57,811 nt of DNA from Candidatus Omnitrophota bacterium (GTDB taxonomy: Bacteria; Omnitrophota; Gorgyraeia; Zapsychrales; JANLHA01). Positions 1-57,811 of this stretch are shown one piece after another (position 1 is the stretch's first letter; each line of letters begins with the position of its first letter). Position numbers and translations under genes: made by a program. The notes below the pieces were generated by a model. The model worked only from the letters and a program-made list of their open reading frames with translations. It made no database searches and was not told the origin of the DNA. The DNA lies in contig JBFMEN010000071.1 in the NCBI GenBank assembly GCA_040753435.1, positions 1-57,811 of the forward strand, read 5' to 3'.

Positions 1-331
1 GAAAAAACATGGAAACAAAAATCGCCAACGCCATGCGTTTTGCCTATCTCTCCGGTAACATCAATTCTGAGGCAACGAATCCTAAATTCCCTCTTCACGA
101 GTAACATCTAATTATGAGTCAACTGGAGCATCCCCAAAACCAATCGTCTTGTTCCCTAGGTATTTATTCTAAAAAACGGCTTTGGCAACAAAGGCAAAAG
201 GAACCATTTTTTTTGATTAAATTTCATAAAAAATTAAACCTTTTTAAAAGAGAGCGGTTTCTTAAATACTCTTTTTCCTGATTGTTTTAGCTTATTTTTA
301 TAATATACTTTTTATATACAAAAATCATGCT

Positions 332-2854
332 ATGAAAAAAATATTCTTTGCGATTATTATTTTTGTTACCGCTATTTCCGCCGTATCCGCTGATACGGTG
401 GCGTTTACCGCACTTTATCCCACTCCCCAAGGGAGCTTCGATTCATTCAAACTGATTCCGCAGTCGGAAACCGCAACTGGCACCGGTTCTCTGGGCCAAC
501 CCTGCCAGGTTCCCGGAAAAATCTTTTTCAGCCTGGAGAACAATACCCACTATTCTTGCAATAAGAACCTGCTGGAGGGAACGAGCGGATATTCATGGGG
601 TTATCTGCCCGGGGTCTGGCGACAACAAGGGAATACAATTTTTCTTTCTGAAACGCTAAATCCTGTGACAACCTACATTGGCATCGGAACACCCGAAACC
701 TACACCACCCATAAATTAACAATCGCCAACGATGGCTCGATCGTCGCTGCCGGACCACTGTCAGGGCCTGAGGGAGTATTGAGTTATTTTAACAATCTTA
801 CAACTTCCGGTTCCGGAACACGATTTATCTGGTGGCCTGAAAAAGCAGCCGTGCGCGCCGGTGGTATTCAAACGGCACCCGATCACCTGGATTACGCGAT
901 TAATTCGTTGTTTTTCACGCCGGCCTGGGATGCCGCTTCAATTGCCAATTATTCCGTGGCCTTCGGTATCAACAATGAGGCCAGGGGTCCTTATTCGGGG
1001 ATCCTCGGAGGAGAGTATAACCTCATTGACATGCCGGCGCTCCACAGCGTGATTTTAAACAGCGCGCTCAGTGCATCCATTACCCTGGCAAGCATAGCAA
1101 GCGTCTCGGCGGGCGGAACAATTGCAGACTCCACTCACAGCTTCGCGTCAGGAACACATGCCGAAATTAGCCAAAGCAATTACTCTGCGATTTTGAATTC
1201 CGGCGGGATCGCCCGCGCGCCTTACAGTTTTATCGGCGGGGCGGTTCCCAATCCGGATTCGAGCTATAACCCCTGGGAAGTCCTCGGCGAATTAACCACC
1301 CTGTCCAACCTTGAAATCCAGATCTTTCCCGACACATGCGCCGCTGTTGACAACTCTTACGGCGCCCTGATAACCAACGGACTATGTCCCTCCGAAATGT
1401 GTGAGGACGACAGGCCTATATCCCATGGAACCTTCCTCGGCGGATACGGGGTGATGAATTGCTCGGAATACGGGTTCACAGGCGGCGGAAGCCAGCATAT
1501 GATGCACGAATCTCCTTTAAGCGTTATCGGCGGAGGACAACGCAACTCAATGATTTACGGCTATAACAACACCATTCTCGGAGGCGAAAACAACCGGGCC
1601 GGCGGAGGACAACTCCCCCTGCCCCCTGCCTCGCCGGCAGTAATGCATTATGGAAGTTATCAGTTCATCGGCGGCGGCAAAGACAACATCGTTCACACCG
1701 ATTACAGCGTAGTGGCCGGCGGAGAAAACAACGAAGCCGGGTCTCTGAAAAACAGCGGGCTCCATGCGACCCATGCCGCTGTCGGCGGAGGCAAAGGAAA
1801 CAAGTCCTGGGGGAAAGCCTCTTTCATCGGCGGCGGAGAAAACAACCGTATCGGAGCCTGCGGCGACGCAAATTGCTCGACCATAATAAATGACCCTTCC
1901 GATAACAGCGGCAGCCACGCCGTCATCATGGGAGGAAAAAATAACAGAAACGCCGGCGACTATGCCTTCATCGGCGCCGGGGAAAATAACACCATCACTG
2001 AAAACGGCGATTACTCCGTCATTGAGGGAGGAAAGAATGTCACCGTGAACGGCGCTTACTCCTGGGCGTTCGGAAAAAACGTTGTCGTCAACGCGGATAA
2101 TTCCTGGGTGTTCGGCTTCACGAATGATGACGCCGATCCCATTACTGTCGATAAAAACAATGTGGTCATCTTTTATAACGAAGACGCGCCGGTTTTCCTG
2201 TCAAACCATATTGTCACCAATACGGTTTTGAATTTTCTTCAACCCGGAGAGTTGCCGGAGACCTGGGGGGTCAACGCCGTGGTCGAGGTCGGATCGCTGA
2301 AAGCGGAAACCCTGATCTTGACCGAGCCGCCTGTCTCCACAACGCCGATCGCCAATCTTTCCATCATAAACGACTGCCTTCCCACCGGATACGGAGCTTG
2401 CATCGGACAGGAAGACCTCGCAGAGGTGTTTGATTCTTCCGAAGAGGTCTCTCCCGGGGATCTGCTTGTGTTGGACGATAACAGCCGGGAAATCATCCTT
2501 GCCAAAAGCCGGCGGGCTTATGACGGGAATATCATAGGTGTCGTTTCTTCATCACCGGCCATGATCTTTAACGACGAGGCGCTTGTATCCGATTTTTCAA
2601 CGACGGCAGAAAAAACAATAAAACCTCCCGTCGCTTTAACCGGCCAGGTCCCGTGCAAAGTGACTTTGGAAAACGGTCCCATCGCCTACGGCGATCTGCT
2701 CACTTCGTCCTCAACGCCCGGGCATGCGATGAAAGCGACGGACCGCGAACGATCATTAGGCGCGGTCGTAGGAAAGGCCCTGGAGCCATTTGATGAAAAA
2801 ACGAACAAAGGGGCAGAGACAGGAATGATTACCATTTTTGTCTCTTTACAATAA
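332..2854 (+). CDS. Secreted Gly-rich fibre/adhesin-like protein with C-terminal peptidase G2 (intramolecular chaperone, autocleavage) domain; paralogue 1
   Basis: Sec signal (MKKIFFAIIIFVTAISAVSA-D); GSGTRFIWWPEKAAVRAG motif; many IGGGxxN repeats; C-terminal EDLAEVF...GDLLVL...IIGVVS...VALTGQVPCKV...GDLLTSS..PGHAMKA. Confidence 0.75.
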   Translation: MKKIFFAIIIFVTAISAVSADTVAFTALYPTPQGSFDSFKLIPQSETATGTGSLGQPCQVPGKIFFSLENNTHYSCNKNLLEGTSGYSWGYLPGVWRQQGNTIFLSETLNPVTTYIGIGTPETYTTHKLTIANDGSIVAAGPLSGPEGVLSYFNNLTTSGSGTRFIWWPEKAAVRAGGIQTAPDHLDYAINSLFFTPAWDAASIANYSVAFGINNEARGPYSGILGGEYNLIDMPALHSVILNSALSASITLASIASVSAGGTIADSTHSFASGTHAEISQSNYSAILNSGGIARAPYSFIGGAVPNPDSSYNPWEVLGELTTLSNLEIQIFPDTCAAVDNSYGALITNGLCPSEMCEDDRPISHGTFLGGYGVMNCSEYGFTGGGSQHMMHESPLSVIGGGQRNSMIYGYNNTILGGENNRAGGGQLPLPPASPAVMHYGSYQFIGGGKDNIVHTDYSVVAGGENNEAGSLKNSGLHATHAAVGGGKGNKSWGKASFIGGGENNRIGACGDANCSTIINDPSDNSGSHAVIMGGKNNRNAGDYAFIGAGENNTITENGDYSVIEGGKNVTVNGAYSWAFGKNVVVNADNSWVFGFTNDDADPITVDKNNVVIFYNEDAPVFLSNHIVTNTVLNFLQPGELPETWGVNAVVEVGSLKAETLILTEPPVSTTPIANLSIINDCLPTGYGACIGQEDLAEVFDSSEEVSPGDLLVLDDNSREIILAKSRRAYDGNIIGVVSSSPAMIFNDEALVSDFSTTAEKTIKPPVALTGQVPCKVTLENGPIAYGDLLTSSSTPGHAMKATDRERSLGAVVGKALEPFDEKTNKGAETGMITIFVSLQ

Positions 2855-2855
2855 A

Positions 2856-5159
2856 ATGAAATATCTCAAACTTATAACAATCTGCATTTTGACCGTGCCC
2901 CTGCTTGCGATATCAGCAAGCGGCGAGACGACCCTTGAAATGGAAACTTTTCACATTTCCCCCGTCAACAGATACAAAAGCCTGTCCTTCCCTCCCCGTC
3001 AACAAATAGGGACACTGGGAGGGGCATGCGCGAACAACGGAGAAATTTTTACCAGCATGGACGCGGACAGCAGTCTCGCGTATTGTAAAAACAATACCTG
3101 GTCTTACTTCCCGGGAATATGGAATCTGAACCATTCCCAGGACACTCCTCCTATAGAAACGGTTATCCTGACGGATCAATCCTCGCCGCGATCACCGAGG
3201 CTGGGCCTTGGCACAACCACTCCGCCTTTAACGTTAAGCCTTTTTGACCTGGGCGGCATTCTGGCCAAAGGCATTGAGCAGATTCCGATCGACACCGTCG
3301 GGCATTCCAATTTCGGAGATATCCTGTCCCTGGTACCCCAGGAAGACAGGCCGATTTTCTGGTGGTACCCGCAGAAAGGAGCTTTCCGGGCGCAGTATTT
3401 CAATTTAAAAACCGATGTCAGCGGCAAATGGACAAGCAACGACGGAAACACCGGTTATTATTCTACCGCTTTCGGAAATTCAAATGTTGCCGCAGGACGC
3501 GGGTCATTTGCAGCGGGAAACCTTAACCGCGCGCTGGAAGATCTTTCTTCTATCACCGGAGGAGAAAACAACCTCATTGACATTGCCGACAAGTCACCTG
3601 TCCCTGACCCTGCCGCAGCCGGTGCGGGATGGCGCACGGGTTCAACCATAGCAGGAGGCTCAGCGAACCAGATCGCCGGGACGGCGGACTTTATCGGAGG
3701 AGGCCAGTCCAACAGTATCTCTGGAGCCGACAGCAGCGCGATCGGAGGCGGATACGGCAACGCTGTCACTGGAGACTACTCCATTATTCTTGGCGGATAT
3801 CAAAACCAGAATAACAGCGACTCCAGCATGATTTCAGGCGGGTATCAGAATATTATTGAAAGCGGGGCTGCTTACTCCTCCATCATCGGCGGGAAAAATA
3901 ACCGGATCAAAACCGGATCCGACCACTCTTTGATACTCGGAGGAGAGTCAACACTGACCGGCAGCGGAAGCGTATTGGCCAATGGCGGACATTATCCGAT
4001 AACACTAACATCGGCAGGAAGCTATTTGTTTTTCACAGGCAATCATTACAATTATTATCTGGCCAATGGCAACGGAGAAACCACGATTCCCGGAGGATTC
4101 GAAAGAAAAGCAGGGACTTATGCCGTTCACCTTCTGGGGACGCTCAATGAACAAGTAAACGCTCAATTGGTCTCTGACTTCTCAACTGTTTTAGGGGTAA
4201 CCGCTCCCTTAACTTACAGCGGTGGCGGATCAGGAGATCATTCAGTCGTGGTTAGTCCATCGACGGCCCCTGGCGGAGATGAGCTCGTGAACTTCAATAA
4301 AACCGTCAACGCCCCCTACTCCTTTTCTACAAGCGGAGGTGGAATATTCGCTTATGCTTCAGGGTCCCATTCTGTTTTTCATGGCGGCGGTATAGGAAAT
4401 TCAACATGGTCTTTCGCCCCCGGATTTTCAGATTGTTCCGGCAGTTTTACCAAGGCCAATAATTCTTTTATTTTTTCACCGGGGAATAACGTCATCATGA
4501 ATTGGGATAACGACAACACCTACGCCATTTTCGCCGCCTGTTCCGGCGCCAACGTTTCAAAAGGCATTGGCATCGCGATCGGAGTCCAGGGGGCGTCGAG
4601 CCTGGATCCTTCCGAGGAGCAGCTTAAAGTGAGCGGAAAGGTCCGTTCCAGAAAATTCAAGATCGGCTATATCCCTGCGGTCGGAGGAAGCGCGCTCTAT
4701 CACGACAGCGGAACCAAAGCGGTTTTTCATAACGACCTGGCGGAAGTTTTTACGTCCATTCAAGATGTCGAGCCCGGCGATATAGTCACGATCCATCCGG
4801 ATGGAAACAAGCTTGTAAAAAGCGCCGTGCCCTATGATCCGGCTGTTATCGGCATCGTTTCACTGATGCCGGCCGTCCTTTTTGAAGGAGACCAGATCTT
4901 GCTGCCGCCGGAAGCGCCGACTCAAGCGACGTCGCGGCCTCCGGTTTCATTAGCCGGACGGGTTAAAGTCAAGGTGTGCACGGAAAACGGTCCGATCCGG
5001 AGAGGGGATTTGTTAACGACGTCCTCGATTCCGGGGACCGGGATGAAGGCCGACAAGACAATCAGGGCTGAACACGCGATTGTCGCAAAGGCCCTGGAAG
5101 ATTTCAATCCCGATGGAGAAACGACCGGAACGATTGTGGCCGTCATAATGGTGAGATAG
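2856..5159 (+). CDS. Secreted Gly-rich fibre/adhesin-like protein with peptidase G2-like C-terminal domain; paralogue 2
   Basis: ATG 2856 one base after the previous TAA (preferred over TTG 2838); signal peptide; FWWYPQKGAFRA; GGxxN repeats; NDLAEVF...VSLAGRVKVKV...GDLLTTS..PGTGMKA. Confidence 0.75.
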   Translation: MKYLKLITICILTVPLLAISASGETTLEMETFHISPVNRYKSLSFPPRQQIGTLGGACANNGEIFTSMDADSSLAYCKNNTWSYFPGIWNLNHSQDTPPIETVILTDQSSPRSPRLGLGTTTPPLTLSLFDLGGILAKGIEQIPIDTVGHSNFGDILSLVPQEDRPIFWWYPQKGAFRAQYFNLKTDVSGKWTSNDGNTGYYSTAFGNSNVAAGRGSFAAGNLNRALEDLSSITGGENNLIDIADKSPVPDPAAAGAGWRTGSTIAGGSANQIAGTADFIGGGQSNSISGADSSAIGGGYGNAVTGDYSIILGGYQNQNNSDSSMISGGYQNIIESGAAYSSIIGGKNNRIKTGSDHSLILGGESTLTGSGSVLANGGHYPITLTSAGSYLFFTGNHYNYYLANGNGETTIPGGFERKAGTYAVHLLGTLNEQVNAQLVSDFSTVLGVTAPLTYSGGGSGDHSVVVSPSTAPGGDELVNFNKTVNAPYSFSTSGGGIFAYASGSHSVFHGGGIGNSTWSFAPGFSDCSGSFTKANNSFIFSPGNNVIMNWDNDNTYAIFAACSGANVSKGIGIAIGVQGASSLDPSEEQLKVSGKVRSRKFKIGYIPAVGGSALYHDSGTKAVFHNDLAEVFTSIQDVEPGDIVTIHPDGNKLVKSAVPYDPAVIGIVSLMPAVLFEGDQILLPPEAPTQATSRPPVSLAGRVKVKVCTENGPIRRGDLLTTSSIPGTGMKADKTIRAEHAIVAKALEDFNPDGETTGTIVAVIMVR

Positions 5160-7580
5160 ATGAAAAAAAGAACGCTCATGATAATTTGTTTGCTCTCCCT
5201 GCTCTTCGCCGCGCCAATTGCGGCCCAGACAAAATCTATTACCATGCGCGCCTTTTTCCCTGAACCCATCGGAACCTATGACCGCATCCTGCTTCGCGAG
5301 GTAAACATCGATCCGATGACCGCCACGGATTGTGATGTGGGCGCCCTCTACGCAAGAACAAGGCTCGTCCTGCCCGAGATCCAGACCATCTACGCCTGCT
5401 ACGACAACGACAACTATTTCCCGGAACCCGGTTCATGGAAAATCATTCGGGGCGTCTGGTCATATCAACCCCGAGACGGCGAGTCCGTTGGAACTATTGA
5501 CCGGATCTATCCGACTGCTAATTCCTCAAACCTGCGTTTCAACATCACCCCGACTTCAGCGTTAACCGAACCCGAATTCCGGCTCACGATGGATAATGAC
5601 GGGGGAATTCTTTCGGTAGGTTCTCTGATCGCCGACGGACAACAATATACCCAGCTGCCGCTGAGCGAATTTCCGGGTATTACCTATGGTTCCGGAACCC
5701 GTTTATTATGGTATCCGGCAAAATCAGCTTTTCGCGCCGGCCATTTATCCGAAACAGTGCCCGATTACTGGAACGACGCCGAGATCGGCAATTTTTCGGC
5801 CGCCATGGGCCGGAATCAGCGCGCCTCTGCCGATTACGCCATGATTTTAAGCGGCAGCGGCAACATTATTGACGCTTTGGGCACGGCATCAACGATCGCA
5901 GGCGGAACGGATAACCAGATTAGATCAGTCTCAGCGGATTACACCGGCGCATATGGCATTATCGGCGGCGGGCAGGCGAATATAATCATGGGCAGTGACA
6001 ACCGGGACGCTAAATTCAGCTTCATCGGCGGCGGACAAGCCAACGAAGTCAGAAGCAGGTGGGGCGTCGTTATCGGCGGGAAGAGCAATAAGAAATTAGG
6101 AAATATATACTACGCCGATTACAGCGTCATCGGCGGCGGGGAAAACAATATGATCGGCAACTCAGCAGCTCCGACCGAAGAAGACAACCATCCCAACATC
6201 GTCGTAGGAGGAAAAGACAACGTCGTCGACATCAGAAATAATCAGGCTTCGGGAAGTATCGGCGGGGGCATGTATAATAAGGTTCTTGTCGCTCCTCTCT
6301 ATCCAGCCACCCGTTTCTCGCATTCCCTGATCCTCGGCGGAGGCTCTTTTGCGACAACCGATGGCAACACGATTGACGGGGATTCCAACATCATCGCGGG
6401 AGGAGAAAATAATGCGATCGGAAACTCGGGTGACACTTTTGATCACCACTCCTCATTCATCGGTGGAGGAAAGGATAACGTGGTCGAGGCATATGAATCT
6501 TGCCTTTTTGGCGGAGAAGGCGGCATCATTGACGGTGATACAAGCGGTTCAGGCGTTATTATCGGCGGAAAAAATAACCGGCTTAATATCACAACTTCTT
6601 CCCTGACCCCTCCTTTTATCGGCGGCGGAGAGGGCAACATGGCTTCCTTCCGCGCCTCCATTTGCGGAGGAAATAATAACCAATGCGATATGAACAACGG
6701 ATTCATCGGGGGCGGACAGAACAACGGATGCTGGGTCATGGGCGGCTCGGGCAACGCGGGGGCCAGCGGCAACGTAGGGGTCAGCGGCGGGAAAAATATG
6801 CAGGGCGGGGCTCAATATCTCTGGGGGCATTCGGACGCCCCGTTCTCGATCGTGCCCGCGGTCAACGCCTTCATCATTTATGACAACAACGACATCCGCG
6901 ATGACGATAATGACGGCGATAACGAACTGGACGGCGAGCCCAACGATGACGATAAGTACGTGAAGGTCGGCGTACAGACATTGACCCCCCAGGAGCGGCT
7001 GGACGTTAACGGCGGAATCATAGTCAGAGGCTTTATAATGCCTGATGCCACTTTCCAGGGAACCTATCTCGGAAATGTCCCGACAGGAGTAGCGGGCGTC
7101 CAGCTCAGGCTCGACACAACAGGCGAATTCGCCCTGGATTTGGCGGAACATTTTAGAAGCGATGAAAGGCTTTCGCCCGGATCCGTAGTTATCATTAATG
7201 AAGCGACCGGAAAAGTGAGCGAATCCATTTCTCCCTACAGCCGAAATGTCGTCGGCATCGTTTCGACCTCCCCCGCCATGGTTTTTGAAAACAGCCGCAT
7301 CATCATCAATCCCAAAGGCGATGAAACCCCGTCCGTTAATCAGGGGACTACCAGCCGGATCGCATTAAAGGGGCGCGTGCCGGTTAAAGTCACGCTTGAG
7401 AACGGGCCGATCAAACCGGGAGATCCATTAACATCTTCCTCGCTTGCCGGTCATGCCATGAAATCAGCAGATCCTGAAAAATCCTGGGGGACAACCATCG
7501 GAAAGGCGCTTGAAGGGTTCTCCGGCGGACCGGAAGGCCAAAGCGAAGGCGTGATCACTGCGTTCGTTACTTTATATTAA
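5160..7580 (+). CDS. Secreted Gly-rich fibre/adhesin-like protein with peptidase G2-like C-terminal domain; paralogue 3
   Basis: ATG abuts the previous TAG; signal peptide; GSGTRLLWYPAKSAFRAG; IGGGxxN repeats; VGVQTLTPQERLDVNG; LDLAEHF...IALKGRVPVKV...GDPLTSS..AGHAMKS. Confidence 0.75.
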   Translation: MKKRTLMIICLLSLLFAAPIAAQTKSITMRAFFPEPIGTYDRILLREVNIDPMTATDCDVGALYARTRLVLPEIQTIYACYDNDNYFPEPGSWKIIRGVWSYQPRDGESVGTIDRIYPTANSSNLRFNITPTSALTEPEFRLTMDNDGGILSVGSLIADGQQYTQLPLSEFPGITYGSGTRLLWYPAKSAFRAGHLSETVPDYWNDAEIGNFSAAMGRNQRASADYAMILSGSGNIIDALGTASTIAGGTDNQIRSVSADYTGAYGIIGGGQANIIMGSDNRDAKFSFIGGGQANEVRSRWGVVIGGKSNKKLGNIYYADYSVIGGGENNMIGNSAAPTEEDNHPNIVVGGKDNVVDIRNNQASGSIGGGMYNKVLVAPLYPATRFSHSLILGGGSFATTDGNTIDGDSNIIAGGENNAIGNSGDTFDHHSSFIGGGKDNVVEAYESCLFGGEGGIIDGDTSGSGVIIGGKNNRLNITTSSLTPPFIGGGEGNMASFRASICGGNNNQCDMNNGFIGGGQNNGCWVMGGSGNAGASGNVGVSGGKNMQGGAQYLWGHSDAPFSIVPAVNAFIIYDNNDIRDDDNDGDNELDGEPNDDDKYVKVGVQTLTPQERLDVNGGIIVRGFIMPDATFQGTYLGNVPTGVAGVQLRLDTTGEFALDLAEHFRSDERLSPGSVVIINEATGKVSESISPYSRNVVGIVSTSPAMVFENSRIIINPKGDETPSVNQGTTSRIALKGRVPVKVTLENGPIKPGDPLTSSSLAGHAMKSADPEKSWGTTIGKALEGFSGGPEGQSEGVITAFVTLY

Positions 7581-7629
7581 AAAAAATCTGAAAGTGGATA
7601 GCGTTAAAGAAGAAATATAAAAACAAGGT

Positions 7630-8313
7630 TCACAAACTCTGCAAATCCGAATTCTTTAAATTTATCAATAAAACGATTTCACCTTTCACCGTCTTTTGAG
7701 AAAAATACTCAAAAACCTCACGTGCGCTTCCTTTTTTCACCTCTTCGAATTTCTTCGTCGCTTCCCTGACGACGCAAACAACGGGATTCTCCAAAACATC
7801 TCCGATGTCGTTCAGGCTCTTTAATAAACGATACGGGGATTCATAACAAATGAGCGTGCCTTCTTTGCCCTTCCACGAATCAATCTTTGAACGGCGGGCG
7901 GAAGATTTAACGGGCAGAAAACCTTCAAAACAAAACTTGTCCGTCGGAAAACCGGAGAGGCTCAAGGCGGCGATCGCGGCGCACGGGCCGGGGACCACCG
8001 TAACAGGAATCCCTTCACGCCGGGCCGCTTCAACAAGACGGTACCCGGGGTCACTGATGCCGGGAGTGCCGGCGTCGGAAACAAGAGCCACGGTCTTCCC
8101 CTGTTTCATGAGTCCGGTCAAATAATCCGCTTTCTTAGCCTCATTATGTTCAAAATAACTGGTTTGGGGGGTATCAATGCCGTAATGTTTTAAAAGAATT
8201 CCCGTGTGACGGGTGTCTTCAGCCGCGATGAGGTCGACACTTTTCAGGACCTCAACCGCGCGAAAGGTCATGTCTTTTAAATTTCCGATAGGAGTGGAGA
8301 CGATATATAACAT
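7630..8313 (-). CDS. rsmI: 16S rRNA (cytidine1402-2'-O)-methyltransferase
   Basis: MLYIVSTPIGNLKD, AAEDTRHT, VSDAGTPGISDPG, YESPYR, KGEIVL motifs. Confidence 0.95.
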   Translation of the reverse strand: MLYIVSTPIGNLKDMTFRAVEVLKSVDLIAAEDTRHTGILLKHYGIDTPQTSYFEHNEAKKADYLTGLMKQGKTVALVSDAGTPGISDPGYRLVEAARREGIPVTVVPGPCAAIAALSLSGFPTDKFCFEGFLPVKSSARRSKIDSWKGKEGTLICYESPYRLLKSLNDIGDVLENPVVCVVREATKKFEEVKKGSAREVFEYFSQKTVKGEIVLLINLKNSDLQSL

Positions 8314-8379
8314 AGAAAATGAGAACACGGACACGGAGCGCTTTTTTCCCGGCCGCCGGGCTCTTTTAAAATTTATTGT

Positions 8380-10266
8380 CTATTCGACTGTAACTGATTT
8401 CGCCAGATTTCTCGGTTGATCGACGTCACAATTCAAGGCCACGGCAATATAATATGCCAGCAACTGAAACGGCAGGGCTACAAGCAACGGAGTCAATATG
8501 TTTTTAGTTTTGGGAATGTAAATGACGTGATTGGCGTGCCGCTGAACAACTTCATCGCCTTCCGTGGCTATGGCGATCATTTTTCCCCGTCTGGCCCTGA
8601 TTTCCTGCATATTCGAAATCATTTTGTCATATGTGTCGGATTGCGGGGTGATGCAGACGACAGCCCGGTACTCATCGATCAGAGCGATCGGACCATGCTT
8701 CATTTCCCCTGCCGCGTAACCTTCTGCAGGGATGTAAGAAATCTCTTTCAGCTTCAAGGCCCCTTCAAGGGCGGAAGGATAATTGACATTCCGGCCAAGA
8801 TAAAGAAAACATCCGAAATGGGAATTTTTCCTGGCGATCTTCTGAATATGGGACTTTTTCACCAGAATCTGCTCATAGGCGTCAGGTATCTTCTCCAGGG
8901 CAGCAATCAAATCCTGATAAACGGCCTGCTTCAACTGCCCGTTTTCCCTGCCGATCTTCAACGCCAGAAGATACAGCATGGCAATCTGGGCGACATAGGC
9001 CTTGGTAGACGCAACGCCGATCTCGGGGCCGGCATGAGTGTAAAGAATCCCGTCGGATTCCCTGGCAAGGGACGACCCGACCACATTGCAGACAGAAACG
9101 ACTTTGGCACCCTGGGCGTGCGCTTCCCGCACGGCTGCGAGTGTGTCCGCAGTTTCGCCCGACTGGCTGATAGCGATTACCATAGTGTTTTTTGTTAAAA
9201 TAGGCTCCCGGTACCTGAATTCACTCGCCGCATCGACTGTGACAGGGACCCTCGCCATTCCTTCGATCAAATATTTTCCAAGAAGTCCTGCATGATAAGC
9301 TGTCCCGCAGGCAACGATGACAATATGATTAATCGTTTGCGGCAGAGTCAATTCCATCCCTTCCAGAACTACCTCTCCCCCCTTCAGGCGTTCTTTAAAC
9401 ATCCGCCGCAAAACATCGGGCTGCTCGTGAATCTCCTTAAGCATGAAATGCGCATAGCCCTGCTTTTGTACAGCATCAACGCTAAACTTCACCGTTTCTA
9501 TTTTGGGGGAAACGTCCTCGCCTGTAAAGGTGGACAACTTCACCTTATCCTTTGTCAGGAAGGCAATCTCTTTATCTTTGAGGTAAATAATCTTTTTGGT
9601 CCTATCTAAAATCGCAGGGACATCCGAAGCGATAAAGTTCTCGCCTTCTCCAATTCCGATGATAAGCGGAGAACCGACGCGCGCAGCTATAAGCGAATCG
9701 GGGCAATCATTGCATAAAATTCCCACAGCAAAAGAACCCTCGAGATCAGCGACGGCGCGGCGAACAGCCTCTTCGAACAAGGACGAAACGATTTCCCCTC
9801 CGGCTTCATTCGTCAAACCGTTATTTCCATCCGAAGTAATCTGGCTGTAATAAAACCCGATCAGATGGCTGATGACTTCCGTATCGGTTTGTGAAACGAA
9901 TTTTACGCCGGCTTCCTCAAGATTTGTTTTCAGCTGCTGATAATTTTCAATGATCCCGTTGTGGACAACCAGAAATGTTTTTGAATGATCGAAATGCGGA
10001 TGGGCATTGATCCGGTTAGGGGCGCCATGAGTCGCCCAGCGTGTGTGTGAAATTCCGATAGAACTGTTCGGTAAAGCTTTTCTCTTGATCAGGTCACGGA
10101 GCTGATTAATCTTCCCCTGTCGCTTGCGGATAACAATTCTGTTCTTTTTTAAATCGATAATCCCCAAACCGCTTGAATCATAACCCCGATATTCCAGCTT
10201 TTGAAGCCCTTCTAAAAGAATAGGAACTGCTGAGCGTGTTCCGACATATCCAATAATACCGCACAT
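8380..10266 (-). CDS. glmS: Glutamine--fructose-6-phosphate transaminase (isomerizing)
   Basis: MCGIIG, LEYRGYDSSG, HTRWATHG, SQSGETADT, GEMKHGP, PRNLAKSVTVE. Confidence 0.98.
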   Translation of the reverse strand: MCGIIGYVGTRSAVPILLEGLQKLEYRGYDSSGLGIIDLKKNRIVIRKRQGKINQLRDLIKRKALPNSSIGISHTRWATHGAPNRINAHPHFDHSKTFLVVHNGIIENYQQLKTNLEEAGVKFVSQTDTEVISHLIGFYYSQITSDGNNGLTNEAGGEIVSSLFEEAVRRAVADLEGSFAVGILCNDCPDSLIAARVGSPLIIGIGEGENFIASDVPAILDRTKKIIYLKDKEIAFLTKDKVKLSTFTGEDVSPKIETVKFSVDAVQKQGYAHFMLKEIHEQPDVLRRMFKERLKGGEVVLEGMELTLPQTINHIVIVACGTAYHAGLLGKYLIEGMARVPVTVDAASEFRYREPILTKNTMVIAISQSGETADTLAAVREAHAQGAKVVSVCNVVGSSLARESDGILYTHAGPEIGVASTKAYVAQIAMLYLLALKIGRENGQLKQAVYQDLIAALEKIPDAYEQILVKKSHIQKIARKNSHFGCFLYLGRNVNYPSALEGALKLKEISYIPAEGYAAGEMKHGPIALIDEYRAVVCITPQSDTYDKMISNMQEIRARRGKMIAIATEGDEVVQRHANHVIYIPKTKNILTPLLVALPFQLLAYYIAVALNCDVDQPRNLAKSVTVE

Positions 10267-10360
10267 GTTTCACCAAAAAGAAAGGCGAAACCAGAAGAGA
10301 GATCAGCGAACAGAACCGCCTTCGCCTTTACCCCTTCTTCTTTCGCCCCTCAAATTAAAA

Positions 10361-10612
10361 TTAATTACTTTGTTCCCGCACATTAATATACGTTACCATC
10401 TTGTAATACCGGTTCTTCTTACGCGTAAAATAAACTTCGCCGCCGCATCTGGCCGTCAGGTGCATATCGCCGATCACATTGACGCCCGGTTTCCACTGAT
10501 GACCCTGCCGGGTCAACACTGTTCCGGCCTTCACAACCTGGCCGCCGGATACTTTAAGACCGCGGGTCTCAGTGTAAAATTTACTTGTCGTACCTCCAAC
10601 CTTGCCGCCCAT
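10361..10612 (-). CDS. rpmA: 50S ribosomal protein bL27 (divergent, orphan copy)
   Basis: RGLKVSGGQVVKAGTVLTRQG..WKPGVNV core; AGGAGG RBS before ATG 10612. Confidence 0.8.
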   Translation of the reverse strand: MGGKVGGTTSKFYTETRGLKVSGGQVVKAGTVLTRQGHQWKPGVNVIGDMHLTARCGGEVYFTRKKNRYYKMVTYINVREQSN

Positions 10613-10704
10613 AATAAAGCCTCCTAATGATGCTGTTAAAATAAAGGAGCCTATAATATCAAAAAAGACCAAAAATGTAAATAAATTTTAAGCTCATCCC
10701 CGAT

Positions 10705-11490
10705 TTATTTATTCAAAAGCTCTTCCACCCGCTTTGCGTATCCTTCCACTGAAGGAGGCGGAGGCATCTTTCGTCCGTTAATATAAAAAGTCGGGGTCCC
10801 GCGCACCTCTGATGCTATGCCCAGGTCAAAATTATCCTTAATCAGTTTATTCCAGGATTCGTTATTCTTCTTCAGGTCACCGTTAAATTTTTTAACGTTC
10901 AATCCAAGCTTTTTGGCAAACTCTTCGTAGCTGGCATCGGTTAACTGATTGTTATTTTCAAGGACCATATCAAACATCTCCCAGTACTTTCCCTGTTCCC
11001 CGGCTGCAAGAACTGCTTTGGCCGCCGGCACAGCTTGCGGATGGAACTTCAATGGAAAATGCTTAACAATATACCTGACCTTGCCCGGATACTTCTTGAG
11101 AAGTTCATTGATGACCGGCTGAAATCTCTTGCTGAAAGGGCATTGAAGATCAATAAAACCTACGATCGTGACAGGCGCCCTGGCATCGCCCCTGACTGCA
11201 GATCCCTCATAAGTGATTGGATGAACTTTGTCAAAATCTTCTTGCGGCGCTGCCGGTTGCTGAAAGCGCGCCGGAACCGGAAGGTTTTTTACAGCCTTGC
11301 CGACATCCGCCAGGGACAGTTTTATCTCCTTGTTATCCTCAACCAAAGTTCTTAATAAATCGATCATTTCCACCTGCTGTCTCACCATTTGTCTTGAAAA
11401 AATCAGACTCTGCTGGATCGCGATAAACATCAAACCGAAAAAGATCCCCAAAAAGACGGCAATGGTTAAACCGATAATCTTTGTCTTCAT
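10705..11490 (-). CDS. Membrane-anchored DsbA-family thioredoxin-fold protein (CXXS)
   Basis: N-terminal TM helix; RGDARAPVTIV, DLQCPFS, KHFPL, VRGTPTFYING. Confidence 0.85.
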   Translation of the reverse strand: MKTKIIGLTIAVFLGIFFGLMFIAIQQSLIFSRQMVRQQVEMIDLLRTLVEDNKEIKLSLADVGKAVKNLPVPARFQQPAAPQEDFDKVHPITYEGSAVRGDARAPVTIVGFIDLQCPFSKRFQPVINELLKKYPGKVRYIVKHFPLKFHPQAVPAAKAVLAAGEQGKYWEMFDMVLENNNQLTDASYEEFAKKLGLNVKKFNGDLKKNNESWNKLIKDNFDLGIASEVRGTPTFYINGRKMPPPPSVEGYAKRVEELLNK

Positions 11491-11642
11491 ATAAATCCTT
11501 TCGTTAATGATAACAACGGTTCTATCTTATCTTAAAGCCGGAAAAATGCAACGGAGAAAAAGCATTTATCGCCCATCTATTGCAGAAAATGCCGGTCTTG
11601 CCGGCAGACAGGTTTTTAAACCTGCCCGCATGTGCAGGGTAT

Positions 11643-12476
11643 TTACAAACTGATCCCCCCGTAATGTGAAACAATGTGTTTAATATCTTCCCAGCGTGTG
11701 GTGCAACCGAAAACTGCGATGATACAAATGTCGTTCCCCTTGGGAATATAACCCACAAAACAGGCCTGGGCAGCCCGCGTGTATCCCGTCTTGCCGTAAA
11801 TCTTGTTTTTCCAGTCAAAAAAAAGAATCTTGTTGTGGCTCTTCAACTGAAAGGTCCTGCCCGAGAGCGAAGTAATCGTTTTAAATTTTTTCTTGATCGC
11901 TGTCTTGAAAAAAGGATGTTTTAATGCCGCCCTGAAAATAAGATACATGTCATACGGCGTCGTGTACTGGCTCTGTTTGGTAGGAAGGCCGTTGGCATTC
12001 ATAAAGAGGGTGTTCTTGCACCCAAGCTCCCTGGCGCGCTTGTTCATCATTTTTACAAATTCCCACTCGGAACCCGCGACCGCTTCCGCCAGCACAACGG
12101 CGGCATCATTGGCGCTTTTTAAAAGAATGGCGTACAAAAGCTCTTTCACTTTAAACTTCTCGCCGGGATTAACGTAAATTTTACTCGGCTGGGCCAACGA
12201 GGCCCGCTGGCTTGCGGTAACGGTTTGATTAAGAGACAGCTTCTCAAGCACCAGTAAAGCCGTCATCACTTTTGTCGTACTGGCGGGGGGAACCCTGGTG
12301 TGTACATTCTTCCCGTAATAACGTTTGGCCCTGGTGCTGTTGGAAAAAATAGCGGCCCTGGCGCTGACTGAATAAGCCAGCGCCTCGCGGGAAAAAGGCG
12401 ATACAAAGTCTGTAACAAAAGCTACAAGGAACCAAACTATTGCACATTTTTTTGTAAAAGATAATAACCGATTCAT
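11643..12476 (-). CDS. D-alanyl-D-alanine carboxypeptidase (peptidase S11)
   Basis: PASTTKVMT (SxxK), SANDA (SxN), GKTGYT (KTG); signal peptide; start moved to ATG 12476 to avoid overlap with trmB. Confidence 0.9.
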   Translation of the reverse strand: MNRLLSFTKKCAIVWFLVAFVTDFVSPFSREALAYSVSARAAIFSNSTRAKRYYGKNVHTRVPPASTTKVMTALLVLEKLSLNQTVTASQRASLAQPSKIYVNPGEKFKVKELLYAILLKSANDAAVVLAEAVAGSEWEFVKMMNKRARELGCKNTLFMNANGLPTKQSQYTTPYDMYLIFRAALKHPFFKTAIKKKFKTITSLSGRTFQLKSHNKILFFDWKNKIYGKTGYTRAAQACFVGYIPKGNDICIIAVFGCTTRWEDIKHIVSHYGGISL

Positions 12477-12489
12477 AGTGATAATTGAA

Positions 12490-13431
12490 TTAGTGTCGGG
12501 ATTTCCGCGTTTCTTCAACGGCCAGTGAAACCATTTCAATGGCCCTGGCTACGCCTTTCGTCGGCAGGACCTGCTGTCCCTCAGCACACAGAACTCCCCA
12601 TCCTTTTTTTGTGTTGATAATAACAATCCACACATGCTGTGTCAAATGCTCTTCTGAAACAACCAGCCGCGCCAGTCCCTTTTGTCTGACCTGATCGTAA
12701 ATCCAGTCTTTCGGGATAACAGCAAGCCCTTTCGACACATATTCATTGAATTTAATCCGCTCGGGATTAAACTCCGCGTGATAACTGGCTTTCAAAACAA
12801 CATCCTCCTTTAAAGGTCTGCAAACATGACTTTTTTTGTTAAACGTTATTTCAAAAAACTCCTGCTGCCCCGCCGCCTGCCACTTACGCTCGAACTTTGT
12901 CCGGAGACGCCCGCCGATCATGCGACGGGAAACATCGAAGCCCGTCCCCGCGCTCTGATCCAGAACCCACTGCGCATAAGGTTCATAATCCGTGACCAGC
13001 AGGACCTCGCCTCCTCCTGCCAGCCGGCTGTTCAACAGACCCAGAAAATCGTGCGAAAACAAGCGGTGTTTTTCATGACAGTCCTTTGGCCAGGGGCAGG
13101 GGAAAAAACATGCCGCCCGCGCGAGCGTCCTTTCCCTGATAAAACGCTCCAGGAGAACCCAAACATCCGATTTAAGAACCCTTATCTGCGTTTCTGCCGC
13201 CTGCTTCTTTGCCAAAGAAAGGCGTTGAATACTTTTAAGACATTTTCTGATTCGCGTCCAATCGATCTCCGCACCGATATAATTAAATTGTGGCTGCTCG
13301 TCGATAGATGTCAGCAGGGATTCGCCCTGCCCGAAACCGATCTCCAGGCACAGAGGCCTGCCGTTGGCAAAATGACCGTTCCAGTCAAAGGGGCGCTCGC
13401 TGGCATATGGAGAAAGTAAAATATTTTTCAT
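12490..13431 (-). CDS. trmB: tRNA (guanine46-N7)-methyltransferase with C-terminal extension
   Basis: LEIGFGQG, FPCPWPKDCHEKHRL, VTDYEPY, TKFERKW. Confidence 0.88.
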   Translation of the reverse strand: MKNILLSPYASERPFDWNGHFANGRPLCLEIGFGQGESLLTSIDEQPQFNYIGAEIDWTRIRKCLKSIQRLSLAKKQAAETQIRVLKSDVWVLLERFIRERTLARAACFFPCPWPKDCHEKHRLFSHDFLGLLNSRLAGGGEVLLVTDYEPYAQWVLDQSAGTGFDVSRRMIGGRLRTKFERKWQAAGQQEFFEITFNKKSHVCRPLKEDVVLKASYHAEFNPERIKFNEYVSKGLAVIPKDWIYDQVRQKGLARLVVSEEHLTQHVWIVIINTKKGWGVLCAEGQQVLPTKGVARAIEMVSLAVEETRKSRH

Positions 13432-13513
13432 GCGTGTTAAAGAATAAATAAAAATAAACGATGACTTTCGGAAAATGGAAAAACCGGCTCGCCTTTTCCA
13501 TCATTGATGTTCA

Positions 13514-13948
13514 TCACTCCTTTATCTTCCCCAAAAACTCCCATCCCCAGCCAGCAAGCTGACCGTCTTTAAAAATAAGCGGAGATAACTCATCATCGGT
13601 AACCTGACCGTCACTCGTATTAATTCCGATTAAATAATAATCAACGACATATTTTTTCCCGTTCTTATCGATCTCCTCAATACGATAAGGGTTCTGCCGG
13701 GTAATCGGTTTATACCTTTGTTCATTGCGGTCTGCCCGTTCATATCCGATAATGACCTGTTCCCCAAGAAGGGCCTTGACCTCGGATCTTGCCAATCCTC
13801 TTTGCAACTGATGCAGGGAAACGAATCGTCTTACGGCAGGATCCGGATCGGCGGAAGGAACCTCATATTCCTCATAAAGCGCTGCACATCCGGCCAGAAA
13901 AACACCGAACATGCCCAGCAGTAAAACAAATGAAAAACTTTTTCTCAT
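13514..13948 (-). CDS. Lipoprotein, DUF3192-like
   Basis: Lipobox FLAG-C; C-terminal TDDELSPLIFKDGQLAGWG. Confidence 0.65.
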   Translation of the reverse strand: MRKSFSFVLLLGMFGVFLAGCAALYEEYEVPSADPDPAVRRFVSLHQLQRGLARSEVKALLGEQVIIGYERADRNEQRYKPITRQNPYRIEEIDKNGKKYVVDYYLIGINTSDGQVTDDELSPLIFKDGQLAGWGWEFLGKIKE

Positions 13949-14027
13949 TTAATCCTCCGGTGTACTTTGCAAGGCGCATCTGCCAGCCCAACCTCTTTTT
14001 CCTGGTGGGCAGATCTTCCCGCCCTCA

Positions 14028-14495
14028 TCAATACGGCCGTCCGCCCTTGCGTTTCCAATAGTCAAACAAAGCACTGCATTCATCTTTTAAAATTCCACCG
14101 ATAATCTCAATCGGGCTTTGTCCAATCCTCTTCATCTCCTCATTGGCGATCTCAAGCTCATGGAATCCGGCTTCCCTGGCGTCGTCGATCCCGGCGCCGT
14201 AGAAAATCTTTCCGATCCTCGCCCAATGAATCGCGCTGAAACACATCGGGCATGGCTCGCACGTCGAATAAATGACACAACCAGACAGATCGATCGTATT
14301 CAGCGTTCTGCATGCCGCACGGATACAATTGATCTCGCCATGGGCAGTGATATCCATGGTTTTCCAGACGACATTATGGGAACAGGCCACGGGCCCGCCG
14401 TCTTTTACAATCACGGCGCCAAAAGGAGTCTGTCCTTCGTCGATTCCCTCCCTGGCCTTGTCGATCGCCAGTTTCATAAAATGTTCATTCGTCAT
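14028..14495 (-). CDS. guaD: Guanine/nucleoside deaminase (CDA superfamily)
   Basis: PFGAVIVKDG, AHGE, CEPCPMC..AIHWARI. Confidence 0.75.
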   Translation of the reverse strand: MTNEHFMKLAIDKAREGIDEGQTPFGAVIVKDGGPVACSHNVVWKTMDITAHGEINCIRAACRTLNTIDLSGCVIYSTCEPCPMCFSAIHWARIGKIFYGAGIDDAREAGFHELEIANEEMKRIGQSPIEIIGGILKDECSALFDYWKRKGGRPY

Positions 14496-14577
14496 TTCAG
14501 AAAAAATCCTTTAAAGACGTTACAGCGGCGTCTGAAAAAATAATCAAAGTTTCAATAGGATTATTAACTGCCCGATG

Positions 14578-17500
14578 TTACTGCATCTGTTTTTTTAACG
14601 CCTCAATCCGCTCCTTCAGCTCTTCATTTGTATCAAGCAGATCAAAATAATCTTTGGCGAGTTCCTCGCTGTCCCTGGTCACGCTCTCGACTTTCTGGAC
14701 GGCTTCGATCACTTCGTTCTGTTTCAAATTCAACAAGGAGTCCTTGCTGTTGATAACTGTGACAAGGGAATCGATCTTCTGTTCGAGCTCCTGACGCTGC
14801 AGTTCGAGATCCTTTAATGCCTGTTCCTGCTGAAGCTCCGCTTCTTTTTTTAGCCGCTCGATCTCCTGGTTCAGAAAAACACCTTCGCGCTGCACTGAGG
14901 ACAACGTGACTGTCATTGTCTCAATTTCCTTTTTCAGGGCGACAGCCTCAGCGATCTTCGCCGCTAAATCCTTTTCTGTCTGCCCGAATTTATTTTCAAG
15001 CTCCTTGAATTGAGCCGCCGTTTCTTTCCGCGCGCGCTCGACCCGCTCCTGGATGGACGCTTCAAGTCCGGCAATTTCTTTTTCAAGCCTGTCTTCCTCA
15101 GCCGACCAGGACTGCTTCATTTGTTCCATCTGAACGGCTGCGGCCTTCTCCCGTTCCGCGATCTGTCCGTTCAACCGCTGAATTTCCTCGAGCAGCGGCT
15201 GCTTGGCCTCATCGACCTTCAAAACCAAAGCCTTCTCCTGCTCTTTAATCTCCCGCTCAAGCGTGAAGATGTTTTCCGTCAGGGGTTTTTTCGCTTCTTC
15301 AATATGCTGTTGTTCCAGCCGCTGCTGCTCGGATAAATCTTTTTCCAGCGAGAGGATCTTTTCACCGAGCGGCTTTTGTCCTTCAGCGATCTTGCCGGGA
15401 ATGGACTGTTTCAGGGAATCGAACTCTTTTTTTAAATTCTGGTTAGCGGCGCTTAATTGCTGAACCTCCTTTTTAGCACCGGCGAGAGACGCATTTAAAC
15501 GGGACAGTTCTTCGCTCAATGACTGGTTCTGTTCCTGATGCCGGGCGATATCCTGGTTTTTTTGAGAAATATCCGCGTTCATCGCGTCGATTGCTTTCTG
15601 GTGTTCCTGCTGTAAACGCCCGACTTCTGTCTGATGCTCGCTTTGCTGAACGTCCATCTTCTGTTTGAGCAGCGCGATGTTCTCTTCCAAAGGCCGTTTC
15701 GCGTCTTCGACGCGCGCTGCTGCGGCCTTCTCGGCCTCCTGCATCCTGTCGATCAGTTCGTTAATCTTTTCCTGCAACGGCTGCCGGGCCTTCAGGATCG
15801 CCACCTCCGCCATATTATCTTTTTCTCTTAACTGACGCTGATAATCGCCGGCCTGGGATTCAACCGTCTTCTGCAATTCCGCAATCTTTCCCTGAGAAAG
15901 ACTCAGAGCAGTTTGATATTCGGCCTCGCGCTGTTTTATTTGTTGATCAAACTGCTGCTTCTGTTTCGTCATTTCCTGTTCTGAAGAACTCCTGAGCAGA
16001 TTCATCTGTTCGGTCAACGCCCTGGCCGACTCATCCACCCTGGCGTTCAAAAGCGCCAGTTCATTCTTGTGATCCCGGGCCATCCGGGCATTTTCTTTCA
16101 GAATGTTGTCGCGTTCCTCCTGAAGAACAGAGAGACGTTTACTTAAATCCTCTGCCGTCTTCCCGGCTGTTGTTTTCTCCGCCGTCAGCTCATCAATAAA
16201 ATTTTTACGCTCCTGAGCCGCCGACTGAAGGCCTTTGATTTCCTGATTCAGACGTTCAATGTTTTCCAAAAGCGGTTTTTCCGCGAGTTCGATCCGGACC
16301 GGAACTTCCTGCCGCTGGACTTCCAGTTTCTTTTCAAGCTCGTCGATACTTTTTAATAAGGGCGTTCTGGCTTCTTCAATTTGCACCGGCAGGCTTTCTC
16401 CGGCCTTCGCCAATTGAGCCTTAAGTGAACGAATTTCTTCCTCGAGAGGATTCCTGGCTTCGTTGAGCTGCCCCGGAATCGATTGCTTTAATTGCGCCAT
16501 CTCGACGGTTAATGCCTGGATCTCTTCCTCTAAAGGCTTCCTTGCAAGACTGATCTGCGCGGGCAAAGACTTTTCCGCTGATTGAAGGCGTTGCTCGAGA
16601 TCGCCGATTGTTTTCAGCAATGGCGCCTTTGCTTCGTCAACCTTAAGCGGAAAATTTTCTTTGACCGAAACCAGTTCAGCTTTCAAACCCTGAATTTCTT
16701 CTTCAAGCGGGGCTTTTGCATTCGCAATTTTGGCGGGAACCATTTCCCTTTCCGAGTCCAGCTCTGCCTTCAAACGTTGAATCTCCTGTTCCAGGGGTTT
16801 CCTGACTTCTGCAATCTCGCCTGAATGCTTCTCGCGATCCAGCGCAAGCCCGGATCTCAGCTGTTCGATTTCCTTCAACAAAGGCTTTTTCGCTTCATCA
16901 ACTTTTAAAGAAGCCTCTTTGCCAAGACGTTCAATCTCCCGCCGAAGAGCTTCAATTTCTTTCTGCAAAGGTTCCCTGACGTCAGAAACAAGACGGGGAA
17001 TCTCTTTCTCTCGGTCGGCAACTTTTTGCTGAAGTTCAGCAACGATCTTCTCTTTGGCTGCCAGTATCGACGTCAGCGATTGAACTTCTTGTGACAGCGT
17101 TTTTCCCTGGGTTGCCAGCCGATCCAGCGCCGAGTCCCGCTCCTGCTGAAGAGCGAGGATCGTTTCTTTAAGCGGAGCCGCGGCATTGGCGATCTCCGAA
17201 GGGATGCTCCCTTTGACCGTCTGAATTTCCTGCTGAAGTTTTGCGATTTCCTGACGAAGAATCCCCTTCTCTTCTTCCGTCTTTTTCTCCCACTCCGACT
17301 GCGCTTTCTTAACCGTACCGGGGACTGAATCCTTCAGTTCTTTTAGCTCGCTTTGCAATTCTTTAATTTGAGCCAGCAGCGGCTGGCGCGCCTCCTCGAC
17401 CTGCTTCAAAGAAGATTTATCCTTGTCATTCAACTGCTGCTTCAAATTTTCAATCGTTTCTTTTAATGGATGTTTGGCCTCTGAAACGAGCCGGGGCATG

Positions 17501-19155
17501 GATTGCCTGAGCAGATCCAATTCCTTCTCGACGGAAGCAATTTTAGATTCGTAATCCGCACGAATGGCAGCGGCCTGTTCCGTTACGATCTTTTCATGTT
17601 CCTGTCGCTGACGCTCAAGATCACCGCGGGCCTCATTTAACCGTTTTTCATCGGCAGTCTTCTGTTTATCTGCGTCTTCTTTAGCCGTCTGCAGCCGGCG
17701 ATTTAAATCCTGTTCCCGCACGCGTAAATTATCAAGCTCGGCAAGAAAGCCGTCTCTCTCTGCTGAAAGCTGTTTGATCTGCTTCTGCCGGTCTTCCGAT
17801 TCTTTTTTAATAAGGGTGGCTTCCGAAGCCATTTTTTCCAATTTATCCAGAAGCGGCTTCTGAACCTGATCGATTTTCGACGGAATACTTTTGTTGGCCG
17901 CATCCAGATCATTCCTTGCCCGTGCGAGCTCCTTCTCCAGCGACGCCTTTTCATCGGCAGAGCGTTTGATATCCGTCAAAAGGCGCGCCCGTTCTTTATC
18001 GTTATTCGCTGTTTCTCCGGCCTTCCTGTCAATTTCAGCCTGCAGCCTGGCGATCTCGCCCGTCAGCGAATCCTTTTCCCCTTGGCGTTCTTGCTCAAGG
18101 GCGACTGTCTTCTCATCGGACATTTTTTGCAAAGAAGAAATCTGCTGGTTGAGTTCCCTGACTTTTGCTTCGAGGGGCTGTTTGGCTTTTTCCAGATCAG
18201 CCGATGCGGTTTTACGCATCTGCTGTATTTCTCCCTCAAGTTGGGAAATCCTGGTTTTAAGCGGGATTTCAGCCTGCCCGACCTTTGATTCCACAGAATT
18301 TTTAAGCAAATCGACTTCCGACGATAAATTCATTATACGCTGCTGGAGTTTGCCGCGCGCCTCAGAAATCTCCCGCGCACACGACATTTCGCTCCCTTTG
18401 AGTTTGTCCGTCAAAATGGTGACTTTATTTTCCCGCTCATCAAGTGTCTGCCGCAGGACTGACATCTCTTTATTCAACTGATCGATATCCCGCTTGAGTG
18501 TTTGGGCACTGGCCAGCGACTCCTTAAGGCTGCTTTCCTTCGCTGCCAAATCAGTCTGGAGCGAGTTCATTTTTTCACTCAGGGCACGGGTTTCTTCTTT
18601 AAGCTTCCGCTCAAAATCCTGTTTCATTTGACCGGTGAACTCTTCGGCCGCGTTCTTCTCCCGCTTCAAGGTTTCCGCTGTCTCCGCTTCGATCCTGGCT
18701 TTTTCTCCCTCAAGCATTTTCACATTGACCCCGATCGATTCCATCTGCTGCTCAAGGACGCCCTGCTGTCGTTTCAACGCCGCATTCTCCTGACTTAAAG
18801 CCTCTTTTTCTTTCTTCAGATTCTCAATCGCCTTCTCCTTATCGCTCAACGCTGCCGAAATCTGACCCGCCCCGGTCTCATTCACCTGGAGCCTCTGCTC
18901 AATTTGGGAAGCCCCGTCCCGGATCTCTTTTAACTGCCCCTGGTACATTTCGACATCCTTCCGCGCCTGGATAAGTTCCCGTTCGATCCGCTGTTTGTCC
19001 TGATTGAGCGTCTCATATTTTTTCAGTAACGCGTCTGTCTTGTCGATCAGGGCTTGATTGTCACAGCTTTGCGCGGCGGCCTTCGGGGAAACGGACAGGC
19101 AAGACATTAAAAAAACCAGCATAAAAAGAAAGCTCTGCTTCTCGTGCAAATGCAT
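14578..19155 (-). CDS. Large exported coiled-coil protein with 29-aa Pro-punctuated repeats
   Basis: CAGGAG RBS before ATG 19155; hydrophobic signal ending AAA-Q; E/K/L/Q-rich heptads; recurring (A/V)(K/R)xPLxxxIxxL. Confidence 0.75.
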   Translation of the reverse strand: MHLHEKQSFLFMLVFLMSCLSVSPKAAAQSCDNQALIDKTDALLKKYETLNQDKQRIERELIQARKDVEMYQGQLKEIRDGASQIEQRLQVNETGAGQISAALSDKEKAIENLKKEKEALSQENAALKRQQGVLEQQMESIGVNVKMLEGEKARIEAETAETLKREKNAAEEFTGQMKQDFERKLKEETRALSEKMNSLQTDLAAKESSLKESLASAQTLKRDIDQLNKEMSVLRQTLDERENKVTILTDKLKGSEMSCAREISEARGKLQQRIMNLSSEVDLLKNSVESKVGQAEIPLKTRISQLEGEIQQMRKTASADLEKAKQPLEAKVRELNQQISSLQKMSDEKTVALEQERQGEKDSLTGEIARLQAEIDRKAGETANNDKERARLLTDIKRSADEKASLEKELARARNDLDAANKSIPSKIDQVQKPLLDKLEKMASEATLIKKESEDRQKQIKQLSAERDGFLAELDNLRVREQDLNRRLQTAKEDADKQKTADEKRLNEARGDLERQRQEHEKIVTEQAAAIRADYESKIASVEKELDLLRQSMPRLVSEAKHPLKETIENLKQQLNDKDKSSLKQVEEARQPLLAQIKELQSELKELKDSVPGTVKKAQSEWEKKTEEEKGILRQEIAKLQQEIQTVKGSIPSEIANAAAPLKETILALQQERDSALDRLATQGKTLSQEVQSLTSILAAKEKIVAELQQKVADREKEIPRLVSDVREPLQKEIEALRREIERLGKEASLKVDEAKKPLLKEIEQLRSGLALDREKHSGEIAEVRKPLEQEIQRLKAELDSEREMVPAKIANAKAPLEEEIQGLKAELVSVKENFPLKVDEAKAPLLKTIGDLEQRLQSAEKSLPAQISLARKPLEEEIQALTVEMAQLKQSIPGQLNEARNPLEEEIRSLKAQLAKAGESLPVQIEEARTPLLKSIDELEKKLEVQRQEVPVRIELAEKPLLENIERLNQEIKGLQSAAQERKNFIDELTAEKTTAGKTAEDLSKRLSVLQEERDNILKENARMARDHKNELALLNARVDESARALTEQMNLLRSSSEQEMTKQKQQFDQQIKQREAEYQTALSLSQGKIAELQKTVESQAGDYQRQLREKDNMAEVAILKARQPLQEKINELIDRMQEAEKAAAARVEDAKRPLEENIALLKQKMDVQQSEHQTEVGRLQQEHQKAIDAMNADISQKNQDIARHQEQNQSLSEELSRLNASLAGAKKEVQQLSAANQNLKKEFDSLKQSIPGKIAEGQKPLGEKILSLEKDLSEQQRLEQQHIEEAKKPLTENIFTLEREIKEQEKALVLKVDEAKQPLLEEIQRLNGQIAEREKAAAVQMEQMKQSWSAEEDRLEKEIAGLEASIQERVERARKETAAQFKELENKFGQTEKDLAAKIAEAVALKKEIETMTVTLSSVQREGVFLNQEIERLKKEAELQQEQALKDLELQRQELEQKIDSLVTVINSKDSLLNLKQNEVIEAVQKVESVTRDSEELAKDYFDLLDTNEELKERIEALKKQMQ

Positions 19156-19274
19156 CGCAAGCTCCTGTTCATATTTTAAAAATATTGATTTTATTATATT
19201 ATGAAATCTGAAGATGCGAAACAAAAAGGCTTTTTTCTTCTCTGGTTTTTCTGCCCTGTGTTATACTATTTTTC

Positions 19275-19931
19275 ATGTGCGCCCTGTTTTCAAGAAAAAG
19301 TCTGACCAATTACATATCTCCGGAGATCGAAGTCGGATTCAGCCAATTCGGCCCGACTTTAATGATCGGAGGAATTTTATCATCGGAAAAAGTCTATTTA
19401 ATCGACCACATCAGCACGACAGTGGAAATCCCGTCAAAGGCTTTCAAAAAAGATTTTGACTGGTTCACTCTCCAGCCCCACACGGCCCTTGAAAACAAAT
19501 TCGAAATTTTCCAAACCCCTTCAAAATTTACCCTTTCGCCAAACAGCCCTTACACATACAACATCCTTTTCGCAGATAACCAATGTTACGCTGAAATGAA
19601 AACCGTCATGCTCAACGTTTCGTCAACATGGCAATTTTTTCTGGAAAAATCCAAAGACCGGCCGTATGTCCAAATTTATACTGAATTTCTGGAAGCATCT
19701 ATGACCCAGGAGCTTAACGGGATGTTGCGGAGTTTGTGTTACTGGAAAGAAGCGTCTTACAATCTGCGTTTTTGCATTTCTGCAAAAGGCGGGGAGTCCA
19801 CTACTGAAAAAACATTCGAATTGAAAGAACCTGATATTGTCACCCTTCAAAACAATTGCTCTGACATTATTGCAAACATCTGCAGTCAGCCTTCTGTCAG
19901 TTTTGACAGCATAAAAACAAACCTTTCCTGA
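19275..19931 (+). CDS. Hypothetical protein
   Basis: 218-aa ORF filling the gap between genes; no motif recognised. Confidence 0.6.
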   Translation: MCALFSRKSLTNYISPEIEVGFSQFGPTLMIGGILSSEKVYLIDHISTTVEIPSKAFKKDFDWFTLQPHTALENKFEIFQTPSKFTLSPNSPYTYNILFADNQCYAEMKTVMLNVSSTWQFFLEKSKDRPYVQIYTEFLEASMTQELNGMLRSLCYWKEASYNLRFCISAKGGESTTEKTFELKEPDIVTLQNNCSDIIANICSQPSVSFDSIKTNLS

Positions 19932-19933
19932 AA

Positions 19934-20046
19934 AATGAGTCGTTTCTCAATTGAAAGAAAAGAATAATTAACGGTGCAGCTGAAGCCCCGGACAAATATT
20001 CACCCTTCGTTATTAATTATCCGTTTCATATGAGAAACGACTCGTT
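19934..20046. repeat. Imperfect ~113-bp palindrome (MITE/REP-like) between convergent genes
   Basis: AATGAGTCGTTTCTCA (19934-19949) vs TGAGAAACGACTCGTT (20031-20046), 15/16 complementary, with partial inner pairing. Confidence 0.6.
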
Positions 20047-20048
20047 CC

Positions 20049-20642
20049 TTATTTTTTCTTCGGGAGTTTGATCACCAGCTTGCCGTCTTCCTTCCGGGTG
20101 TCCACTTTGCTGACATCAGCTTTATCAGGGACGGGGATTGACTGGATAAAAGAACTGAACGAACTTGCCTCAAAAACACCGTAAGGGTTTTCCCCGGACT
20201 CCTCTTTTGTCCGTTGGCCTTTCACGGTAATGGCTGCCTCATTAATTTCAACATTCAGTGTCTTTTCATCCAGATCCCCCACCTGAAACGTGATTTCATA
20301 GGCATCTTCGGTCTCTTTTATGTCAAAACTGGAATCGAAATCCATTTGACTCGAAAACATCCGCGGAGAGGTATTGTTATTAAAGAAGTATGAGTCGGCA
20401 AAAATCCGGCTCATTTCTTCCTGCATCCGCCTCATTTCAATCAAAGGATCCCATTGATGATCACGGGAACGCATGAAAGGGTCCTGAAAGGAACCCTGCC
20501 TTGCCTGCTCAAGTTCCTGAACGCGTTGTTGAAGTTCCAGAATCTGTTTTTTCAGATCTTCCACTTGATCTTCCGCAAGACAGGAAGAGCAAATCATAAT
20601 CGGCAATATCAAGGCCGATAATAATGTCAAAACGCGGCGCAT
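20049..20642 (-). CDS. Hsp20/alpha-crystallin protein with N-terminal signal peptide
   Basis: MRRVLTLLSALILPIMICSSCLA-E, short coiled coil, then DIKETEDAY...EDGKLVIKLPKK. Confidence 0.8.
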   Translation of the reverse strand: MRRVLTLLSALILPIMICSSCLAEDQVEDLKKQILELQQRVQELEQARQGSFQDPFMRSRDHQWDPLIEMRRMQEEMSRIFADSYFFNNNTSPRMFSSQMDFDSSFDIKETEDAYEITFQVGDLDEKTLNVEINEAAITVKGQRTKEESGENPYGVFEASSFSSFIQSIPVPDKADVSKVDTRKEDGKLVIKLPKKK

Positions 20643-20653
20643 ATTGCCTCCTT

Positions 20654-21028
20654 TCATTCCTGCGTCCTGATTTCGATTTTTTTCGGTATAACTTTTTCCG
20701 ACTTCGCCAGCAGGACTTTTAAAACCCCGTCTTTATATTCTGCTGAAATGCGTTCGGAATCAACGTCCATGTTCAGTTCAAATTCCCGTTCATACTCCGT
20801 GACCGTACGCTCCTGATGAATGGGGACGTATTCTTTTCCGATTTCGTCTTTGTGCTTCCTGCCGGAAATTTTTAAAGTACTGCCTTCAACCAGGACCTCA
20901 AGACTCTTTTTATCCATGCCCGGCATTTCGACGGCGAGTTCGACATGTTTCTCCATCTCGTAAATATTAACGCATGGCGCAGCCACCACATGCGGTTCTT
21001 TTTGTTTGTTCGTCGTATTAAGCAGCAT
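20654..21028 (-). CDS. Hsp20/alpha-crystallin protein
   Basis: VNIYE, EMPGMDK, ISAEYKDGVLKVLLAK; GGAGGTG RBS. Confidence 0.92.
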   Translation of the reverse strand: MLLNTTNKQKEPHVVAAPCVNIYEMEKHVELAVEMPGMDKKSLEVLVEGSTLKISGRKHKDEIGKEYVPIHQERTVTEYEREFELNMDVDSERISAEYKDGVLKVLLAKSEKVIPKKIEIRTQE

Positions 21029-21090
21029 ATCAATCACCTCCTGTCAATCTTCCGATTCGTTATAGAGGCGGAAGATTTTACTTTAAACGA

Positions 21091-21564
21091 TTAATGAATA
21101 TCGACAGAAATGCGTTTCGGTTTTGACTCTTCTTTTTTCGGCAAAGTCAATGTCAAAACTCCGTCGTGATATTTTGCCTCGACCTTGCTCGCATCAACGG
21201 AATTCGGCAAGGCGATGGTCCGATAAAAGGACCCGTAGAAACGCTCAGTCCGGAAACAATTCTCTTCCCTGACTTCCGACTCCTTCTTCTTTTCGCCTTT
21301 TAAAACAAGGTTGTCATCTTCAATCGTCACTTCAATCTCATCTTTCTTGAGCCCGGGAAGGTCTGCTTTCACCAGAATATTCTCCCTGGAATCGTAAATA
21401 TCGACAGAGGGTATCCATTGGCTCCCCAGCAATGTCATGTCTCCCGCGTGTCCTCGAGATAATGAAAGATTAAAGAGATCGTTCATCTGCTTCTGAATGT
21501 TTTCCATTTCAAAAAAAGGATCCATCCAGGAATTGTGTTTGTTGTTGTGCGGAATTAGTCTCAT
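21091..21564 (-). CDS. Hsp20/alpha-crystallin protein
   Basis: VDIYD, DLPGLKK, ERFYGSFYRTIALP, AKYHDGVLTLTLPK. Confidence 0.95.
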   Translation of the reverse strand: MRLIPHNNKHNSWMDPFFEMENIQKQMNDLFNLSLSRGHAGDMTLLGSQWIPSVDIYDSRENILVKADLPGLKKDEIEVTIEDDNLVLKGEKKKESEVREENCFRTERFYGSFYRTIALPNSVDASKVEAKYHDGVLTLTLPKKEESKPKRISVDIH

Positions 21565-21674
21565 CGCAACCACCTCCTCTTAAAAATTGAATTTAACTTT
21601 GCATGTTTAACACAAATAATTTCATGTCAGATTGAATATCCCCGGTTTCTCAATCACCTCCTTCAACCCCTTCC

Positions 21675-21701
21675 TTGGCACTCGCGGGTGGAGAGTGCTG
21701 A
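21675..21701. promoter_or_regulatory. CIRCE element (HrcA operator)
   Basis: TTGGCACTC-N9-GAGTGCTGA vs consensus TTAGCACTC-N9-GAGTGCTAA, upstream of the hsp20 cluster. Confidence 0.88.
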
Positions 21702-21718
21702 TTTCAGGGCAAAAAAAT

Positions 21719-22021
21719 TTAGCCGTTGCTTTCTTTATTAACCCTGGCCTCCATTTTTAAAATAATTTTCAAGCCCGGAATATTTACACTGTGGTCTCTG
21801 ATGTAAATCCAGCACTGCTCAACCTTTTTCAACTCGCGCTTCGAATAAAGCCGCGACTGTCCTTCAAATTCTCTCGGAGGAGAAACAATCCCTTCTTTAT
21901 CCAGTTGTTTCAGCGTCCAGACCGGGATGTCAAGAATCCTGCAAACCACGCCTGTGGTAAAAACAGGCATGTCATTATCGATTTCGACCTCCTGAAACTC
22001 TTTTTTATTGGTGCTTCTCAT
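21719..22021 (-). CDS. MerR-family (HspR-like) transcriptional regulator
   Basis: PVFTTGVVCRIL..PVWTLKQLDKEGIVSP.R...RLYS...VNIPGLK; adjacent to hsp20 genes. Confidence 0.75.
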   Translation of the reverse strand: MRSTNKKEFQEVEIDNDMPVFTTGVVCRILDIPVWTLKQLDKEGIVSPPREFEGQSRLYSKRELKKVEQCWIYIRDHSVNIPGLKIILKMEARVNKESNG

Positions 22022-22305
22022 GGGCTTTCCTTTTCCGTTTAAATTATAGCCTGTCATCAAAGATTTTGTCAATGGTTATAGGAAAATTTTTTTCGATAAT
22101 CGAAAATTTAACTTGGACAACCGCCTTTTGAAGATACGTCCATTACATCCGCTATCCCTTTTCAATAAGTCCTTTTAAAATGCGAAAAATCTGATTAAAA
22201 AGTGGAGGAATGTCTGGAAAAAGCGTCTTCCCCCCATTTGGAAATGTATTTCTTTCTGGTAAATTCTGATGTCCGTTTACCAAATGTACAAATAAAGGGG
22301 GGAGT

Positions 22306-23007
22306 ATGAAAAGGAAATACTTGCTTTTTTTAACCGGGTTAACGCTGCTTACGCTGATTGCGTTACCTGCCCACGCAACTGTCCTTGTCTTTAATCAGGG
22401 AATGGATGTGTGGTTGTCTTCTTCAGGCACGGCTGGAGACGGCGGTAATCCCAACCTGGGATGGGGACGATCAATCGGAGTCAACGCCAAAAATTATGAC
22501 ACATTGATCAAATTCACCAATGTTTTCGGGACAGATCCAAATCAAATCCCGTTGGGAAGCACGATCAACAGTGCGGTTATGAGCATGTGGGTAGGTTATG
22601 ATAACAACGACACCAGTTATATTTATCAGATGACCCACGACTGGAATGAAGCTTCCTCATGGACGACCATTGGAAGCACGGGCGGGATCGTCGCGGGAGT
22701 GAATACTGAAGCCGCCCCCGAATTCCAATGGACAGGAACAACCGATGCGTGGTCTCAAAGGGCCTTTGATCTCACCGCGTCTGTACAGGACTGGTCCGGC
22801 GGCGCTGACCAATTCGGATGGGGCATCACCAAATCACGAAACGGTATCGTAACGGCAACGTCATTGAATTATTCAACGGCATCCTATCGTCCTTTCCTGA
22901 CAGTGGATTTCTCTCCGGCGGCTGTGGTTCCAGAGCCTGCAAGCATTGCCATGATGGGATTGGGGTTATGCGGATTATTTGGAAAGTATCATAAGCGTTT
23001 TATTTAA
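22306..23007 (+). CDS. PEP-CTERM surface protein (DNRLRE/CBM96-like domain)
   Basis: Signal peptide; TLIKF...IPLGSTINSA...WNE..RPFLTV; C-terminal VPEPASIAMMGLGLCGLFGKYHKR. Confidence 0.85.
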   Translation: MKRKYLLFLTGLTLLTLIALPAHATVLVFNQGMDVWLSSSGTAGDGGNPNLGWGRSIGVNAKNYDTLIKFTNVFGTDPNQIPLGSTINSAVMSMWVGYDNNDTSYIYQMTHDWNEASSWTTIGSTGGIVAGVNTEAAPEFQWTGTTDAWSQRAFDLTASVQDWSGGADQFGWGITKSRNGIVTATSLNYSTASYRPFLTVDFSPAAVVPEPASIAMMGLGLCGLFGKYHKRFI

Positions 23008-23037
23008 GGAAGAACTGGATTTGTTAAACGGATAACT

Positions 23038-23072
23038 GAAAGGGACGCGAAAGACAACATCGCGCCCCTTTT
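23038..23072 (+). terminator. Probable intrinsic terminator
   Basis: AGGGACGCGA...TCGCGCCCCT imperfect stem followed by T-tract after the PEP-CTERM stop. Confidence 0.55.
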
Positions 23073-23146
23073 AATTTAGAAATTCTGAATCCCGGAATCT
23101 CTGGTCAGATTAATCGTTAAGTAAAATCCAGCCATCACCTTTTTAC

Positions 23147-25372
23147 TCAATCCAGTAAAAATTCCTTGAGGTAATTGCACGCCCTGCGGACAAACTTTTG
23201 TTTCAGCAAAGGTTCATATTGTCTGATGACGAGACCGCTGCATGTAATACGCTCCATAATCCTGTCGGTTCTCATTCCAGTGATATTGCTCGCGATCCCC
23301 CATGAATAGCTCGCGCCCATGACCACAAGGTCGTGCCCCGCCGATTCTTCGATAACGGCGGATACCATGGAATCAGACTCAACGATTCGAATGTCTCCTT
23401 TGACTCCCAAATCACTCACGCCGGTTTCCATGATTTCCCTGATTTTCGAAATCTCCTCTCCAGGAGTCTCTCTATCGACAATGTGCAGGAAGGTGACAGC
23501 GGCGCCGGTACCGAGAAAAAGGCGCTTCACGATCTGCGCGACTGCCTGGGAGTGGAGCCCTCCGCCGTAGGGATAAAGAATTTTTTTAACGCCCGCGTTC
23601 TGACCCTTTTTGAAAATTCCAATGTTGGCAGGAAGTTCTTCCATCGCCCGATACACAAACCCGGACAACATGCGGTAGGCAAAATTCGACGGATGCCATC
23701 CCAGAATGACCATGTCCGGCATCGTCTCCATGACCGTCTTCTTTAAGGAAGGGATCACGTGGCGGGACAACATCAGCAACGGTTCTGAAATCAAACTGCT
23801 CTTCCCCGCAATCCTGTTAACATCCAGGACGATTTGCTTATGCTGATTACTTTGCAGAACAACGTCATCATATCCTGAATCCAGAGGAATCATCTCAGGG
23901 ACGTCAACGATGTGCACAGGCTGGACAATGCCATGGCCGTAAGCGGCAATCTTAAGGCTGACATCAATGATCGCTTCCATGGTTGCAGGCGAAGCAACAG
24001 GAACAAGAACTTTGTAGCCGCTGTGCCGATACTGCTTTCTGATTTGAACAGGCGCAATGGGCATGGGAGAAATAATTTTGGGAGATCGTTTGAGACCGGG
24101 AAGAAAAATAAAATAATACAGAATCCCGGCCGCGGTGATACCGAAGGCGGCGGACAAAGCGGTAAAATTATTCAACATCAGCCGGATTACCAGAAAGATA
24201 TTAACGGCGATTCCGGCAACGGGCATCAGGGGGTAAAACGGAACCCTGAAAGATCTCTTTGCGTCCGGCTTTTTTTCCCGGAATATAATCAGGGCCACAT
24301 TGACAAAACTGTATCCGGTAAGCGCGAACACGCTTGTCACGGTTGAAATGTTCTCCAGATTTTTCAAGCTTGTCGAAATGGCCACAATGAAAGCTGCAAC
24401 CAGAACGGAAAATATCGGAGTCTTCGTCCTCGCGTTAATATTCTTGAACATGGCGGGAAGATGGTTGTCTCTGGCCATGGCAAAGGATGTTCGGGATGCC
24501 GCCATCATGGCGGTATTGATCGATGACAAAGTGGCAAAAATACCCGCCAGCGCGAACAATTTTCCCCCCAGACTCCCGCCCATTCTGACGGCAGTGTTTG
24601 TCATCGGAGTATTGGTAACGGACGTGACCAGCCTTTCCCAGGGTATCAAGGCGCTTCCCAGGAAAAATACGGCGGCCTTAATAAAAATAACAACGGCCAG
24701 GGAAATAATGATCGCCCTGGGAATCGTTTTTTCCGGATCAACGATCTCCTCGCTGGCTGTGGTCACCAATCCGTAACCGATATAGGTAATATACAGAAAA
24801 CCCATCGCCGTCCACATCCCGCTCATGCCCCTCGGAAAAAAAGGCCGCTGATAACTCAAATCAGCAAAGAAGAACCCCGACACGATGTAGAGACCCAGGA
24901 GCAGGACAAGCCCGGTCGTGATCACGTCCTGGAGCAATCCAGTATTTTCAACTCCCCTGATATTTGTAAACATGACATAAATGATAAGGACGTAAGCGGC
25001 GAGATAGACAGGGACCGAAGGAAAAAAATAGTTCAGGAAATTGCCGAAACCGATCGCGTAAAGTCCGCATGACATCGCGTAGGCCAGCCAAAACCCCCAA
25101 CCGGTGATAAAAGCGACGAGTCCGTTACCCGCGGCTTCCCGGGCGTAGACATAACCTCCGCCGGCATGCGGGACGATCGTTACGAGTTCGGCAAAACTCA
25201 GAGCAGTCGGAAAAGCGGCAAGTCCCGCAAGAAATACCGCCAACGATGCGGCGGGCCCCGCTGTCTCGTAACTTGTCCCGGCAAGCACGAAGATCGCGGA
25301 ACCGATCATCGTGCCTACGCTAATCGTGATAGCGGAAAACAAACCAAGCGTCCGGTCGAGTTTCTTTTTCAT
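23147..25372 (-). CDS. APC-family permease fused to two universal-stress (USP)-like domains
   Basis: GTMIGSAIF, AELVTIVPHAGGGY, SEEIVDPEKTIPRAI; C-terminal VLVPVASP and ILYPYGGG...DLVVMGA. Confidence 0.88.
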   Translation of the reverse strand: MKKKLDRTLGLFSAITISVGTMIGSAIFVLAGTSYETAGPAASLAVFLAGLAAFPTALSFAELVTIVPHAGGGYVYAREAAGNGLVAFITGWGFWLAYAMSCGLYAIGFGNFLNYFFPSVPVYLAAYVLIIYVMFTNIRGVENTGLLQDVITTGLVLLLGLYIVSGFFFADLSYQRPFFPRGMSGMWTAMGFLYITYIGYGLVTTASEEIVDPEKTIPRAIIISLAVVIFIKAAVFFLGSALIPWERLVTSVTNTPMTNTAVRMGGSLGGKLFALAGIFATLSSINTAMMAASRTSFAMARDNHLPAMFKNINARTKTPIFSVLVAAFIVAISTSLKNLENISTVTSVFALTGYSFVNVALIIFREKKPDAKRSFRVPFYPLMPVAGIAVNIFLVIRLMLNNFTALSAAFGITAAGILYYFIFLPGLKRSPKIISPMPIAPVQIRKQYRHSGYKVLVPVASPATMEAIIDVSLKIAAYGHGIVQPVHIVDVPEMIPLDSGYDDVVLQSNQHKQIVLDVNRIAGKSSLISEPLLMLSRHVIPSLKKTVMETMPDMVILGWHPSNFAYRMLSGFVYRAMEELPANIGIFKKGQNAGVKKILYPYGGGLHSQAVAQIVKRLFLGTGAAVTFLHIVDRETPGEEISKIREIMETGVSDLGVKGDIRIVESDSMVSAVIEESAGHDLVVMGASYSWGIASNITGMRTDRIMERITCSGLVIRQYEPLLKQKFVRRACNYLKEFLLD

Positions 25373-25402
25373 GGGTCAGGTTTTTTCGCCGCTGTTAAAA
25401 AT

Positions 25403-25425
25403 AAAAAACCAGAGAGTCACTCTGG
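25403..25425 (-). terminator. Riboswitch expression-platform intrinsic terminator
   Basis: Minus strand CCAGAG-TGACT-CTCTGG-TTTTTT between aptamer and start codon. Confidence 0.7.
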
Positions 25426-25436
25426 TCAACTCTCTC

Positions 25437-25605
25437 ATTGGTTTACGAGGTTAGCTGTCGGGCTGGAGGTGAGCGCCTCTTATTCATGCTCGCAATCCGG
25501 TTGCGATTTCATGATATTCGCCCCAAGATCCTTTTGAAGGAATCTTTGTGGTTTCCCCGCTTCCCGCCGATTTAATAAAAATCTCTCGGCAGGAATTCAA
25601 CCATT
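25437..25605 (-). ncRNA. c-di-AMP (ydaO/yuaA) riboswitch
   Basis: Minus strand GGTTGAAT...GCGGGGAAACC...TTGGGGCGAAT...AGCCCGACAGCTAACCTCGTAAACC matches the ydaO conserved blocks in order. Confidence 0.9.
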
Positions 25606-25680
25606 TGTGAATTGATTATACCATAAAAAAATTTTCCGGCCGGGATCTTTTATGAAGGCCGGTCAAAACCGGCATCGATC

Positions 25681-26958
25681 TTACTCCAATTTCATCCGGA
25701 CAAAGGCCAGATAAGACATGGGCGTCTTGCCATAAACAGATTCGATGTCGTCCGGAATAAAATTAATGCCGACGGAGAAACCTATCCCCCAGCGCACATT
25801 TTTCCAGGCAGGAAAGTCATATATATATCCTGCGGTTGCCTTTCGAACCGTGTGGGTTCCGGACAGAGGATCATCATGGTCAAACAGCTCGTCTTTTTCA
25901 ACCTGTTCGGCTCGGCTGAAAAACGTGTGGGCTTTCCGGATATTTACTGCGGTTTCAAATAAAAAAGCGTCTGTGCTCTTGCCGGGAAATTTCGTATTCC
26001 TTCCCCAGGCCAGCGTCGACTGCCAGTTATTTTCGTCTAAAGGTTTGTTATGCGTCACAGATGCGGTATAACGGTTCATGTCGGTCAGGGGCTCAAGTTG
26101 TTCCGGGCTGTCGATATGTCCGGCGCTTATTTGCATCGACCAGTTGTTCGTCGGATTATATGTCAGGCGTCCGGAAATGGAATCGAACTTTGGCGCCTCG
26201 ATATCCCACCGGTCTTCATCCGGCTCGCGTCCGCGGAAGACCGAGGCCTCGGCCTTCACAGTGTTACGGATATAACCCAGAGTCGCAACGCCAAAAGTAA
26301 TGTGGGTCGCATCAATCCAGTGATGGGACAATGGCGCCTCCGGATTAAAAAGTCCGGGAAAACGATGTGGATACGGAGTCGGACCCAGGGCCGGCTCTCC
26401 CGGCAAACCGAAATAGGCGAACCAGGAATCTTTTTCCGACACCGGATAACTGTATGTCAAGGCAAGTTCTGAAACAAAATCATGGGGATGCTGGCGATCG
26501 ACCAGGGGAGAAACGCCGTCGGGAGTTTCCCCTGTCTGCAAAAGCAGCGGATAGCCGTCCTTGCCCTTGATCGGGTCCAGTGAAAACATGCTTCGGAATC
26601 CAATCCTGCCTTCATTAAACGGACGATGCGCCATGAACATGAACATACTGTTGGTGTGAAGCTCTTCGTCGCCGCGGTCACCCTCTTGCTTATTGTAAAC
26701 TCCGTAAATAAATCCGTGCGTCATGGTCATCCATTCACCGATGGTCATTTCCAGGCCTTCCATCGGGGCCGATTGGGGCTGCCAGCTTGTTCCGGAGGAT
26801 TCGCGGCTCGCGGGATAGCCGCCGTACATGGCCGTCATTCCATGTCCGGACTGCGGCTTCTCGCGAGCCTCATACGTTCCATGATCGTGCTGGGCTTTTA
26901 CCGCCGATACCGGCACAATAATCAGTAAAACCATGAACGGAAAAAAATATTTAAACAT
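25681..26958 (-). CDS. Outer-membrane beta-barrel-like protein with His/Met-rich N-terminus (putative metal uptake/binding)
   Basis: Signal peptide; QHDHG..HGMTAM; SGTSWQP; DRQHPHD; HHWIDATHI; amphipathic terminal strand. Confidence 0.6.
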   Translation of the reverse strand: MFKYFFPFMVLLIIVPVSAVKAQHDHGTYEAREKPQSGHGMTAMYGGYPASRESSGTSWQPQSAPMEGLEMTIGEWMTMTHGFIYGVYNKQEGDRGDEELHTNSMFMFMAHRPFNEGRIGFRSMFSLDPIKGKDGYPLLLQTGETPDGVSPLVDRQHPHDFVSELALTYSYPVSEKDSWFAYFGLPGEPALGPTPYPHRFPGLFNPEAPLSHHWIDATHITFGVATLGYIRNTVKAEASVFRGREPDEDRWDIEAPKFDSISGRLTYNPTNNWSMQISAGHIDSPEQLEPLTDMNRYTASVTHNKPLDENNWQSTLAWGRNTKFPGKSTDAFLFETAVNIRKAHTFFSRAEQVEKDELFDHDDPLSGTHTVRKATAGYIYDFPAWKNVRWGIGFSVGINFIPDDIESVYGKTPMSYLAFVRMKLE

Positions 26959-27097
26959 AATTCCCCCGGGTTATATCTTAAAATCATTAAAGTCACTATA
27001 TCCCAGGGAAACATTTCCAGAAACCACCCAGTTCCCTCATTTTCTGGTCATTGTCCACCCGCCGGTTTTCGGGGCGCGGATCAATCGATAATAATGA

Positions 27098-27661
27098 TCA
27101 AAAAATATTCAGATGTTCCAGAAGGATTTTAAATCCGATGAGGATGAGAATTGTTCCGGCAAGAACTTCCACTTTCTTCTCAAAAATGTGCCCGAATTTG
27201 TTGCCGATCATAAATCCGGCAAAGGACATGGCGAATGTGACGGCCCCGATGATCACGACAGGCGCCAGGATCGATACGTTTAAAAAAGACAGGCTCAACC
27301 CGACGACGAGGGCATCAATGCTGGTCGCAAGGCCGAGGACGGCAAGGACGGCCGAAGAAATTTCTTTGGAGACGCTTTCAAGTTTCTCCAGCTTAACCGC
27401 TTCATAAATCATTTTACTGCCAACAAGGAAAAGAAGCGTGAACGCCAGCCAATGGTCCACCTGAGCGATCAGATGATAAAACATCCGGCCGGAGATCCAT
27501 CCCAGGACCGGCATAAGCATCTGAAAGCCGCCGAAACAAAGACCGAACCTGAAGGCGTGATAAACCTTTTGTTTCCTGGTAATAATCCCGCTTGCAATGG
27601 ACACGGCAAAGGCATCCATGGACAACGCGAGCGCGATTAAAAAAATGGTAAGAATGCTCAT
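27098..27661 (-). CDS. mntP: Manganese efflux pump
   Basis: ALSMDAFAVS, FQMLMP, DHWLAF, ATSIDAL. Confidence 0.92.
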   Translation of the reverse strand: MSILTIFLIALALSMDAFAVSIASGIITRKQKVYHAFRFGLCFGGFQMLMPVLGWISGRMFYHLIAQVDHWLAFTLLFLVGSKMIYEAVKLEKLESVSKEISSAVLAVLGLATSIDALVVGLSLSFLNVSILAPVVIIGAVTFAMSFAGFMIGNKFGHIFEKKVEVLAGTILILIGFKILLEHLNIF

Positions 27662-27688
27662 ATCAGCGGCCTTTGAAACTAATATCTC

Positions 27689-28207
27689 TTATGGATTCAG
27701 ACCTTCCTCATGCATCCTGCGATGCATCCTCTTCTGACCAACCCTTGATTTTCTGCGTTCTTTCAATTCGAAAAATTTATTAAACTGTTCCGCCGTCAGG
27801 ATTTCACGGACCTGAAGGATCCCCTCCAGCCTGTGATCAGCCATTTGGTTATTGATAGTCTTTAACTGTTCATGAATGCTGTGGATCTTCGCGATATCCA
27901 AATCAGTCTTTTCAAGCTCGGTCTTCAACTGCTCCCTCAACGTTTTGGTCAACTCAATGTACTGCCTGCTTTGCTCGCGATGGATGGCGCGATGTTCATC
28001 GAGTTTCTGCTGCTGAACATCATCCAGGCCCAGTTCTTCTTTCACTCTTGCTTTGATTTTCTCTATCGAGTTTCCTTTAAATCCCTGGCCATCCTGCATC
28101 ATCCCCTCGTGAAACCCTCCCATATCCTGAAAAGGCTGGGCGCAGACTAACCCGGACAATCCCGGCAGAAAAACAATCAGCACAAATAATAAAAATTTTA
28201 TTTTCAT
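27689..28207 (-). CDS. Spy/CpxP/ZraP-family periplasmic protein
   Basis: Signal peptide; LGLDDVQQQKL and ILTAEQ (LTxxQ) motifs; Met/His-rich ends. Confidence 0.82.
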   Translation of the reverse strand: MKIKFLLFVLIVFLPGLSGLVCAQPFQDMGGFHEGMMQDGQGFKGNSIEKIKARVKEELGLDDVQQQKLDEHRAIHREQSRQYIELTKTLREQLKTELEKTDLDIAKIHSIHEQLKTINNQMADHRLEGILQVREILTAEQFNKFFELKERRKSRVGQKRMHRRMHEEGLNP

Positions 28208-28224
28208 ATCGACCTCCTTGCTCT

Positions 28225-28734
28225 TTAAAGAAAATACCGTTCAATCGCGGGGCTGTACTCCTCTTCGCTGTCATCATCATTTAACAAGTACGCCACGAAG
28301 TCTATCTCGTCTGAAACATTTTCGGGCAAATCCTGACCGTTATTTTCCGCCTCCTGAATAATCGCATTATTTTTAACAAGGGCGGGATGTTTCTGCTTTA
28401 TATTAAAAAAGATGCCCGCCGAGACGAGCAGCGCGAACAGGGCAAACGCGGCCGCTGGTTTTGGAAAAATAATCTGCCACAGGCGCTCCGCCCGGCCTTC
28501 CCGCAGGACATCCTCGGCATTGATGCGCTCCTTGATCCCCTGCCAGACCCTTTCCGGCGGGGCATTCCGCTGCGAGCCTTTAAACGGTTCGACTGAAAGC
28601 CCGGCCAGGGAAAAAAATTTACGGCATCCGGAACATGACGCCAAATGCGACTCAACCTTCTTTCTGGTTTCCTCCGGGATTTCGTTGTCCAGATACCCGG
28701 TCAATAAATGCTCCTGGCATTTTTTACATTTCAT
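28225..28734 (-). CDS. Zinc-finger (zf-HC2) anti-sigma factor
   Basis: C..(YLDNE)...HLASCSGC plus one TM helix; overlaps the ECF sigma stop. Confidence 0.88.
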   Translation of the reverse strand: MKCKKCQEHLLTGYLDNEIPEETRKKVESHLASCSGCRKFFSLAGLSVEPFKGSQRNAPPERVWQGIKERINAEDVLREGRAERLWQIIFPKPAAAFALFALLVSAGIFFNIKQKHPALVKNNAIIQEAENNGQDLPENVSDEIDFVAYLLNDDDSEEEYSPAIERYFL

Positions 28735-29281
28735 GGCTCATCACCTTTTTTCTTAAATTCATCAGGACTTCCCTGGCCCGTTTCAACCGAGACCGGACCG
28801 TATTAATATTTATGTTCATGACCTCGGCGATCTCCTGATAACTCAGGCCCTCGATATTCCTTAATACAATACATGCCCGGTGGTCCGGGGTCAGCGAGTG
28901 CAGCAATGCGTCCACGGTTTTTTCATGATAATCCCGGTCAATGTCATCATGGGTCTGTGAAGAAACCGGAGAGTCCATCCAGTCTTCATATTTAACTGTA
29001 TTGGCCCGTTCTTTTGTCCATTTTTTGCTCATATTGATCGCCGTGTTGATCGTGATCCGGTAAACCCAGGTCTTTAATGAGGAATGAAACCCGAAACTCC
29101 TTAACTTGCGGTGAAGAAGGATGAAAACTTCCTGGGTCACTTCCTCGGCATCGTCTGAAGTTCGAACAATCCTGCGCGCGACATTGAAAACAAAACGTCC
29201 ATGCGTGCGGTAAATCGCTTCAAAAGCGGCGGGGTCTCCCTGAGCTGCTTTTCTGATAATGTCTTCAGGAATCTCGATCAT
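28724..29281 (-). CDS. ECF RNA polymerase sigma factor
   Basis: DAEEVTQEVF, TWVYRITIN, GLSYQEIAEVM..NTVRSRLKRAR. Confidence 0.93.
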   Translation of the reverse strand: MIEIPEDIIRKAAQGDPAAFEAIYRTHGRFVFNVARRIVRTSDDAEEVTQEVFILLHRKLRSFGFHSSLKTWVYRITINTAINMSKKWTKERANTVKYEDWMDSPVSSQTHDDIDRDYHEKTVDALLHSLTPDHRACIVLRNIEGLSYQEIAEVMNININTVRSRLKRAREVLMNLRKKVMSHEM

Positions 29282-29298
29282 ATCCCCTCTCTGCCTTT

Positions 29299-29327
29299 TT
29301 AGACAAAACGGCAGCATAAAAAGTTCC
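29299..29327 (-). promoter_or_regulatory. ECF sigma promoter (autoregulatory)
   Basis: Minus strand GGAACTT-N16-GTCTAA directly upstream of the ECF sigma gene. Confidence 0.75.
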
Positions 29328-29346
29328 GCAAGAATGAGGTCTTGCG

Positions 29347-31314
29347 CTATTCATATCTTAACGCGTCAATGGGGCTTAATTGCGCGGCTTTGTACGCGGG
29401 CCAGAGGCCGAAGACTATGCCTACGAGGACGGAAAATATCAACGACGCCAGGATTGCCGCAACCGAGATTCTGGTCGCCCAGCCGGCAAAATGAGACAAC
29501 AGGAACGAGGCGCCGCAGCCCAGAAAAATGCCGACCAGTCCCCCAAGGACCGTGAGCATGACCGCTTCGATCAAAAACTGAGCGAGGATATCCTTTTGGC
29601 GGGCGCCGATGGCTTTACGAAGCCCGATCTCATTGGTGCGCTCCGTCACCGACACGAGCATGATATTCATGATCCCTATTCCGCCGACTACAAGGGAAAT
29701 GACCGCGATAAAGCTTAACAACAACGTCATTGTCCTGGTCGTTGAGGTGAACATCTCTTTGATTTCCGTCATGTCGCGGATATTAAAACTTTCGGTGTCC
29801 TCCGGCCCCAGCAGATGTCTTTTCATAATCAGCCCGGCAATCAATTCCTTCGCCGGCTCGATCTGCTCAGTGGAAACGATGTCCGCTTCGATGCTGTCGA
29901 CATAATCTTTCCCGAGGACGCGGTACATGGCCGTGTTAATCGGGATAACGATGACATCGTCCTGGTCGTGCCAGCCCCGTTGTCCTTTTGAGGGGAGAAC
30001 CCCGATGACCCTGAAATTGCTGCGGTTGATCTTGATCGTTTTTCCGATGGGATATTCATTGGGAAAAAGCTCGTTTAAAACAGTCATCCCGATCACGGCC
30101 ACTTTTTCACGCCGGGCCGCTTCCGCAGAAGTAAAAAAACGGCCCATCAGCGGAGTGGCCGACTGAATCTGCTCATATTTTTCCCCGACGCCGTCTATGC
30201 GGGTATTCCAGTTTTTATTTCCGTAAACGACCTGGGCCCGGCCCGTAACCTCGGCAGATGAGGCCTTGACCAAAGGAAGTCGGCCCACCGCCTCCGAGTC
30301 CGCCATGGTTAAACGGGTGACCGTCCCCGCCTCGAGCGAGACCCTTCCGTGCTGGCGCGGCCCCGATCTGATCGACAACACATTCGCGCCCAGGCTTTTC
30401 ATCTGTTCTTTGATCGCCGCATTCGCCCCTTCGCCCAGGGCCATCATCGCGATGACGGCCCCCACGCCGATGAGCACCCCCAAAACCGACAGAATCGTAC
30501 GGACCTTGTTGGCCAGGATCGCGAACCACGCCTGACGCAAGTGATCCCTGATCTCCGCGCTCCCGCCGGCCATTTTCTGATGAAAAATATCGTCGATATT
30601 GACCCCTTCATTTACGGCCGCAGACCTTAAAACAGCCCGGGATTTCCTCGTGTCGTCAACAATCATGCCGTCGCGCATCGTTAAAACGCGCCCCGCATGG
30701 GCAGCCACATCCGCTTCATGAGTGACCATGATGATGGTCCGCCCCTGACCATGCAATTCCTCAAGAAGCGACATGATCTCCCCGGTGCTGTGGCTATCGA
30801 GGTTTCCCGTCGGTTCGTCTGCGAAAAGGATCAGCGGATCGCCGATCAGGGCGCGGGCAATCGCCACCCGCTGCTGCTGCCCTCCTGATAATTGATTGGA
30901 ATGATGGTGAGCCCTGTCGCGCAAACCCACAATCTCAAGCGTCTCGATGGCCTTATGTCCTTCGTTCTGATTGCCCCGATAGACCAGAGGAAGGCTGACG
31001 TTACCCTGGGCTGCCAGCCGGGGCAGAAGATAAAACTTCTGAAAAATAAATCCCATCACAGAATTTCTCAGCTGCGCCCGTTCGTCCTCGGTCAGGCTGC
31101 TCACATCCTTGCCGCATAAAAAATATTTCCCTTCGGTCGGCGAATCGAGCAGCCCCAGGATGTGCATCAAGGTCGATTTACCCGAACCTGACGCGCCCAT
31201 AATGGCCACGAATTCACCCCGCTCGATCGTCAACGATACCTGGTTGAGCGCGGTCACTCCGGACGGCCCGCTGCTGTAGGTTTTGGTAACGCCTTCGAGC
31301 CGGATCATGATCAT
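29347..31314 (-). CDS. macB: MacB-family ABC transporter (ATPase-permease fusion)
   Basis: [58 protein letters not shown]. Confidence 0.9.
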
Positions 31315-32273
31315 TGCCTCCGGCGGTTCGGCATAAAGGGATTTCTCCCGTTTTCATTTTTTGAAAGCCTGTCGCGGGATTCCTGGACAAAGATAATCAC
31401 ATCGTCTTCGTTTAAACCCGACACGATCTCCGTGCTTTCATTATCCGTGAGCCCCGTGACGAGAACCGCCTTCTCTTCTTTTCTCCCCCGCCTCAATACC
31501 ATGACAAAAGGCCGGCCATCCCCGTCGCTCTGGATTACATGGCTCGGCAGCATTAAACTGTTTTCTTTCTGGGCGCGGATAATATCCGCGTTGGCGCTCA
31601 TGCCCGATCGGAAGACATCCGGAATTTCGTCGGGAATGATGTCGACTTCATAAATCGTGACATTATTGACAAGCAGGGATTCGAATGAAATGTGCGCGAC
31701 CGTCCCTTCCACCCGGATTTCCGGATAAGCGTCGAGTTTTACCACAGCCCTCTGTCCCGCTTGAACATATCCGATGTCCGTTTCATCGACTTGCGCCACC
31801 ACCACCAGACGGTCTGAAAGAACCATGACCTCATCGGAAACCGTCACGGACTGGCCGGGTTCGAAATTCCTGACGATCACTTCCCCGTCGATCGGAGCGA
31901 CCAGCGGGATCGGCTTGTACACTTCTTCCCAGTAAGCAAGAGTCTCCTGGTCCCTGAGTTTGGCCGCGTCAAGCAATGAGGCGCGTTCGGTCGAACTGAG
32001 CAGGGCAATAATATCTCCCGCCTTGACCCTGTCCCCTTCCTTAAAAAAAATCTTTTCGATCCGCCCGGGAACCGATGTCTTTATCACCAGTCGGTTCTGG
32101 GGCTTGACGAACCCCGTTGTGGAAACCATCTGTTTTATCTTGCCGTAAGAAGGCTTGAGCCTGACAGCCTCTGTTTTTTCCGAAGAGCCCGTGCGCGCCC
32201 ATAAAACCGCAATGACGATAATTAAAATAACGGCGGCGGCCAGGCCCCGTTTTGTTTTAATAAATTTTTTCAT
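31311..32273 (-). CDS. macA: MacA-type periplasmic adaptor subunit
   Basis: TM anchor; lipoyl-like KEGDRVKAGD, APIDG, VDETDIG, RSGMSANADI; lies between tolC-like and macB. Confidence 0.8.
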   Translation of the reverse strand: MKKFIKTKRGLAAAVILIIVIAVLWARTGSSEKTEAVRLKPSYGKIKQMVSTTGFVKPQNRLVIKTSVPGRIEKIFFKEGDRVKAGDIIALLSSTERASLLDAAKLRDQETLAYWEEVYKPIPLVAPIDGEVIVRNFEPGQSVTVSDEVMVLSDRLVVVAQVDETDIGYVQAGQRAVVKLDAYPEIRVEGTVAHISFESLLVNNVTIYEVDIIPDEIPDVFRSGMSANADIIRAQKENSLMLPSHVIQSDGDGRPFVMVLRRGRKEEKAVLVTGLTDNESTEIVSGLNEDDVIIFVQESRDRLSKNENGRNPFMPNRRRQ

Positions 32274-33522
32274 GAATCGTCCCCCCTAATGAATGGATCC
32301 ATTCCGCCTCGGCCTGAAGCATCCCCGCCCTGGCGGAAAGGTCGTTCCGCTGCGCCGTTACTAAATTATTTTCGATAATAATCCAGTCGTCAAAACCGAT
32401 AAGACCGTTCTCATATTGAACAGAGGCTATTTTGGCGCGCTCCTCGCTCGCCCGCAGAAATTCTTGTCTGAACTCAACTGTTTCGATCGCGTCCTGAAGT
32501 CCTTTCCACCTGTCCTCCAAAGTTAACAGGACCTGCTGGCGGCCTGTCTGTTCCGTGGCCCCGGCCTGAAGAAAAGCGACATGGGATCTTTTAATCGTCG
32601 CCGCATTCTCTCCTCCTTCAAAAAGCGGAATCGACAGAGACAGACCGAACGAAACGCCGCGGTCATCGCCCCAGAATTCATCGCCCGACTTGCCCAGCGA
32701 ACTCACGGCCGAAACCGCCGGCCAAATCCGGCCCTTCGCCGAATGCTTATCCAGCATCGCGGCTTCCCTGGCCGCGGCCAGTTCGTTCAAAAACGGGATC
32801 GTCTCAAGCAGACTGTTCAGATCCGGTTTCTGCGCATGAAATTCGCTCAATTCAAATTCTCCTTCGACAAAAACGTTCCTCATCTGTTCCGTTCCCATGG
32901 CGATGAACAATCTCCGTCGGGCCAACACAAGCCCGCGCCCGGCTTCCCTGACATTAAATTGGGCCTCCGCCAATTCCGCTTTGGCGGTCAAAAGCGCCCC
33001 GCGATGTTCCCGCCCGCCCTCATACCTCAACTCGATCATTTGCAAATTCTGCCGCTTCCGGTCGCGAATCTCTTCCGTCAACGTAACAAACCTTTGAGCT
33101 TCCATGACATCGATGTATGCCGCCCTGATGTCCAGCAGGACATCAGAGGCAGTCACTTCATAAGCGAACTGCTGCTCATCAACGCGTTTTCGCGCGGCCT
33201 TAAGCGCATAAGGAGTTTTCAATCCATCGAATAAAAGCCAGGAAGTGACAATCTTGTGATTGTAGGCATTCGCCCATTTGCCCCCGGTTTCGGCTCGGTT
33301 GAACGTCGATGTTCCGGAAATTTCAGGAAACAGGCCGCTTCTGGCAATGTCCTCGCTGAATTGCGCTTCCTCAATATCAAGCCCGGCGGACCTTAACTCC
33401 GGTTGAAGTTCAAGTGTTTTGGCAACGACTTCTTCCCACTTCAGGACATCTTCGGCCGGGGCCGTCCTTGCCGTCAGGGCGAGCAGACAACATGACAGGA
33501 TAAATAAAAATCTTTTTCGCAT
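32257..33522 (-). CDS. TolC-family outer-membrane efflux protein
   Basis: Signal peptide; WLLFDG, RYEGG, IPLFEGG, YENGL duplicated OEP halves. Confidence 0.88.
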   Translation of the reverse strand: MRKRFLFILSCCLLALTARTAPAEDVLKWEEVVAKTLELQPELRSAGLDIEEAQFSEDIARSGLFPEISGTSTFNRAETGGKWANAYNHKIVTSWLLFDGLKTPYALKAARKRVDEQQFAYEVTASDVLLDIRAAYIDVMEAQRFVTLTEEIRDRKRQNLQMIELRYEGGREHRGALLTAKAELAEAQFNVREAGRGLVLARRRLFIAMGTEQMRNVFVEGEFELSEFHAQKPDLNSLLETIPFLNELAAAREAAMLDKHSAKGRIWPAVSAVSSLGKSGDEFWGDDRGVSFGLSLSIPLFEGGENAATIKRSHVAFLQAGATEQTGRQQVLLTLEDRWKGLQDAIETVEFRQEFLRASEERAKIASVQYENGLIGFDDWIIIENNLVTAQRNDLSARAGMLQAEAEWIHSLGGTIHEKIY

Positions 33523-33622
33523 ATTCGGATTTCAAATTTATAAATAGATCATTCGAATATCACATTCCGCATTGCTACTTTAAAATTAGTATCAATATAT
33601 ATATTCTGACGTTTTCATTTAT

Positions 33623-33651
33623 TTAGACAATGATTAAAGTAAAAAAGTTTC
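33623..33651 (-). promoter_or_regulatory. Second ECF sigma promoter upstream of tolC-macA-macB
   Basis: Minus strand GAAACTT-N16-GTCTAA, same spacing as the 29299-29327 site. Confidence 0.68.
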
Positions 33652-33711
33652 ATTAATATTTATATCATTACTGTCCAAATTATTGCCCTTATTGCGCTAT
33701 GAATTTCCTCC

Positions 33712-33742
33712 CCCCTTGCCTGCCTGACCGGCAGGCAAGGGG
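33712..33742. repeat. Perfect 13-bp hairpin (CCTGCC..GGCAGG REP-like or terminator)
   Basis: CCCCTTGCCTGCC-TGACC-GGCAGGCAAGGGG. Confidence 0.6.
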
Positions 33743-33829
33743 AAAGGATCTGTAATTTGGAAATATCTGTATTTATATGGATGTTTTTAGGACTTGATTG
33801 AGCCGCGATTGCAGACTTCGGATATGATT

Positions 33830-34477
33830 TTACTTCCTCACCCTGAGCCTCTGGACGACATCGAGGGCGTCGTCGACGGTTGAGGTGACATCCAGGATGA
33901 TTTGGGCTGACATCTCCAGCAGGCCGGATTCACTTTCGTCTTTATACAACCCGTCTTTTTTATTCAGCAAAAAATTTTCGCATTTGCTGCGGATCACACC
34001 CAGCAGATTGACGAGCTTGTGAAAATCTTTCCCTCCAAGCGACTCCTTCGGCTGCACCACCTGGCTGATTCCTGCGCCGGCATATTCGGGACTGATAATC
34101 AGATTATGCCCGGTCAACCTGCTGATGACTGCGCCAAGCCTTTCCAGAATCACGGGCTTGTGAAAATACTCCGCAACGCCCATTTCACAAATGACCTCTA
34201 CCTCTGCATCAGGGAGCATCTGACCGGTAATAACGACCACCTTGGTCTCCTTGTCACGCTCGCGCAGTTTCTTTAAAACTTCCCGCCCGTTAAGATCATT
34301 CAGGGAAAAATCCAGAATCACGACGTTGGGTTTGCTAATTTCGATCAGGGAAAGCGCTTCCAGGCCGCTCGCAGTCGTAGAAACATAAAACCCGCGCCTG
34401 CCCAGGTAGGACTGAAGGGCGCTGGAAATGTCGGGCTCATCTTCAACGATCAGGATTTTGGGATGGGTGGCACCCAT
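33830..34477 (-). CDS. Response regulator receiver fused to a HisKA/DHp-like helical hairpin (no ATPase domain)
   Basis: ILIVEDE..VILDFSL..VITG..FHKP; C-terminal FHKLVNLLGVI H-box-like helix. Confidence 0.78.
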   Translation of the reverse strand: MGATHPKILIVEDEPDISSALQSYLGRRGFYVSTTASGLEALSLIEISKPNVVILDFSLNDLNGREVLKKLRERDKETKVVVITGQMLPDAEVEVICEMGVAEYFHKPVILERLGAVISRLTGHNLIISPEYAGAGISQVVQPKESLGGKDFHKLVNLLGVIRSKCENFLLNKKDGLYKDESESGLLEMSAQIILDVTSTVDDALDVVQRLRVRK

Positions 34478-34537
34478 AACAGAAGTATACCATGGCTTTT
34501 TTAATTAAACGAGAAAGGAATGCGGAAATGCCGGCAA

Positions 34538-34625
34538 ATGAAGCCTACCTTAACTCCTCGAGGCGAGCCTCGAGGTATCCTGAAAAAGGCTTCATTCCGC
34601 GCAGCAAGCTGCGGGGCATGAACCC
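34538..34625. repeat. Nested GC-rich REP-like palindromes
   Basis: ATGAAGCCT...AGGCTTCAT enclosing CCTCGAGGC-GA-GCCTCGAGG, then CGCAGC-AA-GCTGCG. Confidence 0.55.
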
Positions 34626-34747
34626 TTGCAAGCGAAATCAAAAAAAGAAAAGCGAAAGGCTTCACCTGGGCGAGAGGATCTTAACTTTTCGCTTTTCGCT
34701 CCCTGCACCGCTTCCGGTAGAGGGATAAACCCCGTTCGCTCTGCGCT

Positions 34748-34978
34748 TTATAAAATATCCTCAATCAGCGTAACGACCGGTTTTTCGTCGAGTTGTCTTC
34801 CCCAAGGGTAGTAATCGAGAACCTCGCCTTCCCGCATCACGATATCGAAGACCTCCCTTTCCTTTTCCTGGTCCAGCAAATCTACGACTTGCCTGATCAC
34901 CCGTTTTTTGGTAAGGCGGACCATGACCCGGACATTCTTTAACTCATTATTATTAAACACCAGCAAAATTTTCATCAT
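34748..34978 (-). CDS. Small hypothetical protein
   Basis: 76 aa; GAGGAAGG RBS; follows the upstream small ORF by 12 bp. Confidence 0.65.
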   Translation of the reverse strand: MMKILLVFNNNELKNVRVMVRLTKKRVIRQVVDLLDQEKEREVFDIVMREGEVLDYYPWGRQLDEKPVVTLIEDIL

Positions 34979-34990
34979 GCCTTCCTCTTA

Positions 34991-35149
34991 TTACCGCAGC
35001 GCTTTCATAAAAACATGGGGAAAATTGTCCCCCACGGCGACGTCATTTTCAGTGATTTGAACGGGCTTAACCGGCATCAACGAAAGCGCGGTCACGCCTG
35101 CCAGCCGGGCCTTGAAGATTTCTTCAATTTTGTCAAACAGTTCAATCAT
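34991..35149 (-). CDS. Small hypothetical protein
   Basis: ATG 35149 (MIELFDK) with AGGAAAG RBS; the longer start at 35245 overlaps the operator repeats. Confidence 0.5.
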   Translation of the reverse strand: MIELFDKIEEIFKARLAGVTALSLMPVKPVQITENDVAVGDNFPHVFMKALR

Positions 35150-35190
35150 CGCTCTTTCCTTGTCATCTCTTAACTCAAAGATAGCACCTG

Positions 35191-35344
35191 ATATGACAAA
35201 AAACAAACGCGCAAGATATTTTTTGTCATATATATTATTTATCATAACAGCCTGTTTCTTAATAATTTACGTTTTTAAGATAGATTTTTAAAAAATTTTT
35301 TTAATCGATATGACAAAATTAATCCCAAATAGTTCAATTTTGTC
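35191..35344. promoter_or_regulatory. Two GACAAAA-N19-TTTTGTC inverted-repeat operators in a divergent promoter region
   Basis: 35195-35227 and 35312-35344, identical arms and identical 19-bp spacer. Confidence 0.65.
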
Positions 35345-35472
35345 TTGACAGGCCAGGGGGAATGAACTAGGCTTTTATTAACTGATTAAAATGAGAAGCA
35401 GGAAAAGAATGGCGAAAAGTGAAAAAAATTCCTTATTTTCGCCCTTCTGCTTTTGTTTCCAAACTATACGCC

Positions 35473-36039
35473 ATGAAACTCTACGAAAAAATAAAGAAGA
35501 TCCGCGAAGACATGGGGTTGACTATTCAGGACGTCCATGACCGGGGGATTACTATTTTCGGTCCAAAAAAAGCCTTGAGCTACCGCACCCTTCAACGAAT
35601 CGAAAAAGGGCAGTTGTCCAAATTTTCATCTGTTCTCAAGATTTGCTGCGCGCTTGGGATTACCCTGGAAAAACTGATCGAGGAAACCGAACTGGAAGAC
35701 CGGATGGTCATCCGGAAAAACGAGCGTCTTGATGAGTACACGTACAATGACAAAGTATTCGCGAGCATTACGAGCTGTCCGAGCCGGAGTTTTCTGGCCA
35801 TGGAGTTGACGCTTGAACCCGGCGGCACCACAATGATTGAGCAGAGTCCGGAGCATCAATCATTTGAAAAGTGGATTTACGTAGTCGAAGGAGAGCTGAC
35901 CTGCCATCTCGGGGAGGAGACGTTCCTTCTCAAAAAAAAGGACGCGATTTCATTCAACAGCAGCATCCGCCATCGTTTCGAAAATCTTTCCGGAAAAAAA
36001 TGCGTCTGCGCGATGGTCCAGAATCCAAAACACTTTTAA
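35473..36039 (+). CDS. XRE-family HTH + cupin transcriptional regulator
   Basis: IKKIREDMGLTIQDV...TLQRIEKG; EKWIYVVEGEL, DAISFNSSIRHRFEN. Confidence 0.88.
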   Translation: MKLYEKIKKIREDMGLTIQDVHDRGITIFGPKKALSYRTLQRIEKGQLSKFSSVLKICCALGITLEKLIEETELEDRMVIRKNERLDEYTYNDKVFASITSCPSRSFLAMELTLEPGGTTMIEQSPEHQSFEKWIYVVEGELTCHLGEETFLLKKKDAISFNSSIRHRFENLSGKKCVCAMVQNPKHF

Positions 36040-36292
36040 AAATCAAGAAATGAGCAGTTAATAACTAATAATTGAACCAGTTGTTCGTCAGGCAAATTTA
36101 AAACTTGCGGTTTCGTTCGGGTTTCGCATCCCGGATTTCAAATTTGCAAGCACGCCATTCGCAGATCATCTTCAAAAGCTGTTGTCAACTCGACATTAAA
36201 CCGGCACAAATTGAGAAGGCTTCCGCAGTCCTCCCGCCGATTTACAGCTGAATTTCAACTTCGTCTAATTTGAACGGCAAGACTCTCAACCA

Positions 36293-37069
36293 TTAATGAC
36301 TGGTTTTCTCTCTCAGTTTCCCTAAACTTATCAGCAAGGTTTTGAGCTTTTCATCGAACGCGGTCAGGGAGACCGGCTTGGAGATATAATCCGCCGCGCC
36401 CATACCGACAGCCTGACTGACGACCTCGCCGCTTTTCCATGCGCTGATTACGATGACCTTCGAGGAAGGACTGATATCCTTGATCCTGGTGATCACGTCG
36501 ATACCGCTCAATCCCGGCATTTTAATATCAAGCAAAATAATGTCGGGCTTCAGCCGCTGCACCTGATCAACGGCCTGGGCTCCTTCCGAAGCCTCGTCGA
36601 TCACGCATTCATAACGCCTGCCGATAAAATCACGCATCGTCTTGCGGAACTCTTCTTCATCGTCGACCAGTAAAAGCGACGGGATCTGCATCCGCCCTTT
36701 CCGGTTAAGGACATCGCCTATTTTGTGAACCACGGCATCCCGCAGATAATTGCGGCTGAAGGGTTTGGTAATAAACCCGTCGGCCCCGGCTGCAATCGCC
36801 GCTTCGCGTGTCTCCCGGTCCTGTTTGGCCGTGACCATAATCACAATCAGGTCTGAATACCTGGCCTTAATCTCCTTCAAAAGTTCAATTCCGTCGACAT
36901 CAGGCATCAAAATATCCAGAAAAACGATCTGGGGATGTTCTTTTTCAATGATCGCCAGGGCTTTTTTGGCCGTTGTCGCCGCGAAAACGGAAAACCCGAT
37001 GTATGTGAACGTCTTTCTAATAACGTCGCAAACCCCGGCCTCATCGTCAACTACCAGCATTTTAATCAT
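36293..37069 (-). CDS. Tandem receiver (REC-REC) response regulator
   Basis: GGAGGAG RBS before ATG 37069; LVVDDE..FLDILMPD..TKP and LLVDDE..LLDIKMPG..SKP. Confidence 0.9.
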   Translation of the reverse strand: MIKMLVVDDEAGVCDVIRKTFTYIGFSVFAATTAKKALAIIEKEHPQIVFLDILMPDVDGIELLKEIKARYSDLIVIMVTAKQDRETREAAIAAGADGFITKPFSRNYLRDAVVHKIGDVLNRKGRMQIPSLLLVDDEEEFRKTMRDFIGRRYECVIDEASEGAQAVDQVQRLKPDIILLDIKMPGLSGIDVITRIKDISPSSKVIVISAWKSGEVVSQAVGMGAADYISKPVSLTAFDEKLKTLLISLGKLREKTSH

Positions 37070-37130
37070 GTGACTCCTCCAAGAATTGAAGCGTTCCGCG
37101 GGGGATTGGTCGGCTTTGGTTTTTAAAAAA

Positions 37131-37613
37131 TTAATGTCCTTGTTCTTTGTTCGTGGCTTCCCTGAGTTTGTCGAGGAATTTCCGGATGCTGACCGTGTAA
37201 TCCAGCAGTTTTGCCGCTTCTTCGACGGGGATCGCCTGCTCGTCAAGCGGATCGAGAAAAAAACTGACTCGGAAATTGATGCAATGGATGTCGTTGGCGA
37301 TGTGGTGCGTGAAGAATTCATGGATCAGCGGATGGAGACCGGGTGCGGGCTCTTCGCCGGTCTCGATGTCTTGCGTATGCAGGATCCTGCGCACCGTCTC
37401 GATGATCTTCCGGGTGTAATCCAGAATGCGCTTTCCATCCTCAATGCCGATCGGCTCGTTCTTCTCGATACTGATCAGGGCGATAAAGCTGATCGCCGAA
37501 ACATAATCGCCAAGGTAATGATACATGGCGTCCCAGACAAGCGGCGGGACCGTAATGTTTTCTCGCCGGATCTTTTCATACAAATCTTTTTCGTTACTGA
37601 ACGGATTCGCCAC
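37131..37613 (-). CDS. Internally duplicated His-box protein (putative phosphotransfer, DHp-like)
   Basis: Two ~60-aa halves: PLVWDAMYHYLGDYVSAI...RILDYT and PLIHEFFTHHIANDIHCI...KLLDYT; overlaps the upstream REC gene. Confidence 0.6.
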   Translation of the reverse strand: MANPFSNEKDLYEKIRRENITVPPLVWDAMYHYLGDYVSAISFIALISIEKNEPIGIEDGKRILDYTRKIIETVRRILHTQDIETGEEPAPGLHPLIHEFFTHHIANDIHCINFRVSFFLDPLDEQAIPVEEAAKLLDYTVSIRKFLDKLREATNKEQGH

Positions 37614-38007
37614 TATCCCGCCTTTCTCTGATCCTGCCTGCGATACCCATGACTACGTCGCGCCATTCCCTGGAGTCAAGCGGCTTTAAAAGATAGTGGC
37701 CGGCGCCGAGAGCCGTTGCTTTGGCAATCGATTCTTTTTCGGTGATTCGCGTGACCATAATGCATTCGACGGAAGGATCAATCTTCTTTATTTTTTCAAG
37801 AACCTCAAGTCCATCCAGTTTGGAAAAACCCAGCCTGACGTCGATGACGCACAACTCGGGCAGCCTTTCCTCAAATAATTTCACAGCGTCGACTCCGTCA
37901 ACCGTGTAAAAAGCGTCGAGACCTCTGACTTTCAACAGTCCGGCCATGGCTTGCGCGAGGCCTTCCTCGTCTTCAACGATAAGAACCTTGACTGGATGAT
38001 CGCTCAT
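37594..38007 (-). CDS. Single-domain response regulator (CheY-like)
   Basis: VLIVEDE, CVIDVRL, MVTR, LLKP; AGGAGG RBS. Confidence 0.9.
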   Translation of the reverse strand: MSDHPVKVLIVEDEEGLAQAMAGLLKVRGLDAFYTVDGVDAVKLFEERLPELCVIDVRLGFSKLDGLEVLEKIKKIDPSVECIMVTRITEKESIAKATALGAGHYLLKPLDSREWRDVVMGIAGRIRERRDSGESVQ

Positions 38008-38185
38008 TGCTCCTCCTGAAACATTAATGTTTTTCAGTCCTCGTTAGGGGTTATTTCCATCGGGGAAGGGCCGAAACCCTTTCCTGTTATTATTTCTAGT
38101 AACAATATTAATATCATAATTATTAAACAAAAAACATAGTCTGAGGGAACTTTTGCTGACTGTTTTCGCCTTTTTTTCGCAATTA

Positions 38186-39349
38186 TTACGTTTGCGCTCT
38201 TTTTCCGAGCCAGATTTTTCGAAGCATGTGTCCGGTTGCAACCAGCATAATTCCCAATGCGAGTGACCCGACCGCGGAACCCAGTGTTGCCCAGAGATGA
38301 CTGAAGAAAATCGTGTACGTTGCGATGATCAAAAAAACAAGACCGTAATTGAAGAACAAGGCATCCTCGCTTTTCGCGCCGTAGCCCATGGACCCCAGGG
38401 CCGCCGAGATAAAAAGGATATTGGCAAACCAGAGTTCCGCCGCACCCGGGCTGTGCCATGAATTTACATCCTGGACCATTCCCCAGATCGACATCGTCCA
38501 CAACGCGAGAAACCCCATGAGCAGGCCGGTCCACTGCCAGGTCCGGCCGAAATATTCCTGGTACTCCTTTTTCCCGGCGAGAATGTGAATAAATCCGACC
38601 AGAATAAGAATGACGGCGGTAAACACCTGAAGCACGGGACGCGATATGCCGAGCCAGTAACACGCGTGCGTGTACCCGGAAAAACATCCAACGCTTAAAC
38701 CGATAAAATAAATCCCGAACAGCAAGGCGATCTGATCCTTGAGCCGGTAAGCGCTGAACAGATAAAACGCCACCGCGCAAAAATAAAAATACGGAACGAC
38801 CTTTGCCCCGGAGTAATAATAATATTTATCCGCAGGGAGCAGCAGATGGTTCAAGAAACTGAACGCGGCCCCGATCGCGATGTATCCCAAAACAAAAAAG
38901 ACCATGGCGGAACGCAGACTCGATTCCGCGAAATAATCAAGCTTCAGCCCGGCGAGATTTTCCTGCCTGCGCCGGCGGCTTCCGAGCCAGAAAAAAAAAC
39001 CCGCCACGATGAACGCAACCGCCGCGAAAAGCACAAAATTCGCATTGTCGCCAAGGTACTTTTCAAGCGTCTGGTAAACGTACTCGAAAAACGCGATCAG
39101 CGGGCGCAGAATCTGCCGCAAAAGATCCAGAATGTTTTTTAAAATTTGCGGATTGATCATTTTGACAAGAGCGATGAACCCGAAAAAGATCCAGAACGCG
39201 CCGATGATAAAAAGCCATTTGATCAGACGAAGAAGCTGAATACGGCGCCGCTCTTTCATGAACAGGAATATCTCTTCCTTCTGCTGGTCCGAGATAAGAT
39301 CGTGATTCGCCCACAGGTTTAACAGCTTTTTCACCATTCCGAGTTTCAT
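38186..39349 (-). CDS. DUF2157-like integral membrane protein
   Basis: N-terminal W...LISDQQKEEI followed by many TM helices. Confidence 0.65.
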   Translation of the reverse strand: MKLGMVKKLLNLWANHDLISDQQKEEIFLFMKERRRIQLLRLIKWLFIIGAFWIFFGFIALVKMINPQILKNILDLLRQILRPLIAFFEYVYQTLEKYLGDNANFVLFAAVAFIVAGFFFWLGSRRRRQENLAGLKLDYFAESSLRSAMVFFVLGYIAIGAAFSFLNHLLLPADKYYYYSGAKVVPYFYFCAVAFYLFSAYRLKDQIALLFGIYFIGLSVGCFSGYTHACYWLGISRPVLQVFTAVILILVGFIHILAGKKEYQEYFGRTWQWTGLLMGFLALWTMSIWGMVQDVNSWHSPGAAELWFANILFISAALGSMGYGAKSEDALFFNYGLVFLIIATYTIFFSHLWATLGSAVGSLALGIMLVATGHMLRKIWLGKRAQT

Positions 39350-39404
39350 GTAAACTCCTTTTTAACCAATGGAGGCAACCATGGCGGTCGTCTCTTCACC
39401 GGCG

Positions 39405-40454
39405 TCATTTAAATACTCTTCTGAAAATCTCCAGCGCGCTCACCAAAACGCTTGCCAGTACCGGCCCGAGGATGATCCCGGCCATGCCGAAGGTGGTGAG
39501 TCCGCCGAGGATACTCAACAAAATATAAATTTCCGGCACGTGAACGTCGCGGCCGATAATAAGCGGGCGCAAAAAATTATCCGTGAGTCCGATGGGAACC
39601 ATGCCCCAGATGGTCAGGACTGCCGCCCCCGCCCACTGCCCGGAGATGCCCAGATAAATCACAGCGGGAATCCATACCATCGAGGCCCCGATACCAGGAA
39701 TAACGGCCGCCAACGCCACGATAAAACCCCAGAACACCGGCCCGGGAATATTGAAAAACCAAAACCCGAGCGCCAGGAGCGCCCCCTGGATCACCCCGAT
39801 CACGAACAGGCTTTTGATCGTAGAGCGCATAATGAGAATTCCTTTATCGATCGTGCCGTGAATCTCTTCATCCGTCAAAGGGATGTATCCCTTGGCCGTT
39901 TCGAGCATCCGGTCCCCATCCCTTAAAAAGAAAAAGGCCGCGTACAGCCCGACGAATAATTTAAAAACAAACCCGAGTGCCCCGAACGCCGCCTCGGAAA
40001 AAAACCTGGAAAATTGTTTCGCCGCCGCCTGGAGCAGTTGGGAAAAGCCTTCAGTGATCTTAAACTGAAACGGCCTGAGCGCCCTGATCAGGGGAAGATC
40101 TTCGATAAAGCCAAGCCCCTCCCTGACAGGCTGATTGATGTTTTGCTGGATGTAGGGGATCATATTTTCGGAAATCTGGACGGCCTGTCGTGCGGCCACG
40201 GTCAGAAACGCCGTCAAAGGAATGATGATCACGAAGAAAGCGAGGAGCATGACAATGATGGTCGCGAACGAGCCGTTGAGCTTAAACCGCCGCTGCAGCC
40301 TCACCCTTAAGGGGAACATCAGCCCGCTGAAGGTCGCGGCCAGCACGGTCGTCACGATGAGGTCGTTGATCATGAACAAAAACAGGGCGGACAAAATAAA
40401 CAAGGCGCCCAGCACAAACCACTTGCGGTAAATTTTCTTCTGGTCATCTCTCAT
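39405..40454 (-). CDS. AI-2E family transporter
   Basis: FFFLRDG, IPGIGASMVWIP, DNFLRP, GGLTTFGMAGIILGP; GGAGGTG RBS. Confidence 0.9.
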   Translation of the reverse strand: MRDDQKKIYRKWFVLGALFILSALFLFMINDLIVTTVLAATFSGLMFPLRVRLQRRFKLNGSFATIIVMLLAFFVIIIPLTAFLTVAARQAVQISENMIPYIQQNINQPVREGLGFIEDLPLIRALRPFQFKITEGFSQLLQAAAKQFSRFFSEAAFGALGFVFKLFVGLYAAFFFLRDGDRMLETAKGYIPLTDEEIHGTIDKGILIMRSTIKSLFVIGVIQGALLALGFWFFNIPGPVFWGFIVALAAVIPGIGASMVWIPAVIYLGISGQWAGAAVLTIWGMVPIGLTDNFLRPLIIGRDVHVPEIYILLSILGGLTTFGMAGIILGPVLASVLVSALEIFRRVFK

Positions 40455-40561
40455 CTTCACCTCCGTCGCATCAACCAACCGCATAACTCACAAAACGATA
40501 ATAAGATTCCGGCGCAGACCTGTCAAGGACTGAATAGAGAGTTGCATTCAGCATCTCTGTA

Positions 40562-41299
40562 CTATTTTTGCTGTTTTGCAACAACCATCCAGTCCCACGG
40601 GTACGGAGCCTGCATCCACTTCGGCGGATCTTCATATTCCGTTTCCCACCCGTAACGGATTTTCTGAATGCCGAGGACCTCAAATCCGACCAGTTTTAAA
40701 AACGACAGCAGCTCTTCCTTTAAATAATGTTTAGTCATCACCCCGTCGATAGGAACGACACCGTGGCCTTTCTGAAAGGCCCCGGAAGAAAACCCGGAGC
40801 GTCCCAGCACTTCTTCCCGCAGTTTCCACTCGGTTAATTTATACGCCGCGTAATAATATGATTCGAGCGAGGGAACGACCAGGACCATCCGGCCGTTTGA
40901 TTTCAGACACGCCCGCATGACTTTAAGTATTTTAAGACGGGCGGACAATGAAGGCATGATCAGGACGTTGACGGAAACGATACAATCTGCGGCTGGGAGG
41001 CCGGCTCTCGGCCTGGCAAGATCCTCGAAGCGAAACTCGACATTGGGCAGCGAGCCATAACGTTCCCGCGAGACAGCCAGGCATTCGCGTGAGATGTCGA
41101 CGGCATAAACGTTTTTGAAACATTTCGACAGGGTCGGGATGCCGTGGCCGATCCCGCACCCGCAGTCTATTACAGTCTTAAGCCGGAAACTTTCATCATC
41201 AAAAAATTTCCGGAGGACCCCGTCAAGGTCACGAAGCCACACGTTAAAAATTTCTTCTTCATAAACGCCGGCCTTCGCATTCCAGTAGGCTGCATCCAT
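40562..41299 (-). CDS. Class I SAM-dependent methyltransferase
   Basis: VIDCGCGIG, AVDIS, LKSNGRMV. Confidence 0.85.
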   Translation of the reverse strand: MDAAYWNAKAGVYEEEIFNVWLRDLDGVLRKFFDDESFRLKTVIDCGCGIGHGIPTLSKCFKNVYAVDISRECLAVSRERYGSLPNVEFRFEDLARPRAGLPAADCIVSVNVLIMPSLSARLKILKVMRACLKSNGRMVLVVPSLESYYYAAYKLTEWKLREEVLGRSGFSSGAFQKGHGVVPIDGVMTKHYLKEELLSFLKLVGFEVLGIQKIRYGWETEYEDPPKWMQAPYPWDWMVVAKQQK

Positions 41300-41490
41300 C
41301 CGCGCCTCCTTTTGTAATAAACGCCAGATTCTGAAAACATTGAATTCCTGGAGATTAAAACATTATCTGTGTCATTCAGAATTTAGAGTTCAGTGCCTGG
41401 GAAATTCACAATACTTCTTCCAGTCAGATTTAATCACGATTCGGAAAAGACGGCAAGGCGTAAAAATATTTTTTGCGCTCATGATCAGAT

Positions 41491-42216
41491 TTATTCGAGG
41501 ACGGATCCGGAAAGCAATTCGCGCGCCCCGTTTTTGTCCTGGATATAGACCTCGGGAGGAAACTGAATCGATTTCGGAATCTGTTTTTCGATTACATTTT
41601 TCAACCGCTCCTGCTGCTGCGCATCGCCGGGATCAAACAGCGGAGCCTGGCTCAGGTCATTTAAAATCAGGATCCCCGGGTCGTGCGTGAATTCAAAATT
41701 CTTGATCAGCGGCTTCACCATCAGGTCGAGAAAACACGGCTGGTCTTTAAACACCTGGACCGCGGTCTTTAAAGTGATCTTTCCCCAGTCCACAACATTC
41801 AGGCTCTGAAGAATTCCGTACACCGACGAGTACCTGATCAGCCGCTTGTCCCCCGGCCTGCATTTGCGGGCATGATTGATCATCACCGTGGCGATCTCCT
41901 GATGATTGAAGGTCTTGACCTCCTGATGGATATCCATGGCAAGAAGATCGAATATAAATACGCCGCGGACATTTGCAGCAGCCTGGTCGACACTGCGCGC
42001 AATCAGGTCCGAAAAGGCCTCCCAAATAATGTCCTCATCTTTGCGGATCATGTCCAGAGACAAAATGCAGCAAGGCTGACCTTCATGAACAGCGCGATAT
42101 TTTCTCACCTTGCCCTCAAGGTAACCTTCATAGACGATCTCATCGAACAAGGGCATATGCGCGAACAAGCGCGAATGCTGGATACCTCCGTCGACAAGAT
42201 TCAAATTTGATGCCAT
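41491..42216 (-). CDS. Hypothetical protein
   Basis: 241-aa ORF with GAGGTG RBS, co-oriented directly after the pilin gene. Confidence 0.7.
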   Translation of the reverse strand: MASNLNLVDGGIQHSRLFAHMPLFDEIVYEGYLEGKVRKYRAVHEGQPCCILSLDMIRKDEDIIWEAFSDLIARSVDQAAANVRGVFIFDLLAMDIHQEVKTFNHQEIATVMINHARKCRPGDKRLIRYSSVYGILQSLNVVDWGKITLKTAVQVFKDQPCFLDLMVKPLIKNFEFTHDPGILILNDLSQAPLFDPGDAQQQERLKNVIEKQIPKSIQFPPEVYIQDKNGARELLSGSVLE

Positions 42217-42234
42217 GTTTTCACCTCGGTTTAT

Positions 42235-42729
42235 TTAAGGGGATGGACAGTTGGGCACGGTCAGACAGGAATTCGGCAAACCGCAGCAAGGATGGTTTTC
42301 ATCAAACGGCAGTGCGCTGACGAAGTTAAGACTGAAATAATCCGATTGACGGGAGCCATAACACGCAAAGTCAGAAACCGGGAGAGTGGTGCCATCGAAC
42401 GAGCACTCTCCGCAGCATGCATAGTCAAAGTTCTGTTCCGGCTGAATATTAAGGTTTAAATTTGCATTGATCTCTTCGAGATTACACCAGGCAGCGCTGG
42501 CGCAGTTCCACCCGTCAATGTGCGACGGCCAGTAATGACCGTGTTTTGCGCGATAAATTTCATTGGCATTACGTATCAATTCCAGATTAAACCTGGTCCT
42601 TTCTTCAAGTTTTCTCGTCAGCAGCTTTGTATAATTAACATAAGCCACGCCTGCGGAAACAGATAAAATGACAACGACGATGAGAATCTCCATTAACGTG
42701 AATCCGGATTTCAGCTTAAAAACTTTCAT
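42235..42729 (-). CDS. Type IV pilin/pseudopilin with Cys-rich C-terminus
   Basis: Prepilin site KSG|FTLMEILIVVVIL; nine Cys in the globular part; GGAGGG RBS. Confidence 0.88.
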   Translation of the reverse strand: MKVFKLKSGFTLMEILIVVVILSVSAGVAYVNYTKLLTRKLEERTRFNLELIRNANEIYRAKHGHYWPSHIDGWNCASAAWCNLEEINANLNLNIQPEQNFDYACCGECSFDGTTLPVSDFACYGSRQSDYFSLNFVSALPFDENHPCCGLPNSCLTVPNCPSP

Positions 42730-42827
42730 AAACGCCCTCCTGGAATTTAACAAAGGCTGGCTGGAACACATAACGCCTCGTTAGCAAAAACTTATCATTA
42801 AAACATAAAAAAAACAACTGCGAATAA

Positions 42828-43391
42828 TCAAATCTGAAGCCCGCCCTGCTCCCTCAACAAATGGACCGCCTGTGTAAAGTCGCGAAGCCCTGCCGAATCC
42901 TGCTGATTCGAGCGGATGTATCTTGCGGGATGAAAAATGCCTGTTAATGGCTTCCCGTCACGGCGGCTTACCCTCCCCATCAAGTCCCTGGTCCGCATCT
43001 TTGCAAGAGCCCACGTCGCGCTGTCTCCTAACGTTAAAATGCAGCGCGGATCCGCTTCCCTGATCACCCAGTCTGCGAAAAAAATAAAATATTCAAGCTC
43101 GTTCTTCCGCGGCCCGCGAATTTTGCCGCGCTCATCTACAGGCATCAGGGGGATGACGTTGCTGATGTAGAAATCGTCGACCCCGGCAGCGCCAAGCCAT
43201 TTGTCCAGGACCCTGCCCGCCCGGCCAACAAAAGGAAGGCCCTGCCGGTTTTCCTGTTTACCCGGCGCCTCGCCCAGGATCAGGAATTCGGGCTTGTGAG
43301 AATTCCCTCTGCCGACCACGATCTGTTTGTTTTCATCAAACAATGGATGAGCGGTTATCTTTTTTAAAATACGCGCTGGCGTTCTCTTCAT
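42828..43391 (-). CDS. Uracil-DNA glycosylase superfamily protein (family 4-like, no Fe-S cysteines)
   Basis: GEAPG..E...G.PFVGRAG, YISNV, TLG, FHPA. Confidence 0.85.
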   Translation of the reverse strand: MKRTPARILKKITAHPLFDENKQIVVGRGNSHKPEFLILGEAPGKQENRQGLPFVGRAGRVLDKWLGAAGVDDFYISNVIPLMPVDERGKIRGPRKNELEYFIFFADWVIREADPRCILTLGDSATWALAKMRTRDLMGRVSRRDGKPLTGIFHPARYIRSNQQDSAGLRDFTQAVHLLREQGGLQI

Positions 43392-43445
43392 AATTTTTAA
43401 TCTGATTTTCGATCTTCCCTTCCCGCCATTCGCTGTTCACGACAA

Positions 43446-43853
43446 TTAAGCGGCATTAATCTCAAACTTGCACGCCTTAAAAACCATGACGTTGGGAAGA
43501 AATTCACTGAAAAGCTCAATGACCTTTTCATTGTCGTCGAAGAAAATATTAATATCATGTTCGGCACAGTATTCGATCTTCTGCCACAGCCATTTTTTGT
43601 CCGGATCAAGTTCCTGGTGCGGACAGATGTCTGCCATTTCCTCGAGCGAATGCCTGAAAAAACCGAACTTGTCAATGCGGATACCGTACGCATCAAGTCC
43701 GCGCATGGTATTGTCCCGCGATTCTTTCGTATCGGGCCGGGAAGAAACAAGATGCGAAGTGCCCCCCGCTTCCCTGACTGCCCCGGTCAGCACCCGAAAG
43801 AATTCAGGAGAACGTGTTATCGTGTCATCATAATCAAGGCCGAGATTGAACAT
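43446..43853 (-). CDS. Small capless HAD-superfamily phosphatase
   Basis: GLDYDDT (motif I), VSSR (II), K (III), FFDDN (IV). Confidence 0.75.
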   Translation of the reverse strand: MFNLGLDYDDTITRSPEFFRVLTGAVREAGGTSHLVSSRPDTKESRDNTMRGLDAYGIRIDKFGFFRHSLEEMADICPHQELDPDKKWLWQKIEYCAEHDINIFFDDNEKVIELFSEFLPNVMVFKACKFEINAA

Positions 43854-43872
43854 AAACTTTCACTTTTCATTA

Positions 43873-44529
43873 TCACATTTCATATTCAAATCCATCATAC
43901 GCGACAATCAGCTCCATGTCGACAGACAAACTCCGTAATTTTTTTCTGGCAGCTCTGATGTCTTTGTAAAACCACGAGCCGAAATGCATAAAAATGATCC
44001 GCCTGCTGAATTTACCGAGCAGCCTCACCAGATCGGGAATGCCCTGGTGACCATAGATGCGGCCCGTGCTTTTGTCTTTGCGGATCATTCCGCCCTTGCG
44101 CATAAAGCTTGCTTCGGTGATCACAAGGTCGAGATCTTTTAAAAGATGATGATATTTCTTGTCGATCCACACCAAATCGCCGGTGTAAAAGACGCGCCGG
44201 CTTCCCTTTTGAACAAGGTAGGCCTGCGAATCAACTCGGAGACTGTGCCGGGTGGGAACAGGTCTGATGGTGTATTCACCGAATTGTTTCTCGTCATGAA
44301 AATTTCCGGGATAATAATAGAATCTTCCCGGATCCTCATTTTTCCTGACGAAAAAAGCATGGTCCGGGTGCAGATGGGTAATAAAGATTTCCATGGGGTT
44401 AAGCCTGAGATATTCTCTTTCACCTAAATCAAAAAGTAACTTTTTATCGATCAGCACGCCTGAATGGCGGGAATGGTACGGTTTGGATTCATCAATCTCG
44501 CCCCGGGTTCCAAGAATTTTTATTTGCAT
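43873..44529 (-). CDS. Metallo-beta-lactamase-fold hydrolase (PhnP/RNase Z-like)
   Basis: ILGTRG, DLGE, THLHPDH, HS, YTGD, GHQ, MHF, AYDG. Confidence 0.85.
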   Translation of the reverse strand: MQIKILGTRGEIDESKPYHSRHSGVLIDKKLLFDLGEREYLRLNPMEIFITHLHPDHAFFVRKNEDPGRFYYYPGNFHDEKQFGEYTIRPVPTRHSLRVDSQAYLVQKGSRRVFYTGDLVWIDKKYHHLLKDLDLVITEASFMRKGGMIRKDKSTGRIYGHQGIPDLVRLLGKFSRRIIFMHFGSWFYKDIRAARKKLRSLSVDMELIVAYDGFEYEM

Positions 44530-44563
44530 ATTATATGTCCCTGTTCATTTCTGCCGGGCGCAC

Positions 44564-44602
44564 CAAAAAAAAGGTGACGGCCTTGAGATCCGTCACCTTT
44601 TT
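44564..44602. terminator. Intrinsic terminator hairpin after the PEP-CTERM gene
   Basis: AAAAAGGTGACGG-CCTTGAGAT-CCGTCACCTTTTT. Confidence 0.8.
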
Positions 44603-44628
44603 ACCAGCCCGCTGGCTGCAAAATCAGT

Positions 44629-45294
44629 TTATTTCTTTCTTCTCACAATGCCCATCCCGAGCATTCCCGCGCTTAACAAAGCCACAGTCATGGGTTCGGG
44701 AACAACGGACTGGCCGTCATCGATCCGGACATTGTCAAATGTCTGCACCGAAAAATCATACAGGCCCGCATATCCTGAACTGAACATGGAGGTGGTCAGC
44801 GTTGTCACCGGGGTGTCCGATCCGTTCACATACGCTTTGTAATCATTGCCGGAAACGACAACTTTAATATGGGCGTTGCTTCCCAGCAATCCCGAATAAC
44901 TCGCGTAATTTATACCGGCAGAGTAGCTGTCATTTGACAAAATATGCCAGTAAAAACCGTTAAAAGTCCCGCCGAATCCGCCGGTCACCAGAAGGACCCC
45001 GCTGACCCCGGAGTTGTAGGAACTGCGCAGCCACAAACCGCCGTCCCTGACATTGTTGACGTCCACATCCATGACAAAATCAGTCAGCAATCCTGTTTGC
45101 GCGCTGGAATATGTGGGCGGAACATTATCGGGCGAACCCGCGTTGTAAACCCCTCCGGCCGCACTCCAGTTGCCCCGCTCATTTCCCCACTGCGAACTCC
45201 CCGCGGAGAAATCGTCAAAGAAAACCAATGCATGGGCGGACGGAGCGGTCGCGAGCAGTAACGCCGCGAACAGTAAAAACCATCGACATTTCAT
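44629..45294 (-). CDS. PEP-CTERM surface protein (lectin/DUF1080-like beta-sandwich)
   Basis: Signal AHA-L; FFDDFS...FDNVRI; VPEPMTVALLSAGMLGMGIVRRKK. Confidence 0.88.
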   Translation of the reverse strand: MKCRWFLLFAALLLATAPSAHALVFFDDFSAGSSQWGNERGNWSAAGGVYNAGSPDNVPPTYSSAQTGLLTDFVMDVDVNNVRDGGLWLRSSYNSGVSGVLLVTGGFGGTFNGFYWHILSNDSYSAGINYASYSGLLGSNAHIKVVVSGNDYKAYVNGSDTPVTTLTTSMFSSGYAGLYDFSVQTFDNVRIDDGQSVVPEPMTVALLSAGMLGMGIVRRKK

Positions 45295-45603
45295 ATCTCC
45301 CCTCCAATGTATGAGATGAAAAATAATTTGACAGTAAAATCAAGGCTGGAATGATACCCGAAAGTATATATTCTAAAATATAATAAATCAATGGGACAGC
45401 CATGGACGAAGGCGTACAAACAGGGACAAAAACAGTAAGGCACCGCAATCCCTGCTGCCGGCAAAGACGCAGCCCGTTTTGGCAGGAATCTCGCCCTTTA
45501 GGGAATTGCCTCCATTCTTTGTGACTTTTTCATGGCTTTTTCCAAAAATTGACAATTTTTTTACATAATAAAATATTGCCTAAAAAAGAGACCCGGAGAT
45601 GCG

Positions 45604-46392
45604 TCACTTAACAAAAATGTCGTTGCGCAAAACCCCGTATTTAGTGAAACAAACCCGTGCGGTCATCAATATAGTTAACACCACGCTGATCGCCGTGCTG
45701 ACAACGATACCGATCATAATCATGATTTGATATTTAATCGCAACGTCCGGACTTGCCCCTCCGAGAATTACACCTGTCATCATCCCCGGCAGCGCGACAA
45801 TGCCCATGGTAGCCATGGCTGCGACCGTCGGCTTCAAAGCCAGGCTCACGCTCTCCTGAAAATAAGGAAGCATCGCCTCCCGATGCGAAGCCCCTAACGA
45901 TAACAAATACAGGAATCTCCTGTTATCTTTTTGTATGCTTTTGTAAAAAGAATCTATCCCGACGATATTCCCCCTCAAAGAATTTCCCAGAAGCATTCCG
46001 CCAAGCACAACAAGATAACGCGCGTCAAAAACATAATCGAGCCTGATCACAAAAACGTTGAGATAAAAAACAACCGCAAACGTTGCCAGCAAAAATGAAA
46101 TAAAGCCCGGCACAAGAACCGTTTTTGGCCGCATGGATGAGCCGTGAATCGCAGAGAATACAGCGACAAGAATCATGACGGTAAGCCACGACAGATTAAG
46201 AAAAATATTGTTCCATAAAAAAAGATACTTGAGGAACAGGCCGGCAAGAAAAAGCTGGACGGACATTCTGGCAATAGAAATGAAAAGCGGCCTGACAAGC
46301 CCAAGCCGGTAAACGCGGCTTAAGAATACCGGGGCCGCCAGCAGGAGAAACGAGATCGTCAGAGCAGCAATTGATATGTCTACCGTTTCCAT
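45604..46392 (-). CDS. fetB: FetB/UPF0014 ABC permease
   Basis: RMSVQL, RYLVVLGGMLLGN, GIVALPGMMTGVILGG.SP..AIKYQI. Confidence 0.85.
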   Translation of the reverse strand: METVDISIAALTISFLLLAAPVFLSRVYRLGLVRPLFISIARMSVQLFLAGLFLKYLFLWNNIFLNLSWLTVMILVAVFSAIHGSSMRPKTVLVPGFISFLLATFAVVFYLNVFVIRLDYVFDARYLVVLGGMLLGNSLRGNIVGIDSFYKSIQKDNRRFLYLLSLGASHREAMLPYFQESVSLALKPTVAAMATMGIVALPGMMTGVILGGASPDVAIKYQIMIMIGIVVSTAISVVLTILMTARVCFTKYGVLRNDIFVK

Positions 46393-47018
46393 TTCCCCTC
46401 CTCCAGGTCAAAGATCTTCACGAAAGGGCGGCCAGTCCAGACAGGATCATGAGAGATTGCCACAACGGTCCAGTCTTTCCTTAAAAGAAAAAAATCGGAA
46501 ACTTTCGCTTTGAGATCTTTATCCAGAGCCGATGTCGCCTCATCAAGAAGAAAAACTTTTCTGTTCGTTAAAACAGCCGCAACAATCGCGAATCTCTGCC
46601 TCTCTCCGCCGGATAATTCCGATATGTCCTTGTTCAGCAAATCCTGCTCCAGATCAAACAACCGCATGGTCCCGATAATCCTGTCTCTGCTGAAATCCAG
46701 AGCGGCATTGGCCCTGAATTTTGAAATCAAAGAAAACCATTCAAAAACCTTGCCCCTCCCCAGGCTCACATCCTGATCGACAAAGGCTGTTCTCCGCCGG
46801 ACATCCCAGACTGTCTTTTCATCAACACAGGTTCCATCAAACAAAACCCGCCCTTCCCGGGGCCTGACAAAACCGAGAATCAATGAAAAAAGAGAGGATT
46901 TCCCGAGTCCAGACCTCCCGAGGATCACAGCCTTTTCGCCTTTATTAATCTCCATCGAAAAATCTTTAAAAACAGGCTGGCCATTATAACTTAATGTGAT
47001 GTCTTCAAACTTTATCAT
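46380..47018 (-). CDS. fetA: ABC ATPase partner of FetB
   Basis: GRSGLGKSS, LSGGERQR, LLDEATSALD; overlaps fetB. Confidence 0.75.
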   Translation of the reverse strand: MIKFEDITLSYNGQPVFKDFSMEINKGEKAVILGRSGLGKSSLFSLILGFVRPREGRVLFDGTCVDEKTVWDVRRRTAFVDQDVSLGRGKVFEWFSLISKFRANAALDFSRDRIIGTMRLFDLEQDLLNKDISELSGGERQRFAIVAAVLTNRKVFLLDEATSALDKDLKAKVSDFFLLRKDWTVVAISHDPVWTGRPFVKIFDLEEGKWKR

Positions 47019-47051
47019 ATTTAAGCCGATCTTTTTTCTCGCGCCCGTTTC

Positions 47052-48239
47052 CTAACTCTTATCAGTTGCAGCCTTCTCAAACCATTGTCTGGTATTCAGA
47101 CAAACTTTAACCAGCATCAGCATCACCGGAACTTCGATCAGAACGCCGACAACTGTTGCTAACGCCGCCCCTGATGACAGCCCGAAAAGCATGGTCGCTG
47201 TGGCGATCGCCACCTCAAAATGATTGCTGGCGCCGACCATTGCGCTGGGTGCGGCGTCTTCATATGTCAGCTTCATCTTTTTTGCCATCCAGTAAGTGAT
47301 CGCGAAAATAAAACATGTCTGAATGAACAACGGAATCGCGATCCAGAGAATAGTGAGCGGCCGGGTCAGAATAATTTCCCCCTTGAATGAAAAAAGCAGA
47401 ACCAGTGTAAACAACAGCGCCGAGATCGATACCGGCGTCAGAAGGGGAAGAAACTTTTCCTCAAACCACTCCGCTCCCCTGACAGCAAAAATCCATTGTC
47501 TTGAAAGGTAGCCTGCGACAAGCGGAAGCGCCACATAAATCGAAATGGATAAAAGCAATGCTTCCCAGGGAACAGGCATTTTCCCGACACCCAGAAGAAA
47601 CCCGCCCAGCACGCCGTAAAGCAGAAGCATGGTTAAAGAATTAATCGCGACCATCACAAGGGTATGTCCGTCGTTGCCTTTAGCCAGATATCCCCAGACC
47701 AGAACCATGGCCGTGCATGGCGCGATGCCCAAAAGAATGCACCCGGCGAAATAGCTTCTCCATAAAGGAACCTGCAGCATTCTGATCCCTTCGGACAACA
47801 CAACTTTTCCGGCGCCGTGCACTGATCCCACTGCCCAATCCGCTCCGGGAGGAAGCTTGACGAGGTCAATCGCTTCCGGCCCGATCAATCCTTTAAAAAT
47901 AATCCCTAAAAATAAAAAAGCGATCCCGTACATGGTAAACGGTTTAATCGCCCAATTGACAAACAACGTCAATCCTACCGGTTTGGGGGATTTCCCCGCC
48001 TTGACAACCTCAGTGAAATCGATCTTGACCATGATCGGATAGATCATAAAGAACAGACAAATCGCGATCGGAATGGAAACGACCGGAGCATTGTTGACAT
48101 AGATGGAAAGACCGTCGAGAAAACCGGCCGTTTCAGGAGCGGCTCTGCCAAGCAGAATTCCCGCCGCGATACACAGCAATACCCAGACCGTCAAATATCG
48201 CTCAAAACCCGACATCCCTTGCGCTGATTTTTTGTTCAT
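47052..48239 (-). CDS. acr3: Acr3 arsenite efflux transporter
   Basis: [48 protein letters not shown]. Confidence 0.95.
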
Positions 48240-48248
48240 TTTTTTCTC

Positions 48249-48932
48249 CTAATTAATAATCATCGGCACCAAATACGCCCATATATAATAAATCCCCGCA
48301 AAAACAAAAATAACCCCCGTTGCTTTTCTCATATACACTTCAATTTTTGCTGCTTTATTAAACCAGTGCGCCATGGAACGAACCCCAAGAGATATGCCGA
48401 CGGCGAATACCAGAACAGGCAGTCCGGTTCCGATTCCATAGATAAAAGGAAACACTATTCCTGCCCGGCTGCTTAACGCCAGCGGAATCAAACTGCCGAA
48501 AAACAACGCGGCTGATATCGGGCAGAATGATAAAGCGAAAACAAGTCCCAATAAAAAGGCCCCGAAAACCCCCGAGCCGGCAAGTTTCTTCTGGCGTTCG
48601 CCTGACAAGGAAAACCCGGTCACATTCAAACGCAAAAAATCCATCAAAAAGAGCCCGACAATAATCAGCAACGGGCCCAGCATTCTGTTCATGTGAGTCT
48701 GAAGGAAATTCGCCACAGACGGCACTCCGGCAAGTGATGAAATAATGACCGCTCCCAGAACCGTATAAGCCGTCACCCTGCCCAGCGTGTATGACAATCC
48801 GGACAGGAACACCAGGCGAGGGTGATCGATTTTTTTTGAAAGAAAAGAAACTGCCGCGATATTCGTAGCCAATGGACACGGGCTGATTGAAGCAAGGATC
48901 CCGAACCACAACGCTGATAATAATGCGATCAC
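48249..48932 (-). CDS. arsG: ArsG-family (CcdA/DsbD-like) permease
   Basis: ISPCPLATNIAA, YTLGR, FCPISAALFFG, GTGLPV; position in the ars operon. Confidence 0.75.
   Translation of the reverse strand: MIALLSALWFGILASISPCPLATNIAAVSFLSKKIDHPRLVFLSGLSYTLGRVTAYTVLGAVIISSLAGVPSVANFLQTHMNRMLGPLLIIVGLFLMDFLRLNVTGFSLSGERQKKLAGSGVFGAFLLGLVFALSFCPISAALFFGSLIPLALSSRAGIVFPFIYGIGTGLPVLVFAVGISLGVRSMAHWFNKAAKIEVYMRKATGVIFVFAGIYYIWAYLVPMIIN

Positions 48933-57811: not shown

Follow-up and report, generated by a model that had tools for sequence, protein, structure and literature searches.

Three abutting paralogous genes for predicted secreted fibres with a conserved C-terminal DLAE domain in a chromosomal slot of Omnitrophota

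The window analyzed here, a stretch of 57,811 nucleotides which is the entire contig of a Candidatus Omnitrophota bacterium, carries close to its beginning three abutting paralogous genes that we read, with a probability of about 0.6, as coding for separate surface fibres of the building plan known from the mosaic adhesive trimer (MAT) fibres of Bdellovibrio bacteriovorus, forming three homotrimers for attachment, each with a self-cleaved chaperone at its C-terminus. According to this reading three identical chains would be exported and their conserved C-terminal domains would associate, the associated domains setting the register of a beta-roll trimer; each chain would then cut itself just before the Asp of a D-L-A-E motif, so that the chaperone is shed and the distal tip becomes exposed. 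The operon is old and has been inherited vertically with the chromosome, and its most likely product is a set of three different homotrimers by which the cell would attach to hosts or prey. Architecture, homologies, synteny and the age of the triad are shown by the comparisons below; trimerisation, cleavage, surface location and a role as adhesin are inferences.

Omnitrophota have not been cultured; most of them are ultra-small, and an existence attached to other cells has been proposed for them. The genomic survey of this group, in the part of it available, considers pili and giant ORFs as possible means of attachment but no fibres like these (PMC10066038). If our reading is true, the MAT concept would reach into another phylum, and an operon of three conserved but rapidly evolving fibres, fixed in one slot of the core genome, would be a concrete, testable candidate for partner recognition in Omnitrophota. 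Our literature search returned no prior description of the DLAE domain or of Omnitrophota fibres; the supplementary list of MAT-like proteins in PMC10769870 might name such proteins.

Gene layout, N-terminal domain and stalk

The ORF list places the genes on the + strand at 332..2854 (840 aa), 2838..5159 (TTG start) and 5160..7580 (806 aa); when gene 2 is started from the ATG at 2856 (2856..5159) it encodes 767 aa, and the junction sequences then leave intergenic gaps of 1 and 0 nt, a spacing for which we read the three genes as one operon. The preliminary description of three abutting paralogues sharing one layout is thereby borne out, pairwise BLASTP giving E values of 7e-31, 4e-28 and 1e-30 and whole-length identity among the paralogues being 31-34%. 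Upstream of gene 1 there are 331 nt only and the window's own upstream flank is absent; the AT-rich (72%), non-coding segment at 106..331 (+ strand) is, by its composition, the presumed promoter region. The consensus promoter scan found no site within it, the promoter and terminator scans being uninformative (12 promoter-like sites found, 6.8 +/- 3.1 expected), and a fragment of a pyrR gene was sought in the first 331 nt and not found.

The N-termini of the three proteins look by eye like Sec signals (aa ~1-20, ~1-21 and ~1-22), having a K/R-rich start and a hydrophobic core followed by VSA before D, ISA before S and IAA before Q, respectively. An N-domain of ~190 aa follows, at aa ~21-210 of gene 1, ~25-205 of gene 2 and 24-215 of gene 3 (nt 5229-5804, + strand), which is specific to the family and opens with the strand-like motif (T)TYYPxPxGxY. 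Its HMM matches all three genes (E 2e-38 to 5e-43) and also every array gene in nine related loci. The N-domain bears the Cys pair noticed earlier in all three proteins, at aa 58/76, 58/77 and 58/80, and both Cys are invariant in 49/49 aligned family members; the motif WxPxKxAxRA was likewise recovered, as WWPEKAAVRA at nt 830, WYPQKGAFRA at nt 3363 and WYPAKSAFRA at nt 5709. A word-based search with the N-domain yielded 28 proteins, and all the named ones belong to Omnitrophota and none to Bdellovibrio. The Atlas clusters nearest to the N-region carry PF26696 (PTL_trimer) with a score of 0.92; our Pfam scan reports no PF26696 even for protein P0234, whose precomputed annotation includes it. 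We infer that the N-domain is the cell-proximal docking end and that the variable beta-roll behind it is the ligand-binding part. A shared N-terminal module together with variable middles fits the earlier proposal of a set of alternative fibres docked through a common N-motif.

A tailspike fold had been proposed; the stalk, however, is by its profiles not a tailspike beta-helix but a beta-roll of the type found in trimeric autotransporter heads (UspA1 and YadA). The family profile matched the UspA1 head 3pr7 with an E value of 1.3e-35 over about 220 positions, UspA1 3ntn with 1.8e-12 and the beta-roll ice-binding protein 3ult with 1.4e-7, and among 49 full-length relatives Pfam found PF21300 in 18/49, YadA_head in 4/49 and UspA1_rep in 2/49. 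YadA_head on gene 2 itself is weak and below the cutoff (E 0.0068, 17.2 bits). Searches with the fibre proteins one by one gave little: Pfam and NCBIfam at E <= 0.1 returned nothing for the three proteins except a sub-threshold DUF3568, PHROGs only three weak matches to families of unknown function (E 4e-4, 2e-3 and 7e-3), and the PDB, searched by single sequence, no meaningful match.

The turns of the beta-roll (IGGGxxN) are 14-16 residues long, and their number and the inserts between them vary, with 8, 8 and 14 GGxxN repeats in genes 1, 2 and 3. Gene 1 holds a large non-repeat insert within the stalk (aa ~248-406), gene 2 has a short run of regular repeats and then a non-repeat region (aa ~354-520), and in gene 3 a regular beta-roll (nt 5805-6944, + strand, aa 216-595) leads into the neck (nt 6945-7136, + strand, aa 596-659). 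The neck motif GIGTxxPxxKLHV precedes the C-terminal domain, and through this motif the profile searches matched the Bdellovibrio MAT tip 8ond with E values of 2.7e-9 to 9.8e-8 and also the MAT tips 8ol4, 8ojn, 8on4 and 8oml, the overall range being 2.7e-9 to 1e-3.

The C-terminal DLAE domain and peptidase G2

The DLAE motifs stand at nt 2414, 4734 and 7137, precisely where they had been seen before, and correspond to aa 695, 627 and 660. They open domains at 2414..2851 (146 aa, residues 695-840 of gene 1), 4734..5156 (141 aa, residues 627-767 of gene 2) and 7137..7577 (147 aa, residues 660-806 of gene 3), all on the + strand and matched by the family HMM with E values of 3e-59, 5e-52 and 1e-56; the predicted cleavages before Asp695, Asp627 and Asp660 would release pieces of these lengths rather than the ~135 aa first estimated. 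This domain is the best-conserved part of the proteins, with 40-44% identity between the paralogues vs 17-30% elsewhere and a mean identity over 49 sequences of 50.5% vs 30-35% elsewhere. The Asp and the Glu of DxAE are invariant in 82/82 and 49/49 aligned sequences, and in peptidase G2 the Asp and Glu of the D-x-x-E motif are reportedly catalytic. The released fragment of phi29 gp12 (PDB 3gqh, 163 aa out of an 854-aa protein) begins DFAEYFES and the D4 chain of Dpo31 (28nb) reads ..SDYAEYFEN, the latter domain being described, in the available part of its report, as a cleaved auto-chaperone which starts at Asp664 (PMC13317679).

When the 49-sequence profile of the domain was compared by hhalign with 18 canonical PF11962 domains, a match with a probability of 93.6% (E 2e-7) was obtained over 49 columns, the aligned part running from DxAE to GVIS..P; the controls gave 0.4% (reversed target), 0.2% (reversed query) and 0.5% (S74, from a small alignment of 4 sequences). 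The last ~90 residues, on the other hand, reached 4.3% over 11 columns vs G2; the stretch VALxGRV in the DLAE domain resembles a later G2 strand, VGLxGQV, a likeness not significant alone, and in the alignment the long charged insert of the canonical G2 domains is missing from the DLAE domain. Protein P0157 acts as a bridge, its residues 399-529 matching the domain HMM end to end (E 1e-17) while the first part of its domain scores 36.5 bits on PF11962 (cutoff 25). The Pfam check suggested in the preliminary description came out empty, PF11962 giving no match for the three proteins at E <= 0.1 and for 0/49 of the full-length relatives at E <= 0.01, and the domain HMM run directly against the canonical G2 protein P0038 scored 0.6 bits. 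The nearest Atlas clusters by features are viral (score 0.97), with PF11962 on 28% and 11% of their members, and the structural comparison gave a TM of 0.76 to a viral cluster in which 11% of the members have PF11962. By these comparisons the first ~50 residues of the DLAE domain are homologous to the peptidase-G2 auto-chaperone of phi29 gp12, and no likeness to G2 could be demonstrated for the ~90 residues behind them; the earlier claim that DLAE opens a peptidase G2-like domain is supported for the cleavage-site module.

A search with the DLAE domain of gene 3 at E <= 0.001 matched 17,360 cluster representatives, spanning many bacterial phyla, CPR bacteria and DPANN archaea; the domain is a very large family unmodelled by Pfam, and once it is defined, thousands of fibre proteins and giant proteins now called 'hypothetical' could be annotated better. 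It is a single copy at the extreme C-terminus in 51/53 representatives carrying the N-motif. More generally the domain is not always terminal or disposable: within a set of 154 representatives, it is followed by more than 15 aa in 71 and repeated in tandem, as two or more copies, in 60.

The domain also occurs on a phage protein, gp359 of the Pseudomonas jumbo phage PA5oct (YP_010678855.1, 'virion structural protein', 478 aa), whose gene adjoins that of the long-tail-fibre distal subunit and whose C-terminus is a DLAE domain (ADLAERYEA; family HMM E 1.8e-17, residues 345-460). This protein was reached only via P0087, a consensus-like relative; tblastn of the window's C-terminal domain against 50,697 phage records gave no match, nor did tblastn of P0157 against the phage records, and the available part of the PA5oct paper yielded nothing on gp359. 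A phage fold 'domesticated' by the cell had been put forward; a direction cannot be assigned to the relationship, and in our searches the DLAE domain turned up much more often in cellular genomes than among phage records.

The most serious alternative to a released chaperone, to which we allow a minor but real chance, is that the DLAE domain stays on the mature fibre as a distal knob, a binding or enzymatic tip of which only the first strands share ancestry with G2. Such a tip would agree with a C-terminal part that is not G2-like and lacks the canonical insert, with the failure of all 49 relatives to reach PF11962, and with nearly invariant polar residues far from DxAE (ENGPI, GDxLT.SS, GHAMKA and GKALE) that look like a separate site. 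It would also agree with the internal (71/154) and tandem (60/154) copies and with mini-proteins of the P0087 type (259 aa), of which cleavage would leave only about 90 aa. In a fibre it is usually the receptor-binding tip that varies most, whereas the DLAE domain is the most conserved part, and the invariant Asp and Glu (82/82) lie exactly at its start, in the very module homologous to the G2 cleavage site. The domain moreover looks chaperone-like in that DLAE and S74 ends interchange after the same neck within one syntenic array (L007). Retained ends do have a precedent, 8/21 MAT fibres of Bdellovibrio ending in uncleaved tips according to the accessible portion of PMC10769870.

Age and chromosomal setting of the three genes

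The triad is old. Each window gene pairs with the gene at the same position in another genome: genes 1, 2 and 3 join their counterparts at locus L001 with supports of 98/94, 100/100 and 99/99. Loci L004 and L005 pair position by position as well (100/100), the position-3 genes of the four genomes form one group (88/93, in 96% of bootstrap trees), and a single clade of the three window paralogues is rejected (AU p = 0.00046). The fibres are also fast-evolving, same-position proteins of the window and L001 being 34-40% identical, beside 72% and 67% for rsmI and glmS of the window and L004.

This three-gene order, kept with same-position relatives in four genomes (the window, L001, L004 and L005), the rejection of a recent clade of the three window paralogues, the 1 and 0 nt spacing, which suggests coupled translation, and C-terminal domains of equal length (141-147 aa) and 40-44% identity could all be accounted for if the three chains made one 1:1:1 heterotrimeric fibre, as had been considered at the outset. 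We regard that arrangement as unlikely, with more against it than for it. The three genes of the array of L007, which is syntenic, end in one DLAE domain, one S74 domain (gene 2, 67.7 bits on PF13884, carrying SDARWK) and a third, unrelated domain, and those of L008, in the same slot, in a DLAE domain, a Cys-rich tip and that third kind; three different end modules could not co-fold through one chaperone. The build of the stalk differs by position too: throughout the four genomes, GGxxN turns are most numerous in the third gene (14-17), fewer in the first (7-9) and in the second (4-8), and the distances from the N-domain motif to DLAE are 528, 457 and 476 aa in genes 1, 2 and 3 of the window. 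The array varies in size (at least 4 genes in L003), paralogues within a genome show no trace of concerted evolution, and to our knowledge the S74 fibres, G2 fibres and trimeric autotransporters of known structure are homotrimers. Three homotrimeric fibres, one from each gene, are the arrangement that we favour.

The downstream border of the fibre slot is formed in the window by an rsmI-like methylase gene (7630-8334, - strand) and by glmS (8380-10266, - strand), both identified by Pfam. Our synteny sample comprised nine related Omnitrophota-type loci: pyrC-pyrB-pyrR precede the array in 7/7 of those having an upstream flank, and rsmI and glmS follow it in 8/8 and 7/8, respectively, of those having a downstream flank. 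These flanks agree with the secreted fibre-like paralogues in a non-phage chromosomal context that had been described. The 41 further ORFs of the window gave, against Pfam, no phage structural family and no autotransporter barrel, as anticipated, and the flanking ORFs of seven related loci (47 ORFs, array members included) no phage structural family either. The suggested linkage to type IV pilus or secretin genes did not materialize, no such gene adjoining the array in the window or in the nine related loci and the only prepilin-type gene of the window lying ~35 kb away. Recent gene conversion, a diversity-generating retroelement and an invertible segment were considered and rejected, since DNA repeats in 1-8000 are confined to those that encode the stalk, and inverted repeats are short.

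It is hardly credible that these are tail-fibre genes belonging to a prophage, a tailocin or a contractile injection system that continues beyond the contig end: the window's 331 nt of upstream sequence, the C-terminal domain on a phage virion protein and the phage-like neck and S74-ended relatives would speak for it, but pyrR, pyrB and pyrC stand before the array and rsmI and glmS after it, phage structural families are lacking from the 41 window ORFs and from the flanks of seven related loci, every chain has a Sec signal (by eye), which phage tail fibres do not need, and the GC content of the array is like that of the rest of the contig.

A broader proposal, possible though on the doubtful side, is that the DLAE family consists of compact, extracytoplasmic, ATP-free trimerising auto-proteases and that the ancient, obligatory triad of differently built fibres in the pyrR-rsmI slot is the core apparatus by which the ultra-small Omnitrophota attach to hosts or prey, which would be a MAT-like system outside of Bdellovibrio-type predators. 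The domain sits where phage fibres carry self-cleaving chaperones and may be an ATP-independent relative of the G2 glutamic peptidases.

Comparison with known fibre systems

Closest in the C-terminal domain are the D4 domains of phi29 gp12 (3gqh, 3gqk, 3suc and 6qz9) and Dpo31 (28nb), which likewise are the last domain of a fibre or spike; the DLAE domain and the released phi29 fragment share the D-x-A-E-x-F start, and the next ~45 residues are homologous. Unlike these D4 domains, the DLAE domain has no Pfam match and no charged insert, and its last ~90 residues are different and more conserved. According to the available part of PMC13317679, phi29 gp12 reaches its fold in the cytoplasm and reportedly binds ATP, whereas the fibres described here would be exported by Sec into an ATP-free compartment, where any ATP dependence is excluded; this difference speaks against our reading. 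Peptidase S74 (K1F endosialidase, T5 pb1 and Bd3182) takes the place of the DLAE domain behind the neck in relatives that share the N-domain and the stalk; it has, however, an SDxxxK motif in place of DxAE and no sequence relation to the DLAE domain (hhalign 0.5%, with a 4-sequence S74 alignment). PA5oct gp359 carries at its C-terminus the same compact domain as the fibres, but on a phage fibre N-terminus having neither signal peptide nor N-domain.

The heads of trimeric autotransporters (Moraxella UspA1, 3pr7 and 3ntn; YadA_head, PF05658) have the same GGxxN beta-roll repeats of 14-16 residues. In contrast to them, the fibres have no coiled-coil stalk and no C-terminal YadA-type anchor barrel (by Pfam, in the three proteins and 49 relatives), and their polarity would be opposite, the candidate anchor being the conserved N-terminus and not the C-terminus.

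The most extensive likeness is to the MAT fibres of B. bacteriovorus, which include Bd3182, Bd2133, Bd1334 and others (PMC10769870, in the part available). Both have a signal peptide (by eye in our case) with a conserved N-terminal domain immediately behind it, then a long stalk of beta-strands and a neck of the GNVGIGTxxPxxKLHV type, features recognized here from sequence profiles. Both also occur as numerous paralogues whose C-termini are interchangeable, being a chaperone of the self-cleaving type in some and another tip in others, as in the arrays of L007 and L008. A chromosomal, non-phage setting and a proposed cell-attached lifestyle are also common to both (PMC10066038, as far as its available part goes). 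It is the neck, the plan and the logic of the C-terminus that carry this kinship, because the search with the N-domain found no named Bdellovibrio protein; the N-domain was found only in Omnitrophota-type sequences. The differences are a chaperone-type end related to G2 here vs S74 in the MAT fibres, a UspA1-type beta-roll stalk, and a fixed gene array in one conserved chromosomal slot. Taken together, the Omnitrophota fibres would seem to be a variant of the MAT-type fibres, constructed on the same plan.

The fibre array and its genomic slot

The window opens with three abutting ORFs on the forward strand, fibre genes 1 (332-2854, 840 aa), 2 (2856-5159, 767 aa when begun at the ATG, with an open TTG start at 2838 as well) and 3 (5160-7580, 806 aa), separated by 1 and 0 nt. 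Pairwise BLASTP among their products gave E values of 7e-31, 4e-28 and 1e-30 with an overall identity of 31-34%, by which they are clear paralogues. The layout that the preliminary description had assigned to all three was confirmed by ORF positions, spacing, BLASTP and motif positions: a Sec-type signal peptide (judged by eye), a Cys pair after the conserved N-motif, the element WxPxKxAxRA (nt 830, 3363 and 5709), a stalk with 8, 8 and 14 GGxxN turns, and the DLAE motif (nt 2414, 4734 and 7137) opening the C-terminal domain. Counted after the putative cut this domain measures 141-147 aa, instead of the ~135 aa proposed before. Pfam and NCBIfam searches found no family in the three proteins. 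In a word-based homology search with fibre gene 3, 8000 candidates were scored and 84 proteins reached E <= 0.001; those few that have names come from metagenome bins of Omnitrophota, Kiritimatiellia, Verrucomicrobiae or Kapaibacterium, and relatives sharing the stalk end in the window-type domain, in Peptidase_S74 (S74, PF13884) or, in a single case (protein P0038), in Peptidase_G2 (G2, PF11962).

Only 331 nt precede gene 1 before the contig start, and no pyrR fragment was found in them; the genes that follow the fibres are housekeeping ones, among them an rsmI-type methylase, glmS, a DsbA-like protein, a D-Ala-D-Ala carboxypeptidase and trmB. Fibres with both the N-terminal and the C-terminal domain occur at nine related loci of other genomes (L001-L008 and L032), whose records are labelled Candidatus Omnitrophota or 'uncultured Planctomycetales'. 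A divergent pyrC-pyrB-pyrR group lies upstream of the array in all seven that have an upstream flank; on the other side rsmI is present in 8/8 and glmS in 7/8, the eighth contig ending first, with dsbA further downstream in five. Since both the pyrC-pyrB-pyrR and the rsmI-glmS flanks recur, the array is a resident of a fixed core-genome slot. The non-phage context described earlier holds as well: no phage structural family was found among the 41 window ORFs scanned, and no prophage tail module lies upstream in any of the relatives. Among 54 neighbours of the C-terminal domain at 11 loci from other phyla no capsid, terminase or tube gene was detected, the tail-category matches being other fibre-like genes only. 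The sole prepilin-type gene of the window (N-methylation motif; 42235-42771, -) is ~35 kb from the fibres, and therefore there is no local fibre-pilus gene link.

Other features of the region were also recorded. An AAA_14/DUF4143 ATPase gene stands at the slot edge in two relatives, between pyrR and the array in L001 (3335-4555, -) and after the array in L003 (12532-13785, +). At 14578-19224 (-) the window encodes a 1548-aa protein with no Pfam family and only sub-threshold NCBIfam matches of coiled-coil type (SMC/helix-rich, 84-88 bits, cutoffs 270-567); L001, L004, L005 and L032 each have a long ORF at the syntenic position. A c-di-AMP riboswitch (RF00379, 57.8 bits, gathering score 38) at 25425-25612 (-) is located just upstream of an amino-acid permease/Usp fusion gene (23147-25372). 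Three small proteins are PEP-CTERM-tagged (22306-23007, +; 44629-45294, -; 54206-54937, -), the first also bearing a DNRLRE domain, and these tags imply an exosortase-type surface sorting system in the organism.

Conservation of the triad and chain composition

Three abutting fibre genes are also present in L001, L004 and L005; the arrays of L007 and L008 comprise three genes whose ends are mixed, that of L003 four or more and that of L032 three or more. In one L003 array gene (7808-10151) the frame changes at a run of masked or unknown bases (translated as X), for which a gap in the assembly is a more probable cause than a true frameshift. We built a maximum-likelihood tree of 20 fibres, excluding 8 fragmentary or differently ended rows. 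Window genes 1, 2 and 3 each pair with the L001 gene of the same position in the array (98/94, 100/100 and 99/99), and L004 and L005 pair at every position (100/100). The position-3 genes of the four genomes group together (88/93; recovered in 96% of bootstrap trees); the tree does not resolve positions 1 and 2 when both genome pairs are considered (40% and 31% of the bootstrap trees), and single clades for them were not rejected by the AU test (p = 0.43 and 0.32). A clade uniting the three window paralogues was rejected (AU p = 0.00046), and no sign of concerted evolution among paralogues of one genome was seen. The number of regular turns is likewise kept by position across genomes: position 3 has 14-17, position 1 has 7-9 and position 2 has 4-8. 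Same-position fibres of the window and L001 are 34-40% identical, and glmS and rsmI are 67% and 72% identical between the window and L004; the fibres diverge much faster than their neighbour genes.

Three separate homotrimers are favoured over the 1:1:1 heterotrimer that the preliminary description had considered possible. Tight gene coupling and conserved order would be compatible with three chains joined in one fibre; however, the stalks are unequal in architecture and length, array size varies between loci, and the mixed ends of L007 and L008 allow no shared C-terminal folding nucleus, all of which makes such a mixed fibre improbable. In these two loci the same neck is followed by other modules where an array member lacks the DLAE domain. 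One L008 member (6257-7840, +) ends in a short Cys-rich tip, C..G.IY...LCYCDG.SW, similar to the Cys-loop in the N-domain of the family itself; the C-termini of one gene in L007 (14793-16685, +) and another in L008 (9850-11775, +) have in common a ~110-aa domain (…YR(I/V)TF…) with no family match.

The C-terminal domain

The cleaved chaperone of phi29 gp12 (3gqh) comprises 163 aa of an 854-aa protein, its start being thus residue 692, and begins with DFAEYFES; the D4 sequence of Dpo31 reads ..SDYAEYFEN, and the domains of window fibres 1, 2 and 3 begin with DLAEVF, DLAEVF and DLAEHF. The Asp and Glu of DxAE are invariant in 82/82 aligned sequences. When a 49-sequence domain profile was compared by hhalign with 18 canonical PF11962 domains, the match reached a probability of 93.6% (E 2e-7), with 49 aligned columns that start at DxAE and extend to the GVIS..P strand; controls gave 0.4% (reversed target), 0.2% (reversed query) and 0.5% (a small S74 alignment of the 4 sequences, out of 14 tried, passing the motif filter). 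Residues 399-529 of P0157, a natural protein, match the domain HMM end to end (E 1e-17), and the first part of this domain scores 36.5 bits on PF11962 (cutoff 25 bits); P0157 bridges the two families. In the Atlas, a protein-cluster resource, the clusters closest by features are viral fragments, of whose members 28% and 11% carry PF11962 (score 0.97), and its own model of the domain shows a TM of 0.82 to hypothetical proteins of bacteria and of 0.76 to a viral cluster (PF11962 on 11%).

The Pfam search found PF11962 in none of the three fibre proteins and in 0/49 relatives, and the domain HMM scored 0.6 bits on the canonical G2 protein P0038. Over the C-terminal ~90 residues only VALxGRVxVK / VGLVGQVxIK aligned with G2, with a probability of 4.3%; canonical G2 has a long charged insert, whereas the compact domain has none. 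The earlier proposal that DLAE opens a G2-like domain therefore stands for the cleavage-site module, but the Pfam match is absent and the last ~90 residues are not demonstrably G2-like. We conclude that the domain is a compact relative sharing that module, and that it lies outside PF11962 as now defined.

HMMER was run with the last 159 aa of gene 3 over the full set of 1.84 billion cluster representatives and gave 17,360 matches at E <= 0.001, 3,476 at 1e-10 and 26 at 1e-30. A pattern scan over one genome per species gave at least 607 stretches, at least 569 of them confirmed, and 76 loci were retained; among the matches listed, their sources are Omnitrophota, CPR/Patescibacteria, Bacteroidales, Acidobacteriota, Gammaproteobacteria, Chloroflexota and Elusimicrobia, as well as two DPANN archaea. 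The domain lies at the very C-terminus in 83 of 154 representatives and is followed by more than 15 aa in the other 71, mostly as acidic, Pro/Glu/Thr-rich tails of 180-460 aa; 60/154 have at least two tandem copies. The N-motif is carried by 53 representatives, 51 of them with a single terminal copy. Giant proteins of other lineages (1,300-5,800 aa; P0085, P0101, P0115, P0136 and others) have two tandem copies, 'DLAE' and then 'DFAE' ~260-290 aa further on, before an acidic Pro/Glu/Thr-rich tail of 180-460 aa, and many start with a signal followed by 'NIITYQGRL'. At the other extreme stand P0087, P0093 and P0114, nearly stalkless mini-versions (259-360 aa) in which the signal peptide is followed by EITLTTYYPAPYG, one or two GIGT caps and the DLAE domain.

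In phages, tblastn of the window domain and P0157 against 50,697 records gave no match, and PHROGs gave three weak matches only, to function-unknown families (E 4e-4 to 7e-3). The consensus-like mini-protein P0087 matched 12 phage records, of which 11 are Pseudomonas jumbo phages of the PA5oct type; the remaining one, a Thermus phage, matched through a short neck stretch only. PA5oct gp359, annotated as a virion structural protein and encoded directly after the long-tail-fibre distal subunit, matches the domain HMM with its last ~135 aa (E 1.8e-17; start ADLAERYEA); the compact domain is therefore found at the end of one or more fibre-like proteins of phages. The data so far show it far more often in cellular genomes than in phage, and thus no direction can be given to a domestication from phage.

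Two features fit a chaperone. The domain is the most conserved segment of the fibres (40-44% between window paralogues vs 17-30% for N-domain, stalk and neck; mean conservation over 49 sequences 50.5% vs 30-35% elsewhere). In gene 2 of the syntenic L007 array, next to a DLAE-ended fibre gene, S74 (67.7 bits on PF13884, SDARWK present) takes its exact position after the same neck. Tandem and internal copies count against a purely disposable role, as does P0087 (259 aa), which would retain only ~90 aa after a cut at DxAE. The phi29 D4 domain is reported to bind ATP (PMC13317679); in contrast, the window fibres, being exported by Sec, would fold where no ATP exists. We consider the odds to lean somewhat towards self-cleavage at DLAE.

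Stalk, N-domain and nearest known fibres

The full-length profile of 49 family members matches the UspA1 head of the Moraxella trimeric autotransporter (3pr7; E 1.3e-35, ~220 positions) and the beta-roll ice-binding protein 3ult (E 1.4e-7), and Pfam finds PF21300 in 18/49, YadA_head in 4/49 and UspA1_rep in 2/49; stalk turns are 14-16 residues long. The stalk is the left-handed beta-roll of adhesin heads and not the right-handed helix of tailspikes, and the tailspike fold suggested earlier gives way, on the 3pr7 match, to this one. The window fibres resemble trimeric autotransporters in the beta-roll head but have no autotransporter anchor.

Directly after the signal peptide stands the N-motif, with consensus (S/T)xTLTTYYPAPxGxYDRLRLVP and degenerate copies in the window, followed by two Cys (invariant, 49/49), a first GIGTxxPxFKLTL element and GTRFIWYPxKAAxRAG. 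An HMM of this N-domain matches every array gene of the window and the nine related loci, and among the 76 loci with the C-terminal domain it found no further one except a weak match (8e-4). A search with a consensus-like member gave 28 proteins, the named ones all from Omnitrophota and several with an S74 end; since the module is common to fibres with different ends, it may have a common docking function. Its Atlas neighbours are Bacteroidota clusters with PF26696 'PTL_trimer' (score 0.92).

Listings of the literature gave no prior description of such fibres in Omnitrophota or of the compact domain, and neither is mentioned in the passages found of a genomic survey of the phylum (PMC10066038); the supplementary tables of PMC10769870 list similar proteins in other bacteria. 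The fibres are a candidate attachment apparatus, open to testing, of a phylum without cultured members, and they expose a very large domain family without a Pfam model.

Through the neck motif GNVGIGTxxPxxKLHV, which precedes the C-terminal domain, family profiles match five Bdellovibrio 'cell wall surface anchor family' structures (8ond, 8ol4, 8ojn, 8on4 and 8oml). According to PMC10769870 these are mosaic adhesive trimer (MAT) fibres, of which Bdellovibrio has 21 paralogues. Each combines a signal peptide with a beta-rich, conserved N-domain (~130 aa) and a long trimeric stalk; 13 of them end in a self-cleaving S74 chaperone and 8 in another tip, and they are found on the surface of the predator or where it invades. 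The fibres of the window are built to the same plan, and their biology is plausible rather than surprising; while MAT fibres end in S74 or other tips, those of the window end in a G2-related domain. The window genes are a fibre set of MAT type whose end is G2-related instead of S74, whose N-domain is specific to the phylum and whose three genes occupy a conserved slot.
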